The translations under genes were made by a program, and so were the position numbers. The notes beneath the pieces were generated by a model. That model was not told the DNA's origin. It saw nothing but the letters and a program-made list of their open reading frames with translations, and searched no databases. DNA of 63,550 bases, the filler included, from Atractiella rhizophila (Eukaryota), in assembly GCA_021432655.1 (NCBI GenBank). It is 3 parts of 3 records of this genome, joined end to end, with 100 filler letters (N's around TTAATTAATTAA, not from the genome) between each part and the next. Parts side by side here need not be neighbours in the genome. Positions count along the whole stretch, not along the records: positions 29,806 to 59,480 come from MU271717.1; 2 more parts are not named here. The stretch is one strand, 5' to 3'. This document shows positions 1 through 63,550 of the stretch, in pieces (position 1 is the stretch's first letter; the number at the start of each line of letters is the position of its first letter).

Positions 1-603
1 GGCATCTTGCCTTTCCTCTTTGGCACGTCCTTCTCGATCGTCGGCTCCTTCGCTTCCGATTCATCATTTTGCGCCGCAGGAGAGATATCAGGATCAACTC
101 CCTCGATAACTGGAGCATTGTGCGGCGCCACCGGGTAGCCATTGAGGTAGGGAAACTCCATCCCATAGATATTGGAATCGCTCATTGCCCTCTGTAGAGG
201 TGGAATTGCCCAAGGATCGGAAAAGAAGCCGTTCGTGGGGGAGGGAAACTGCTTAGAACACAAGTCGTCAAAACCATTCGCTGACATAGTAGTCAGACGA
301 ATACATACCAGCTGATTCTTAGGATCTGGAGAGTACATTCCGGACCCAACAGAGTGAGGGGAGGACATCTGACTGCCTGAGGCATCTCTAGCCTGTAACA
401 AGTTAAGTGCTGAAAGCATGGACCGTGGAGAAGTCACTTACGCTGTCGAAAGACGTACGTGAGAGGTAATTCTCAGCTGCGGAAAACTATTAGATCCACA
501 TATCGAGTGAAGAGTAATACTCACTTCCTAAGGAACCGTCGATATGGTTTGGTGGATGAGAGGCAATATCAGACACGGAGCGTCTCGTGCGTGTCGTGGC
601 CAT
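1..603 (-). CDS. Hypothetical protein, 5' part (runs off left edge; at least 4 exons)
   Basis: ATG at 603 (MATTRTRRSVSDIASHPP...), canonical GTGAGT/GTAAGT/GTATGT..AG introns, last exon open to position 1 (FPSPTNGFFSDPWAIPPLQ...); TATAAA on minus strand at 854-859. Confidence 0.6.
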
Positions 604-2850
604 GATAAGATGCTGGATTGAAACGACTGAGATATGGAAGTCGGACAATGACAGATGTCAAAAAAGATGCCGGATCTGGGACGTGCTTAGGCTCTTGCCT
701 TCGCTGAACTGCTCTCGACCGAAATGCAGGCTGAAAACCCAGCGGGTCTGTGCGAACAGTAGCAGCAGAACGCAGGAAATGGGAGGAAGGAGCGCAGGGG
801 GGTTGCTTCGTCCCTCAGAAAAGCAGCAGCAAATGAAGATGGAGCTAGGGTTCTTTATACAGCCGCCCTGATAGCGGATTAGCCTTCATTGGGATTTAGG
901 TGCTGGAAAGAAGCTTACCGAACCTCAAAGTTCTGAATGCACCTCCTATTGGGCTGGGGGAAGAAACTTCGCCCAGTACGGAGAGATGGTATGTAAGGGG
1001 AACCACTGAACTGGCTCAATTGCGGGTCTTTCCAAAAGGTTCAATCAATCTTGACTGGAACCCATTGATAAGCTCAAGCACGACGTCCACGAACCTAAAT
1101 AAAAGGGTGCGTTGGTGGTGCTGGTAGAGTTTGGTTTGGACCTGGGATCAGGGTTCGGATGACTGCAGATCGATGAGCCAGGTCAGGGACTCTTGCGGTT
1201 TTTTGAAGGATGGGTCTCGAGCGAACAATCGGGCTTACTGAAGAGAAGATGAAGAAAGAAAGAGCAGGATAGAAGCGGTGAACATCAACAGACACACCTT
1301 TTGAAGGGTTGTTCAACTGGCCTGACGCCTCAAATCCGTTCTGCGGCACCCGCGGACCGTCCATTCATTCCATTGGCTCACGTGCAATAATGTGTTGCAT
1401 GCGAATGAGTTGGAGGTGTCACATTGCGCTGGAATGCAAAGAAAAAGAAAATCTGTCGGTGATTTGGGTTTACAGTATGTCTTCCAAACTTTCGTTAATG
1501 AATGAAACAATGCAACAGAGATGACGTGCAAACTTTTGTCCAGCTGTGGGATTGGGATCGGTGCACGGTACACGGCAACCTTGAGCTCGAATAATAGCCA
1601 ACCTCGAGGTGATAAGCTTGCACTGGGTGGATTGGGTGGATTAGGTGCTGCTGTCGAGAGGTAATTCTCAGCTGCGGAAAACTATTAGATCCACATATCG
1701 AGTGAAGAGTAATACTCACTTCCTAAGGAACCGTCGATATGGTTTGGTGGATGAGAGGCAATATCAGACACGGAGCGTCTCGTGCGTGTCGTGGCCATGA
1801 TAAGATGCTGGATTGAAACGACTGAGATATGGAAGTCGGACAATGACAGATGTCAAAAAAGATGCCGGATCTGGGACGTGCTTAGGCTCTTGCCTTCGCT
1901 GAACTGCTCTCGACCGAAATGCAGGCTGAAAACCTAGCGGGTCTGTGCGAACAGTAGCAGCAGAACGCAGGAAATGGGAGGAAGGAGCGCAAGGGGGTTG
2001 CTTCGTCCCTCAGAAAAGCAGCAGCAAATGAAGATGGAGCTAGGGTTCTTTATACAGCCGCCCTGATAGCGGATTAGCCTTCATTGGGATTTAGGTGCTG
2101 GAAAGAAGCTTACCGAACCTCAAAGTTCTGAATGCACCTCCTATTGGGCTGGGGGAAGAAACTTCGCCCAGTACGGAGAGATGGTATGTAAGGGGAACCA
2201 CTGAACTGGCTCAATTGCGGGTCTTTCCAAAAGGTTCAATCAATCTTGACTGGAACCCATTGATAAGCTCAAGCACGACGTCCACGAACCTAAATAAAAG
2301 GGTGCGTTGGTGGTGCTGGTAGAGTTTGGTTTGGACCTGGGATCAGGGTTCGGATGACTGCAGATCGATGAGCCAGGTCAGGGACTCTTGCGGTTTTTTG
2401 AAGGATGGGTCTCGAGCGAACAATCGGGCTTACTGAAGAGAAGATGAAGAAAGAAAGAGCAGGATAGAAGCGGTGAACATCAACAGACACACCTTTTGAA
2501 GGGTTGTTCAACTGGCCTGACGCCTCAAATCCGTTCTGCGGCACCCGCGGACCGTCCATTCATTCCATTGGCTCACGTGCAATAATGTGTTGCATGCGAA
2601 TGAGTTGGAGGTGTCACATTGCGCTGGAATGCAAAGAAAAAGAAAATCTGTCGGTGATTTGGGTTTACAGTATGTCTTCCAAACTTTCGTTAATGAATGA
2701 AACAATGCAACAGAGATGACGTGCAAACTTTTGTCCAGCTGTGGGATTGGGATCGGTGCACGGTACACGGCAACCTTGAGCTCGAATAATAGCCAACCTC
2801 GAGGTGATAAGCTTGCACTGGGTGGATTGGGTGGATTAGGTGCTGCTGTC
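461..2850. repeat. Tandem direct duplication, 2 x 1195 bp (461-1655 / 1656-2850)
   Basis: Identical ORFs offset by 1195; only two substitutions noticed (C740/T1935, G797/A1992). Confidence 0.95.
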
Positions 2851-3672
2851 GGAATATTGACAAAATAAGCCAACGGCCTCCTGATGAAGCAGCATGAAGC
2901 GAGCCTTTGACCACGGTTCTCAACACAGACCGGAAGTGATAGCAGATAGCAGATAGCAGGGAGGGGAACGCATGCTCAAACAAGCTCAGAGCCTTGACCC
3001 ACTCTCACTTCCACGGATTTGAGCTTGAGCAAGTCTCATCATCGCGTCATTCCGAAAGATTTATGACTCTCACATATCAAGATCTTTCCCCGGTACGAGC
3101 TTCACACCGGACTCCGTTAGCGGTTTAAATAAATCGTCTCATTCATTGAGAAATCGAAAAGCTCGCAGTTAAAGTCTGCGGTATAACTTAGCTGGAGGCA
3201 CATTTCGCCAACTCCTTCTCGATCTCTGCCGTCATCAGAGGCGTCCCGGTAAGGTTTGAGTAGGTCCCATTCCGCTGGTGAAATACGAAATACAATATCT
3301 TTGGTGGAGCATCAAAGAAAATCTGGTTGACGACTCGGATGAAGAAAGTCGAGTGCCAATAGCCGAAAAAGAGTAGGAGAGAGCCTCAACCCCTTTTTGT
3401 TGAGCTCTAAATTGGCTGGAGTGTTATTTCTGCACCCAGGATGGTTCTTCGGAGCTGTTCAAAGCGTTTGAGGATGTGAGCAATAGAGTGACATAAACCG
3501 AGGCGGCAGCCGACAACGCGCCTTCGAGCGACTAACGTTCAGAATCACATGACTGTGTTCTAATCTCTATTCGCTCGGCAACCGGTGTGACTACAGCCGA
3601 TCGGAAGCGGGTTGAACGACACCTCGACCAATTCCTCTCTTTTCAGCGTCTTTTCAGCTTCCCCAACCGATC

Positions 3673-4949
3673 ATGGCCGTCATGTCAGCCCCCTATCCGC
3701 ATCAAGCTCTGCATCAGCCCGCTCACGATTCCATTCTGTCGCCAGGCGAGATGAGTGCTTTTGGTGAGTTTCTCAGCGACATCGAGCGGGGGGAGGATCT
3801 TTCGCTGCCTATGCCGATGCGTGTCAGCAATCCCATGGCGAGGTCCAACTCAATGACAGCCGGTCATCTACCTCCCCAATACACCTCAGCCAGGAACGGC
3901 ATTTATCCTCCAGGTGCTCCTAACGATGCGATGTCAGATGGTAATGGGCAGAGCAGGGAGGGAAGGGAAGGAAGTGGAGAGAATGGCAAAATCACTATGG
4001 AGCTGGGTCCCTTGCCAAAGCACAACTACGCACCGAAAGACAGGGATGAGGAAAAGTACAAGAAACAAGCGCAGGAACTGAACAACTGGCTCGCTTCACG
4101 AGGTCAGTTTTCCCTCTTCCTATGGGTCACGGAAAGTGTGGTGTTCATGCGTGGCCCTTCGGCTGTGTAAACGATGCAGGGCATTCCAACCTCTCTCCCA
4201 CTTTCGGAATGTCAGCGATGCCACCACTGCAGCAGCAACAGAAGAAGAGGAGAAGAGAAGACTCTCCGCCACGATCTGCTGCACTACACGCTCCTGTAGC
4301 TTCATCGTCAACCAGCAATGACTCGTATCAACTGCACGCCACCTCCTCTTCAGCATACTCGCACGATCAGCATCCTTCTCAGCAGCACCAACATCAATTG
4401 CACCTGCACCATCCTCAACAGGCGCACTATCAAGCACCTCAGTCATCTTATCCATCTAGCCACCAACAACCTCAGCAGACGCAGCAGCCCCCAGCTCCTC
4501 CTCAGCCACGCACAAAACCTCCTCTGCTCACCGAGGCTCAAAAAAAGGCGAACCATATCCTTTCCGAACAGAAGCGCCGTCTAGCGATCAAGGGAGGTTA
4601 CGATGCCCTGTGCGAAGCAGTCCCTTCTCTACGAGCTCAAAATCTTAACGGAAGTGCAAATGGGAACGGGAAGAAAGACAAAAAGAAAGAAGGTGCGAAG
4701 AGCGAAGCTGTGGTCCTTGCACGCAGTGCGTCTTGCTTTCATTCCCTTTTTCGGTGATGCAGTAGAAGCTGACATGTTTCGCTCAATTGCGTTGGAGCAG
4801 CCGTGGAATATCTAAGGGAATTGTTGGAAGAGCGAGAGGGATTGCAACGGCACAGGGAAGAGCTATGGCAAAGAGGAAGGAGCGCAGGTTTATCACAGAA
4901 TGTCTTGGAAGGAGACAGGAGCTGGGAACGGAAGTGGGACACTTGCTAA
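3673..4949 (+). CDS. bHLH transcription factor (Ino4/Mlx-like), 3 exons (3673-4102, 4180-4725, 4801-4949)
   Basis: LLTEAQKKANHILSEQKRRLAIKGGYDALCEAVPSL...KSEAVVLARTVEYLRELL basic-HLH signature; Q/H-rich region; GT-AG introns keep frame. Confidence 0.85.
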
Positions 4950-6231
4950 TGTTTACGGCACAGATGGGAAGTCGATCTCTAGAGGTGTGTGCTCTCGCGA
5001 CTGGAGGATCGGTGAAGAGAGGTTTTTTGTCCTTTCTATGCTTTCTTCGTTGTTCTGGCGCTGGTTCAGTGATACCTTAGTATAAATGGTCCGTGACAAT
5101 GTTGTGTTTTGTGCGTTTGTGGAGTTATTTAGCATGTAAATTTGGGAATAAATATTGCAACCATCTAATTTCCAGTTATCATCCTCAGTGACCATCGTAC
5201 AAGTGCTCAGGAGCCCTTGGGTGGAGCCCTTGGGTGGACGCTGCAATGTACTTGATCTGGTGGAATTGGACGGAGCTCAACATCACCTCTGACATTACCA
5301 CATTATTGGGGAATATTCACATGCAAGGGCCGTATTCACGTGCGTTTCACAATCTCAACTGCTTTCGCGGCATGCATTGTTTATTTTATCCTTTGAATTG
5401 GAGTAAATTGGGTTGTAAAGCCAAGCGTTTCGTCAAACGAGGACGAGTATGAGGGCCTCAGAATTACAGCGTACCATCAGTCGATGAAGATGAAACAGAT
5501 TTCAAGAGAATCATTCCAGTATTATACTACTTAACATGGAAAAGCCAACTGCAACATCAAGCACCTTCCAGTAACCAGTAACCACAAGCAACGCTTGATT
5601 ATAAAGAGCAAGGCGACTCGCAGAGCTCGAACCGAAGGCTCGTTGCTTGCCCGAGCAGGACGGAACATCTCGGAGAGCAGGTGCAGCGCTGCATTGGCAA
5701 TGATGTTTCACTTAGATAGCTCATTATATTAACGCTTCATAAAAACCATTGCTTCCTTCATTGCTCTTCATTGCACTCTTCATTACCGTTGTTGCATGGC
5801 CCGCAGACAACGGCAGTGACAATGCCCAATCAACTGAAAATTATTCACCCAAAATCACATTTGTGCATTCATTTGCATTTATGCGGTTGGAATCGCAGAG
5901 TGAAATCCAGGGGCAAAGGGTTAATGGCAGCACGCTGTGACACAGAAGAAATAGAACGTTGACATTGATTCTGTAATGGAAATCTGTATTGGAGTGACAA
6001 AGCTCGACCAGTTGACCAGCTTGACGTTTTGACGCAAGCAAAGTAACACCGGACATATGTAGGAATAAAGCTGATTGATGACGAAATAAAATGCTTGATG
6101 CGAACCGATAGCAGCTGCGAACGGACTGATGAATGAAAAATGCTAAATCTTGAACCGCCAACAACATGAATAGAATGATTCTAGCTCGCTTGCGTTAGCC
6201 CAGTATATCTAAGTAAGAAAAATACATACTC

Positions 6232-8724
6232 TTATTTCCAAGGCTTCGACTCCTGCTCTTTCTGGACCGCTCGACACACCAGGGGTTCTCTCCAACCTTT
6301 TGATTCATGGGTGCCAGATCGAATCAAGCCCTCCCACCGCATCAACCTTCCAACGTCCTTCCATGATAATTGGATCCTCTTTTCTCGGCATCTCTCACTC
6401 AACTTCCGACCAACACGCATGTTCATCCATCCTTCCATCCCGATGGCCAACCTCTTCAATTTCGGAACAAAAGTGAAGGGAAGTAACATTCTGGCATGTA
6501 TCTCTTCAATGGCCTCTCCCAACTCTGCTGAAGTAGGAACCAACCACGTTATCCCGAGATCTGTGAGAGAGGAAGGAAGTTTGTCGAGCAAATCACTAAA
6601 GTACTCTCGATCGCTTTCCGTCCAAACTAGATAGGCGATGTCGAGGGTCTTGAGATTAGTGCATCGACGCAGTGCCTTAGAGAGAGCAGGGGTGAAGGGT
6701 GCGCGGATAGTGGTGAGGTTTTTCCCAGCGTGAGAAGCGTAGAAGTGAACGGGGAAGGAAGGCGTGAAAGTGTGAGAGCGACCACAATGCACTTTGAGTT
6801 CGCCTATCCACTTGCCGACATCTTTCGCCTGAGTCCAATGCCTCTTCATATCTTTAAGAATTTCGAGGTCAAGGTTGAAAGATCTAAGGAAGGGAAATAA
6901 GATCTCGTCGTCAATGCCGAGTGCGTAATTCCTCAGCGAATCTGTGATCGAAGCCTTGTTCCTGATATGTTGGCGATGCGACATCTTCTCTTTCTCCCGT
7001 TCCCTATCCCAAGACTTTCTTCTGATCGAATCGCAAACCGCCCCGACAGCCCCTAAGCTTCCGAAACTCTCATTCCTCCTCCTCACTGAGCGCAAACTTG
7101 ACTCCCTCGCCTCCTCTTTCCACGGTTCATAATCTCTCAAGACAAACGGGGCATAATATCCCTCTGTCCAATCCGGATAACCCCTCAACTCCAACCTTTC
7201 TAGCCTCAGATATAAATCTACCGTCTTGAGCATGCTCCAAACATTCAGACTGTCCTTTTCCTTCCTCATCCCAGCTCGCCAATCGTCCCAACATCGCTTC
7301 GAAACCCTCAAGCTCCTCAACTTTGGACATCCCGCGAGAGATCGAACAAAGGATTCCCACTCCTTTGATGTAGGTAGGTCCTTCTCATTTGGATCTGGAG
7401 CGTATACGCAGCCGGACCGTCGACGAGGATAGACGCCTCCCCACAACCCGAAGTCCAACTCAACTTCTTGGAACGCTGAGCTTACTCCACTCCCATCCAT
7501 CGCGTCCACAAATCGCTCCATTGTTCTCGCGACCGCAGACCAGTTCTCCTCGTAGAAATTCGACACCTTCAGGGCTCGAATGGGGGATGAGAAGGCGAAC
7601 CTCGGGTGCTCCATTGTTTGCACCAATAGTTCGAAGGATCGTAAGCTGGTGATCCAGACACGTGAATAAAGGATCTCGTTAGCTTGAGCACTCCAAGCTT
7701 TATTGACACGGGAGCAAGCTACGAGAGTGTTCCTCCACATAGCAATAGGTGTGGAAGGATCACTGGGATAGGTGGTGGTTGAAGGGAAATGCTTGAAGAC
7801 AAGGTGGAGAAGGCCAGAGGGCAGGAACGACCATGCACGGAGTCGGAACACATGAAGTCTCGCTCGTCCAATCCCTTCGTAAGGTTGGTACTCAGAGATA
7901 GGGCTGGTAGAATCCGAGCTGGATGGGCGAGAGGAGGAACACTGAAGTCGAAGATCTTGACTGCTCATGGGTTTGATGTGGGGGACGATGATGGCTGGCC
8001 GAAGCAGCGGCATAGAAGGGGACTTGATGGCTGGTCTCTCTACGCGGACAACTGGTTCCTCCCTCCGTTTCCCCTTCTGTTCGATCTCCGCCAACGGCCA
8101 GACAGAACAGGGAGATTGGAGCCTGAATCTGGACGGCGAAAGGGGAGGCGTGGGTAGCGGCATCCTTGGTGGCGGAGACGCTGGCGGTCTCGTTCGCAAG
8201 ATCCTTCTCGCTTTCGAGACCTTTGCCTTCGGTGCCTCCATCGTCGAACTAGACGCGGATACTGGGGAAGTTTCGTCCAGTTCCTTTGTAGAAGGTGTTC
8301 GAGGAGGAGGATACGGAAAGCTCTCACTACTGAAATCCTCGAGGTCGAAAATGCTGGATCCCGTACGCGCAGATATAGAAACTGAGTCGGCTTCGTCATT
8401 TAGATCGTGCGATAAGGGAGGAGACCGCAACCCCAGCTCTTCAGCATCCTGGGGATATGTGTACACCCAACTGCTCCCCGACCAACCCAACTCCGCCCCT
8501 TCGATGCCAAGACCAATGACCTGCCCAGCTCTATGGGGATGTTGCGCGGGGAGGTTGAGTGGAGTGCGTGGTATTGAGTTAGAGGTTGAGGGGCTGCGAC
8601 GCTGTCCTGGAGATGTGGGAGGTGGAGTTGTAGGAGGTGTTGGAGGGAAGGGAACGAGGGGTGAAAAGGAGAACGGGTTGGAAGGGAGGAGTGGAGCTTG
8701 TGGTGTTTCTGATGATGGTCTCAT
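6232..8724 (-). CDS. 830-aa hypothetical protein: Pro/Ser-rich N-terminus, F-box-like and LRR/RNI-like C-terminus
   Basis: Long uninterrupted ORF; LVACSRVNKAWSAQANEILYSRVWI F-box-like segment; LxxLxL repeats (CPKLRSLRV, CTNLKTLDI, SSLTDLGI). Confidence 0.65.
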   Translation of the reverse strand: MRPSSETPQAPLLPSNPFSFSPLVPFPPTPPTTPPPTSPGQRRSPSTSNSIPRTPLNLPAQHPHRAGQVIGLGIEGAELGWSGSSWVYTYPQDAEELGLRSPPLSHDLNDEADSVSISARTGSSIFDLEDFSSESFPYPPPRTPSTKELDETSPVSASSSTMEAPKAKVSKARRILRTRPPASPPPRMPLPTPPLSPSRFRLQSPCSVWPLAEIEQKGKRREEPVVRVERPAIKSPSMPLLRPAIIVPHIKPMSSQDLRLQCSSSRPSSSDSTSPISEYQPYEGIGRARLHVFRLRAWSFLPSGLLHLVFKHFPSTTTYPSDPSTPIAMWRNTLVACSRVNKAWSAQANEILYSRVWITSLRSFELLVQTMEHPRFAFSSPIRALKVSNFYEENWSAVARTMERFVDAMDGSGVSSAFQEVELDFGLWGGVYPRRRSGCVYAPDPNEKDLPTSKEWESFVRSLAGCPKLRSLRVSKRCWDDWRAGMRKEKDSLNVWSMLKTVDLYLRLERLELRGYPDWTEGYYAPFVLRDYEPWKEEARESSLRSVRRRNESFGSLGAVGAVCDSIRRKSWDREREKEKMSHRQHIRNKASITDSLRNYALGIDDEILFPFLRSFNLDLEILKDMKRHWTQAKDVGKWIGELKVHCGRSHTFTPSFPVHFYASHAGKNLTTIRAPFTPALSKALRRCTNLKTLDIAYLVWTESDREYFSDLLDKLPSSLTDLGITWLVPTSAELGEAIEEIHARMLLPFTFVPKLKRLAIGMEGWMNMRVGRKLSERCREKRIQLSWKDVGRLMRWEGLIRSGTHESKGWREPLVCRAVQKEQESKPWK

Positions 8725-10103
8725 GTTGTTGATAGTCGGGTGTCCGATAATAATGAAAATCCCCTACGCTACAAAGAGGACATCAGAAAACTATTCATGC
8801 TAAATATTTCCGGTCAGGAAAGGAGGCAAACAGGTCCAGCAATCCTCCATCGGCACCGCGGAAGTACATCGGCAACAAAAGGAGGGAACAGGAATTTGAA
8901 GGCTAAAGATGATAACGAAATCGACACTTCGACACATGAAATGCTCTCTCAAGCCGAATAAACAACTGAAGGGAAATTGGCCACCACTTGCCTCTTTGGA
9001 ACGACTGCTTTCCTAGACTAGTCAGGCTCAAGCCTCAACGTGATTAACTGTTTATCGTTGATGCCAACTACCATCAACCAGCGCCACCTCCAAGCAAACA
9101 AACAAGCCATCATCTGAAGGTGGCAAACTCGGTTGGTAAGAAAGAAAGACTCACAACATCGACTTGTTATCCTATCCTTCCTCAAGATGCTACCTATCTG
9201 TCGCCTTCTCTGTCTCCCACCAACGCCCGCCTCCTAAATATGCTCGAATACAGTTATGCTCTCTACGCTCTTCCGTCGTCGTCAATCGTCGGAGATACCC
9301 TTCGTAAATGCGCAGCGGCCGCAATATCAAAGCGGAATATCTGCCCTTCGCTCTTTCGTGGCGGGGGAATAATGGAGAAGAGGAGAAGAGTAGGATGCTT
9401 TATGAACCTGCAGGTGGGTCCATCAAATGTCCGCACCGTTACACCTTACGCCCTACAACGCCCAGTCCAATAGAAGTGAGCAATAACGGTCGAATCTTGG
9501 AGTGTTGGGCGGCGAAGACATACTAAGTTATATCTTCTCTCATTCCCATGGCAGTTGAGCGAAGAATTAGGGTCATGCTCTGAGTACTATGAAGCCGAAC
9601 GGAGGAACTGAGCCCTGGACGCGATTACAGTTTGTTTCGTTCCTTCATAGATGTAGAACATCACTCAACTTGAGTGATGCAGGACTGGTAGTAACGGGGA
9701 TGATGGGATGATGGTAATGTACTTATCTGTGTTAGCCTGCCTTAATTAGCCTGATGAGATAAAGGACGTAAATTTCACGGAATGAGCATGATGTCGCCCT
9801 ATACTTTGCACCTGCTGCTTCCTGATGCTCCGAGCCTGAGGGTTATTCCAAAATTCCTACTAGGATATGTCGACCCAGAGTTCTACAGTCCTCAAATCCA
9901 ATCCACCATGCGAAAGCATAATGTTTTTACATCAACCAACATACTACTAGTAACTCTAGTACGCGCCGTGAACTGGAAATTGTGTTGTATGGAACCTCAT
10001 TCGAATATTCATTGTTCGTGTTATCTCAGCAGCTCCACTACTACATTAACACTATTACTGTGATGATCATAATGCCTTTGGACTGATTTATTTGAATCAG
10101 TGA

Positions 10104-11387
10104 TCAGCGGCCCTTTAGTGCCTCCGTGTCTTCGATTCGATACACAAGTTTCTCTCCCGAAACTTTCCCTTCTTGCAGCAATTTCAACCCTTCGTCCACA
10201 CCACCCAAACCCCCAGGCACGAGTCTGACCCTATTCGGTTTAATCTTTGCCTTCCCATTCCTACCCAACCAAGCATACCATGTCTTCGCAAACTCCCTTT
10301 CTCCTTCCACAACCGTGCCTAAAAAGTTGGCCCCATCCTCGTGAATCGCTTTTATGTACACCAAATGGTGCTTGATCAGATCGTTCGAAGGCAGGAGGGC
10401 GATGGTCGGTGGAAGCAAAGGGCGGACCGTCGCGTACTTGCTCGTGCCTCGATCAGGATTAGAAGACAGAAACTCAACAATGACCTGCTGCGATGAAGCC
10501 TCAGAAATCGTGTCGAAGACTCTGGTCACTTGTTTCCCACGTCCTCCCAGTGCAATGTTGAGGGCAGCCACCACCTCTTCAGAAGTTTTGTGGCGATAAT
10601 CGATCACTAACCAGCCCACCCAGAGCTCAGAAGCATAGAATGTCACAAATGGAGCAAAACAGACCTTCATCAGCTCCCAACTCCTTGGCATAGTCTCCAC
10701 TGCTCCCCGCCACAGCTATAACATCCAATCCGCTCGCCTTTGCCAGTTGCACAGCATACGCGCCAACACTCGAGCTTGCTCCCCAGACGACTATCGGGAA
10801 CTTTTCGTCCCCACTTGCTGGCTTGACAGGGGTCGGGAGTTGAAGTTTACTAAAGAGGCCTGCACTTTTCTTAGTATAGCGAGGTATTGAGGTAGAGAGG
10901 AAAGGGGGCAACAAAGAAACTTACCCAGTGCAGCAGTCATGAACCCGAGCGGGTACGTTGCTGCCTCCTCAAATGTGCAATCTGAAGGAAGTGGAAATAG
11001 ACTTTCCACTGGGACAATGGTGAATTCTTGATATGCGCCGTATTTAGAATGCTTTAGCATTTGTGAAAAACCAGCAACCTGAAAGTACCATTTCAGTTTC
11101 GCAAACAGAAGTGGCAAAAAGCGTACCTTGTCTCCCTTCTGATAGCCAGTGACTCCTTCACCAACCTCCTCGACGTATCCAGCGACATCGTTCCCCTCCA
11201 CCGCCGTCCAATCCTTTCCGTACCATTGAGCGGAATACGCGGGATACTTCCAATCCTTAGGGTTGGAAGCAACTGCTACATTGCGCACGAGAACCTCTCC
11301 TTTCTCAGGACTGTATGTTGGAACTTTCTTCAGCTCTCGTTTGAAGCCCGTTGAGAGCACGCCTAGTTGAGTTTCCTGTAAAGACAT
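10104..11387 (-). CDS. MDR-family (GroES-like, NADPH-dependent enoyl/quinone reductase-like) oxidoreductase, multi-exon
   Basis: VLVRNVAVASNPKDWK, EGNDVAGYVEEVG, IVVWGASSSVGAYAVQLAK Rossmann motif, GKVSGEKLVY C-terminus. Confidence 0.9.
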
Positions 11388-12481
11388 CCTTGGTTTTCAG
11401 CTTCCTTTCAAGTTGGGCGACATGGTGTTTTATAGACAGCAGCCGAGGCGTCGGCGTTCTACGAACTCTGGCGGACCAGCATCAATTCATGGTCGGTGGT
11501 CTCGGTGAACTTGACGAACTAGGAATAAATGGAAGAGGTGGAGGCTGCTGTGATGCTGAATGTGGTGGAGGCTACCTAAGCACACAACAATGTAGTTCCC
11601 AACTTTCAAGTTCGCGAGAGCAGTGGTACTAATCAGCCAGTCAGCCGCCTAGGATTATTAATACTCAAAGACCGGGCGTACGCTTCGTCCTCTGGTACTT
11701 GACGAACAATATTTTTAAGAACGTTTGAATCTGAATGGTAAAACTTGGTTTGCATGGGTTAGACTAGGCGTCTAAGTCTCCCGTAAGTTCACGCGCCATA
11801 GCTTTCGTAATTTAATCTACACTCCAGCAAGTGTAGAAGAATAAATTGTTTTACGAAGGTAATATTGGCACGACAACTGAAGCAAGAATTTGTTAGCTTG
11901 CAAGCGGACAGGAGCATTTCCATAGCTCAAGTGACGAACTTGAACCACAATTCCTCCCCCACAGCCCCTCCCATTCAGAAGTCCAATCCAAGATCCCAGA
12001 AGGTATCATTTTTCTTATCCCATCAACCTTATTTCCTGCGCGATCCTGCACTCTCATTGCGCGTCCATGCGACGTTTGTTTGCAAGCGACACTGAAGAAA
12101 TCACAAATTCACCAAGTGTTCATGAAAAGGCGTGACTTGTTAATGAGCAATATACTCATTGGGAGAAAATTCTTTTAGTCACATTCAAAGTAAGCAGCTT
12201 TTGTTCTGTTTCGTGCCAAAAGTATGGCGAATATTGGTCTGGCCTGCGGGAAGCTCTCCCAGCCCAGGAAGCTACTTGGCCATTGTAAGAGGTCGTGGTT
12301 ACGACAGTGTAGACGAGAACACAGTTATGAAAGTGCAACTAAATTAGAACCTTGTAATAAAGAAGAAAAGTGACGAGAGGTCGCAGTCTTGATTGGTCTA
12401 TTTCCTCACCCCTGCTCTCATACCTGTACTATCTCTCATACTAACTACCCACATTGTGCTAGACGTTTTATTCTTTCTAGA

Positions 12482-14010
12482 ATGCCCAATTTTACCACAC
12501 CACGGTTCCGTACGAATGCTTTTGTACGGCCCAGCCGACACCTCTCAACATCACGGCCGCAATATCGTCATTTTCTCCCATCACCCTGTAAAGGGCTACA
12601 ACCTACACCATCATCGCGACGTTCCATCTCGCTCCTGTCCCGCCAAGCTTCGTCCGACGCTCCGAACTCCCAAAACCCTTCTCTCGCCTCCTCATCTTCC
12701 TCATCAGAGGCTGTCCCTGCTCACGAGACCTTACCAGCGTTTCCAATTGAACCGCCAGCTGATCTGGATGCCATTGCGCAACTTCTAACCCCCGAAGGAT
12801 GGTTTGAGCGACTATCGCTTGATATTGCTTCGCTCCCTCCTTCATTATTGGGTATAACAATCTCAGTCGCTCTCCTGTCACGGCTGTTCATTGGACTCCC
12901 TGCCGCCTTATGGCAGAGAAGGAGGATCAATCGATTCTTCGATCTCTTGACGCCGGACATGAGAGTCTTCACGGCGGAGTTTCCTATTGCACTGAGGGTT
13001 AAAGCGAAGCAAGAACGATGGGATAAGACTACAATGGAGAAAAATTACGATCGTGCTGTATGTTTTATTTCTCGAAAGTGGGTGAAGCGACTAACGGGGC
13101 CCAGGTTACAGCCAAGCAGAAGCAATTGGAGAAAAAGTACAATTGCGCTCCGCGGCCAACAATGTTTATCCCACCGCTCATAAATATCCCAGCGATCATA
13201 TTCGGCTCCCTGATCATCCGGAAAATCACGCTTTTCAGCCAAACAATTTGTGATTCCCTAATCCCCAGCTTCCCACTATACGTCCCACTATCGCTCCCGT
13301 CCACACTTGAGAGCTTTTCTAGTTCTTATCCCACACTTACCGACATCCTCATCAAGCTCCTCTCGATAGGTCGCGAGGTAGACCCTATCTTGGCAGTTAG
13401 ACTTATCGAAGTGGACTCAACCTACCTCCTCCCGTTGGCATGCGGAATCAGCATCTTCCTTAGTGCACAAGTTCAATCTTACTCATCTCTCCTGCTCCGA
13501 AAACGAACACAGGCGCAAGAACGGCTCGGCATTCTTCACTATCAACTGAAACAGGACGCAGTAATGAAAGAGCAGAAACTCAAGAGAAGAGAATTGACAG
13601 AGCAAGAGGAGGCGGCTCTTGCGGGTAAGGGAAGAGGATTTAGAGAGACTGAGGAAAAGAGGTACGAAGCGAGAGATAGATTGTCCGCCTTGATAAAGTA
13701 CGGGACGGCCGTCTTCATCCCTGTGATCGCGGCTTTTCAACCTGCGGTATGCTTTCAGTGAGTGAGAAATGATAAGCTGATCCCATCTCAGATCATTCCT
13801 GCCTTTTGGATATTTACAAACGCCACTGCTGCCATCCCTCCGCTCCTTTTTATAGCCTCTGACTCTGGTAGGATCGCGAGGATTCGGAAGGAGACAACCC
13901 AGGCGTTGGAACATAATCCATGGCTCCGGGACCCATTCAGGCCACTGGAATCGGAAGCTGAACCGGAGCAAGTTGGCCAAACTAGGCGGAAAGTAGGAGC
14001 TGGACGATAG
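12482..14010 (+). CDS. COX18: Cox18/Oxa1-family mitochondrial inner-membrane insertase, 3 exons
   Basis: Arg/Ser-rich presequence; RLFIGLPAALWQRRRINRF, KKYNCAPRPTMFIPPLINIP, DSTYLLPLACG segments typical of Cox18; introns about 13058-13103 and 13748-13791. Confidence 0.7.
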
Positions 14011-14116
14011 ACAGAGCACTAATGGAGAGAACGGTACAGATGAAATGCTATTGATGCTACTGAACCGATACTATGCACATTGGAACACCTTCACTATCGG
14101 CGGAATTGCTGTGTTT

Positions 14117-16775
14117 TCAATCATCGCCTTCAGTCCCCACAAACATTCTGTCCACAAACCCCTTCCATTTTTTCTTGCTCTTCCCCAGACTCTTCGCCAG
14201 CTTCAGCCACTGGCCAATTGTCAAGTCCTTCAACTTATAAACTGCGAAGCGAGCCAAAAATTCCTCCTTTTCTCCAGTGCCCTGAGCCCCCTTGTCTTCG
14301 TCAGGGTATGGATTGCTGAAGGCGCCCTCATCCAAGCTTCGCGGCCATGGACGCGGGATTTCCTTCTTCTCACCATTGTCTAAGAGGGAATCCTTCAAGT
14401 AACCCATCTTGAATGTCACATACTCAACCTCCCACTTCGGATCAGGTCTCGTTCCATTCAGCAACACCTTATGCTCCTCATCCGTTATTCCAACAGGAAG
14501 AGGGCCCCAGCCGTCACGTTCGTTCGCACGGTCGATTTGAGTGTACCACTGGGTGTACCCAAGGGGAGATAGGTAGCGATTTGTGCGAGAGGGAGACTTA
14601 GGAGATGTGTGGCGAGGGAGACGGGGCTTCTTTCCTTTCTTCGGTTTCTCGTGCGAGTGACCATGCTTTCGCTTTCCCTTCTTCTTCTTCTTCTTCTTTT
14701 TCGGTTTACGCTTTCGTTTCGATGTCTTAACAATCGGCTCTTCCTCTTCATCTATTTCTTCGCCCTCTTCATCATAGTGGTCATTGGACAAATCGATGTC
14801 CAGTGTTTCATCTTGATGTTGGAGGAGGAGAGATGTGGACTGGACAGTGTTTTGTCGAAAGACGTTGCCGTCCTTCTCTCCTCTTGAGATGTTGTAAGTG
14901 AATACCCGCATGGAAGGATAGTAGGTAGGGATGATGGATGGAGCAACGTTGATTATTGCTGTGCCATCATGAGACAATACTCGGCATCTGAACTGGAACC
15001 ACTCACCGTATTCTTCCAAATCCCGTTTCTTCTTACCTGGTAGTTCCTTGAAATCCTTTTTCAGATCATCAACCAGATTCGAGAGCGAAAGATGCGACTT
15101 GTCCGCGAGTGGATGCAAAGAGTCGTGTTCATCAGCAGAGGAATCTTTGATGGGTGGAAGGTCAGAGATGACTTCGTGCGCGTCAATCCAAAAAAAGTGG
15201 TCCTCATTCATATGTCCAAAATGGTTCCCCAAAATAGTATCTTGAAAGCTTCAACCACACTCAAATACCTTCACAGTAGCCGGAACAAGAGACAAACCTG
15301 AGAACGATCTCCCCGAATCGTTGGTAGCAGCCTGATGCCTAGACGTCACCACAGAGTGAAGGAAAGATCGTAAGTCGTACCTTCGAACCAGTTCCCTGGC
15401 AAGAGAGAATCAGCTCACGATCCTTTTCAATATAGGAAACGTACCCGGCGATGGTGGAACATGTCCGGTTATGTACACCTGATATCCCAGATCCCTCAAA
15501 ATGTTCAACTGGACCTCAAGCCACTCCAGCTGTTCAGTCCCAGGATCTATCTCCTCCAGCCCTTCCTGTGACGGAGGGCAACCATCGACCTGTCCCGGCA
15601 ATCAAGTTCACGTCTGTCCTAAAAGCTTGGACGAAGGAGGGCAAACAATTTTGTTTGAGTCGTAAAAATACAACGTGTTGAGACTAAAGACTACCAATTC
15701 TTTGGAGATAACCTGCCTCCTTTGTCAGCTCTACCTGCTCAGAGGATGGCAAGCGAACCTCGAGCCAGAAGTAACCACCGCGCTCGAATGTGTGAACGTG
15801 CATGCCAGGAATAAAATGTTTCCATATGCTTTGCTTCCTTCAGTGGGGCAGTACACATAAAGCACAATTGGGACTCACTTTACAAACTCCATCGTAACTT
15901 CGCTAGGTCCCCGAAACATAATGTTATGTGGATAGATCTACAAGCCAACATCCATCTCAGCACATGTCGGGTAGCTTGAAAAAAGCGCACATCATTATTC
16001 CCAATGCTAGGTATGATTGGTACCTCTTTTCCAAACGCCTCCCTCATCCGACTGGCAATGTCGCGGTTCAAGTTGAAAATCTCATTCATCGACCTAGGAT
16101 GATTGTTGTCGATGTCATGTCGTGCTGAGTCTCCAGTCCAGATTACAAAGTCGACTTCATTGCGCCAGTGCTCTTGTATCCAACGGAACGTAGCGTCTAC
16201 GAGAGTCGTGGGAGAATCGCAGTCACTGGGAAAAAAGGGTGTAAGGGTAATGTAACGCCCGGAAAAACCCTGAACAAGAAAAGAAAAAACAATAAAAAAA
16301 AAAACCCAAACAAACAAAAAACGCAAAACGGGGGAACAAAAAAAACCAACCGGTAAGAAAAAACGAAAGGGGGGGGTCCTTCCGGCAAAAATGCCCCGGA
16401 AAAACCAAAAGCCCAAGGCCCAAACCCCAAACCAAAACGCAACCCCGTAAACTCATCAAACCTGCTCTCTGCAAGCAGAATCTTGGCCCCATGCAAGAAA
16501 TCAAACGCAATGCAACAAACATTGAACACAACTTTCCCTTCTGCGGCTCTGTATCCAAAGAGGGCTTACCTGACCTCAAGTCCCCAATATCCTGCCTCCC
16601 CCTCTTCCTCCTTCTCTCCATGCGTTTTATGGCACCCATACTTCTCCTTCGTGTTAGGCGTGTAGAAGGGATCGGGATGGATGTCAGTGATGTGAACGAA
16701 GCGACCAGTCAAATTTTTGGCTCCACCTGAGGCAGCGAGGGAAAGCACAAAAAGAACCGAGGTAATCATCATCAT
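14117..16775 (-). CDS. PPN1: Endopolyphosphatase Ppn1 (calcineurin-like metallophosphoesterase), multi-exon
   Basis: Hydrophobic N-terminus; GRFVHITDIHPDPFY, DCDSP, FVIWTGDSARHD, IGNND, ITGHVPP, GHMNEDHF, APSIIPTYYPSMR; Lys-rich insert. Confidence 0.93.
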
Positions 16776-18067
16776 GGGGACAGCATTGGCAGCTTATGGC
16801 CAGGAAAGTTGTTGGCGAAAATGGTCGTGAGAACGTGCTTCAATTGGAATCCGAATTCGTGGTAAAGGCTATGCAACAATTAGGCACAAACAACAAACCA
16901 ATTTACAGCCAAGTTAACGACCTTGCTGGATCGAACCAGATGGATGAGGACGAGCAAAGCTTGGATCATGGGTGTCAATGAATGCAGTCGGTTTATAAAT
17001 GATGGAGTTAGCGAAGGAGACTTTCGGACCGTGAAAGGACAACAAGAGGTAGTTAGCTTTCAAAATTTTTGCACAGTGCTGTACCCTCGTCAACTCGATC
17101 CGCGATTGATTTTGAGTTGTCGTGCTGCAAACATCGACGCCGTTTTTGGTTTACTACGAGAGAGAGCTCGTGAATTTACAACGGGACACCTGCTAACCAG
17201 CAGACGTCTAGACACTATTCGAATTAGAAAGAAACTGTTATAAACATAGTCAAATGGAGTCTTAACTTGACAACGTCTTTGAGTTGGAGGGACATCAAAG
17301 AAACTATAATTGACTGAGTCTGTGAAAGATATAATGAGGACACTGGTGAACAATATCATATCATACCCTCTTGCCCTCTTGGATGGAAGAAGCCTTTGAG
17401 CTGATTTTCTCAAGTGTTCACATCTGTTTGGACAGGCCGTGGCCATGTTGGAGACGAACCCAAACACCAATTGGACCTTTTGAAGCCATTGCAGTGGCAA
17501 TCTGTCCATTGCGATTGTTTCTCATTCCGCATTGACCATAGAAGTAAGAAAGACTCAGTTTTCTCAATGACTTAACAAAAGTCTCACTGAGCTCCCACTG
17601 CCAGCAAGCACATGATTATTTCCCTCAAGCGGAAAGAGTGGTGCCGTTCGCTGCTTCCAAAAAGAGCTGACGGAAAGAGCAGCTAGAGTTAATCTCCAGT
17701 CAAATGATGAGAGCTTTCATTCAATTCTGGTCCCAAAATTCTAACTCGGTTCATCTGCAGGCAGTGATGCCAAGAGGCTCACACAGCACATTAAGAAATT
17801 TGGCACTGGTGACACAAGTTGAATCTGCCAGGTTCATTCCCTCTTTATGTTGGGCCGGAGACGTTGACGCGGTGTTGGCAATCTAATCGTTCTGAAGTGT
17901 CTAAAAGGTTTTCTTTCCCCCCTTTACGTGCTTGACGCTCAATACTCGACAATGTGATCGAGAGCATCGGATGTGGAATAGATCTCAGCGATCACATCGA
18001 TTACATTTGACAATCTTTGATTTCTTCTTGACAATTTCCTTGGTGTACAGAACACATGTTTAGTCGA

Positions 18068-18590
18068 TTAGTTGTAATCATCAGCGATGGCGGCTTCCGC
18101 TTCCTTCTTCGCATGATGCTTAGCCCTGGCGAAGATGCGTCACATCAATGTAGCTCCAAGGCAGGAATGGGATGACATACTTCTCCCTGTCGATGAAATC
18201 CAGTCCCTTTGTCTCGAACAATTTGTCGACCTCAGCACCAGCAATACCAGCGATGAGTTCCTTCGCTAGGGCATGGTTGGCTATAGCTCTTGTCAGAATG
18301 AGGTGACTACGAGTGGGTGAGCGCAAACCTGGCTTGCCATCACGGGCCTGCTTCTCCTCGTATGCTTTGGCGGCAGCGAAGGCAGCAGCTCCTCCGATCA
18401 ATTCGTGTGACCAATGAGCCTTGTGACCCCTTCACACCCAGTGTGAGAGTCTCCCACCACCGCTGAGGAAAGAACATACTCAGTGCCGTAAACCTCATCG
18501 CTAGCTTTGGCAACATCAGAATCGGTGCTGAAGAATCTACGTGTCTGGTCAGTTCTATTTCGCACCAGCACAGAAAGAAACAAACCCCAT
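18068..18590 (-). CDS. CipC-like / DUF3759 protein, 5 exons
   Basis: Spliced MGFFSTDSD...HKAHWSHELIGGAAAFAAAKAYEEKQARDGKP.NHALAKELIAGIAGAEVDKLFETKGLDFIDREKAKHHAK. Confidence 0.88.
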
Positions 18591-19193
18591 ATTGATCAGT
18601 GCTGAAAATCAGGAGATTGTATCGATCGATGGAAGGTGCTGGACAGGATCAAACGTTCCTCAGTAGCCTGAGCTTTTATACCCCTCTGGCAGCTATTCAT
18701 AGCTCACGACGCTTCGGGAGTGAAGTCGTCAAGATGAGATCTCTCTCCCCCAATTCAGCTTCCAGCTCCCCCTCAACTGGAGGCTGAGATCCATTTTTGG
18801 GCTTCCCAAAATTGGGTCAAGGCCTCCTTGACAGTCCATAACCTTTTCACGAACCTACGAACTTACTCGCATGATGCCCCGTAGAGTCTCACCACGATGG
18901 CGCAAAATTATGTTGCTTTCTTTCCGCCTTTGTTCACGATTTTCATTTCCTCTCTGGCGCAACGCAAACAAGTTATTATTGGAAAGAAGCGAGCCCGTAA
19001 AAACTGAGAGGAAACCAACTCGCAGCCTGATAACGGAATAAAGCCGCTAAATTACATCGCCATCTGCTGCGTGCAGGTGAACATGTTGGCATTCCTTTTA
19101 CACGTAGAAGTTGGGGAACGTCCCCGTTTCAAACATTGAACTGTGTTGTAACAATGTACACATGAAAAAAAACGGCAAGACGGGCAAAAATAA

Positions 19194-19266
19194 CGCCCAA
19201 CGTGGGGCTCGAACCCACGACACTCAGATTAAGAGTCTGATGCTCTACCGACTGAGCTAGCCGGGC
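19194..19266 (-). tRNA. tRNA-Lys (anticodon CTT), intronless, 73 nt
   Basis: GCCCGGCTAGCTCAGTCGGTAGAGCATCAGACTCTTAATCTGAGTGTCGTGGGTTCGAGCCCCACGTTGGGCG: cloverleaf, A and B boxes, downstream T-runs. Confidence 0.97.
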
Positions 19267-19830
19267 TAATACTTGACGGACAGACTAGTATGATCTTTAT
19301 ATCGTAAAGATATTTAAGCAGAGTCTTGCTTCTGGGTTTCTAGCGGAACAAATTCCAAAACTGAAGACTACCACGTCAAAGGATCCGAGTCCCTTCGTCC
19401 ATGTCCTTGTTGCCTCTAGTTTGTTCCAAATTCGCCTTTAGAGCCAAAGGACTGAGCTTGATCATCATCAACTTGCGGCACCTGCCTCCAAATATAAAAG
19501 AAAGGCGACGAACCTTTCCTTTCGAACTACTCAGTTTCAAGATCTGACTCAAGAGGGAACATAGAATATATGACGCCCTTGCTCAGCCATTCTGACAGAA
19601 TGAGTGGTCCCCAAAAATGTGGTGAGGAAGTACCTCCAGACTTTTCGACGTGACCGCCCACATCCCCGTTTGTGGTGACAAGGGTACCTCTTCTGCCGGA
19701 AAATTCCTTCAATCTGAGCATTTGCGCATCGTCGGCTTGCAATATGACTCGTTTTGATTGTGCCCGCATAACTGCGCGGGTCATTATAAAAGAAAGAGAG
19801 CGTTAAACGAGAAATATCCCAGTAGTACAC

Positions 19831-20792
19831 ATGTCTATCCCTCAAGTGAAGTTCCACACCGAGCGCCTCGTGTATCGCGCATGTAAGAAGGAGGACGTCA
19901 AAACGTTTCTCGCAATCTTTGATTCGCATGCGCTGCTCGCGACTTGGGCACACCCAAAGCAAGTCGTTTTGTTAGCAGCACTGAGCAAAGAGACTGATCG
20001 AAACATGCTTTATGCGTGTTGACAGTGCACCGACTGAAGAGTTGTGGGAAGAAGCGTACAAGAGGCATGAGAAGTCTCCATACTTTATCGCTGTCTGCCT
20101 TCCAGACGCGGCAGCAACTACTCAGAGTAACGACGGGACACCAAAAGCCGGACAGGTAATCGGTTACGTGACACTTTCTGCACCTCAAGTTATCACGAAA
20201 ATATCGCGATTTACAGTCATGCTCGGAACAAAGTCAGACTTTCATAGTTCACTCTGTTGAGGAGGCTAATAACTGTTCAGCCATCGCGTTCTTTGTCCTT
20301 CCTTTTGCACAAGTCAGACTATAACAGGTTCTCATAGGGAAAGGGTTACGGGAGAGAGGCTCTTCTCTGGCTTTTCAAGCAAGGGTTTCAGAATTTGAAC
20401 CTCCACAAAGTATGGAACTATCGACAACTCCACTTCCACTCGCTGACGTAGTTCTAGATCGAATCCGAAGTCTTCTCTTGGAACGAACCAGCGAAAAAAC
20501 TCTACGCGTCAATGTAAGCCAAGTATGACCAACCAATCATCCTGCTAACAATGTGATAGTGGGTTTCAAACTGAAGGAGTAATTCGTGAAAGTGTCTTTA
20601 GTAAGTCATTTCATATACATACGTGGGATAACTCACAAGGTACCCATCTACACAATTAGTGGATGGCAAATGGTACGACAGCCACTATATGTAAGAACCA
20701 TTTACCACTGCTTTCCGGACTCAAGTCATTCTTGCTTTAGAGGGTTGTTGGAGCGAGAGTGGAGAGAAAGATACGGTGAAAAAGAAATTTGA
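19831..20792 (+). CDS. GNAT acetyltransferase (RimJ/RimL-like), paralog 1, 8 exons
   Basis: TERLVYRA, HRGKGYGREAL motif A (via 7-nt microexon 20281-20287), LNLHKI, WNEPAKKLY, GFQTEG, GLLEREW. Confidence 0.88.
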
Positions 20793-21105
20793 ATTGTCCA
20801 TAGAAGTCACATTTTCAATGTACGCAAGTCAACCTAAGATACACAATACCTCTGTTTTTCCCTTTCCAGAAAATTGTAGCAGGCTTCCTTGACTGCAGTG
20901 GCGCGTGTCGTCTTGCTTTTCAATTGCCGGAAAATTGCTCTCACTCCTCCTGAGCGTCTGCCATACAGAAATTGATATTTCATGTCCGCAAGCCTCAGCA
21001 TCATGACTCGCATTGATGTTAGCCGTGAGGGCTGCGCGTATAGGACATGATAAAAGTCTCCCAGAGAAGGGAACGGTGGAGCGGGAAATAACTCAAAGGT
21101 CCAAC

Positions 21106-22071
21106 ATGTCAATTCCACAAGTGACGTTCTATAGTGCGCGTCTGGTCTATCGGGCTTGCAGGAAAGAAGACATCAAGACCTTTCTCGAAATCTTCGATTC
21201 TCATGCCCTTCTCGCGACATGGGGGGAATCTAAGCTCGTCGTTTTTTTGACCGCATAGAGAATCCGGCGACTAATAAATGCGCGATATTGATAGGCCACC
21301 CACTGAGGCGTTGTGGGAAGAAGCGTTCAAAAGATTCGAGAAGTCGCCGTACTTCGTCGCAGTTTGCCTTCCGCACACAGACACAGCTGCCACTACTCAT
21401 CCTAATGGTGACGAGACGCCGAAATCTGGACAGGTAATCGGTTACGTGGCGCTTTACGAGCCTCAGCGTATCACTAACATATCGAAGTTTTCAATCATGC
21501 TCGGTTCTAAGTCCGTCATTGACTGGCCATGAATTTGTGGAAGCTGATTCGCCTTCAGTTATCGAGTACCTTCCCTACAATCCCTCTGCACACGTCTGGT
21601 TTGACAGGTTGTCTCAGGGAAAAGGTTACGGAAGAGAAGCCCTTCTATGGCTCCTCGAGAAAGGTTTCCAGCATTTGAACCTGCACAAGGTACCCGAATT
21701 ACAGTCACTCCGAGGCACTCGCTGATGAACTCTCAGATAGAATCCGGAGTCGCTTCTTGGAATGAACCAGCGAAAAAACTTTATGCATCAATGTGAGTGG
21801 ATTATAAAAGCCAATCGTCCTGCTCACATTGGCATAGCGGGTTTCAAACTGAAGGAGTAGTTCGTGAAAGCATCTTCAGTAAGTCCATTCGAGCACATAT
21901 ATCATTACTCGCAACGGTGTACTGATGTACGTGATCAGTGGGTGGAAAATGGTACGATTATCACTGCATGTCAGCCCCATTCACCAGTTCTCTTAGATCC
22001 CAACTCATGTTTGATATTTTAGAGGGTTGTTGCAGCGGGAGTGGAGAGAAAGATACGGGAAAGAAAATTGA
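21106..22071 (+). CDS. GNAT acetyltransferase (RimJ/RimL-like), paralog 2
   Basis: Same exon structure as paralog 1; YRGKGYGREAL via microexon 21559-21565; WNEPAKKLY; GLLQREW. Confidence 0.88.
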
Positions 22072-22557
22072 ATCTGTCTTCCAGCGCTTAACAGCCGTTT
22101 CATAATATGTAAATGTAGAGTAAATGGGGAGACAAATATTACAGCAATGCAAAAACCTCAGAGTGCGGTCATGTTCATGTTTAAGCCATGGTTGGTTTGG
22201 TAGCTCATGCCGTTTGTCCTCCTCCACTGGCAAGTTCAACAAGCTGACGACTTTATAATAAATAAATAAATAATAATAACAGCTCACCGACGCGGCCCAT
22301 CCTCCTCTTCATATCTAAAGGATTACTCCTTCGTGATTGATACCCCGTGATACCTCTGCCAAGATGGCAGTGATCATGACTCTTGAGCTATGCTGGGTTT
22401 CGCCGCCATCTGTATTGCTTGCTATTCAAGCTGTGATGCCTCTTTTGCTCTCAGTAACGTAACGTAACGCAACGTAGCGTCACCATATCTGGAACCTCTT
22501 TGGCGGTTGTGGCTGCCTCTGGCAAACCCCCGTCCAGTCTTGGGAAAGAGGCAAGCG

Positions 22558-23645
22558 ATGTCACGGCTTGAACGAGCATGGGCGTCTCCGTACCCATACA
22601 TTCCTCCCCAACCTCCCTCTCAGTCCCTCCCCTCCGTCCAACCCTCCGTCCCCATCCCTCCGCCTTCCATCCCGCTTCGGAGCGTCCCCTCAGTGACCCC
22701 GGCCACTCTTCCGGATGAACACTCGTCCCATCCACCCGCGTACTCTTCACACTCCCCTTCGCTCCCCATCACTCGCACCGTCTCCCGCTCTTCTCCGCTC
22801 GCTACCCTCCGGTGGACGTACCATCCCTCGCTCTCCCGCGTCTCCAGCTGGAACCGGCCCAAGTTGCTCTCTCGGGCTTTGTGGCGGAGGGACAGCGAGG
22901 TGTTAGGCGACGACTGGCCGTGGGTCGGTTCTTCTTCTTTCGGTGTCGGAGTGGAGGATGGAATGGGCGTAGAGGCGAGAGCAGCGGTGGCGAGGAATGT
23001 GCAGTACCTCAACGAGGTCACGCCGATGCATTTGAGGAGGACGAGAGCGATGTTGGCTGCTTGTGAATTGTTGGACTACTTGGTCGTCATCCTGTTGATC
23101 GTCGGTCTGGCCGTTGAGAAGGGAGAGCAGCGGGGTTTATTGGCTGCCGCTGAGGTGTTTTTGGTCGTGGTCATCATCCTGAACGCGCTCGGGATGGGTT
23201 TGACGCGTGTGCGTTTTCTCTTATTCTTCTTGGGTCGACGGAGGTCTTTATTTAATTTACATTCGATGTGGCAGGTGCGCCGGTGGAGGTTGATGAACGA
23301 CCTCAAGACAAAAGCGAAAGACTGGTCGCCATCCAGTCTAAGCGCGTATCTTCACCGCACTCGTAGCTTAGAGGAGGGTCGAGAGGAGTCAGATAACGAA
23401 TCCCAGAAACTGAGGTGGCGGATATCGCACGAAGGTCGTTTCTCCCAATTGTCCCCTTTGCCATCTAAACTCATGATGATCCAGGCGGATTTTGGCTCGC
23501 GTATCGCCCACTTGTCACTGTCGAACTTATCCTTCCTCCGAGGAAGAGGACATCTGGAGCTGTAGCGAGGGAGAGAGATGAAGGAGAGGGGCTTCCCGTC
23601 TACGTTCCCGCTTCCCGTCCATCGAATGAGGACGAAGAAGGGTAA
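22558..23645 (+). CDS. Hypothetical membrane protein (Pro/Ser-rich N-terminus, two hydrophobic helices, PPAY motif)
   Basis: Long ORF with segments LLDYLVVILLIVGLAV and LLAAAEVFLVVVIILNALGMGL; plausible introns give an end at ...LPVYVPASRPSNEDEEG*. Confidence 0.55.
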
Positions 23646-24083
23646 TCACGCATGCCATTTCGTTCAACTGGGAAAGAGAATATTGTGCAATGACCTGTTG
23701 GAAAGGAAAGGGGTGGGGTAAGGCTATGCTATTGTCTTGGATTGTTGTACCCTTTGGGAATATACGCATGTGTGTCTGCTTCAATAGGAAACAAAGAAAA
23801 ATGAATACAAAATTGTACTTATATTACATCGGCACTACTCATTCTCTCGCATGACGATTCCTCTACATGAAACCGTTCTCGAATAGCTCTTCTGCCTTTC
23901 TGTTACACTATACTGGTTTCAGATCCTCACTCATGATGAGAAGTTGCAAATCGTGGACAAAACATATAACTTAGGTGGAAGAAATTCATGCCTTCAAGTT
24001 CCATGTTTCCACAAGAAGTACATCACCTTCGTCTACGCTGAGAGTTTTACTCCAAAGAGCGTTTGGAAGCGAAGCCAAGCGAT

Positions 24084-25093
24084 TCAATTGTTACAAACGC
24101 GCCGAGCTCCAATGTCCAAAAACAGCTCAATCTTCACGGATCCATCAGTGACGTTAGGTCGGCCAGAACTAAAAAAGTGGGAAAGGAAAACGAAAAAATG
24201 AGAAGTGTCAAATACACAATAATTCAATGTCAAGTCTTTGAGTGAAGTCAATGAAAGAACGTTGGAGAAAAAGTCGGAGGGCGGGATATTGCTTTCGTCG
24301 TGACCTCCATCGACAGTCAAATATTGCAGCATGCGAAACTGAGCGAGTTGGAATGGCTCGCGAAAAGCGATCGGGCTAGCAACACGAGAGAAGCCGTTTG
24401 GAGTATACAGGAGTACAGCGAGCCGAGCGTTTTCAAACATCCAGCTGAAAGGAAAGGAAACGGGACCTCAGGACATATTAGAAGAGTATCTACTGCTTGA
24501 ACGACTGTCTCGAGCAGACTCTTCAAGAAATGACTGCTCGTCCCGTGGATACGCAGCAACTGGAGGTTCAATGGGCCGAGCTTGTCGGCACCAATCACTT
24601 CCGGCTCCTCCAGAGGATCTTGTAAGTTATGTAGAAAGATATGGGACAATGTCGAGCGAGATTTGCTGTTCAACAGAAAGCAACCCACGCTATATTCGTC
24701 CCAATCTAGCAATTGCAAATCTCGAAGTCCTTTGAGATTCTCCAAAAGCACAAGAGCATATTGCTCTCCGTGAGTCGATGATCGAGCGAGGTGCAAGATT
24801 GATATTGTGGGTTGAAAGCCTGTGACAATGCTGAAGAGATAGCCAAACGAAACATTCTTCTCAACATCTTCCCATCTGTAGTCTAATCGGTGCCAGAGCC
24901 TCTGAAATATTGGAAAGTCTTGGAACCTTTTCAGTTTGGCCCATGCAAACTGTGGTTCGTGGGCTACAAGCGATAAGTGAGCTCTCCACGTCCGGCAAAC
25001 TGAGCGATACACTTTGAAATTTATTCGATATTTGTTATCGCTCTTCGCCAGCCGTTCAAATATCAGATCTAGAAGCTCGGATGGCAATTGCAT
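24084..25093 (-). CDS. F-box/LRR-like protein (an intron or frameshift near 24450; may be degenerate)
   Basis: MQLPSELLDLIFERL...YRSVCRTWR F-box signature followed by LxxLxL repeats. Confidence 0.55.
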
Positions 25094-25903
25094 GATGTAG
25101 GAAAGCGTTCCATAGTCGATAATGCAAAAATCCCTGCCAAAGTACGAAGAAACCCATTCTTGGTGGATCCTGTTTCTATATGGTGGATCCCGTTTTTCCG
25201 ATTGAAACGGTGCCAAGCTTGGAGCAACAATTCATGAAGAGCTGTTGGTCAAACTTGTGCTTGACTAAATCTCTGGAATGTTCGGTGAGCACGACCCCGC
25301 TGTCACGGCATAGTCCTCGATCGTGATGGACAAAGACAGTGAGGGATAGGATAGAATTTGTATTATTGTGGCCTTGCAGACTGGAAATTAAACTCGTCTC
25401 GTTATCTTTCAGGGATTGGACAAAAGGCAGCTGGAGAAATGTCGAATGAAGGGCCGCTTCGGTTTTGCTGTCAAAGCTGTAAACATCCAGATGCTGAAGC
25501 GGTGTCGAAGCGCCAAAGGATTTTGTCCAGCTTATCGATAAAGATCTTTGGCAGTGATCAGTAATATAACTAATCACAGGCCTCCTGGAATCCTTCTTCT
25601 CGCAGACTGAAGAAAAGGTCAACATTGTAGTTGTTAGGGGGATGAAACGAATCAAAAACACACTGTCAGGCATGATGCATCATGCAACATTAATCATTAC
25701 CTGTTGAAACGATATTTACATCATGATTACGTTGTTGATGAGGGCGGACGCTGACAGACCAGGACAGACAGGTAGAAGCTTTCTATATACGTGTACAAAT
25801 AATAATTATTGGTATTACGAGAAGCTATGTGCAGGGAATAAGTACAATAGTACAACAATGAATTCAATGACTTCCCGAGCCTTCTGTCCAATACACAAGA
25901 ATA

Positions 25904-28588
25904 TCATTCTCCTGTTACCGCTTGTTCCTTCTCCCAAGGTGGTTTTGCTACTATCTTCTCTTCTCCCCACATCCCTTCAAAAAACTCCGCCATTAGTTCC
26001 TCTACCTTGATAAACGTTGCATTTTGTCCATTTTTGAGATCATCATTGAGTGTCAACATCTTGTACGGTAAGGGTGGAAGGTTAGAGTCAGGGCTGTTGT
26101 CGGGCAGGAGACGGGCAAGCTCTCGTTCGAGATCCACAGGCGAACGGATAATGTGAAAAAGGAGCGGGCTATTGAAGAGAGAGTAGGAGTAGCGTGCGAG
26201 GAGGTGGAGGAAGAATTTGCGTGTCGACTCTGAAGACGAGGTAGGTGGAAAGGGGAAGGAGGACTCGCTGAATGATTTCGTCATCCCGATTTGCAATGTA
26301 GATGAATCGATTCTCTCTCTTCCTCTTGGTTCCATAGAAGGAAGTGGTAGAAAACTGTCCAGGCCCTTCCTCTCGCCACCTCTTAATAAAGCGACGAGGA
26401 TGCAATCACCGCACTGCTTGTTCCTTTCGAAGACGACTCTTTTGAACACATCCTCTGCCTGTTCATCTTCTTCCCCAAAGCAATCGCGAAGATTGACCTC
26501 GCACACTACTTCGTCTTCTCCAACCAATTCGGGGAAGGGGAAACGCGAAACGATCTTCGACAGCGCGTTTCGCCGCCTGACATCTTTGGGGGCTTGGAGA
26601 TGTAGAAAAGGTTGGAAGAAGGGATAACCCTCAACTGAGGTAAATAGATTGTCTTCTTCGTGTTCTAGGGATGAGATCGAGGGGACACGATTCGAAGGAT
26701 GAAATACCTGTTTAGACGTTAGTATATAACGGGAGAAGAAAGCAACGGACTTGAAGGATGTCTCCTTCCTCCTCTTTGAATGACCCACTAGCCAAAAGTA
26801 GCGAGCGTATTTCCCTTTTCTCTTCCACGTTCAAAAGCCCGTCTCGATTAACATCCGCTTTGGAAAACCAGGCATACAACCTGCCGCCAACATCAGGCCG
26901 GAAGTGACACAGGGAACGTGGGCAAACAGTGATTCTCTATGCTTCTCAATCGTATAATGCGCTGCTAGGAACGTGATAGTGACCTCATTATCAACCCCTC
27001 TGAACCTACTCCGTCCCTATTCCTCGCATCAACCTACTTTCTAGACGAGATAGCGACAAATTCTCACAGTGGCGAGCAATTCATCCTCCCAGATGTTCCT
27101 GATCTCTTGCAAGATGGGAAGCGACAGGACTTTTGCGTTGTGGTGCAAGTACGGTCTTTTCCTCGTTCCGAAGCGGTCGTCTGATCTCAACGGTTAGTAA
27201 CTGTCCGAAGGCTTGCTAAGTGACAAATACCAACTGAGGATGTAATTCGCGTATTTCAATCCTACCCACTCCCCTTCCTTATCCCGCCGTGTCTAATGAT
27301 CCATTAAGCTCGAACAAAGCTACTACTTGAGGGGACGTACCGCCTTTGAAGGATGCTCCCCATCTACCAAGAGGTCTGGCTGAACCCTAAAGACGGGACC
27401 AGAAACGGGGGAGAAGAAGAAAGAGGGCGGGAGGGGAGAAAGGAAGAAGAAATCGTCGTTCATGTATAGGATGGTTTTAGTTGATCTTTCCCTATTCGAA
27501 AGTAGATCGGGGAGGAAGGGGAATTGGGATTCGATAGCCATACTATCCCTCAGATTCAGATTCACTCCTTTACTGAGGAAAGTGCATCAACCTGTTGAAT
27601 GATGGCACAGCATCTTTGAGGGAAGGAGAAAAAAGGTCGGAGTGATGAAAGACTTCCAGCCCGTTCCCATCCTCAAACCAAACAGGGACCTGACCCCATC
27701 TCTCTTCTCCCTCCATTTTGAAGTCAGCGCTGACTACCATCAAATTCCCCCATCCCTTATACAGCGCTAAGGATGGCATCACACTCCTCAAGGAATATTT
27801 CAATTCCCCATGTTCTCTAAAATGGTATTCGGACCCAAACGTGGAAGGCTTTGAGAAGCGCGGTGGTGCTTCCAGGTAGGCTTTGGTAGATTCGTTGGAG
27901 GAGAGGAGGGATTTTCGGAGGGAGAGCAGTAGCGGAGCAGAGCCGTTTATCCAAGTCCCTTGTTCCGTAGGTCAGGTCAGTAGAGGTTCACTTCTGAATA
28001 ACACAGACAGCAAGAAGTACTGATAGTGTGATTTAGGAACGCAACCAAACCTACTCTCTTCAACAGGAGAGATCTACATTACAGTCGCTTCCTGGAATAT
28101 TCAAGGTGGAGAAAACATGTTCATCCAACTGTAGACTATAGCTTCACTTATCAAACTGAGTGAAAACGTGCAAAGAGCCCTAGAGGAAAGACGAAAAGAG
28201 CAACTGAGGAGATCCGCAGGAAAGACTTACAAAGGATATCCAACCTTTCTTCCTGCTTCGGCTCTCTTTTCGCACGTTGACCAGGTTCTAACTCACTACA
28301 CAACTCTCCACGCGCAATCCATCTCTCTGCACACTCGCCCTTCTCCTCTGCCCCAAACCAGAACGAGTCCTCCATTGGCGTCGTTTGCCATTCCGTCCGA
28401 AAGCGTCTCCCGTCCTGTTCCTTAACCACCGGTAGCTTCCTCCATCCTTCAATTTCCTCGTATACGTCCTCGACGGCACTCGGAGCGCGTAAAGGGTGAA
28501 AGTAGAAGAACAGGAAGAGGTTGCAGGAGATGAGGAGGAAGAGGGGTAGGAAGAGGGGACGATAGGCACGGAAATGGAGGCGTAGCAT
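25904..28588 (-). CDS. Stealth-family phosphotransferase (Xpt1-like xylosylphosphotransferase / GlcNAc-1-P transferase-like), type II membrane protein
   Basis: N-terminal TM; CR1 LDILWTWINGS; CR2 ELKYSLRS, SFNSMAIESQ, LYMNDDFF; CR3 YLHHNAK-like; CR4 LTLNDD...PWEK. Confidence 0.85.
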
Positions 28589-29705
28589 TTGTTTGTCTTG
28601 CCTCCTCTCTGGTGGCTTTTTGGTGATTCGATTGCACGATGGATTTAGGAGAGAGATTTAGGGTGGTGGAGGGATGGAGGGCATTGCATATTAATACCTG
28701 CTTCGCAGTCTACCATGCCTACTTCGCAGTCCACTTCGCCTACGTCGCAGCGTATTTATATTTTGTGTTATAATTATCCGCGGGACGCAGTTCAGCTGCA
28801 GCCGCAATGACCTGATTTTAGCTTTTCGCAAGACAGGCCTGAGAATTATTTCTGACTGAGAATTCTTTGTGCCTGTGATAAATTAGGCCACAATTATGAG
28901 ACTGTGAGAGTTGGCTCAGGAATTAACTTCATCAGGCCGGGGTGAGCCTCGCCTGAGCTGATAGCAAATTTCAGTTCTGTTCAGTTGCTACCTTCAGCTA
29001 AGCTGTAGAAGCCTTAGGCGAAAGAAAAAGTCATGGAAAGGGCAAATTAAGATCAGCATCAGCTGCCTTTGTCCGGGTAATTTTTGGTAGACGAAATTGG
29101 AGGGCGGCTCAAAGCATTCTGCCAACCTGTTTGGCTCACGGCCCTCAAGTGCGTCGATCCCTCAATGTGTCTGTAGACCTGTAGGAAGTTAGTGGAAAAG
29201 CACTCTTGGCCCTTACACATTGAAGGATCGATGCGAATAAGCAAACATGGCTTTGTTAGCCCTATTATAGTGCAGCTCGACACTCTACCTTCCAGTCGGA
29301 TATGGGAGCCATTGTTGCACTGTTAGGCCTTCCCAGGTATGTGTAACAAGGTCATGGCTATCTGTAGAGGAAACAAATGGAAAGAGTCGACAAAGAAGTG
29401 ATTAAACCGCTGGAGCATGTGATGTGTGCACAACAACAAAGTCATGAAGCCGACGACGCACAATGGCAGCTAAATTCCCGTGACATTCATTGTGACAGCT
29501 CAGCGCTCCAAAACTCAACAGAACCCCCATTAACCTGTGGAACGCAAGGATGCAACAAGAACTGGAGACCATTGGTTCTCAGGGATTGGAGGCCGACCAG
29601 ATTGAGTCCACGATGTTCCAGGATTCCTGATCTTCAAGGAATCTAGAAGAGCTCTCCTATCCTCGCGCTTGTTGCACCCGAGTCCCCTGTTGGTCAGAAA
29701 CATCA

Positions 29706-29805
29706 NNNNNNNNNNNNNNNNNNNNNNNNNNNNNNNNNNNNNNNNNNNNTTAATTAATTAANNNNNNNNNNNNNNNNNNNNNNNNNNNNNNNNNNNNNNN
29801 NNNNN
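29706..29805. other. Assembly gap with TTAATTAATTAA linker
   Basis: N-run with central stop-in-all-frames spacer at 29750-29761. Confidence 0.97.
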
Positions 29806-29872
29806 TTCGAATCGGCTTCGCATGTCACGTAAATGAATGTGTTCACATGAAAAGGAGACTGCCAAAGCTTAC

Positions 29873-32800
29873 CTCCACGTGAATGACTGAGAATACATGT
29901 CTTCCTGCCGCTCTCAAAAAGCTCCTTACATCTCCACTTCCCAGCTCTCATCCTATTTCCTTCTCCGCCTCCTCCGCCTCCACAGTCTGCTCCTCTTTCT
30001 CATCAAGAGTTATCCATCGACAACAGGAAGATGAAGACGGACCCGAGCACCTCATATACTTCTCAGTGCACCTCAAGCAAACGTATTCAACGTTGAAGAC
30101 GATTGAGCTCTTCCCATCCTTTGGTCCCAAAGTGCCGGCGCCAACCTCCCTCATGCACACGTCGCCTATGACACCAGATTCTCAGTGAATTTGCCCAGAA
30201 GTAAGAAGAGGAGAGGACGATGTGGTGGCATACATCGAATTTCGCCGTGAAGCTCGCCTTCTCCAGGCTTGTTTCTCTTCCGATACTTTCCTGGTGTGGA
30301 ATTATACGCTCTTTTCTCCGCAAATGGCACATCGATCCTCCTGGCCACGATCTGTTCTGGTTGAAGTGGTTTGCCTTCCTTCCAGCTGTCCATATCGATC
30401 TCGTCCATATCCACATCGTCCTCCTCTTCCCTCTCATCGACCATGGAAGGTCTCCCCGCCAAAGTACCACGTCCGCGACAATCGAGACAAGCGAAATGTG
30501 CCTCCCAATCCGTCTTCAACTCGTCCTCAGTGCCGACGAGGGAGATGCGCACGATGGCCTTCCCGCAGGTTGTGCAGTGGATGACATGGTCCTCAGCGGC
30601 CTTTGGCCCTTTCTTGGGCTTCTCTGTAGTTGATTTGGTATTAGTTAGAGGCTTCGCAGAAGACGCGACGGCTCCAGAAGAAGCTACCTTTCGCAGCTTA
30701 TGAGCCTTAGGGGGAGGTTCGGCTGGCGCTTGGGTTGCGGTGACGGTGGTAGGTGGGATGGTTTGAGCGACGGTGGATGGGATTTGGGCGTGGGGCTGGT
30801 ATTGCAGATGCTGCGGGAGAATGTGTCCCATCTGTTGGACCTGCAGTGAACCATAAGCCGAAGGATCTTCGGACTGCAGCTGGTGAACTGGCTGGGGCTG
30901 GCCATAGAGCGTAGTCCTGAAATGTTCAAGATTCCGCTGTGTGGTGGGACTGTCTTCTCCCGTCTCGTTTGCTGTTGGAGGAGGGATATAGCCTCTAAGA
31001 CCACCAATGTTCGGACAGGACCTTGTACGGTGAAGGGATGGCTGAGGGTACTGGCGGCTCGCTTCCTCAAAGGAGGGGGTATGTTCGGGATAGAATGGGC
31101 GGCGCTGTGGCTCGTACGCCTGTTGAACCGGTGGAATCCAGGATTGATACTGCAGCTGGTGTTGTTGCGGCGGAGGGTTGGACGGTGGTGCGTAGGAAAT
31201 TTGATGTTGAGGATGAGATTGGAGAGGGGGATAGTGAGCGTAAGGAGGTTGCATCCGCTGGGAGCGAGATGCCTGAGATTGAACAGGTGGCGGTTGTGCC
31301 TGATGAATGTGGAAAGGTCCAGAAGTCGAAGGAGGAAGCTGCTGATATGCTTGGCCATGGTGACCGCTCTGGGATTGTAAAGGGTATGAAGACTGAGCCC
31401 TTTGCGCGTTCGACTTGGATGTGTGTCTCTGTTGTTCCAGCTGGAAGAATTGATTGGATGGTAAACACGTCGTCGATATCGGAAGGTACGGATGCTGTTG
31501 CTGGAGTGGAAGAGGATACTGAACCGTCGATTTTGAGGGGGACAGTGGGCCTTTTGTCTCGCCGTGGCTTACGGTCTGGGGTTGGGCATGCGCGACCTTA
31601 AATTGATTGTAGTCGGCGCCGACAGGCACATCCGTCCTCGGTCTATAACCGCCTACCGCACCTGGCGCAATGGCTTCTCTTGCTTCTACTCTCCCATCAG
31701 CGGCCGTGTGCTGCTGATAACCCTGTAACGTCTGTTGCTGTTGAGGGAGATACAGCTTCTCGAAATTTTGGGTGTGGCCGCTTAGCGCATCTTGGCGCAA
31801 TTGCCCACTCGCTCCTACTGACATTCCATGAGCGCCGATGGGAGGGGGTTGAGCAGGCGCCAAGTAAGGAGGCGAATAAACGTCCGCTGGAAGTCCGCTG
31901 GCGATAGGATGAGACATGGAATACTGAAACGGCAAGTGCCTGTGGTCCTGCTCCGGCAGAGCTTCGTGCGCCGTGGTTGGGGAGGGAGGCAGAGGCAGAT
32001 TAGCAGGGAGGTAAGGGTTGAAGGAGTATGGGCCACTACCTCCTCCTCCCTGAGGGTGAGAATGACTGAAGATATTGTTTTCTGGAGAAAGGGAGGTCGC
32101 TGACGAAGTTGAAGTTTGAGCCGAAGAGGAGGAGTGCCTTCCACTTGTTGGCAAAGTCTGCATCGAAGCTGAGGCGGTCCAACATGGTTCTGGCAGGTAC
32201 GAGGCAACGGAGGGCGGATTATAGGACGGTTGGGAGTACGACATGTCCTGATACACGGCTGGTTGCTGTTCTCCTTTCTTCGTCAGCGAGAGAACCAATT
32301 GTAAAAATGGATCACTCGCCGTCTGAAAGCTCCGAACTTGCGCTGAAGACCCGATCGTTAGAGAGAAATCGTAGATCTGCTTAGGAGCCGTTACCGGAAG
32401 GTCGATTGGCGCTTGCGTGCCGGAGGCAGGACAGGATTCGTTGGGAAAGATCAGCGTCACCACTACGAAGAAGCATTTGTATCAAGTTTTTATCGTGAGA
32501 AATAGAATGGATGCATGCACCTTGTTCTTCCTCTTCCATGCACTCCGCGCATATTTGCAGCACATCCATCGCTTTTTGAATCGTCCATTCCATATAATCA
32601 AAGTTCCAGATAGTCTATCGGCTAGATTAGGCGCAGGGGCTACCATGGTGGAGGATGTATACCTTTTGGCAGAGTGAACCTATGTCGTTGTCCGAAGCAA
32701 TGGCAACTTTGGCATTAGGACGCAACTGTGGACGTCATGACCTGCGATTCACTTGGTGGAGAAACCACAAACAATCAACATAGCCTCGAGAAGAATGTCC

Positions 32801-34207
32801 AGAGGATCTGGAACCTATCAGAAATCAGTGTGGCCATCGGAGATGAATGAAGAGAAGCATACCGCCTTTTGTATTGACTCATCACAGCAAATCTCATCTA
32901 CGCTCTCATCTGGTTGTCTTTCCGACGGCGAAGGTAATCTCGAGCCACCAGCTCTCAACAGGCGAGGCAGTAGTCTACCCTTGAACATGGTTCTGCTAAT
33001 AAACAATGTTTGATCCCCGGCTCCGCCAACGTTTTGGTCTCCGGGGATGGAGAAGATTCCATGACCTGCGACGTGGTAAGAACAATATTGTCACAGTGAA
33101 ACGTCTAAACGAACGCGGTTTATGTGGGCTAGTTAAGACAGATATCCCTGGCAGAGTGCCATAATCACGACTCACAAGAAACCCCGCTGGTTCAACCCCC
33201 ACGTTAAGACTAAACGTACCACCGGACTGATGAAATACGGCATGAACCCAATCCTGCGATTTGATGACACCATTGATCATACAAAGATTCTTCTGGTTTT
33301 CAAAACGGTATTCGTCACGGAAATCGGCTTCTAGCACCGCCTTGTAGTGCTGTTTGAAGTATCGAACGGCAAGGGGCAGGTGTGTCACACGGAAAGAATG
33401 GGGATCCGAATTTGTGGCCAAAATGGCTGCATGCTGCGATTGGTTGCAGTATTCGAGCTGAAAGCTGGGAATCGCGCCAATAGGGCTATCTACATCTTTC
33501 AGAAGATCGAAGCAAGGGAAACGAGCAACGCACATGGGGCAAGTAGCATCGATGTCCACCATTTTACAACTAAGCCTACCCCTCTGAAGTGGTATCTTGT
33601 GGTACCAAGCCGAACCTCCTGACTTATATGTGAGTGGTTTGTCGTCTGGCCCTAAGAATTCCTCAACGTTCCGCGAAAAGTTGAAAGTGCCGTTATTGCA
33701 GTATCCAAAATCCCCAATGCGCCATTCACCGCCCCAGCCTGCCCGTCTACGGGAAGTAGACGAAGGTGATGCCGCCAAAGGAGGAGCATCGAGGAGCCAA
33801 GGGCTTGAGCGACTACTAGCTAAGTGGCTAGACGAAGATGGTTGAACGGAGGGACTAGTAACAGCAGTTGACAGAGAGGGTGGAAGGCTGACGTCAGCAG
33901 GGGCTGGATAGACACAATGAGGAATTAACGCTTGTGGATCTTCTACAAAGATATAGGGATCTTGCGTGGAAAACGTGTTTGGACGCGTATTTGAGGCACC
34001 AGAAAGATCCGATCTGGGGGTCGAGGACGGAGGATCAGCCCTGCTATTAGATGCCTCGGGGATGGAAATGGATGGATTGTGCACAGAGGTCACGGTTGGA
34101 GGAGCGACGGGATCATCTTGGGCATAGGGATAGTAGATGGGCCAGTGACGCACGGAGTCATACATGAGAGCTTCATAGATGTAATGAGGTTCGTAGCCTG
34201 AGCACAT
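29873..34207 (-). CDS. Large multi-exon protein: predicted gasdermin-like N-terminal domain + Q/P-rich region + multi-Cys zinc-binding domain (3' end lost in gap)
   Basis: Exons 34207-33115, 33065-32863, 32814-32773, 32725-32663, 32614-32521, 32462-30234, 30165-30043, 29986-29873, all joined by 47-68 nt GT-AG introns in one frame (about 1,320 aa). Motifs WPIYYP, WRIGDFGYCNNGTFNFSRN, NLCMINGVIKSQDW, DQTLFI, PDPLDILL, AKVAIASDND; C-terminal CTTC, CLDC, CDVC, CLRC, CSDCGGGGG, GKWRCKELF, RKTCILSH. Confidence 0.7.
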
Positions 34208-34561
34208 GTTGCTGGAACTTCAAGGAAGAATGCAGAGAAATGCTAAGTGCAGAAGATAGGACAGCGAATTTTCTCTCAAGAGTCTCGCGCATGTTAAATG
34301 CAGAAAAGAGGAAAAGCGTCGAGGATGAACGGTTTGGACGAGATGAACAATCTTCCTCATCGCACTGTCAATAAATTGGTGCCCAAGACCGCATTTAATG
34401 GGAACCTTAGTAACTTGAACAAAATTCCGTAATTACTCGATTCATCAAGATGGAGAGAACGAAATCACGTTGACAAGAACGCGAAGGAGGGGCATGGCAT
34501 CATTTAAGGTTCTCATCATGTGACTAAAACCCAACCCTTCAATGACTGCTCTCTATCGTGA

Positions 34562-35355
34562 TCGGGAGACCCAACCTTTGTAGCAGCTTTGGCAAATGCT
34601 CTCCTCACGAGAGCTTGCATATAGTTTCACGACCTGGCGGCCCATTGTGTTCGCTTCACGACTGCTCACGATCGCGTTCGGTTCGCAACTGCCCACCATC
34701 TCCTTCAGTTCGCCACTGCTCGCGATCGTGTTTGCTTCGCGACTGCTCGCTAACATTTTTGCGTGGCAACAGTTTTGCAATCGTGTCGGCTTTGCGACTA
34801 CCTGCTAACGTTTTCGGGCAACAGTTTGCAATAGTGTTCGCTTCGCGAACTCTCAAAGCCCAGCTTCGCAATTACTTACAACTGTGGCCAGCCCTTTGCA
34901 TTCTATCCAACGTATTTTAGACGTAAGTAGCGCTAATGACAGGCCCGAGATGTAGCTTCGACGACATATAATTTGTATTAAGGGTGAGTGAATATTAAAA
35001 AAAGCGGAGGTCAAAATACAGACTTCATATGCATGCAAAAATGCAATTCCATATTGCTTCGCCATTATTCTTTGTATTTTAGATGTGAGTGCGGTGAGTG
35101 GTGGGCCTGAGGGTTAGATATTACTATGTATAAAACATCACAAAATGCGAGGGTAAAAATACACATTTGTAAGCAGTCGCGAAGCAAACACAAATGCGAA
35201 GATTTGCGAGCGAACACGATCGCAAGCAGTCCCGAACTGAAGGAGATCGCGAGCACTCGCGAACTGGACACGATGGCCACCACTCGCGACATGGTTTGCA
35301 AGCTCTCGCGAGGAGAGTGTTTGCCAAAGCTGCTTCGAAGTGTTGGGTCTCGCGA
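34562..35355. mobile_element. Foldback/MITE-like element with about 200-bp imperfect inverted arms built from 27-bp subrepeats
   Basis: Left GAGACCCAAC..GCAGCTTTGGCAAATGCTCTCCTCACGAGAGCTTGCA is the reverse complement of right TGCAAGCTCTCGCGAGGAGAGTGTTTGCCAAAGCTGC..GTTGGGTCTC; AT-rich centre; no TSD found. Confidence 0.6.
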
Positions 35356-37243
35356 GTTTGCAGTCTTGCAAGTCTGCTTTCTCGCGAGTTTGGCCTTGCC
35401 GTCAGGCTGAGATACTTGTGCGGCAGAAATACAAGGATGAAAGTATTCGTGAGGAGTGGAAGGCCGACGCCTTGGAGCATGTGATATCTATCAATGACGC
35501 GGAGAGGAAGCTCAGTCCGAAAGCTGTCGATTAGGTGCTAAAAGAACTAGAGGCATGTTCTGCTGAACTTCCTGTCCAAATACTCTCTCAACTTTCCCAC
35601 AGGAATATGACAGACTTTGAGCTCAAGATGGTATTGAGGTTTTCTGCTTCGATGGAATGTGGCAAAGCGATTCATTGATCCCAAACGACATACGCTCCGC
35701 CTTCATCTCCTCCCTGCGTCCGCTGGAGGATCTTCCAGAATCAGGAAAAGACTGGGACCTGCGCTCGGACCACCAAGTTCTAAACCTCGTTGATCCCTCC
35801 CTCTACCCCATCCTGTACAAGCACACTCGCGCCTATCCGCGATCTATACCTGCCGAAGAAAGGAATTGGTGGAACATCCAAGAGCTGATTTTGCCCTGGT
35901 GTCCAATAGGCGACACGGATAGCAGTTTCCCTTCCTAGAGATGGAAATACTATGTCTCCGATTCCTTTAGCTGGCTCTCGACTCCTTTCTAACTTTCTGA
36001 AGATGGAAAGTCGTGCAAGATAGCAAGCTACATCAATAATCTGGACCCAAAGAAATATCCAGCGGCCTACAAAGCACTTGAAGACATTTTCCCCCGCTTT
36101 GTACCTATGTTTGAAAGGTTGTTGAGGGACTCCAGCCTGGCAGACATAACAAGCAGGCGTGTGCCTGATAGACATCTCGGGCCTTCGTCTGGTGAAGAGG
36201 AAGCGGGGGAAGATGAAATGGACATAGACGAGGAGGAAAAGCAAGAAGAAGACGAAGGAATGATGGAAGAGCAGGAGGGCGACAACGAGCGTGAGGAAAA
36301 GGACGAGGCGCAGGACGACGATGATGGAGCGGAGAAGGAAAAGGAGCAGGACGACGCTAACGGAGAGGAGAAGGAAGAGGAGCAGGACGACCATGACGAG
36401 AGGAGAAGGAGGAAGAAGGAGGTTCTGCACTAGCGTCTTCAATTGAAGCTGGCGAGAGCAATGGCGTCCTCGCCGCCATTGGAGGAATTCACTACTAGAA
36501 TACAGGAGAAGAACGTTTCCGAGCGATGCGAAGAAAGCTGTAACTGTTTCTGACATCGGAAAGTATCCAAAAGAAGGTGTTCACGCTCTGCAGTTCGAGG
36601 AATGGAGAGAAATATCCCTGCGAGGCTTAACGCTTAAAACCTCGTGAACATCCTCCTCACTCCGGAGAAACCGACTTATCCTGGCGGGGACTGGCTCACC
36701 GAGGGTATGATGAACGAGGCGATTGTTGCGATGTGGGCCTATTATTACGACGATGAAAACGTTACCAAGAGCAAGTTGAGCTTCAGACGCGGCGTGGACG
36801 AGGTCCCCTCTTTCCCTTTACTATTTAAAAGCTACTCCTTGCGCTGACGTGTGGGCTGGTCTTAGCCGGATGATTGTGCCGATATGGAGGATGAGGAAAA
36901 CATGGCTGAGTTCGCCTTGAGAAAGTTCGTCTCCCTACTTATCTGTCCTTCGTGCTTGATTAACTTGTGCACAGCGACGGACCGTTGAATCAGCCACTTG
37001 GGGAGGTAATCACTAAAGAGGGGCGATGCATCGCTTTCCCCAACCACATCCAACACTGCGTCTCCTCCTTTTCCCTCCTCGATAAAACCAAACCAGGACA
37101 CCGCAAAATGTTGTTCTTCTATCTCGTAAATCCAGAGTACAATGATGTGCCTGACAGCTCTCTCATCCCGCCTCAACAGTGATAAATGTTACCAGCGCGA
37201 TCGAGGGCTGCAAGGTGCGAGACAAGGTAAAGCATAAAGCTTG

Positions 37244-37448
37244 TGTTAACATTGGGTCTATATGAAGGTAGAGAAATACATTACCTGCAAGGTGCGAGAC
37301 AAGGTAAAGCATAAAGCTTGTGGTCTCGCACTTGCAGGAGATCTTGTTTTATAGCAGAGAAGATGAATAATAAGGAAGAGACTAAGGAAAACCAACAGCG
37401 AGCCAGCGTGCGAAAGGAGGGTGCGTAAATGGTACCGTGTAACCAACA
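37244..37448 (-). repeat. LTR type B (205 bp, TGTT...AACA)
   Basis: Abuts the PPT; core nearly identical to 41588-41743 but termini differ. Confidence 0.88.
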
Positions 37449-37464
37449 AACTCCCCCTCGCATC

Positions 37465-40400
37465 CTACTTTCCATCCATTCCAATTTCCTCCATTGCATT
37501 ATCCATCTTCATCCTTGAAACACCCTTCGTAAGCATATCCGCCGGCAGATCTTTCGTATCCATGTAGAGGAGTCTGATCTTTTCATTGAGGACGCATTTG
37601 TGGGTGTAGTGGAAAGGTATGTCGATGTGTTTTGTTCGTTGTCGAAAAACGGGATTGTTTGCGAGCTGATGAGAACCTAGGTTGTCGCCAAAGATCGTGA
37701 TTGGAGAGTCGAGCGGGAAACCAAGGTCGTCAAGAAGGTTGCGGAGCCACGTCGCCTCGCGAGCTGCGACAGATAGAGCGACGTACTCGGCTTCTGTGCT
37801 CGAAAGAGTAACAACTGATTGCTTCTTGCTCTTCCAAACGACGGCGCCGCCAGCGTTCGTGAACAGCGTCCCTGAGATGGATTTGAGGTCGTACGAGGTG
37901 GCGAAGTCTGAGTCGGAATAACCTGTGAGTCCTTCTCCATCGCTTCGATATGTGATTTTGAAGTGTGAGGTGCCTTGTAGATATCTGAAGATTCGTTTGA
38001 CCGCTTTCCAGTGAAGCGATGAGGGGTTTTCGGCGAATTGAGCGACTTGTGTGAGGGCAAAGGCGAGGTCTGGTCTCGTCGCGATCATCAGGTACAACAG
38101 TGACCCAATGGCCTCTCGGTAACGGCCAATCCACGATTCGGGAATCCCACCTTCCTCCTCATCTTCCTCCGTCGCCGGCTCCAACTTCCCTCCAATCTCG
38201 AACGGCGTTGCAACTGCCTTGCAGTTCTGCATTCCGAATTTCTCCAACAACCGTTCGACGAAGGCTTCTTGATCGATGGAGATTCCGTTGTCGGATTGGG
38301 TGATCCGGATTCCTAGAAAGTGCGTAGCTCTCCCTTCGTCCTTCAACTTGTAGTGTTTCTCAAGTTCTTTCTTGACGGGTTCAGCATCTTCGTCACTTTC
38401 CGCCATAATCGCGAAGTCGTCGACGTAGACTCCGACCAGTACATATTTTCCTGTCTTCTCATCTTTCTTCGTGTAGATTGTTGATTCTGACTTGCTTTGC
38501 TTAAAGCCCATACTCTTCAGCTTTTCATCCGCATCCCCGTTCCAGACTCGACCGCTCTGATGGAGGCCGCACACGCCCTTCGTCACTTTGAGGACCCAAT
38601 CAGGATGCTCGGGGTCTTCCCAGCCAGGAGGTGGACGAATATAGACAGGTTTGTCGAGTTTCCCGTAGAGATACGCTGCTGAAACGTCGACCATGTGGAC
38701 TGGCCGCCGGTTCTTCCCTCCAATGGACAGGATCAAGCGAAACGACGGCATGGAGAGGACCGGAGAAAACGTTTCGTCATAGTCGACCCCTTCGCGTTGC
38801 GTGAAGCCTTGGGCGACGACTCTCGCACGAAATCGGACGGTTTCTCCCCCTGGACCCAGCTTCTCCCTCAACACCCATTTTGAACCGATTACATCCTCAG
38901 GCAACGGCACCATTTCTCCGACTTCCCTCTCTCTCCACGAGCTCTTCTCCTCGTCAAATGCGTCCCGCCATTTGGAGGCGTCAGGACCGTTGACTGCTTC
39001 TTCGTACGATGGAGTGAGATTACGAGAGGGGCTAGCGATGATAATGCGAGCGACGGCATCGGAAAGAGGTGAGTCTCCGAAGTACTTTGCTCTGTTTTCT
39101 TTCTGAGCTTCTGCAGGAGAACGACGAGCTCGCTGAGAGCGTTCGCGGGGCGGAGGTGGGTCAGGTTTCACCTTCGACGGCACCTCAGTGGGTCTCTCCC
39201 CTCTTTCTGTTCCTCTCCCTTTTCTACCATGTCTGATGTCTCTTCGGGAGCAGGGGGATCCAGCACTTCGTTAGTTTGGACTTCGAGAGATTGAAGGAGG
39301 GTCGGAGGGTGAGTTTCGTCGAATTGGACATGGAGATGTTTGGTAACTGACCCGTCTTTGGGGTTGTAGATCCGATAAGTCTTGCTCTCCCAATCATAAC
39401 CGACCAGTCTCCCTTCCCACGAACGCGCATCCAGCTTCTGCCTGTTTGGCTCAGGAGGAACTAGGCTGTAAGTTCGACATCCCAGCACTCGCAAGTGCTC
39501 CACTGACGGCTTCTTTCCAGTCCAAACCTCGAAAGGCGTCTTGCCTTTGAGCGCGACGGTTGGGCGGCGATTTAGGAGGTGAATTGCGGCGACAGCGAGT
39601 TCTCCCCACAGCTTCTTGGGGAGATCGGAAGTGTAGAGGGTAGAACGGATGAGGGAAGCGATGGAGAGGTTGAGACGCTCCGCGACGCCGTTCTGTTGCG
39701 GAGTGTAGGAGGCAGTGTGCTCGTGCTTGATGCCATGAGACTTCAGGTACGTCTTGAACTCGTTGCTGGTGTACTCTCCTCCGTTGTCTGACCTTATCCC
39801 TTTGATTTTCAGGCCAGTCTCAAGCTCAACCCTCGCTTTGAACTCCTTGGAGGTGGAGAAGACGTCGGACTTTCGTTTGAGAAGGTAAATCCACTTTCTC
39901 CGAGTCGCATCGTCTGTGAAACTGACCCAGTATTCAGCTCCACCGATCGACTTCACGGGCGCAGGACCCCACACGTCGGTGTGAACGAGTTCGAGTTTCT
40001 CGTTGGCGCGTTTCGAAGGTCCAGAGGGCAAAGGTAGCTTGGATTGACGGCCAAGGAGACATCCAGCGCAAGGTGCGTGATGATCATCCTCTCCCACTTC
40101 CATACCTCTAACCATTTCTTTCTTCTGCAGCTCCTTAAGTCCATCCATAACCAGGTGACCGAGCCGGCAGTGCCAAACGTGAGCGGAGGGCGTTTTCGCG
40201 GCAGTGGTGAGTTTCACTTTCGCTTCACTCGCTTCCAGGAACAGCACTGACGCATCGAGTTTGCGCAGGCCGCCTTCCGCACTGATCTCCGCCACAACAG
40301 GCCCGTCACGTTTCACGATCCGGCCTCGTCTGTCTGCGGAGAACAGGACGTCGAAACCGCGAGTATTGAGTTTGTCTGTGGAGAGGAGTGCGCAATCAAT

Positions 40401-41500
40401 TTCGGGGTTGAAAAGAACATCGGTGAGTTCGATTTTTCTTTCCACTCCATTTACTTTTGTCAAGACTTTGACTGTTCCGATACCAGTGGCTTTCGTGACG
40501 ACTCCGTGGGACGAGCGGATGCGACGAGAGCGTGGAGAAAGCGACGAGAACCAGGAACGGAATGGGACGATGTGGTCTGTTGCCGCAGAATCGACGTAGA
40601 TCCCCTCGCGGTGAGTTCCATCTCCAGCGACTGTGTGGAAAGCCTCTGAGATCTTCGTTTCCCCAGGTTTTTCTCCTTCCTCCCGCTTCTTCTTTCGGCA
40701 ATCCCTCTCCCAATGACCTTCGATACCACAAAAAGTGGCATTTGCCCTTTTTCTTCTCGCTCTTCGACCTCCCTCCACCGCTACTTCCACCTCCCGACTT
40801 GGTATAGTTCCTTCCTACTCCCCCAGACCTCGTAACTAACGCTTCGCTAGGTTTTGAGTCTGGATTCCTTCGATGGGCTTTGAGCAGGAGACGGGAAGCG
40901 ACGTAGGAGGACGTAAAATCGGAGGAGGAGACGGCGTTGAACGAGGAGACGACTTCGATCCAGGATGGCGGCAGCGATATCAGGAGAAGCATCGCGACGT
41001 CCTCGTCATCGGTCTTGTCACCCATCGCCTTCAACTCTTGCCCCATCGTGCGAACTCGATTGACGTGATCTCGCATCGATTCGCCTTCGACGTAACGCGC
41101 AGTGTAGAGTTTCTGGCGGAGAAGAACCCGGGCTTGACGGTCTTGATTTTTGGTAGAGCTCCTTCAGCCTATCCCAAAGCTCCTTCGGCTTCTCGACGTT
41201 GATATCCCAGATATCGGTGAGTACGTGGTCTTTGCAGGTTTCGATAATGATCGAATAGGCTAGGTTCGCCCGTCTTGTCCAGTCCTTCTGCGACGCCTCG
41301 ACCTTCGCGACTTCCTCCAGCTTCCCAGCCTCTCCACCAACGGCAACGGGTTTGACATCTGTCCCAGCAACGATCCCCCAGCAATTCTTGCCGAGCAGCT
41401 TCGCCTGGACACCGAAGTACCAGATGTGGTAGTTCTCCCGTCCCTCGAGTTTCGGGACAGTCGAAGAAGTAAGTACGGTGGTGACATGACTTTCAGACAT
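37465..41500 (-). pseudogene. Copia gag-pol polyprotein with three frameshifts (about 41130, 40735, 39185)
   Basis: Gag, CHFCGIEGHWERDC knuckle, DSAATDH protease, HCRLGH, integrase DVWGP/SDNGGEY/AERLN, RT YVDD, RNase H YSDSDFA/TEAEY/ADMLTK. Confidence 0.92.
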
Positions 41501-41559
41501 TTGAGGCTGACGAGGTGGCAGGGGATTCGGCTAGATGAGAACGAGCTCTCGCTACCAAT

Positions 41560-41752
41560 TGATAAATGTTACGAGCGCGATCGAGGGCTGCAAGGTGCGA
41601 GACAAGGTAAAGCATAAAGCTTGTGGTCTCGCACTTGCAGGAGATCTTGTTTTATAGCAGAGAAGATGAATAATAAGGAAAGAGACTAAGGAAAACCAAC
41701 AGCGTGCCAGCGTGCGAAAGGAGGGTGCGTAAATGGTACCGTGGCCCCATCA
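41560..41752 (-). repeat. LTR type A (193 bp, TGAT...ATCA); partial copy at 37180-37243
   Basis: Adjacent to the PBS; first 64 bp match 37180-37243 with one mismatch. Confidence 0.9.
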
Positions 41753-41773
41753 AACAGGAGGACTGGTATACTC

Positions 41774-42047
41774 TAATAAGATTATTAGTGCGTGGCGACG
41801 TATGGGACTGCAAGCTGCGAGACCAAAACAAGCAGTATTAATATTGTAGTATATGTGTGATAAGTGAAATACATTACCTGCAAGGTGCAAGACCGAAATA
41901 AGCAGTGGGTCTCGCACTTGCAGGGCAATTCTTCTTATAGCAAAGAGGGCTGAATAATAAGAAAGCGCGAGCAAAGATGAAAGAAAGCCTTAATACACAC
42001 CAAACGTGATGGAAGGAGGAGGCGCAAGTGCTCCCGTGGCCCCATCA
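41774..42047. mobile_element. Solo LTR of a related Copia family, TSD TACTC
   Basis: TACTC at 41769-41773 and 42048-42052; shares GAAATACATTACCTGCAAGGTGC with LTR B and CCGTGGCCCCATCA with LTR A; removing it restores the DUF4246 frame. Confidence 0.88.
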
Positions 42048-42325
42048 TACTCCAGAAGAGTTGAAGGAGGTTGGGGGACAACGGAAGGTTTCGAAAAAGG
42101 CAGCGCTCAAGTGGAGGTTGAATATGATGGATGAGAGAAATGCTTTTGTTCAAAAGAACGACAAGGCAGTCTTCAGTGTCGTATGGGAGCTGTGATAGAT
42201 ATCGATCGCTGATGTTGGTGTCAAGTTGATTACGACACCATACTTTCCTCAACGTCTCTGGACGAAATTTGCAATGCCATTTCTGTCAGTCTCTCTTCTC
42301 CTGGGCAAGACGAATGCAAGAATAG

Positions 42326-43014
42326 TAGAGAGGGTTAGGAAATTCAAAAAAGTTTGTTGAATTTTCAAATAAATTGTAAAATGCAATAGGAATGTAGAAA
42401 TACAGTCACTGAGCTTGTAGCCGCAAATTCTGTTCTTGCTGTGGTTGCTGTGGACTGAGGGAGAGCTGTTTGAAGTCATGGAATTTTGAGGGGGAACATA
42501 AATTACGTGCGGCACTTTGTGGGAACGACATTCACCATCCACATGCCATCAAGTCCAACTACAACTAAGTCAGGGAGGCGTTGCAAGCCCCCCAATACCT
42601 ATTCTCGTGAGTACTATTCTCTCCGTTGTATGGTTACTAAAGTTTGACAGCTTCTCATGTCAAGAATATCCTCCTCTTCTATACAACTTTCGAGTATGTT
42701 GACGGTGGAGCTTCTAGCAGGGGCTTGAGAGCTAAATAGTAGTCCGTGCAGGGTGGTAGAGAGCATTGGCGAAGGCATTTTGGTTGACGCTGGGTTGACG
42801 TTGTGGACACTACAGGGAGAACTACTGCACAACTACAGCCGGATGCTGCAAGGCTGCTATATCTTCCTTGATATCCACTCAATCGGCCTCAGAATCACTT
42901 TACAGACATCCAGGGAGCCTCAAATACCTATTAGGATATAGAAAACTATGTGTTGCAATTTTTGAATTTCCGACTCTGAAAAAGGTCAAATTTTGAATTT
43001 CCTAACCCTCTCTA
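42326..43014. mobile_element. Non-autonomous DNA transposon (MITE) with perfect 24-bp TIRs
   Basis: TAGAGAGGGTTAGGAAATTCAAAA (42326-42349) / TTTTGAATTTCCTAACCCTCTCTA (42991-43014). Confidence 0.8.
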
Positions 43015-44843
43015 GTTCACAACCTTATCGATGCCTCTTTGCTTTCGCTTTGATTTGATGAAGAGAGAATCAGTCGAAAGGCTCGACTCACAACTCCATG
43101 CGAAAGCATTTGTGTAACATTGTTGAGGATGAAGAATGCAGAAATGGGCACGGGATCCCGTCGCGCATGCATTGACACAAGAGGCGCAATGAGCTCAGGG
43201 GCGAAGAGGCAGAGAAGTTCGCGATCTCAGTCAGGTACCACGGAATAACTTTCAGATTGCAATTCTAATGATTTACCGTCACAGTATCAGTAATGTTACC
43301 TACCCCAACTGAAACCAACGTCAGTTTTGCAGCCTGCCGCCTCCACTTCCCTTGATATTATTGATGAACATCTTCAATTTCGCAGTACTGTAACGGTTGG
43401 ATTTTTTTCCTCCTCGACAGACTTGTCAACCTCAAAGACCGCCAATTACAATGACATTTGGCTATGGTATAACACAGCAAGCTCGCGCCTTCCATGGAGG
43501 CGTTCGTGTGTACAACCTAAATGAATGGTCTGAGGATTTAACCTTTCTCTCCAACTCCACTTTCATCTTCTTCCTGAGGACATTTTAGTTTTCGACACCT
43601 ATCGTGTATTCAGTAATCGAAGAACCTTAGTTTCATGACATTAAGAGCCGCATCGCTCGTAGAGTTGAAGCAGAGGAGAGCTTGCCGCTATCTAAGTTCC
43701 CCCAACCCCAAACAATCATTAATGTTCTTATCGCATTGGCAGGAGAAAGAGCGTGGACACATGAACAGTGCACCTTTCCAAAGCGTCTATCAGTGAAACG
43801 AGTTGATATAAACGTAATCATGTTGCCACTGGGTGGCTATGGGTTGTTCAAGTGACTAACTCAGGAAAGCATGGACTAATAGTTTAATTTAATAACTGGT
43901 GGGGAGCAGAGGAGACATATCACGTTGTCCCTCACCACAATTCAGGTTTCTCTGCATTCGAAAGCTCCCGGATGCTGACTCTTAAGGGAAGGGGAACATT
44001 CAAACTTCGCGTCGACCGTCACATCATTAGCAAGAGCTAAGACCTTCGTTCCGCTGCCTCGCAAGCCACAAACGCGTGTTCCAGTCGAGCGACGCTCCAG
44101 TCCTCTTGCTGAAATGTAGTAGCTCTGTCAAAACCTCCTAACCTTGCACTGAAAGAGAAAGGCGAGGAAGAAACATGTTGAAGGAGCGGTCGAAAGCGGG
44201 TAAGACGTAGTCAGGACGCTGAGCATTGCATTTGACTAGTCCGAAGAGCTGAGCTAGGAGAGGTTTGCATTGTAGAGCAGTGGATGTCAAGGGGCGTCGA
44301 GGAGTCGACTTGGCTGTTGTTACACGCTTTGGAGTTGGTCGAACAGAGATATTACAACAACTTGGGCATGTTCAGTCCCACTTGTGAAACTTCCTGAGAC
44401 TAGCTCACATGTAGCTGATGGAAACTCCTGGAGGACAAAGATGTGAAGGCAGTGTTCCGAGTCTGCGTGTAGGCCACGGGAAGGAGGGCATCGGTATCCT
44501 TAGGTATCCTTGTCGTCGTGCAGGTGCAGAGAAATACGAGTGGGGGAGACTCGATGGGAGGGAAAGAGGATGCAGCACTGACATGTACTGACACGTACTT
44601 GACATGCTCGCTTGAGAAATTCGAACTAAATGGAAATGGATCGACATTTTGTTTACCACAATCATCGTCAGGGAAAGAGAATGAAATGGACAAAACTCGT
44701 AACCAGAACTTTGCCATTGTGGAATGAACGACCTAGGAGAGTGACATTACAGCGGAGTCAGATGTACTTGGAACCCATTTCTTCGAACATCCTTCCCAAT
44801 TGATGAAACATTTCGCATTGGATCCAGAATCTTTGAAGAAGGA

Positions 44844-45227
44844 TCAAGTCAAAAGCAAAGTCTCAAACGGCACATCCGCCAAGCCGGCATCTTTCAGGAG
44901 GCCATTTCTGACCTTGTTTTTCTCGGAATCAGTCTCAGAAAAACCTGGACCCTTCAAAGGCCAATCACTCCGGCTCGCTGGGATGCTTCTGGTGATAAGC
45001 AGAAAGACTATATCTTCGGGTCGAGTTTTTGTTTTGTCCGGATGAGGGAAGAGGTATATCACTAGGTGGGATAAGTTGTTCCTACGAGCCCAACTATTGA
45101 ACTCGGCAGGATAGAGCCATGACCCCCGACCTGCGACCGCCGAGTAGACACCACAGAATTTGAGGAGTTGGACCACTTGTACTTCGGTTAGAAGGTAGCC
45201 ACCGCATAGGTACGGTCCGAACCCCAT
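44844..45227 (-). CDS. Small hypothetical protein (127 aa)
   Basis: ATG-started ORF with protein-like composition, just downstream of a likely 5' intron; no recognised domain. Confidence 0.4.
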   Translation of the reverse strand: MGFGPYLCGGYLLTEVQVVQLLKFCGVYSAVAGRGSWLYPAEFNSWARRNNLSHLVIYLFPHPDKTKTRPEDIVFLLITRSIPASRSDWPLKGPGFSETDSEKNKVRNGLLKDAGLADVPFETLLLT

Positions 45228-45929
45228 TGCTATGTCACACCAGTCAGACTTAGTACACCGATGCTTAGAGACTATTTACCACTGAAAACTTATGAGATAT
45301 CAGGATAGCGAGAATAAATGGCCGTCGAGGGACTAAAACTCGCAAGGTAGTGAGGATGTGTCAGAACAAATGGTTATGAAGCTAAATAAATGAATTATAG
45401 ATTGTAGTTTATGTCAGTTGACTCGTATGGCAATGCTTACACTATTCCCGATTTTGTCGTTGTAAAGACCTGCTGCAACCTAAAGGATGACACTATCTTG
45501 ACAGTCGTGGAGGTTAAGAATTCAAGCGCTGCACCTGAACACGTCGCTGAGTAGAGTCATTTTTAGCAGATCAGCACCAGTTATACACAATAGGGTTATC
45601 GATTGATAAGTCACTTAGATACTTGTTTCAAGTTACACCTAGCTCTGGGGAAGTAGAAAGTCTAATTGACAAATCTGGGTTTAAGCGAGCGACCTATCAA
45701 GTCATCAAAGATGTTGCTGTGAACAATTGTTGTTTATTGTTGCCGCTCAAGTTCAGGTTGCGCCTTGTTTTTGCTTCTTATCTAGCTTTTAATCTACACA
45801 CTGTTGCTGTACTTGTACGAAATTACAGTCATGTAGTGTTCGGGTTCAGTCCCAGCCTCCCAAGCAGAAGCGCGATCTATCTGCCAGTAGAGATACCAAT
45901 ATCGCCAGGACGAAGGACCTAGTCTTCTG

Positions 45930-46100
45930 GCACGTCGACGTCATATATCCTTACAATGAACGACGAGCTAACTCTCAAGGTCGGAGACGAAATCAAGGTA
46001 AAGGTTGTCTATGCTGGCGCACGGTGTGTGGGTACGACGCTGAAGGAAGGAACAGAGTCTGACGTCGAGCGGAAAGGGGCATTCTCGTCTGTGTCAGGAT
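45930..46100 (+). pseudogene. Degenerate SH3-domain fragment
   Basis: MNDELTLKVGDEIKVKVVY...CVG...GAF resembles SH3, but the conserved W and P are lost and there is no full gene context. Confidence 0.5.
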
Positions 46101-47333
46101 TGGCGACCGCAATCAGAGATCCCAGAATACAAGCTTGCTCATTCAAGTTGCCGAACGTCTTTCTCTTTGGTAACAATGTATCAAAATACATTTACAGCTC
46201 TTCGTACTTGTTGCAATTAAACTAGTGTATTACTTACGTGAAGTATGTTATTGACACTAAGTCACGGTGGAAGAACGTTTTGTTGAACATGAAAACAGGG
46301 TACTGGGACTCAGTCGCCTCGCCTGTACTTCGAATATCATCATGGCGACGGCTGGAAGACTGTGATTTGTTGATCCTTATGGCTGTACCAGTGTGTCAAA
46401 CTGGGAAGTTCTCATTGTAAGATTCCCCCCTTTGAGTGTCCCATAAGTTGGTATCTGCACAGGAAGGTAGAATAGTGAGTAAGAGATGAATCAGAGGGTT
46501 GATGGGGCGAAGGATGTACTTCCTGCGGGCTCCGTGTGACGGCCGTTTAGAGCTACACGAATGGACCCAGAGGCATTCATCCCTTTATCCCATTGAGAAG
46601 AAGTGTGCGATTTTTGTTCGTCAACAAAAGAATGGTGAATGATAGAGAAAGAACGAAGTGGGAGCAAAGTGCCAAGTTTCTCTCTTTCATTTCCTCGACC
46701 CCTGACTCCATCACTAGCCATCGCTGAATTGGCTGCATCCCAGCCATCGATAGAGTGTAGCAAGAAAGTCAGATATCTTTAGCATAGACGGAGGGCATAG
46801 ACCTGCAGAAGCACGATGTGTAAAGTCTCCCACCCATTATGTGCTGCTCGACGATCGCACTGTTCAAATTCCAGTACAGTGCACTTCGGATGATCCTCGA
46901 TTGCCTCATTGTTGGGGAGTTACAGATATGGGGTTGTCTGAGGGAGTAGACTGACTCGAATGGAGGAGTTGCTCGAGTAATCGAAGTTTCTCGCAGCGCA
47001 GCGGGAGTGGATGGGAGGTGGCCGCAAAACTCTGACACGCTGAGTTACATAGGCATTGGTCGATGTAGTAAAGAGGTATTGCATCTACCACCCGCTCCTG
47101 GCACTTTTTTGAGGGAGAGGACCCGACAGATGGCCGGTATGTCTCTCCAGCGGCCGGTAGAAGGTATCGGTCTCACCAAACTTAGCTCCGTGCCTAGCCC
47201 GTGGACTTCCTGACGGATCGCGGACGGATCACCGCCTTATCCAGCACATAAAAGCCAACGCGCTTAGCCTGTGCTCCTGCTCCCATCCATCAGGACATCA
47301 GGACTATCCTTTGGTCAAAGAGAATACTCGACC

Positions 47334-48794
47334 ATGTCTTTCAACGCTTTCGCCGCCAACACCAAAAAAGCCCTAGCTGGGGAGAGCGGGTCGAAGGAAT
47401 CCCAAGGCCCCAAGATGAAGGCTGTCAAGACCCTCGGGGCTGGAGAGTGTGCTGTTGCTGAGGTCGATGTCCCTCAGATTACTGATCCCGACGAGATCAT
47501 CGTCCAGTAGGTCTATCGAAGACTTTTCCGTCAAAACCCAACCAATGCCGGCCAAAATTGGACCGGTTCCCCTTTTTCTCTTTCAGATCACCGAAGGGGG
47601 TACTGATCCATTGATAACAGGGTCAAGGCTGTCTCGCTCAACCCTACCGATTGGAAAAGGGCTCTCGGTGGAAAGCCCACCGGCGGTGGAGGAGGAATTG
47701 TCGCAAATGTAACCCCAGATCTCGTCTGTGGTTGCGATTTCGCTGGTGCGCATTCCATTCTCAATCCACTTTCTCTGGAGAAATGATTTTGATGTCGATA
47801 TGCGCCAGGCATTGTCACGGAGACCGGAGGTGGTTATGATACTCGCAAACTGAAGGTCGGGGACAGAGTCGCAGGGTTTATCATGGGAGCCAAATTCCCA
47901 GGGCATGGATCCTTTGCTGGTATTTCTCTCTTTTTAGCCGCTCACACGTCCTTCGAGCTGATTGGATTTCATGACAGAATACCTGAAGACGGAAGGTACG
48001 CTTGTGTGGAAGATTCCTGAGGGAACGTCTTTCGAGGAGGCGGCCGCTATGGGAGGAATCTCTCAACACACTGCTTTCATGATGATGTTCCTTCGCTCTT
48101 CTCCTCCCCTCCCAAGGCCCGACAACCCTATCAGCGAGGAAAGGTCTTTCCCCATTCTCATCTGGGCTGGTGCCACGGCCTGTGGTATTTACTGCATTCA
48201 GTACGCCAAGGTGCGCTTCGTACAGAACGTCAGCAATTAACAGCCTTACCTGGATTGTTTAGGCTGCTGGACTCAAGGTTGTCACCACCGCTTCACCTGG
48301 TAACCATCAACTTTTGAAGGGTTACGGTGCAGACGCTTGCTACGACTACAACGATCCTGAAGTTGTTTCCAAGATCAAGAAGGACTGGCCTGACATTCGG
48401 TTCGATGATTCCTCCCTCCTCCAAACAGTACTTGGAAAGGAGTTCACCTTCCCTGGGCACGCTCACGGAAAGTGGACCAAGCCGCTTCAAGGACAGACGC
48501 TCTACCCGGTCAGAATTGACGACCGCTTCGCCGTAGCAGACTGGTACGTCGCTCCCTCTGCTGGTATGATATGACGCTCATTAGTCGTCATTCAGGAACG
48601 AGTACCTACCTAAGCTGATTTCGGAGGGCAAGTTCAAGGCGGCTCCTCTTACTGTAGGCAAAGGTCTCGATGGAATCACGGAGGGCATGAAGATGCATAA
48701 GGAGGGCAAGGTTAAGGTAATATCTTTTCGGTCCCAAATCTTATCCATGCTGACATGCCACGATTAGGCGACCAAACTAGTTTACAGCATCTAA
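47334..48794 (+). CDS. Second MDR-family (enoyl-reductase-like) oxidoreductase, multi-exon
   Basis: VKAVSLNPTDWK, GCDFAG, GSFA..Y, SFEEAAAMG, ILIWAGATACGIYCIQYAK, GKVKATKLVYSI*. Confidence 0.85.
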
Positions 48795-49142
48795 GTAATG
48801 GATACCGTCTCTCAAAGATCCCTGTATCACTTCGACGCTAATGGATGTCTCGTGTCTCGCTTTGGGATGTTGGCTTGAACACGATCGTGTTAACAATGTA
48901 TGGGAAAAATACTGAAATATTAGATACGTGTTGACATACTTCACTACTTGTCAAAAGTCACTTTCGCTTGCTCCTGAAAGTAGTTCAGCGAGGCAGCTCC
49001 AAATTCCGTCACGCACTGTTTCATCATTCATCAGTATTGAATGCCATACGACGTGTGCTTCATTAAAAGTACAAATGATGGTCACTAAAAGGCTATCACA
49101 AAACCCGAACTATCGTATGCACAGCAGATATCCAAAGATTCC

Positions 49143-50200
49143 TCATATCACAAGTTTGAGCGAAGTCCTGCGATTCTTCGAATCTGATTTCCCATTGACC
49201 ACTGTCGCATCATCTTCCTCAGCCACGTCGTCGATTTTCACCATGGGTATGATGGGGACGGTCTTACGCCTTTCCTTGTCTTTTTCCTTCTTCACCTTGT
49301 CCTTCTCCTCGATCACAGGCATCGGGAGGGGAGGGGGCGCAGGGCTGCAGAGCTCGTACGCGTCGTAACCTATTCCAAACTGCGTCCTTCGTGCTGTGGC
49401 GACGACGATGATTTTGTTCAGCCATTCGTATCTATCGCTCGTCTGAGGTCGGGGACACAGGACGAAGGCGAAAGTGAACGCACCGTTTGTCCCCCGTCTC
49501 CAATTGGACGGACATATGGAAGACTACATGCTCCGATTCCTGCTCAGTAAGCGTGTGCCCGTCGAGAATCTTTCTCAACAAATGTTTGGGTCCACGGCGA
49601 CATCCTTTAGTTTGAACATAGATGAACGCTCCATCGTCCGTCTACCAACAATGTCAATGATGTTAATTCGTTGATTCGAACATGGAGGAACGTACTTGGA
49701 GGTTGTAGCGCGTGTCTGTGTACACCTCTCCATCTTTCAACATTATTCTAATTTAACCGCTTTTCAGAAGCTTCGAGAAGATAAGGCTGAACGGTCTCAC
49801 AGATGATCTCCTCCTCCCGTGAGAATCTTTCCTTTCAGACGGTCACCTTTGAAATAGCCGGATGTGATTGAGAGAGCACTACCGTGTGAAGGAACGCACA
49901 GAGGAGTTAGTTAGTATGATATCCGTTAACCTTACGAGTTGGGAGAGAGAAGCGAGTGAATTTTCAGAGGTGCTAGCCAAGCTCAACGATGAATGCACTT
50001 GGGAGTGCACGTTTCAATTGAATACATTTCTAATCAGATGAAAATCCAGCGTCACAATTGCGTTGGGCATTTGGTAGAGTTGTTTCACACAACAAACAAT
50101 ATCGAGTACGATGTCCTCAGTTTGGAGTGCCCTGACTTGCTCTGACGACGCCAGACAATATCCATAATTATTCCTGTTGCACAGATACTCGTCTGGGACG
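49143..50200 (-). CDS. DUF3237/UPF0311-family protein with charged C-terminal tail (5' boundary uncertain)
   Basis: Spliced ITSGYFKGDRLKGKILTGGGD, DTRYNLQ, TDDGAFIYVQTKG, QLETGDKRYEWLNKIIVVATARR...YDAYEL. Confidence 0.75.
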
Positions 50201-50915
50201 GATCTGGAGTTTCGATCAGCAGGCTAATGCAGCTGAATGACTAGATTTTCGACGTGATGATTCTCACGTAACGCAGGTGCATTAGACCTCCTTCAAAATG
50301 GAAAACAAGAACGAAGGGGCGTGCTACAACGTCGTTAGAGAACAGTGACTCGCATGTCTTGCTGTAGGAAAGACGGATGACTGAAAGGAGCCTTGCAGCG
50401 ATGGATAAATCACGCAAAACAAAAATAGGGTGCTTAACTCGAAACTGTGAGGAATAAAGCACACACCGACGATACCCAAAGGGACCTCTGCCAAAGTCCA
50501 CCGGCTGCTCGATGCGAAAGAGTGTGTAGAGATGTCGGAGAGTGGGGACAGGGAGCATTGCCTGCATCTTTCGTCGAATCGCTCCTCTTGAGTAAAGGTA
50601 AACCTCGTGCAAGCCTTCGTTGAAACGGATGTGGGAGGAATGGTGTAATGATGTGGTGTTGTTATATCGGAAGAAGGAATGGCGTCGTATCCTTGTCGGG
50701 AGTTGCAGCACCGCCAGCTTGGGGCTGAGCCAGCTGATACTTTGTTGGTGGGAGACAGGGACAACTGGCAGCAAAATGAGAGCGCAGGGGAACCGATCAG
50801 ACGACTTGGCCAGTTCCTGAAGCGGTCCTGCTGCGGATGGAAGTTGAGCAGATTAGGGTTGCGGAATCAATTGCGTGTTAGGGTCGTCGCGTCGCCCGCA
50901 AAAACAACGACCAGT

Positions 50916-51799
50916 NNNNNNNNNNNNNNNNNNNNNNNNNNNNNNNNNNNNNNNNNNNNNNNNNNNNNNNNNNNNNNNNNNNNNNNNNNNNNNNNNNNNN
51001 NNNNNNNNNNNNNNNNNNNNNNNNNNNNNNNNNNNNNNNNNNNNNNNNNNNNNNNNNNNNNNNNNNNNNNNNNNNNNNNNNNNNNNNNNNNNNNNNNNNN
51101 NNNNNNNNNNNNNNNNNNNNNNNNNNNNNNNNNNNNNNNNNNNNNNNNNNNNNNNNNNNNNNNNNNNNNNNNNNNNNNNNNNNNNNNNNNNNNNNNNNNN
51201 NNNNNNNNNNNNNNNNNNNNNNNNNNNNNNNNNNNNNNNNNNNNNNNNNNNNNNNNNNNNNNNNNNNNNNNNNNNNNNNNNNNNNNNNNNNNNNNNNNNN
51301 NNNNNNNNNNNNNNNNNNNNNNNNNNNNNNNNNNNNNNNNNNNNNNNNNNNNNNNNNNNNNNNNNNNNNNNNNNNNNNNNNNNNNNNNNNNNNNNNNNNN
51401 NNNNNNNNNNNNNNNNNNNNNNNNNNNNNNNNNNNNNNNNNNNNNNNNNNNNNNNNNNNNNNNNNNNNNNNNNNNNNNNNNNNNNNNNNNNNNNNNNNNN
51501 NNNNNNNNNNNNNNNNNNNNNNNNNNNNNNNNNNNNNNNNNNNNNNNNNNNNNNNNNNNNNNNNNNNNNNNNNNNNNNNNNNNNNNNNNNNNNNNNNNNN
51601 NNNNNNNNNNNNNNNNNNNNNNNNNNNNNNNNNNNNNNNNNNNNNNNNNNNNNNNNNNNNNNNNNNNNNNNNNNNNNNNNNNNNNNNNNNNNNNNNNNNN
51701 NNNNNNNNNNNNNNNNNNNNNNNNNNNNNNNNNNNNNNNNNNNNNNNNNNNNNNNNNNNNNNNNNNNNNNNNNNNNNNNNNNNNNNNNNNNNNNNNNNN
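50916..51799. other. Assembly gap (884 N)
   Basis: N-run. Confidence 0.99.
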
Positions 51800-52547
51800 T
51801 CCCCTACCTCTCTCTACCACTCCTTCTGGTGTACCCTCCACCTTACCGATACCCACAGCCGCACCTTCCACTTCTCCCGACAAGGATATCCTACTCCCCG
51901 CCTCCTCCCTTCCTCTTCTACCACAATCGCATGTACAGAATGAAAGGGCGAGGGATTCGACCCCTCCACCGCGAAAGAAGCGAAAGCTCTCTCCCGAACC
52001 TTCCAAACCCGCACCACGCCCTCCTCCCAAGATCCACTTCAAGCAACAATTCGTCCAGTCCGTCTCCCCGCGCTCCGACACCATCCACACAATCACATTC
52101 GGGGGGAAGGACCGGATGAAGATGATCCCAGACCTGGTGCCAGAGGCGACGCGGCGGTCTCAGCAGGAGGCACGGCGACAGCAGCAGGCGGCGCTGTGGA
52201 AGGAGGACAAGGATTCGCACTTGGAGAGGTTGATGGGTACCTCGGATCCGAGGAAGTTGCAGGAGCGGTTCAGCGCGCTCGAAGTCGCGAACGGAAGGCT
52301 GAGGGCGAGGGTGTTGGAGTTGGAAGAGGAGTTGGAGGGAGAGAAGAGCTGGAAGAGGGAGGTGGGGAGGTTGTGGAATCAGGCGAAGATGAAGGGAGGG
52401 AAGGAGGAGGTTAAAGTGCTGGCAAGAGTGAAGGACTGGATGGGGAGGTGGTTTGATCAACCATCTGGGGAGACGGAGAGGAAAGACAGGGTCGGAGAGA
52501 AGAGAAAGAGAGAGGATATTGGAGAGATTGTGGTGGTGGATGATTGA
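51800..52547 (+). CDS. 3' part of a hypothetical protein (Pro-rich, NLS-like PPRKKRK, coiled coil)
   Basis: Open frame from the gap to TGA at 52547; heptad pattern LQERFSALEVANGRLRARVLELEEEL. Confidence 0.55.
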
Positions 52548-53102
52548 GAGGTTGGAGATAAGTGCGTTGTACAGCAATCTTGTTGGTAAGTGACTTTCAC
52601 CAACTTTCACAAGCGAGGAAATGTTGATTGTGGGTTACAGACAAAAGTTGTTATGTCTGCACCTGACCCCTATGTATCTGACAGCGGAGAACTGATATAC
52701 CCTATCTTCGTCCACGCACGTCTACGAATGATCACCTTCACCACATCCAGAATTAGCTGTCCTCATGTACTCACTGGAGAACTAATCGGGTAGAACTGCA
52801 CCTTGAACTATATTGTCTCACAATCAATCTTTCGTCCTAGACGTAGAGTCACTCTCGGACAATGCAATAAATCTGTCGCTATCATGCCAATCAGTTGATT
52901 TCAGTATGGATTGGATCCCTGCACTTTGGGATTTTAGTAGGTATTGATTTCATCGGCGTCCACTTTCTCTGCTTCCATACACAATATGAAAGTAAACTTT
53001 GAAGGTTTGTTGTATCAGCGCGCATCATCCAGCCCTTTGGCTTTGTCTATAAACTGTAGAGGGCAATGAGTACGCAAGAGGGTGGACGGAACTTGGAACA
53101 AC

Positions 53103-56100
53103 TCACGGCATCTTAAACGATCGTTTCCAACACCACCATCCAGTCCTCCCAGATTCTGCATCAATCTTCGCGATGCGATCGAGGCAGTAAGACCTGCTGC
53201 CTAAATCCCCTGAGTAGACATAGAGCCCCTGAGCCTTCTTGAATCGCTCCAACGCTTGCTCATGCCTCCCGCATCGAAAATGGACCTCCCCCACGGCGCG
53301 GAGGCAGTTTGCCCTCCCATGTGTACTCCCCATCAAGATGTACAGCTCCTCTGCCTCCCTGAATCGCCCCAGTGCTTCCTTGTTCCTCCCAAATTGAAAA
53401 TCGACCTCCCCCATGGCTTGGACACAGTCTGCCCTCCCAACTGTACTCCCCGTCAAGATGTACAGCTCTGCTGCCACCTTGAATCGCCCCAGCGCTTCTT
53501 CATTCCTCCCACAATGAAAATCGATCCACCCCATAGCTAGGACACAGTCCGCCCTCCCAACTGTACTCCCTGTCAAGATGTACAGGTCCGCCGCCTCCTT
53601 GAATCGCCCCAGCGCTTCTTCGTTCCTCCCGCAATGAAAATCGATCCTCCCCATAGCTTGGACACAGTCTGCCCTCCCAACTGTACTCCCTGTCAAGGTG
53701 TACAGCTCCTCTGCCTCCCTGAATCGCCCCAGTGCTTCCTCATTCCTCCCAAATTGAAAATCGACCTCCCCCATGGCTTGGACACAGTCTGCCCTCCCAA
53801 CTGTACTCCCCGTCAAGATGTACAGCTCCTCCGCCTCCTTGAATCGCTCCAGCGCTTCCTCGTTCCTCCCACATCGAAAATCAATTCTCCCCATGGATTG
53901 GACGCAGTCTGCCCTCCCTTGTGTACTCCCAGTCGAGATGTACAGCTGCTCCGCCTCCTTGAATCGCTCCAGCGCTTCCTTGTTCCTCCCACATCGCAAA
54001 TCAATATCCCCTACGGATCGGACACAGTTTGCCCCTCCCAAGTGTACTCCCGGTCAAGATGTACAGCTCCTCTGCCTCCTTGAATCGCTCCAGTGCTTCC
54101 TCATTCCTCCCACATCGAAAATCAATTCTCCCCACGGATTGGACACAGTCTGCCCTCCCTTGTGTACTCCCCGTCGAGATGTACAGCTCCTCCGCCTCCT
54201 TGAATCGCTCCAGCGCTTTCTTGTTCCTCCCACATTGCAAATCGATATCCCCCCATGGATCGGACACAGTTTGCCCTCCCTTGTGTACTCCCAGTCGAGA
54301 TGTACAGCTGCTCCGCCTCCTTGAATTGCTGTAATGCTTCCTCGTTCCTCCCACATCGCAAATCGATATCTCCCACGGATTGGACACAGTCTGCCCTCCC
54401 TTGTGTACTCCCCATCGAGATGTACAATTCCTCCGCCTCCTTGAATCGCTCCAGCGCGCTTCCTCGTTCCTCCCACATTGAAAATCGATATCCCCCATGG
54501 ATTGAACGCAGTTTGCCCTCCCTTGTGTACTCCCAGTCGAGATGTACAGCTGCTCCGCCTCCTTGAATCGCCGCAACGCTTCCTCGTTCCTCCCACATCG
54601 AAAATCGATCATCTCCCGCGGATTGGACACAGTCTGCCCTCCCATGTGTGCTCCCGGTCGAGATGTACAGCTCCTCCGCCTCCTTGAATCGCTCCAGCGC
54701 TTTCTTGTTCCTCCCACATTGCAAATCGATATCCCCCATGGATCGGACACAGTTTGCCCTCCCTTGTGTACTCCCAGTCGAGATGTACAGCTGCTCCGCC
54801 TCCTTGAATCGCTCCAGCGCTTCCTTGTTCCTCCCACATTGCAAATCAATATCCCCCATGGATTGGACACAGTCTGCCCTCCCTTGTGTACTCCCCACCG
54901 AGATGTACAGCTTCTCTGCCTCTTTGAAGCGCTCCAACGCTTCGTCATTCCTCCCGCATCGAAAATCTATCTGGCCTATACATCCGAGGCAATCTGCTTT
55001 GTTTTCGATTTCTGTACTATCCATCATTGAACCATCCAACTCCTCTAAGGCTTCTTTAATATAACCGCGAGATTCAAGTGCCTTTCCGAGGTACAACTGC
55101 AAGCGAACTGATGCTGGAGCAGATAAATGGTGGTTGGATAAGGTTCTCTGTAGCAGTTGTGTTGTGTCGAACCCCTGGTAAAGGAGGGTTAACGAGTTTT
55201 CCAACAGGAATGTTTCAATTCTTTCGCTCATATTTTGAAGATGCAGCAAACCGTCAAAAACAACCTGCTGAAAGTTCAGATATTCATCCCTGAATTCAAG
55301 CAATGCATCCGGCTGCTTCGTCACTTCGAATTGGTAGATTATTGCTTGCGCTTTGAGTAGTAGGCAATTAGAGAGAGGTTGAAGGGAGTCTGGGACTCGC
55401 AGAGGGAATGGGGGCATTTGTTTCAAAACAAGTTCGTTGATGTGCCTTCGAACTGGGGCCAGCATACGCAAGCGTTTTGAAGTTCTCTTCATCGCAGGAA
55501 TGTCATCCGCTAGTCCAACACTCAGAATGGCATCAAGGGCACGATAATCTCCAGCAAGTAAGTCCTTTAAGTCGGCTCGCAGGAGACCATCTGGAGACCA
55601 CGACAGAAATGACAAAGCAAGGAAGCTGCCTGGCTGTTCTCTGATAACTGGAGAAGCAAGAGAAAATCCGAGTGATATGTCGAGTGTAGGAGTACCGTCT
55701 CTACCGTCTGCGTTTTCTGAAAGAACTGCACTGGCTTGGTGGCGCCAAAGATCTAGAAGATATGATGCGCTGGAAGATGGATCGTGCTGTGCTCTGAGAG
55801 CAAAAAGGCGGATACAGAGTGGATGGTAATCTAAGCACGATAAAAGCTTTGATGTGACATCCGCATTTTTTGGGTCCCGACCACCTTCATAGAAATGACA
55901 GAAGGTATCCGTTGCTGCCGCCTTATCCTTCTTCAGTGTATCAATGACAACATGTACAAAAGCAGCGCTTTTCACGTCGATTCGTGGGGCATGATGTCCA
56001 CGCATGGCAAGCACGAGAACAGAACCAACTCCTGCTTCGCCAACGAGAGCCTGAAAGAAATGTTGCATCCGTCCCGAATCTGAATCTGCAGGTGTCTCAA

Positions 56101-57751
56101 AATTATCCAGGATGAGAAGACATTTGTTAACTTGAAAAAATTCAGCCACAGCCATCAAATCCGTGATACCAAACTGGCGCGATAGAGCGAAGACCCGGGA
56201 GCACAAATGGCTCTCAAGGCCGGCGAAAGAAGTGAAGGGGTCACAACGAACCCAAAAGCGTCGCTCGACAAGAAAATCGCCTTCTCGAACTATGAAGGCA
56301 GGCTTCACACGCTCGTCATGTAACACGGCAAGCGCAACTGTTGATTTCCCATTTCCGGCTAGACCCATGATTGCTACGTGGCGACCCCTCAGAACCGCCG
56401 TCCGCACCTCTTCGATCTCCTTCGTTCTTCCATAGCAAAGGCCACGCGGTGGGAGAGGCTCCTTTTCATGAACTGCCACTCGATGAGGATGAGCTGCCCG
56501 GCAGGTCATGAGTCTAGAAACTGAGAGGGGCAAAAACGCACAAAGGATGATAGATTCTGCCACGGCCTTCATTTCATAACCCATTCCACCCAAATAAGCT
56601 TTCGTCTGTCCGACAACATCCTTCATCCTTCCAAACTCGTCCCATTCGACACCCACCATCGTGTCAACGTTGAATCGATGGTAGCAATGGCCGATCCGGC
56701 GGCCCTGCATCTCATTCTTTATTTCTTTGTCGACACGGGAGCAGTCTTCCACAATCTTTTTGAAGGCCGCCTCGACCTCACTTGGCTTTGATCCAAATTT
56801 CACCGCTGGCCGAATGCCAACACCTAAAGAGAGGAAACAAATGACTTCAATTCCAACCCCCCAGATCTTCTTTGCCTCTTTCGCAGCGAAAAAGGACGGA
56901 TTATTGTTGCCAACCAGGACGTACACGGTCTTGTCGAGAGTGACAGGAGGAAAGAATGCCGGTTCCGCAGATGTTGCTCTTGCAGCGTCTACAATAGAGC
57001 ACTTGGTTGCGGATCCTCCAGCGAAGGGAACACTGTAAGTGCGCAACTCTAGGGGAACTACCGAATTGGCTTCGTACATGGCGATGACAAAGGTTCGACA
57101 CCGCTCTTCGAAGTTAGGATCGGTCATTGGAAGTGCTGTCCGTTCCAAAGAGGTAAATATCGAACTTTCGGAGGGAGTGATGTAATCTCTGATGATCCTC
57201 TCGAAAACTTCTTCAAGGGCTTTGTCAGAATAAGCAGGTGAGCTGCCTGTAGAAAGACTCTTCTCGCAGAAGACCCCCTTTACGATTTCGTTAAACGCGT
57301 CCATGCACTCTCGGACGGTCATGCCCAGTCGCCCGAGCATCAAAGCAATCCACCCTCCGGTAGACGTACCGCAGATGAGGTCGAAGAATTGACACGGTCG
57401 AAGGGTCCTGGGATCTGGCTTCCCAGGTAGGAGATCTGCGACTTGCTCCATAATGGCCTCGAGCATATAAAGGCAAGAGAAAGCGCAGACACCTCCATTG
57501 TCGATCGAAAGGATGCGGAGACCTTTGGTATTAACTTTCTTGATATCCACAAGCCGTTTGTGCAGGTCAGGGTCGATCATCCCGTCTCCGATGCAGTTCC
57601 ACGTGGGCGGCAAAGGGTTTGACTGCTTCGATGGAGCAACAGCCGGCGGCGCAACGAGGGGGTCCGACGATTGTAATAGTTGTGCTTTCAGTCGAGATAT
57701 GTTAATTGGCGAACCCGACAGGTTTTTCAGCCTCTTCTGTGTCACGGTCAA
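53103..57751 (-). CDS. Fungal NLR-like protein: patatin-like domain + NB-ARC-like NTPase + TPR array (frameshifted in the repeats as assembled)
   Basis: LRILSIDNGG, FDLICGTSTGG, RATSAEPAFF; Walker A GLAGNGKST; Walker B LLILDNFET; HPLCI; about 15 x 40-aa TPR units; true start uncertain. Confidence 0.88.
53200..55000 (-). repeat. Tandem array of about 15 x 120-bp TPR-coding repeats
   Basis: GATGTACAG marker at 53337, 53457, 53577, 53697, 53817, 53937, 54058, 54178, 54299, 54419, 54541, 54662, 54782, 54902 (degenerate unit at 53217). Confidence 0.95.
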
Positions 57752-58455
57752 TGTCGGAAGATGTTATGTTGGGGGCAGCCCACATTCCTCGAAAGGTTCT
57801 CTGTGACTGTCCACTATTGGGGTACGGTTGTCAATACATTATTCACCCCACCGTAATACAGGACTGTGACGTACAACCCTTCGTCATCACAAGGGAGCAC
57901 GGTACGCGACCAAAATCTCCTTCTCAGAGAGGACTCCGTCAGGTTACAATTTCAGAAAAGCTCTTAACGAGGAAGTCAAGAGTCTATATACAACCAAGTT
58001 AGGGATTCAGCAGGAAGGGTCAGATGCCATAGACTTCAGATGAAGGAATGTGAGGAGTTGAAATACATTTGACAACTCCCTCGGTAGACAAAGGTAACAA
58101 GCGCCACTATGCCTTTGCCGAGGTCCAAAGTTTGACGCACTAACACTTCGTCCAAGACTGGCGGTTATATTGAGCGCTTGCTGGGTAACAGGACTGGGCC
58201 AAAGCCAAATGTACCAATATCACTCTACTCGGACCCATTTATCCACCATGCTTGTTCCCACCTTACCAAAATGACATCTCCCAAACCATTGTACCGGAGT
58301 GCAACTTGATGGTACGCACCTTCGGCAGTATCCAAACTGTCAGTCTGTCCAGGAATGCAAAAGGTTTTCCTCTCTTTCACCACAATAGGCTTCGAAATTG
58401 CTCTCGTGTTCGTCGTTCGGGAAATTCGAACGCCTGTTGTTGATCCACAGATGAT

Positions 58456-59141
58456 TAGGGCTTTGCACCGTCACCGTCAAGACGGGTGACGGGTCCGGAA
58501 CGGACGGCATTTTTGGCCACCCGTCCCGTCACCGTCACAACTTTGATTTTTTGACGACGGACGGTATAAACGGACGGGTTCTACCCGTCCGTCAGCCCTC
58601 TCATGCGCTTCCATGACGGGTCAGACGGGGAACAACGGGTGTTATATATGAATTTTAAGTTTTAAACCTGTTTTACCAGTTTTTTGCTTGTTTTGCTGCA
58701 AGCTTTTCGTAATTTCATATTTTCTTATTTGCAGCAGAGCAAACATTCCTTTGCATGGCCCGAAACGGCCAGAAAGGAATTCCGGGTCAGTACAAACTTA
58801 ACCTTATGTGGGCCGGCTGCTTAGGGGCCATAGCCGGCTCAACCAAATCACCTTTCCGCCCAGCCAAACAGGCCTGGGCTTGCCGGCATTAGTAGTTAGC
58901 AGCAAGAACATGGCAAGAATGAGATATTCCGGTGGTGCCGGACAGAATAAAGGAACATTTTGTTGAACACCCGTGTTCACCGTCAAACCCGTCCGTCTGC
59001 ACCCCTTTTCTTGCCGTCACAGTCCCGTCACCGTCAGACAGTCCCCGTGTTCATTGACGGTGCGGGTGACGGGACGGGGTGACCCCGTCCCGTTGCCGTC
59101 TCAGGCACAAAAATCGACGGACGGGACGGTGCAAAGCCCTA
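58456..59141. mobile_element. hAT-type MITE (686 bp) with 8-bp TSD CAGATGAT
   Basis: TIR TAGGGCTTTGCACCGTC / GACGGTGCAAAGCCCTA; TSD at 58448-58455 and 59142-59149; many subterminal GACGG/CCGTC motifs. Confidence 0.93.
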
Positions 59142-59308
59142 CAGATGATCAGATAAATTATCTAATTGCGTTGTTCAACTTTCTCTTTGTTTTATTTTGT
59201 GAGGAGCATTTATATCACTATTCGATTTGCAGGGCCGAGAAGGAAACCGTCAGCTCATCAGTGCCTTCTCCTTCTGAGGGGCGACAACAGTAAACTCCAA
59301 CTTCCACC

Positions 59309-59480
59309 TAGGGCTGTTCACCGTCCCGTCCGTCGAATTTTTGAGCTGAGGCGGGAGCGGGGCGGCTGGACCCGTCACCGTCGCCGTACCGCATTGATCA
59401 CCAACTTCCTTTGACGCTGACGGAGCGGCTGACGGTCCAAGACGGGTTGTTGACGGACGGGTCAACGGTGTAGAAGACAT
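59309..59480. mobile_element. End of a second related hAT element, truncated by the gap
   Basis: TAGGGCTGTTCACCGTCCCGTCCGTCGAATTTTTG resembles the reverse complement of the right end of the 58456-59141 element. Confidence 0.75.
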
Positions 59481-59580
59481 NNNNNNNNNNNNNNNNNNNN
59501 NNNNNNNNNNNNNNNNNNNNNNNNTTAATTAATTAANNNNNNNNNNNNNNNNNNNNNNNNNNNNNNNNNNNNNNNNNNNN
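59481..59580. other. Assembly gap with TTAATTAATTAA linker
   Basis: N-run with spacer at 59525-59536. Confidence 0.97.
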
Positions 59581-61821
59581 AGTCAGGGTGAGGTACCTGT
59601 TGGTTCTGCCCCTGAATCTCTCTCAATATGCCAGGAAAATGATCGAGCGTCGTCGTCTCGTCCCTGTTCTTTTATCCACAAGTGTCATCACGAAATGTTG
59701 CCAATCAGCAAGTGAGGGTGGATTGAAAGGTACCTGTTTCAAAAAGGCTTCGTACTCGTTCAGCCAGTCTGCCGTCATCCTCCCTTTGAACGAACGATGC
59801 TTCCATAATTTCACAATCCTACAGCACCGGTTTATCGACCATCAGCTACGTCTCATTCAAAATAGCAAAGGAAGACGGACTCATCGAGTGTCTGCCTGCC
59901 CTCCGGATGTTTATCCCTCCACCTGGCCAACATCTTCCAACCTTCATGCAAGCCTAGGATCTGGACCTCTCTCACGAAATAGCCTCTAAAGAACTCCACT
60001 CCACTCCGCCGGTCCTTCTCGGCCAAGAAGGCAGATGTGGCGAGGTATTGTGTAAAGTTGTCATCGCACCATTCTTCCAGTTTCTCCTGCAACCTTCTCA
60101 TTGTTTGATTGTTAGGAAAGATGTCGAGCGCGTGGGAGACGAGGTACCATGCTCCATACGTGTCCTCGATTGCGTGCCTGTCTACTTGGAGGGAGAGTGA
60201 AGGATGTTCCGGTCCCCTTTTGGTTTCGTAAAGGACGAGTTTGGGCGAACTGGCGTCCTTAAAGATGGTTGGGGTGAAATTCGCCGTCCTGAACTCTCGA
60301 AGACACCTTATTATTGTGAAGGTGTGACGGAAGGCTTCCTCTATCTCCCGCTCTCTTGTCGTTGGGTGAGAGAACAGCACTTTGCCTATCAGAATGTCAG
60401 GAAGAAGCGAACGACGACAGATGTAGCAGAAGGACTTACTGAGAATGGCGACCTGCTTGCGGATCAACCAACAGGCAGTCCAGTACGCGTCCTCATATTT
60501 CGACCCTTCAAAAGAGGTAATGTTTTGAGTCGTCCAATGGAGTGGGTCAACGTAAAATAGTGGAGGGAGTGCTAGGAATGCAGCGTATTTGGTTATGTCG
60601 GAGAGGGTTCTGTTACCATGATAAACTACTTAAATGAGCCGGCTAAACCAAACGGAAACAAACAGCAAAGATCGTCCCGATAAAAGATGACTCTCAACAT
60701 CAGCCATCTTCCTTCCTAACGTCAATAAGTGATCCCAAAAGCAACAACGGACGGACCCAAAGACTCTCAAAGTACTTTGTGACCAAAGACCTCCTGCCCT
60801 CCGTCGACTCGCGCTCGTACAAGTCCTCAAACACCTCCTTTGCAATCCCAAACAGCTCCAAGGTACGCTCAGCGGGGTGATCGAACCTAGTGATGAGGTC
60901 CAGAAGCGCAAATATGATGGACAAGCTCTCCCTCCTCCGCTCCCTCAGCGGTGAGTCTGGCGAGGTCGCGAGCTCGAAGCAGTTCGCGATCAGCCGTTTG
61001 TAAGCCGTGTGACGCGCTCTGCCCTGCGCACGCAGGTCCAGCGGTCCCACGGGAGATGTGAGCGCATCTATGGGCTCACGGACCAGTGCCGAGCGTCCCA
61101 GGATAGCCTGCACACAACACGTTGGTCAGTGAAGGATAAGAAGGGACGGACGAACTGAATGGTTGGAGTATTCCACCCCTTTGACAAGTGCGAGAGCCAT
61201 CCAGACCTATGAACTCACGGTCGATCAATTCGATCGCGTGGTATCTCCACTCCTCTACAAGGAATGAAAAGGTGGATGCTTACATTCCCGTAAGGTCCTT
61301 GCGGCACGCCAAAATACGCCAAATCGTAAAAGACGCCTTTTTCTCCTTTGGAAGCCCCGAAAGAGAGATACTGCAAGTGATCAGGGAGATAGCGCATGGA
61401 AATGGTGACCAGGTGTCTTTTAAGAGAAGACACAAGCTGGGTTTGACCCAGAACGGCGTCCGTCGACGACTCTCCAAGATTGTGAGTTAAGGCATCAACC
61501 GAGTCCTGGGAGAAGGGTCCTTTGTGAGAGTAGCTCAAGTCAGCTCCCCTCTGTCGAGCTGTTCGCGGGTCCTGACTTTGATGTAAGACATGTCGCCCAG
61601 CGTGATGTCGTTTCGACCGACCCCTTGTGCTCTCAGTGCGAGCCAACGCTCGTCGGAGCTCGGAAGTGGAGGAGAAAGCGACGCTTTTGTCTGGGATCGT
61701 TATCCTGGTCCAACACCTTTTCAGTTTCTCTTGTCCTTAGGGGACGGAGGAGGGCAAAAACGTACCCAGTCCCGAAATCACCTTTCCTGTGCGACGAACG
61801 AGCGCTGATGCCTATCCGCAC
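59581..61821 (-). CDS. Probable multi-exon hypothetical alpha-helical protein; boundaries uncertain
   Basis: Chain of minus-strand ORFs (61646-61215, 61113-60700, 60467-59853, 59814-59623) separated by intron-sized gaps. Confidence 0.35.
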
Positions 61822-62329
61822 CGTGAATTTACAGCTATCCCTCCATATCAGTCAAGAAAAGTCGAGGAGACAACAATTGGTTGGTGAGCTTGTCAATTTC
61901 CTGTTTTATTTCTATTTTTGTAGACTCTTCTCGCGTTTGCAAGCCTTCTAAGGTTTACTCCAAGGTTATAGCAGAATACGAATTGAAAGTGCTATAGTGG
62001 ATAAATTTGGATAAACTCGTTCAGGTTGTGTTCCTGTGCAGGACTTTCACCTGATCGAAGGAAGAAGCAGCAGTAACATTCGGACCTGAGCCTTCCCGAA
62101 AGCATACGCTTTGAATTACACATCACGCCACGCCACAACACCACAACAAGACAATGCAGCGCGAACGAAAGATATCATTTAATAAATTAAAGAACGGGAA
62201 GAGCGTACGCGGAGTTGGTCCTCCTGCACTCCCGACAAACGACCTCTCCGAACCGCTTCACGCATCTCGCTCCGACCTCTTGACAACGCGAACAGCTCTC
62301 CATTCTCCATTCCCTTGGCTCAGCCTTAC

Positions 62330-63176
62330 AATGAGCCCAAACTTACTTCTCCAGCAAGGTAAGAGCTTTGCTCGTCTGTACGAGCGTGTATGGTCGATGT
62401 ATCCTTTGGACAGTCTATTTCAAATTGCAGGTTCCCGATTATCACGCAGGAGCAGCGGGAGCGATTATTACAAAGAGAGTTTCCATCTAGAAGAGAAAAG
62501 AAAGGAGTACGAAGGAGAGCGGCTGAGGGTTGCAGAGCAGCAAGGCAAGCCCATACTTTAACTTTGCCTCATGTCATGGAGTAATCCTTACAGTGGCAGT
62601 CAAACATCAGACATCAAATGGACTCTCAAGTTCTGGAATCATCCGATTCGGATGGAGAGGACCAAGTTCAGCAAGAGCGAAGTAGGTCGCCACCAATCCA
62701 CTCCAACAAACGCAGTCACTAACTCGCGGATACTACTAGTAAACCAACTAGAAAAAGAATGGGACGTCCTCAACCAACTGACCGACCAAACGATGTTCCA
62801 TCCCACACTGCTCGACAGGGCCTCGGCCGCACTCGAGGTTCGCAAGTTGTGCTCGATCGCCTGTCAGCTTTGGCTGTGGCGTTCGAAGCAGCTGAAGAGG
62901 GAAATGAAGATGTTGGAGAGGGAGAGGGATCAGTTGTGGGAGGAGTACGAGCTTTTGGAGTCTCAACTCGTGCCGAAAGAGGAGGAGGAGGAGTTGGACG
63001 ACCCGCGTGAGGATTTTACTGAGGGGGATGAGGACAGATATGAACGCCGCGACATGTTGGTGGGGGTCTTGAAAGAGACCGATGACAAACTAGTCCAGGT
63101 TAGAGCGTTGTTGGTTGACTGTGAGGTCCGGTTCGAGAGGGTGAATCAGGATGGAGTTGTTGGATTCGACTACTAG
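62330..63176 (+). CDS. Hypothetical acidic coiled-coil protein; exon structure uncertain
   Basis: ATG followed by a GTAAG donor; long final ORF QLEKEWDVL...LERERDQLWEEYELLE. Confidence 0.4.
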
Positions 63177-63426
63177 CATGGCCTACGAAAACCTGCTTTA
63201 ATGTGTCATTGACGATTTGGCATGTACTGTAACTTTGAAATAACAGGTGTACAATCACGTGAGGAAGGAATGTGACTCCTCATCCCAGCGCCGCTTTTGT
63301 TCTCGTTCACGTGTTTATTTGCAATCCCGAAATAACAAACGCAACGCGAGAAGGTATAAAAGACCGACGTCCTCTCATCGCTCATACCACCAGTTAACTA
63401 GTCTCTCTGCTTATTAGGCGTACAGG

Positions 63427-63550
63427 ATGCTCTCACTCCTCCTCCCCCTTCTCACGCCCTCGCTCGCCTCTCCCACTCCCCCAACCCAACTCCCTCTCTC
63501 CCTCTCCGGGACATCCCACGCAACCCTCCACTCGCTCGGCCACTCTCCTG
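63427..63550 (+). CDS. 5' start of a probable secreted protein (runs off right edge)
   Basis: TATAAAA at about 63355; MLSLLLPLLTPSLASPTP signal-peptide-like start; frame open to the window end. Confidence 0.45.
   Translation, partial: MLSLLLPLLTPSLASPTPPTQLPLSLSGTSHATLHSLGHSP

Follow-up and report, generated by a model that had tools for sequence, protein, structure and literature searches.

A Minus-Strand Gene of Atractiella rhizophila Joins a Lineage-Restricted Front Module, Possibly of Gasdermin Type, to a Q/P/S-Rich Region and a Cys-Rich Tail

The region 29873..34207 of the window (the whole 63,550-nucleotide stretch of Atractiella rhizophila DNA analyzed here) holds a single fungal gene, intron-rich and encoded on the minus strand, that runs from the ATG at 34207 to a splice donor at 29873 and has 10 or more exons for at least 1,286 amino acids. 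Its product consists of a front module (≈490 aa), a Q/P/S-rich region (≈560 aa) and a Cys-rich tail. The front module is itself composed of an N-terminal motif, a variable S/P-rich linker, a core, a Pro/Ser-acidic linker and an extension. We infer that this is a modular, probably cell-death-type protein, in which the variable tail regulates or senses.

Removal of eight transcript-defined introns and one predicted intron left an open frame of 1,286 codons from the ATG at 34207 to position 29873. Eight joints in transcript contigs of RNA study X4 fall within the gene. Read on the minus strand, seven of them have GT–AG or GC–AG ends; the remaining joint, 29972→30043, has GT–AG ends only under re-read boundaries: because the five letters at the joint match 29986..29982, in what is the sole frame-keeping reading, intron 9 was placed at 30042..29987. 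After re-reading, a 9-nt difference remained, in the GGAGGCGGA repeat of a diverged copy (see below). Intron 32862..32815 is predicted only, since X4 has no cover over 32803–32959; it is backed by homology, as the spliced model aligned with the paralog P0009 in one HSP across the junction.

The intron 32520..32463, proposed in a preliminary description of this DNA, is real: it corresponds exactly to the X4 joint 32462→32521 (side 94), where 58 bases are skipped, with CT..AC on the plus strand, equal to GT..AG on the minus strand. The exon before it ends in ...GAA CAA G, and G plus TG makes the GTG codon at the acceptor, so that EEEEQ joins a 771-aa ORF in phase, as described; the first in-frame ATG of that ORF is at 32244 and opens a 692-aa ORF. 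Four joints (32265→32320, 32462→32521, 32614→32663 and 32725→32773) have equal depth (9.05, one contig each) and are read as a single contig from ≈32181 to ≈32795 that bridges four introns. Its end at ≈32181 lies inside the 771-aa ORF, 3′ of the ATG at 32244. The product had been put at 1,320 aa or more; the count up to 29873 is instead 1,286 aa, because two in-frame introns had gone unnoticed: 33533..33486, of 48 nt, and 32319..32266, a GC–AG intron of 54 nt.

At the 3′ end, X4 has a loose end at 29873 that continues for 255 letters absent from the window. A contig joiner, N/TTAATTAATTAA/N (at 29750–29761, with N runs on both sides), follows 58 bases beyond the donor at 29873. The donor at 29873 and the joiner just beyond it indicate that the gene is cut by a contig end and that its C-terminus is missing. 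The features are as follows, with P numbers denoting paralogs:

33534..34207, minus strand: exon 1 (aa 1–224); colinear X4 contigs at 33534–34110 and 34099–34322, X2 contigs at 33827–34118 with 0 other letters
34195..34118, minus strand: conserved N-terminal motif (aa 5–30), common to P0001, P0002, P0004, P0008 and P0009
34117..33743, minus strand: S/P-rich variable linker (aa 31–155), within exon 1
In exon 1, minus strand: the conserved core begins here with GEWRIGDFGYC..., at aa 156
33486..33533, minus strand: intron 1, 48 nt, GT–AG, in frame; X4 joint 33485→33534
33115..33485, minus strand: exon 2 (aa 225–348), conserved core; X4 contig with 0 other letters, paralog alignments
33066..33114, minus strand: intron 2, 49 nt, GT–AG; X4 joint 33063→33113 (cut +2), boundaries checked
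32863..33065, minus strand: exon 3 (aa 349–416), end of the core with the VGDQTLFISR motif; homology, with X4 cover at 32990–33063 only
32934..32863, minus strand: conserved Pro/Ser-acidic linker (aa 393–416) at the end of exon 3; homology
32815..32862, minus strand: intron 3, 48 nt, GTATGC...GATAG; predicted only, spanned by the P0009 HSP
32814..32773, 32725..32663 and 32614..32521, minus strand: exons 4–6 (aa 417–482); X4 joints 32725→32773 and 32614→32663
32772..32726 and 32662..32615, minus strand: introns between exons 4–6; X4 joints
32463..32520, minus strand: intron 6, 58 nt, GT–AG, the one proposed earlier; X4 joint 32462→32521, phase checked
32320..32462, minus strand: exon 7 (aa 483–530); its first ≈10–30 aa (VVTLIFPNE...) are the last paralog-shared stretch
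32266..32319, minus strand: intron 7, 54 nt, GC–AG, in frame, inside the 771-aa ORF; X4 joint 32265→32320
30234..32265, minus strand: exon 8 (aa 531–1207); open frame, parts of it matched without any other letter by contigs of X1, X3 and X4
Down to 30691, minus strand: Q/P/S-rich region within exon 8, to aa 1055; composition
30588..30478, minus strand: first CxxC-x25-CxxC unit (aa 1090–1126), in exon 8
In exon 8, minus strand: acidic run (aa 1137–1156) and basic patch (aa 1188–1197), between the two CxxC units
30166..30233, minus strand: intron 8, 68 nt, GT–AG; X4 joint 30164→30233 (cut +1), boundaries checked
30043..30165, minus strand: exon 9 (aa 1208–1248), second CxxC-x25-CxxC unit and start of a third Cys cluster; X4, open frame
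29987..30042, minus strand: intron 9, 56 nt, GT–AG; re-read X4 joint 29972→30043, with five letters between
29873..29986, minus strand: exon 10 (aa 1249–1286), Gly run and more Cys/His, with donor end GGAG|GTAAGC; X4 loose end

The front module belongs to a small family, in which the searches found 11 distinct proteins, all annotated as "hypothetical" and all from Atractiella rhizophila. A phmmer search returned only six matches at E ≤ 0.001 among 1.84 billion representatives (E 8e-78 to 5e-5), and a family profile search returned nine; as judged by these searches, the family appears to be lineage-restricted, seen only in this species. The spliced model aligned with P0009 from aa 5 to 492 as a single HSP (53% identity, E 4e-157); the alignments with P0003, P0010 and P0004 also cross the junction at aa 482/483. 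With the X4 contigs and the open frame, these alignments bear out the earlier description of a single gene fusing an N-terminal domain, a Q/P-rich region and a Cys-rich module. The 16 aa that intron 1 would encode are missing in all paralogs. Exons 4–6 form a conserved extension ending in ...CMEEEEQ, with homology to P0003, P0004, P0005, P0009 and P0010; AlphaFold2 drew helices over it with low confidence. Family homology stops at ≈32434: when the model was compared by blastp, the alignments reached aa 492 for P0009, P0003 and P0010 and aa 511 for P0004.

A six-member alignment has 49 invariant columns. The family hallmarks are the N-terminal motif, GEWRIGDFGYC and VGDQTLFISR, the PSPS-acidic linker and an extension ending in ...LTLxF, all of which the window protein has. 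The linker between motif and core ranges from absent in P0008, the smallest complete-looking member (284 aa), to ≈125 aa in the window protein. Beyond the front module the members diverge: P0009 and P0010 have RNase III-like tails (PF14622; E 3e-4 and 5e-6, neither reaching the Pfam cutoff), P0004 and P0005 share another tail, and P0011 carries a third. The Q/P-rich and zinc-type tail of the window protein was found in none of the 11 relatives. Across the members, the front module is kept and the tail is exchanged. As for the expectation that relatives would show the same fusion, the identical tail was not among them, but other long tails sit on the same front module, and X4 contains a second version of the tail, 5–8% diverged, that is likewise spliced to exon 7.

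A Pfam scan of the same contig (20 ORFs at 34.5–50.9 kb and five at 50.7–57.6 kb) identified DUF4246, copia gag/integrase/RT and a patatin-STAND-TPR NLR, with the copia retroelement 3 kb upstream of the gene. No S8 or CHAT protease gene was found by Pfam among the ORFs at 34.5–57.6 kb, on the contig 5′ of the gene, in agreement with the earlier remark that no protease gene is nearby; on the 3′ side the contig ends. Three family members share one Atractiella rhizophila contig, and several members are fragments. The nearby NLR and copia element and the three members on one contig fit a fast-turnover, immune-type family.

The label "gasdermin-like" is an interpretation, not an observation, and we treat it as a lead. 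Pfam gave no gasdermin at E ≤ 1 for the window ORFs and six paralogs, with a library that excludes PF26164 (Bact_GSDM), and on five more paralogs it gave RNase III-like matches alone at E ≤ 0.1. PADLOC, with its models of defence-system proteins, returned no match at E ≤ 10 for any of six proteins, and the family profile had no match in the PDB at E ≤ 10. AlphaFold2 models from 10- and 14-row alignments were unusable (mean pLDDT 30.2 and 32.5), and Foldseek with the second gave no match (best E 3.3). In the ESM Atlas, the nearest named families were gasdermins for both members tried, P0001 and P0003: all five Pfam-bearing rows listed among their nearest clusters were Bact_GSDM (0.84) or Gasdermin (0.79–0.80), under the feature-score bar of 0.9 and in a range where a third of shuffled proteins reach at least 0.8. 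The Atlas model of P0001 (pTM 0.62, pLDDT 0.55) gave TM scores of 0.29–0.47 to gasdermin models over 179–211 aligned residues (0.36/0.29 for GSDMD; 0.33/0.47 and 0.32/0.44 for bacterial gasdermins), which is under the bar, as a TM score below 0.5 usually means another fold according to the Atlas guide. The gasdermin assignment in the preliminary description is thus favored by the nearest named Atlas families and not by Pfam, PADLOC or PDB sequence searches.

Several other properties bear on the assignment. The core of ≈250 aa is followed by the conserved linker and an extension of ≈70 aa. No TM segment was found in the protein (Kyte–Doolittle maximum 1.27), nor any N-terminal hydrophobic stretch or signal peptide, suggesting that it is cytosolic, as gasdermins are. 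At 284 aa, P0008 is gasdermin-sized. A motif split from the core by a variable linker is, to our knowledge, not a gasdermin feature, and the RNase III-like paralog tails look more like effectors than inhibitory domains. Overall, we consider, with moderate confidence, that the core is probably a very divergent gasdermin-type pore-forming fold.

Our best explanation overall, which we advance tentatively, is a gasdermin-type executioner that carries an interchangeable tail in the same chain. The core would form pores, the conserved extension may correspond to the short inhibitory segment found at the C-terminus of microbial gasdermins, and the whole protein would act as a cell-death or defence executioner. 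The tail would keep the module in check or detect a trigger. Either a cut within the conserved Pro/Ser-acidic linker or a binding event on the tail would release the core, which would insert into membranes. In the window protein, the Q/P-rich and zinc-type tail would be a transcription-regulator-type segment serving as sensor or bait.

A broader version of this explanation has a large Basidiomycota-wide family, absent from Pfam, as a very divergent gasdermin clade of single-chain sensor-executioners with interchangeable C-terminal domains and without a dedicated neighboring protease. The C-terminal domains would include WD40 repeats, RNase III-like and Q/P-rich zinc-type domains, and the Atractiella genes would be the most elaborate. 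All 30 nearest Atlas clusters were unnamed, and Basidiomycota was the commonest phylum among the rows listed. Three Basidiomycota clusters gave TM scores of 0.58–0.64, one of them with WD40 repeats after the aligned part, and the Atlas holds dozens of such clusters with 59–113 members each. A HMMER search with the family profile failed to recover these clusters; the likeness lies in features and structure rather than in a sequence alignment. We regard the broader version as possible but doubtful.

The tail itself might point to a different function. The low-complexity region, said earlier to be ≈600 aa, is present but is ≈560 aa long (aa 496–1055), with 15% P, 13% Q and 11% S. Prion-like (Q/N-rich) domains have strong Q/N enrichment and little proline. 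Over windows of 60 aa, Q+N reaches at most 27%, almost entirely from Q, and proline is 7–27% throughout; by composition, the region is thus not prion-like. The Cys-rich tail has two similar CxxC-x25-CxxC units and further Cys/His; a gapless alignment of the two units scored 33, against 22 ± 4.4 for shuffled sequences, 10 of 500 of which reached 33. In make-up, the tail (560 aa rich in P, Q and S, then the acidic run, the basic patch and the CxxC pairs) resembles many eukaryotic transcription regulators. The window protein might therefore be a nuclear regulator whose front module is a regulatory, oligomerization or localization domain rather than a pore former; the Q/P-rich region would be activation-type or condensate-forming disorder, the basic patch would direct nuclear import, and the CxxC units would bind zinc and nucleic acid or protein. 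The absence of a gasdermin signal at the sequence level favors this possibility, as does the fact that the gasdermin lead comes from one kind of tool, the ESM Atlas. However, with exons tested singly, the tail matched none of the Pfam zinc-finger and DNA-binding families (C2H2, Zn2Cys6, GATA and others), its best Pfam row being DUF7129 (E 0.022, 14.9 bits against a cutoff of 30), and its best sequence E to PDB chains was only 0.25–1.4. The RNase III-like and other unrelated paralog tails are difficult to reconcile with a family of dedicated transcription factors, and a lineage-restricted, partly fragmented family is unlike core regulators. On balance, a nuclear regulator appears unlikely.

The constant front and exchangeable tails, two of them enzyme-like, also resemble polymorphic toxins and allorecognition genes. 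By this account, the front would serve in delivery, anchoring or self/non-self recognition, and the active effectors would be the C-terminal domains, which vary from RNase III-like to possibly lipid-modifying and Zn/Q-rich. Clustering of several members on one contig, the several fragments, and the NLR and retroelement nearby are in line with it. On the other hand, neither a signal peptide nor a TM segment was found that would allow export, the tail of the window protein has no enzyme-like domain, and the RNase III-like matches fall below the Pfam cutoff. We rate this account as slightly less likely than a nuclear regulator.

A young chimera or decaying copy was also considered, in which rearrangement near the retroelement joined a family member to an unrelated gene for a Q/P-rich zinc protein, with low transcription and no selected function. 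Sequence searches with the tail found no homologs elsewhere, the copia element is 3 kb away, and the gene was not found among public predicted proteins. Moreover, the zero-mismatch X4 contigs are shallow (depth 7.7–19.8), compared with a depth of 80–430 for the diverged tail copy. Nevertheless, 1,286 codons are open across nine introns, all in phase, and window-identical pieces are present in the RNA libraries of three further studies (X1–X3). The second tail copy in X4, 5–8% diverged, is spliced to the same exon 7, with the intron 7 splice seen as a loose end at 32254, and runs 255 letters on, which argues that the junction region predates the duplication. A chimera of this kind is improbable. 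That the locus is instead two genes, the first ending at ≈32400 and the second starting at the ATG at 32244, is highly improbable: that ATG does open a 692-aa ORF, and X4 depth is higher over the 3′ half, but the depth comes from the diverged contigs, while the spliced X4 contig spans the junction and four introns, paralog homology crosses it and the frame is open throughout, leaving only an extra internal promoter giving a short form as something the contigs would allow.

If the gasdermin-type executioner is correct, such modules in long chains with swappable tails would be a third way to control pore formation, and the range of gasdermin-type cell death would come to include Basidiomycota, on which three reviews (PMC8851545, PMC10197012, PMC12881547) say little. 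Even without the gasdermin link, this is an expressed, lineage-restricted multigene family with a conserved 490-aa front and unrelated tails, whose window member is seemingly missing from public annotation. The family gives access to genes that evolve rapidly and probably serve defence, in a lineage of plant-root endophytes.

Among known systems, fungal gasdermins such as HET-Q1 of Podospora anserina and RCD-1 of Neurospora crassa, which are linked to cell death, resemble the window protein in being cytosolic members of a multi-copy, patchy family with a ≈250-aa core and a short conserved C-terminal segment. They are described as short (HET-Q1 has 278 aa; PMC8851545), as clustered with a protease gene in ≈80% of cases (PMC8851545, PMC12881547) and as switched on by a neighboring S8/CHAT protease or by allele pairing (PMC8851545, PMC10197012, PMC12881547). 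Unlike them, the window protein has no Pfam Gasdermin match and no such protease gene upstream, and it has an extra N-terminal motif and linker and an 800-aa tail in cis. With GSDMD it would share the notion of an N-domain pore former silenced by the rest of the chain, from which a cleavable linker separates it. In the P0001 Atlas model, 211 residues align with the Gasdermin D cluster model, at the low TM scores given above. However, its tail consists of disordered low-complexity sequence and zinc-type units that vary between paralogs, rather than a helical Gasdermin_C repressor. In feature space, the named cluster closest to both members tried is that of bacterial gasdermins (0.84, with Bact_GSDM on 11% of cluster members), with a TM score of 0.44–0.47 when normalized by the bacterial model over 179–187 aligned residues. 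In contrast to these, the window protein has no PADLOC match and no adjacent protease, and it is eukaryotic, intron-rich and far longer. Nor is an N-terminal Cys conserved: Cys2 is present in the window protein and not in P0001, P0004, P0008 or P0009.

Plant NLRs with integrated decoys are immune receptors or executors that carry a host-target-type domain in cis as bait. They offer an analogy only in how the protein might work: its tail is transcription-regulator-like, and it has no NOD/STAND domain, with no NACHT or NB-ARC NTPase or repeat family found by Pfam in the window ORFs or the 11 paralogs. The best look-alikes by far are the unnamed Basidiomycota clusters of the ESM Atlas, with feature scores of 0.95–0.97, proteins of 330–530 aa and, in one case, a WD40 fusion of 801 aa.

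The gene lies on the minus strand of intron-rich fungal sequence, and its same-direction stop-to-stop ORFs (407 aa at 32996–34219 and 771 aa at 30166–32481, with small ones between and after) already suggested that it was split. Four public sequencing runs, referred to in the following as X1–X4, contained parts of the stretch. X1–X3 yielded short pieces of the gene only, at shares of 0.06–0.13, and no inference on habitat or expression level is drawn from them. X4, whose run record gives no library type, was treated as RNA because its contigs are spliced. These contigs, which give neither expression level nor transcript ends, were placed on 29820–34500, where they contained eight splice joints, seven of them with GT–AG or GC–AG ends on the minus strand. 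We re-read the remaining joint (29972->30043, five letters between) as an intron of 56 nt with GT–AG ends, the further 9 nt being a repeat difference in a diverged copy.

The bases skipped by one of these joints are exactly 32463–32520, the intron originally proposed to lead into the 771-aa ORF. That proposal was short by two in-frame introns, which X4 places at 33533..33486 (48 nt) and 32319..32266 (54 nt). The latter, a GC–AG intron on the minus strand, sits in frame within the long open ORF and is invisible from the ORF alone. At four joints (32265->32320, 32462->32521, 32614->32663 and 32725->32773) the depth was 9.05 with one contig each, and we read these as a single contig running from ≈32181, 3′ of the ATG at 32244, to ≈32795; it is either a zero-mismatch copy of the gene or a close copy. 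This bridging contig contradicts the hardly credible alternative that there are two separate genes, the second starting at ATG 32244. Over 32803–32959, where X4 cover was absent, an intron at 32862..32815 is predicted from GTATGC...GATAG and is backed by homology. Once all nine introns are removed, the frame is open for 1,286 codons from the ATG at 34207 to 29873, and the X4 contigs show one gene in one frame with spliced RNA. A donor (GGAG/GTAAGC) stands at 29873, and an X4 contig goes on for 255 letters absent from the window; the true C-terminus is therefore on another contig. At the other end, a 1,047-letter X4 contig departs from the genome at 34110 with 23 letters not in the window. This point has no AG acceptor and is crossed by colinear X2 and X4 contigs, and possible readings of the departure are an alternative 5′ end, a chimeric contig or a sequence variant.

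Other X4 contigs differed from the window by 5–8% at 30917–32331 and 29820–30290, with depths of 80–430; the zero-mismatch contigs were much shallower (7.7–19.8). One diverged contig had the same GC–AG intron spliced and reached 255 letters further upstream. These contigs point to a second copy or allele of at least exon 7 and the tail in the same organism, apparently better expressed.

With exon 1 as the phmmer query, six of 1.84 billion representatives matched at E ≤ 0.001, and a profile search with the family gave nine. With cluster members, the relatives came to 11 proteins (P0001–P0011), each a "hypothetical protein" from Atractiella rhizophila, so that these "homologs" are probably paralogs. 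When all family members were run against the window by tblastn, only the gene's own locus was found. A blast of the spliced model matched its residues 5–492 to P0009 as one alignment block (53% identity, E 4e-157), and the alignments ended at residue 492 for P0003 and P0010 and at 511 for P0004. Homology thus passes the junction at residues 482/483 and stops 10–30 residues into the big ORF, which backs the intron joining the front module to the 771-aa ORF independently of X4. No search returned the gene itself among public predicted proteins; another ORF of the window, at 6235–8724, is letter-for-letter a protein in NCBI nr, so public annotation of this genome does exist. The missing annotation may be due to the gene running off its contig.

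In the family alignment, the shared front module consists of five parts, followed by tails of several kinds.

Parts of the front module and tails of the family
Front module, part 1: conserved N-terminal motif, aa 5–30
Front module, part 2: variable S/P-rich linker, ≈125 aa in the window's gene, absent in P0008
Front module, part 3: core of ≈250 aa with invariant GDFGYC and VGDQTLF motifs
Front module, part 4: conserved GGSxxPSPS-acidic linker
Front module, part 5: conserved extension of ≈70 aa, ending in ...LTLxF
Tail of P0009 and P0010: RNase III-like (PF14622, E 3e-4 and 5e-6, both below the cutoff)
Tail of P0004 and P0005: common to both, ≈250 aa, no family assigned
Tail of P0011: another type, with a hydrophobic end
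Tail of P0003 and P0007: short, acidic
Tail of the window's gene: ≈560 aa rich in Q/P/S, then two CxxC-x25-CxxC units, then more Cys/His

Judged by sequence, the family is modular, with a common front and differing tails. The C-terminal half of P0011 had no Pfam match at E ≤ 0.1; it carries a His...NCxxF pattern and the hydrophobic end, and we take it to resemble LRAT/PLAAT-type lipid-modifying enzymes. In the window's gene, the two CxxC-x25-CxxC units have an acidic run and a basic patch between them. The preliminary description had proposed a search of relatives for the same domain fusion: other tails were found on the same front module, and this Q/P–zinc tail was found in no paralog. Nor did the tail match any Pfam family or PDB chain, and the 771-aa ORF, whole or as residues 600–771, had no homolog among proteins of 424–1350 aa. 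Metagenome contigs scanned with the family alignment and the first zinc unit held no relative, and Rfam gave no match over 29816–37500. Prion-likeness of the Q/P-rich linker had also been raised; with Q+N at most 27% per 60 aa and proline at 7–27%, a prion-type amyloid is unlikely, and a disordered region of the regulator type is a better fit for the stretch.

By sequence, no gasdermin signal was seen for the window's gene and its paralogs in Pfam (in a library without PF26164, the bacterial gasdermin), for the front module in PADLOC, or for the family in a PDB profile search. The pLDDT of AlphaFold2 models was low, at 30.2 for P0001 (10-row alignment) and 32.5 for the compact P0008 (14 rows), because diverse relatives are too few, and Foldseek with the P0008 model returned chance rows only. 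We also compared P0001 and P0003 (47% identical to the window's protein) with the protein clusters of the ESM Atlas. The 30 nearest clusters were unnamed, the rows shown being Basidiomycota at 0.95–0.97; the nearest with any Pfam family were Bact_GSDM (0.84), Gasdermin/PJVK (0.80) and gasdermin-E (0.79). By structure, the Atlas model of P0001 (pTM 0.62, pLDDT 0.55) matched Basidiomycota clusters, including a WD40 protein of 801 aa, at TM 0.58–0.64, Gasdermin D at 0.36/0.29 and two bacterial gasdermin clusters at 0.33/0.47 and 0.32/0.44, with 179–211 residues aligned in these three gasdermin comparisons. All Atlas gasdermin scores are under the tool's own bars, and the P0001 and P0003 results come from one method; rescaled to the ≈250-aa core, the TM values would be roughly 0.55–0.65 by hand arithmetic, outside any tool output. 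Among the named rows, gasdermins alone recur for both proteins and in both kinds of search, and the other named row, the WD40 cluster, carries no family in the aligned part. The label "gasdermin-like" found no backing in Pfam, PADLOC or the PDB profile and kept that of the Atlas, and we slightly favor a gasdermin-type fold in the front module. Its Kyte–Doolittle maximum was 1.27, without a TM segment.

We propose that the front module would be a cytosolic executioner, probably of the gasdermin type, kept silent by the conserved extension and the tail, and that it may be released by cleavage within the conserved Pro/Ser-acidic linker or by an event at the tail. The sequence searches empty of gasdermins and the regulator-like Q/P-rich stretch would also suit a nuclear regulator with a front domain of no known type, which we consider rather unlikely; its tail, however, matches neither a Pfam family nor a PDB chain. 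A polymorphic-effector family, in which the tails are the active parts, is unlikely: one front does carry unlike tails, RNase III-like in P0009 and P0010, but those matches are below the Pfam cutoff and there is no TM segment.

The proposed executioner gene is placed at the very end of its ≈29.7-kb contig, among the following features.

Features around the gene
29750–29761 and 59525–59536: joiner TTAATTAATTAA flanked by N runs, apparently artificial, with stops in all six frames
34649–34848: degenerate tandem repeats with units of 27 and 55 nt (73–81% matches) in the gene's 5′ flank
35621–36430, plus strand: DUF4246 gene, two exon-like ORFs (Pfam, E 6e-16 and 9e-16)
37465–41530, minus strand: Ty1/copia-type LTR retroelement with gag, pre-integrase, integrase, SH3-like and RVT_2 in consecutive ORFs
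53103–57580, minus strand: patatin-STAND-TPR NLR gene, 1,152-aa ORF with patatin-like phospholipase, nSTAND1 and TPR

Three or more contigs appear to be strung together in the window, and the joiners cut features close to them. The immediate 5′ neighbor is the divergently transcribed DUF4246 gene, which contains an acidic 36-nt tandem repeat (36265–36410); ORF-like frames over 34546–35540 have repetitive translations. The copia element 3 kb 5′ of the gene, together with the lack of a homolog with the same tail, would fit a young chimera, which is quite improbable, as 1,286 codons are open over nine introns and the diverged tail copy is spliced at the same GC–AG intron. The earlier statement that no protease gene is nearby holds for the 5′ side, where a Pfam scan of ORFs on the contig found no S8 or CHAT protease; on the 3′ side the contig ends. 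The NLR gene lies 19 kb away on the same contig, with an nSTAND1 match just below the cutoff and further TPR ORFs at 53106–53894 and 54004–54948, and its architecture is reminiscent of PLP-1 of Neurospora. G+C falls to 0.283 at 50001–52000, compared with 0.45–0.55 elsewhere in the window, and the long ORFs there (50679–52547, plus; 50867–52084, minus) had no Pfam match.

In the available parts of the literature, supplementary datasets aside (e.g., that of PMC8851545, with possible Basidiomycota members), we found neither a gasdermin from fungi that bears a long heterologous tail nor a description of the Atractiella front-module family. Fungal gasdermins, in those parts, are short, and their control depends on a protease encoded next to them or on the pairing of alleles (PMC8851545, PMC10197012, PMC12881547). 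If the gasdermin-type fold fails, the proteins would form an undescribed lineage-specific family. If it is true, the gene, with at least 1,286 codons and a long heterologous tail, unlike the short gasdermins known from fungi, would be a new gasdermin variant carrying that tail in cis.
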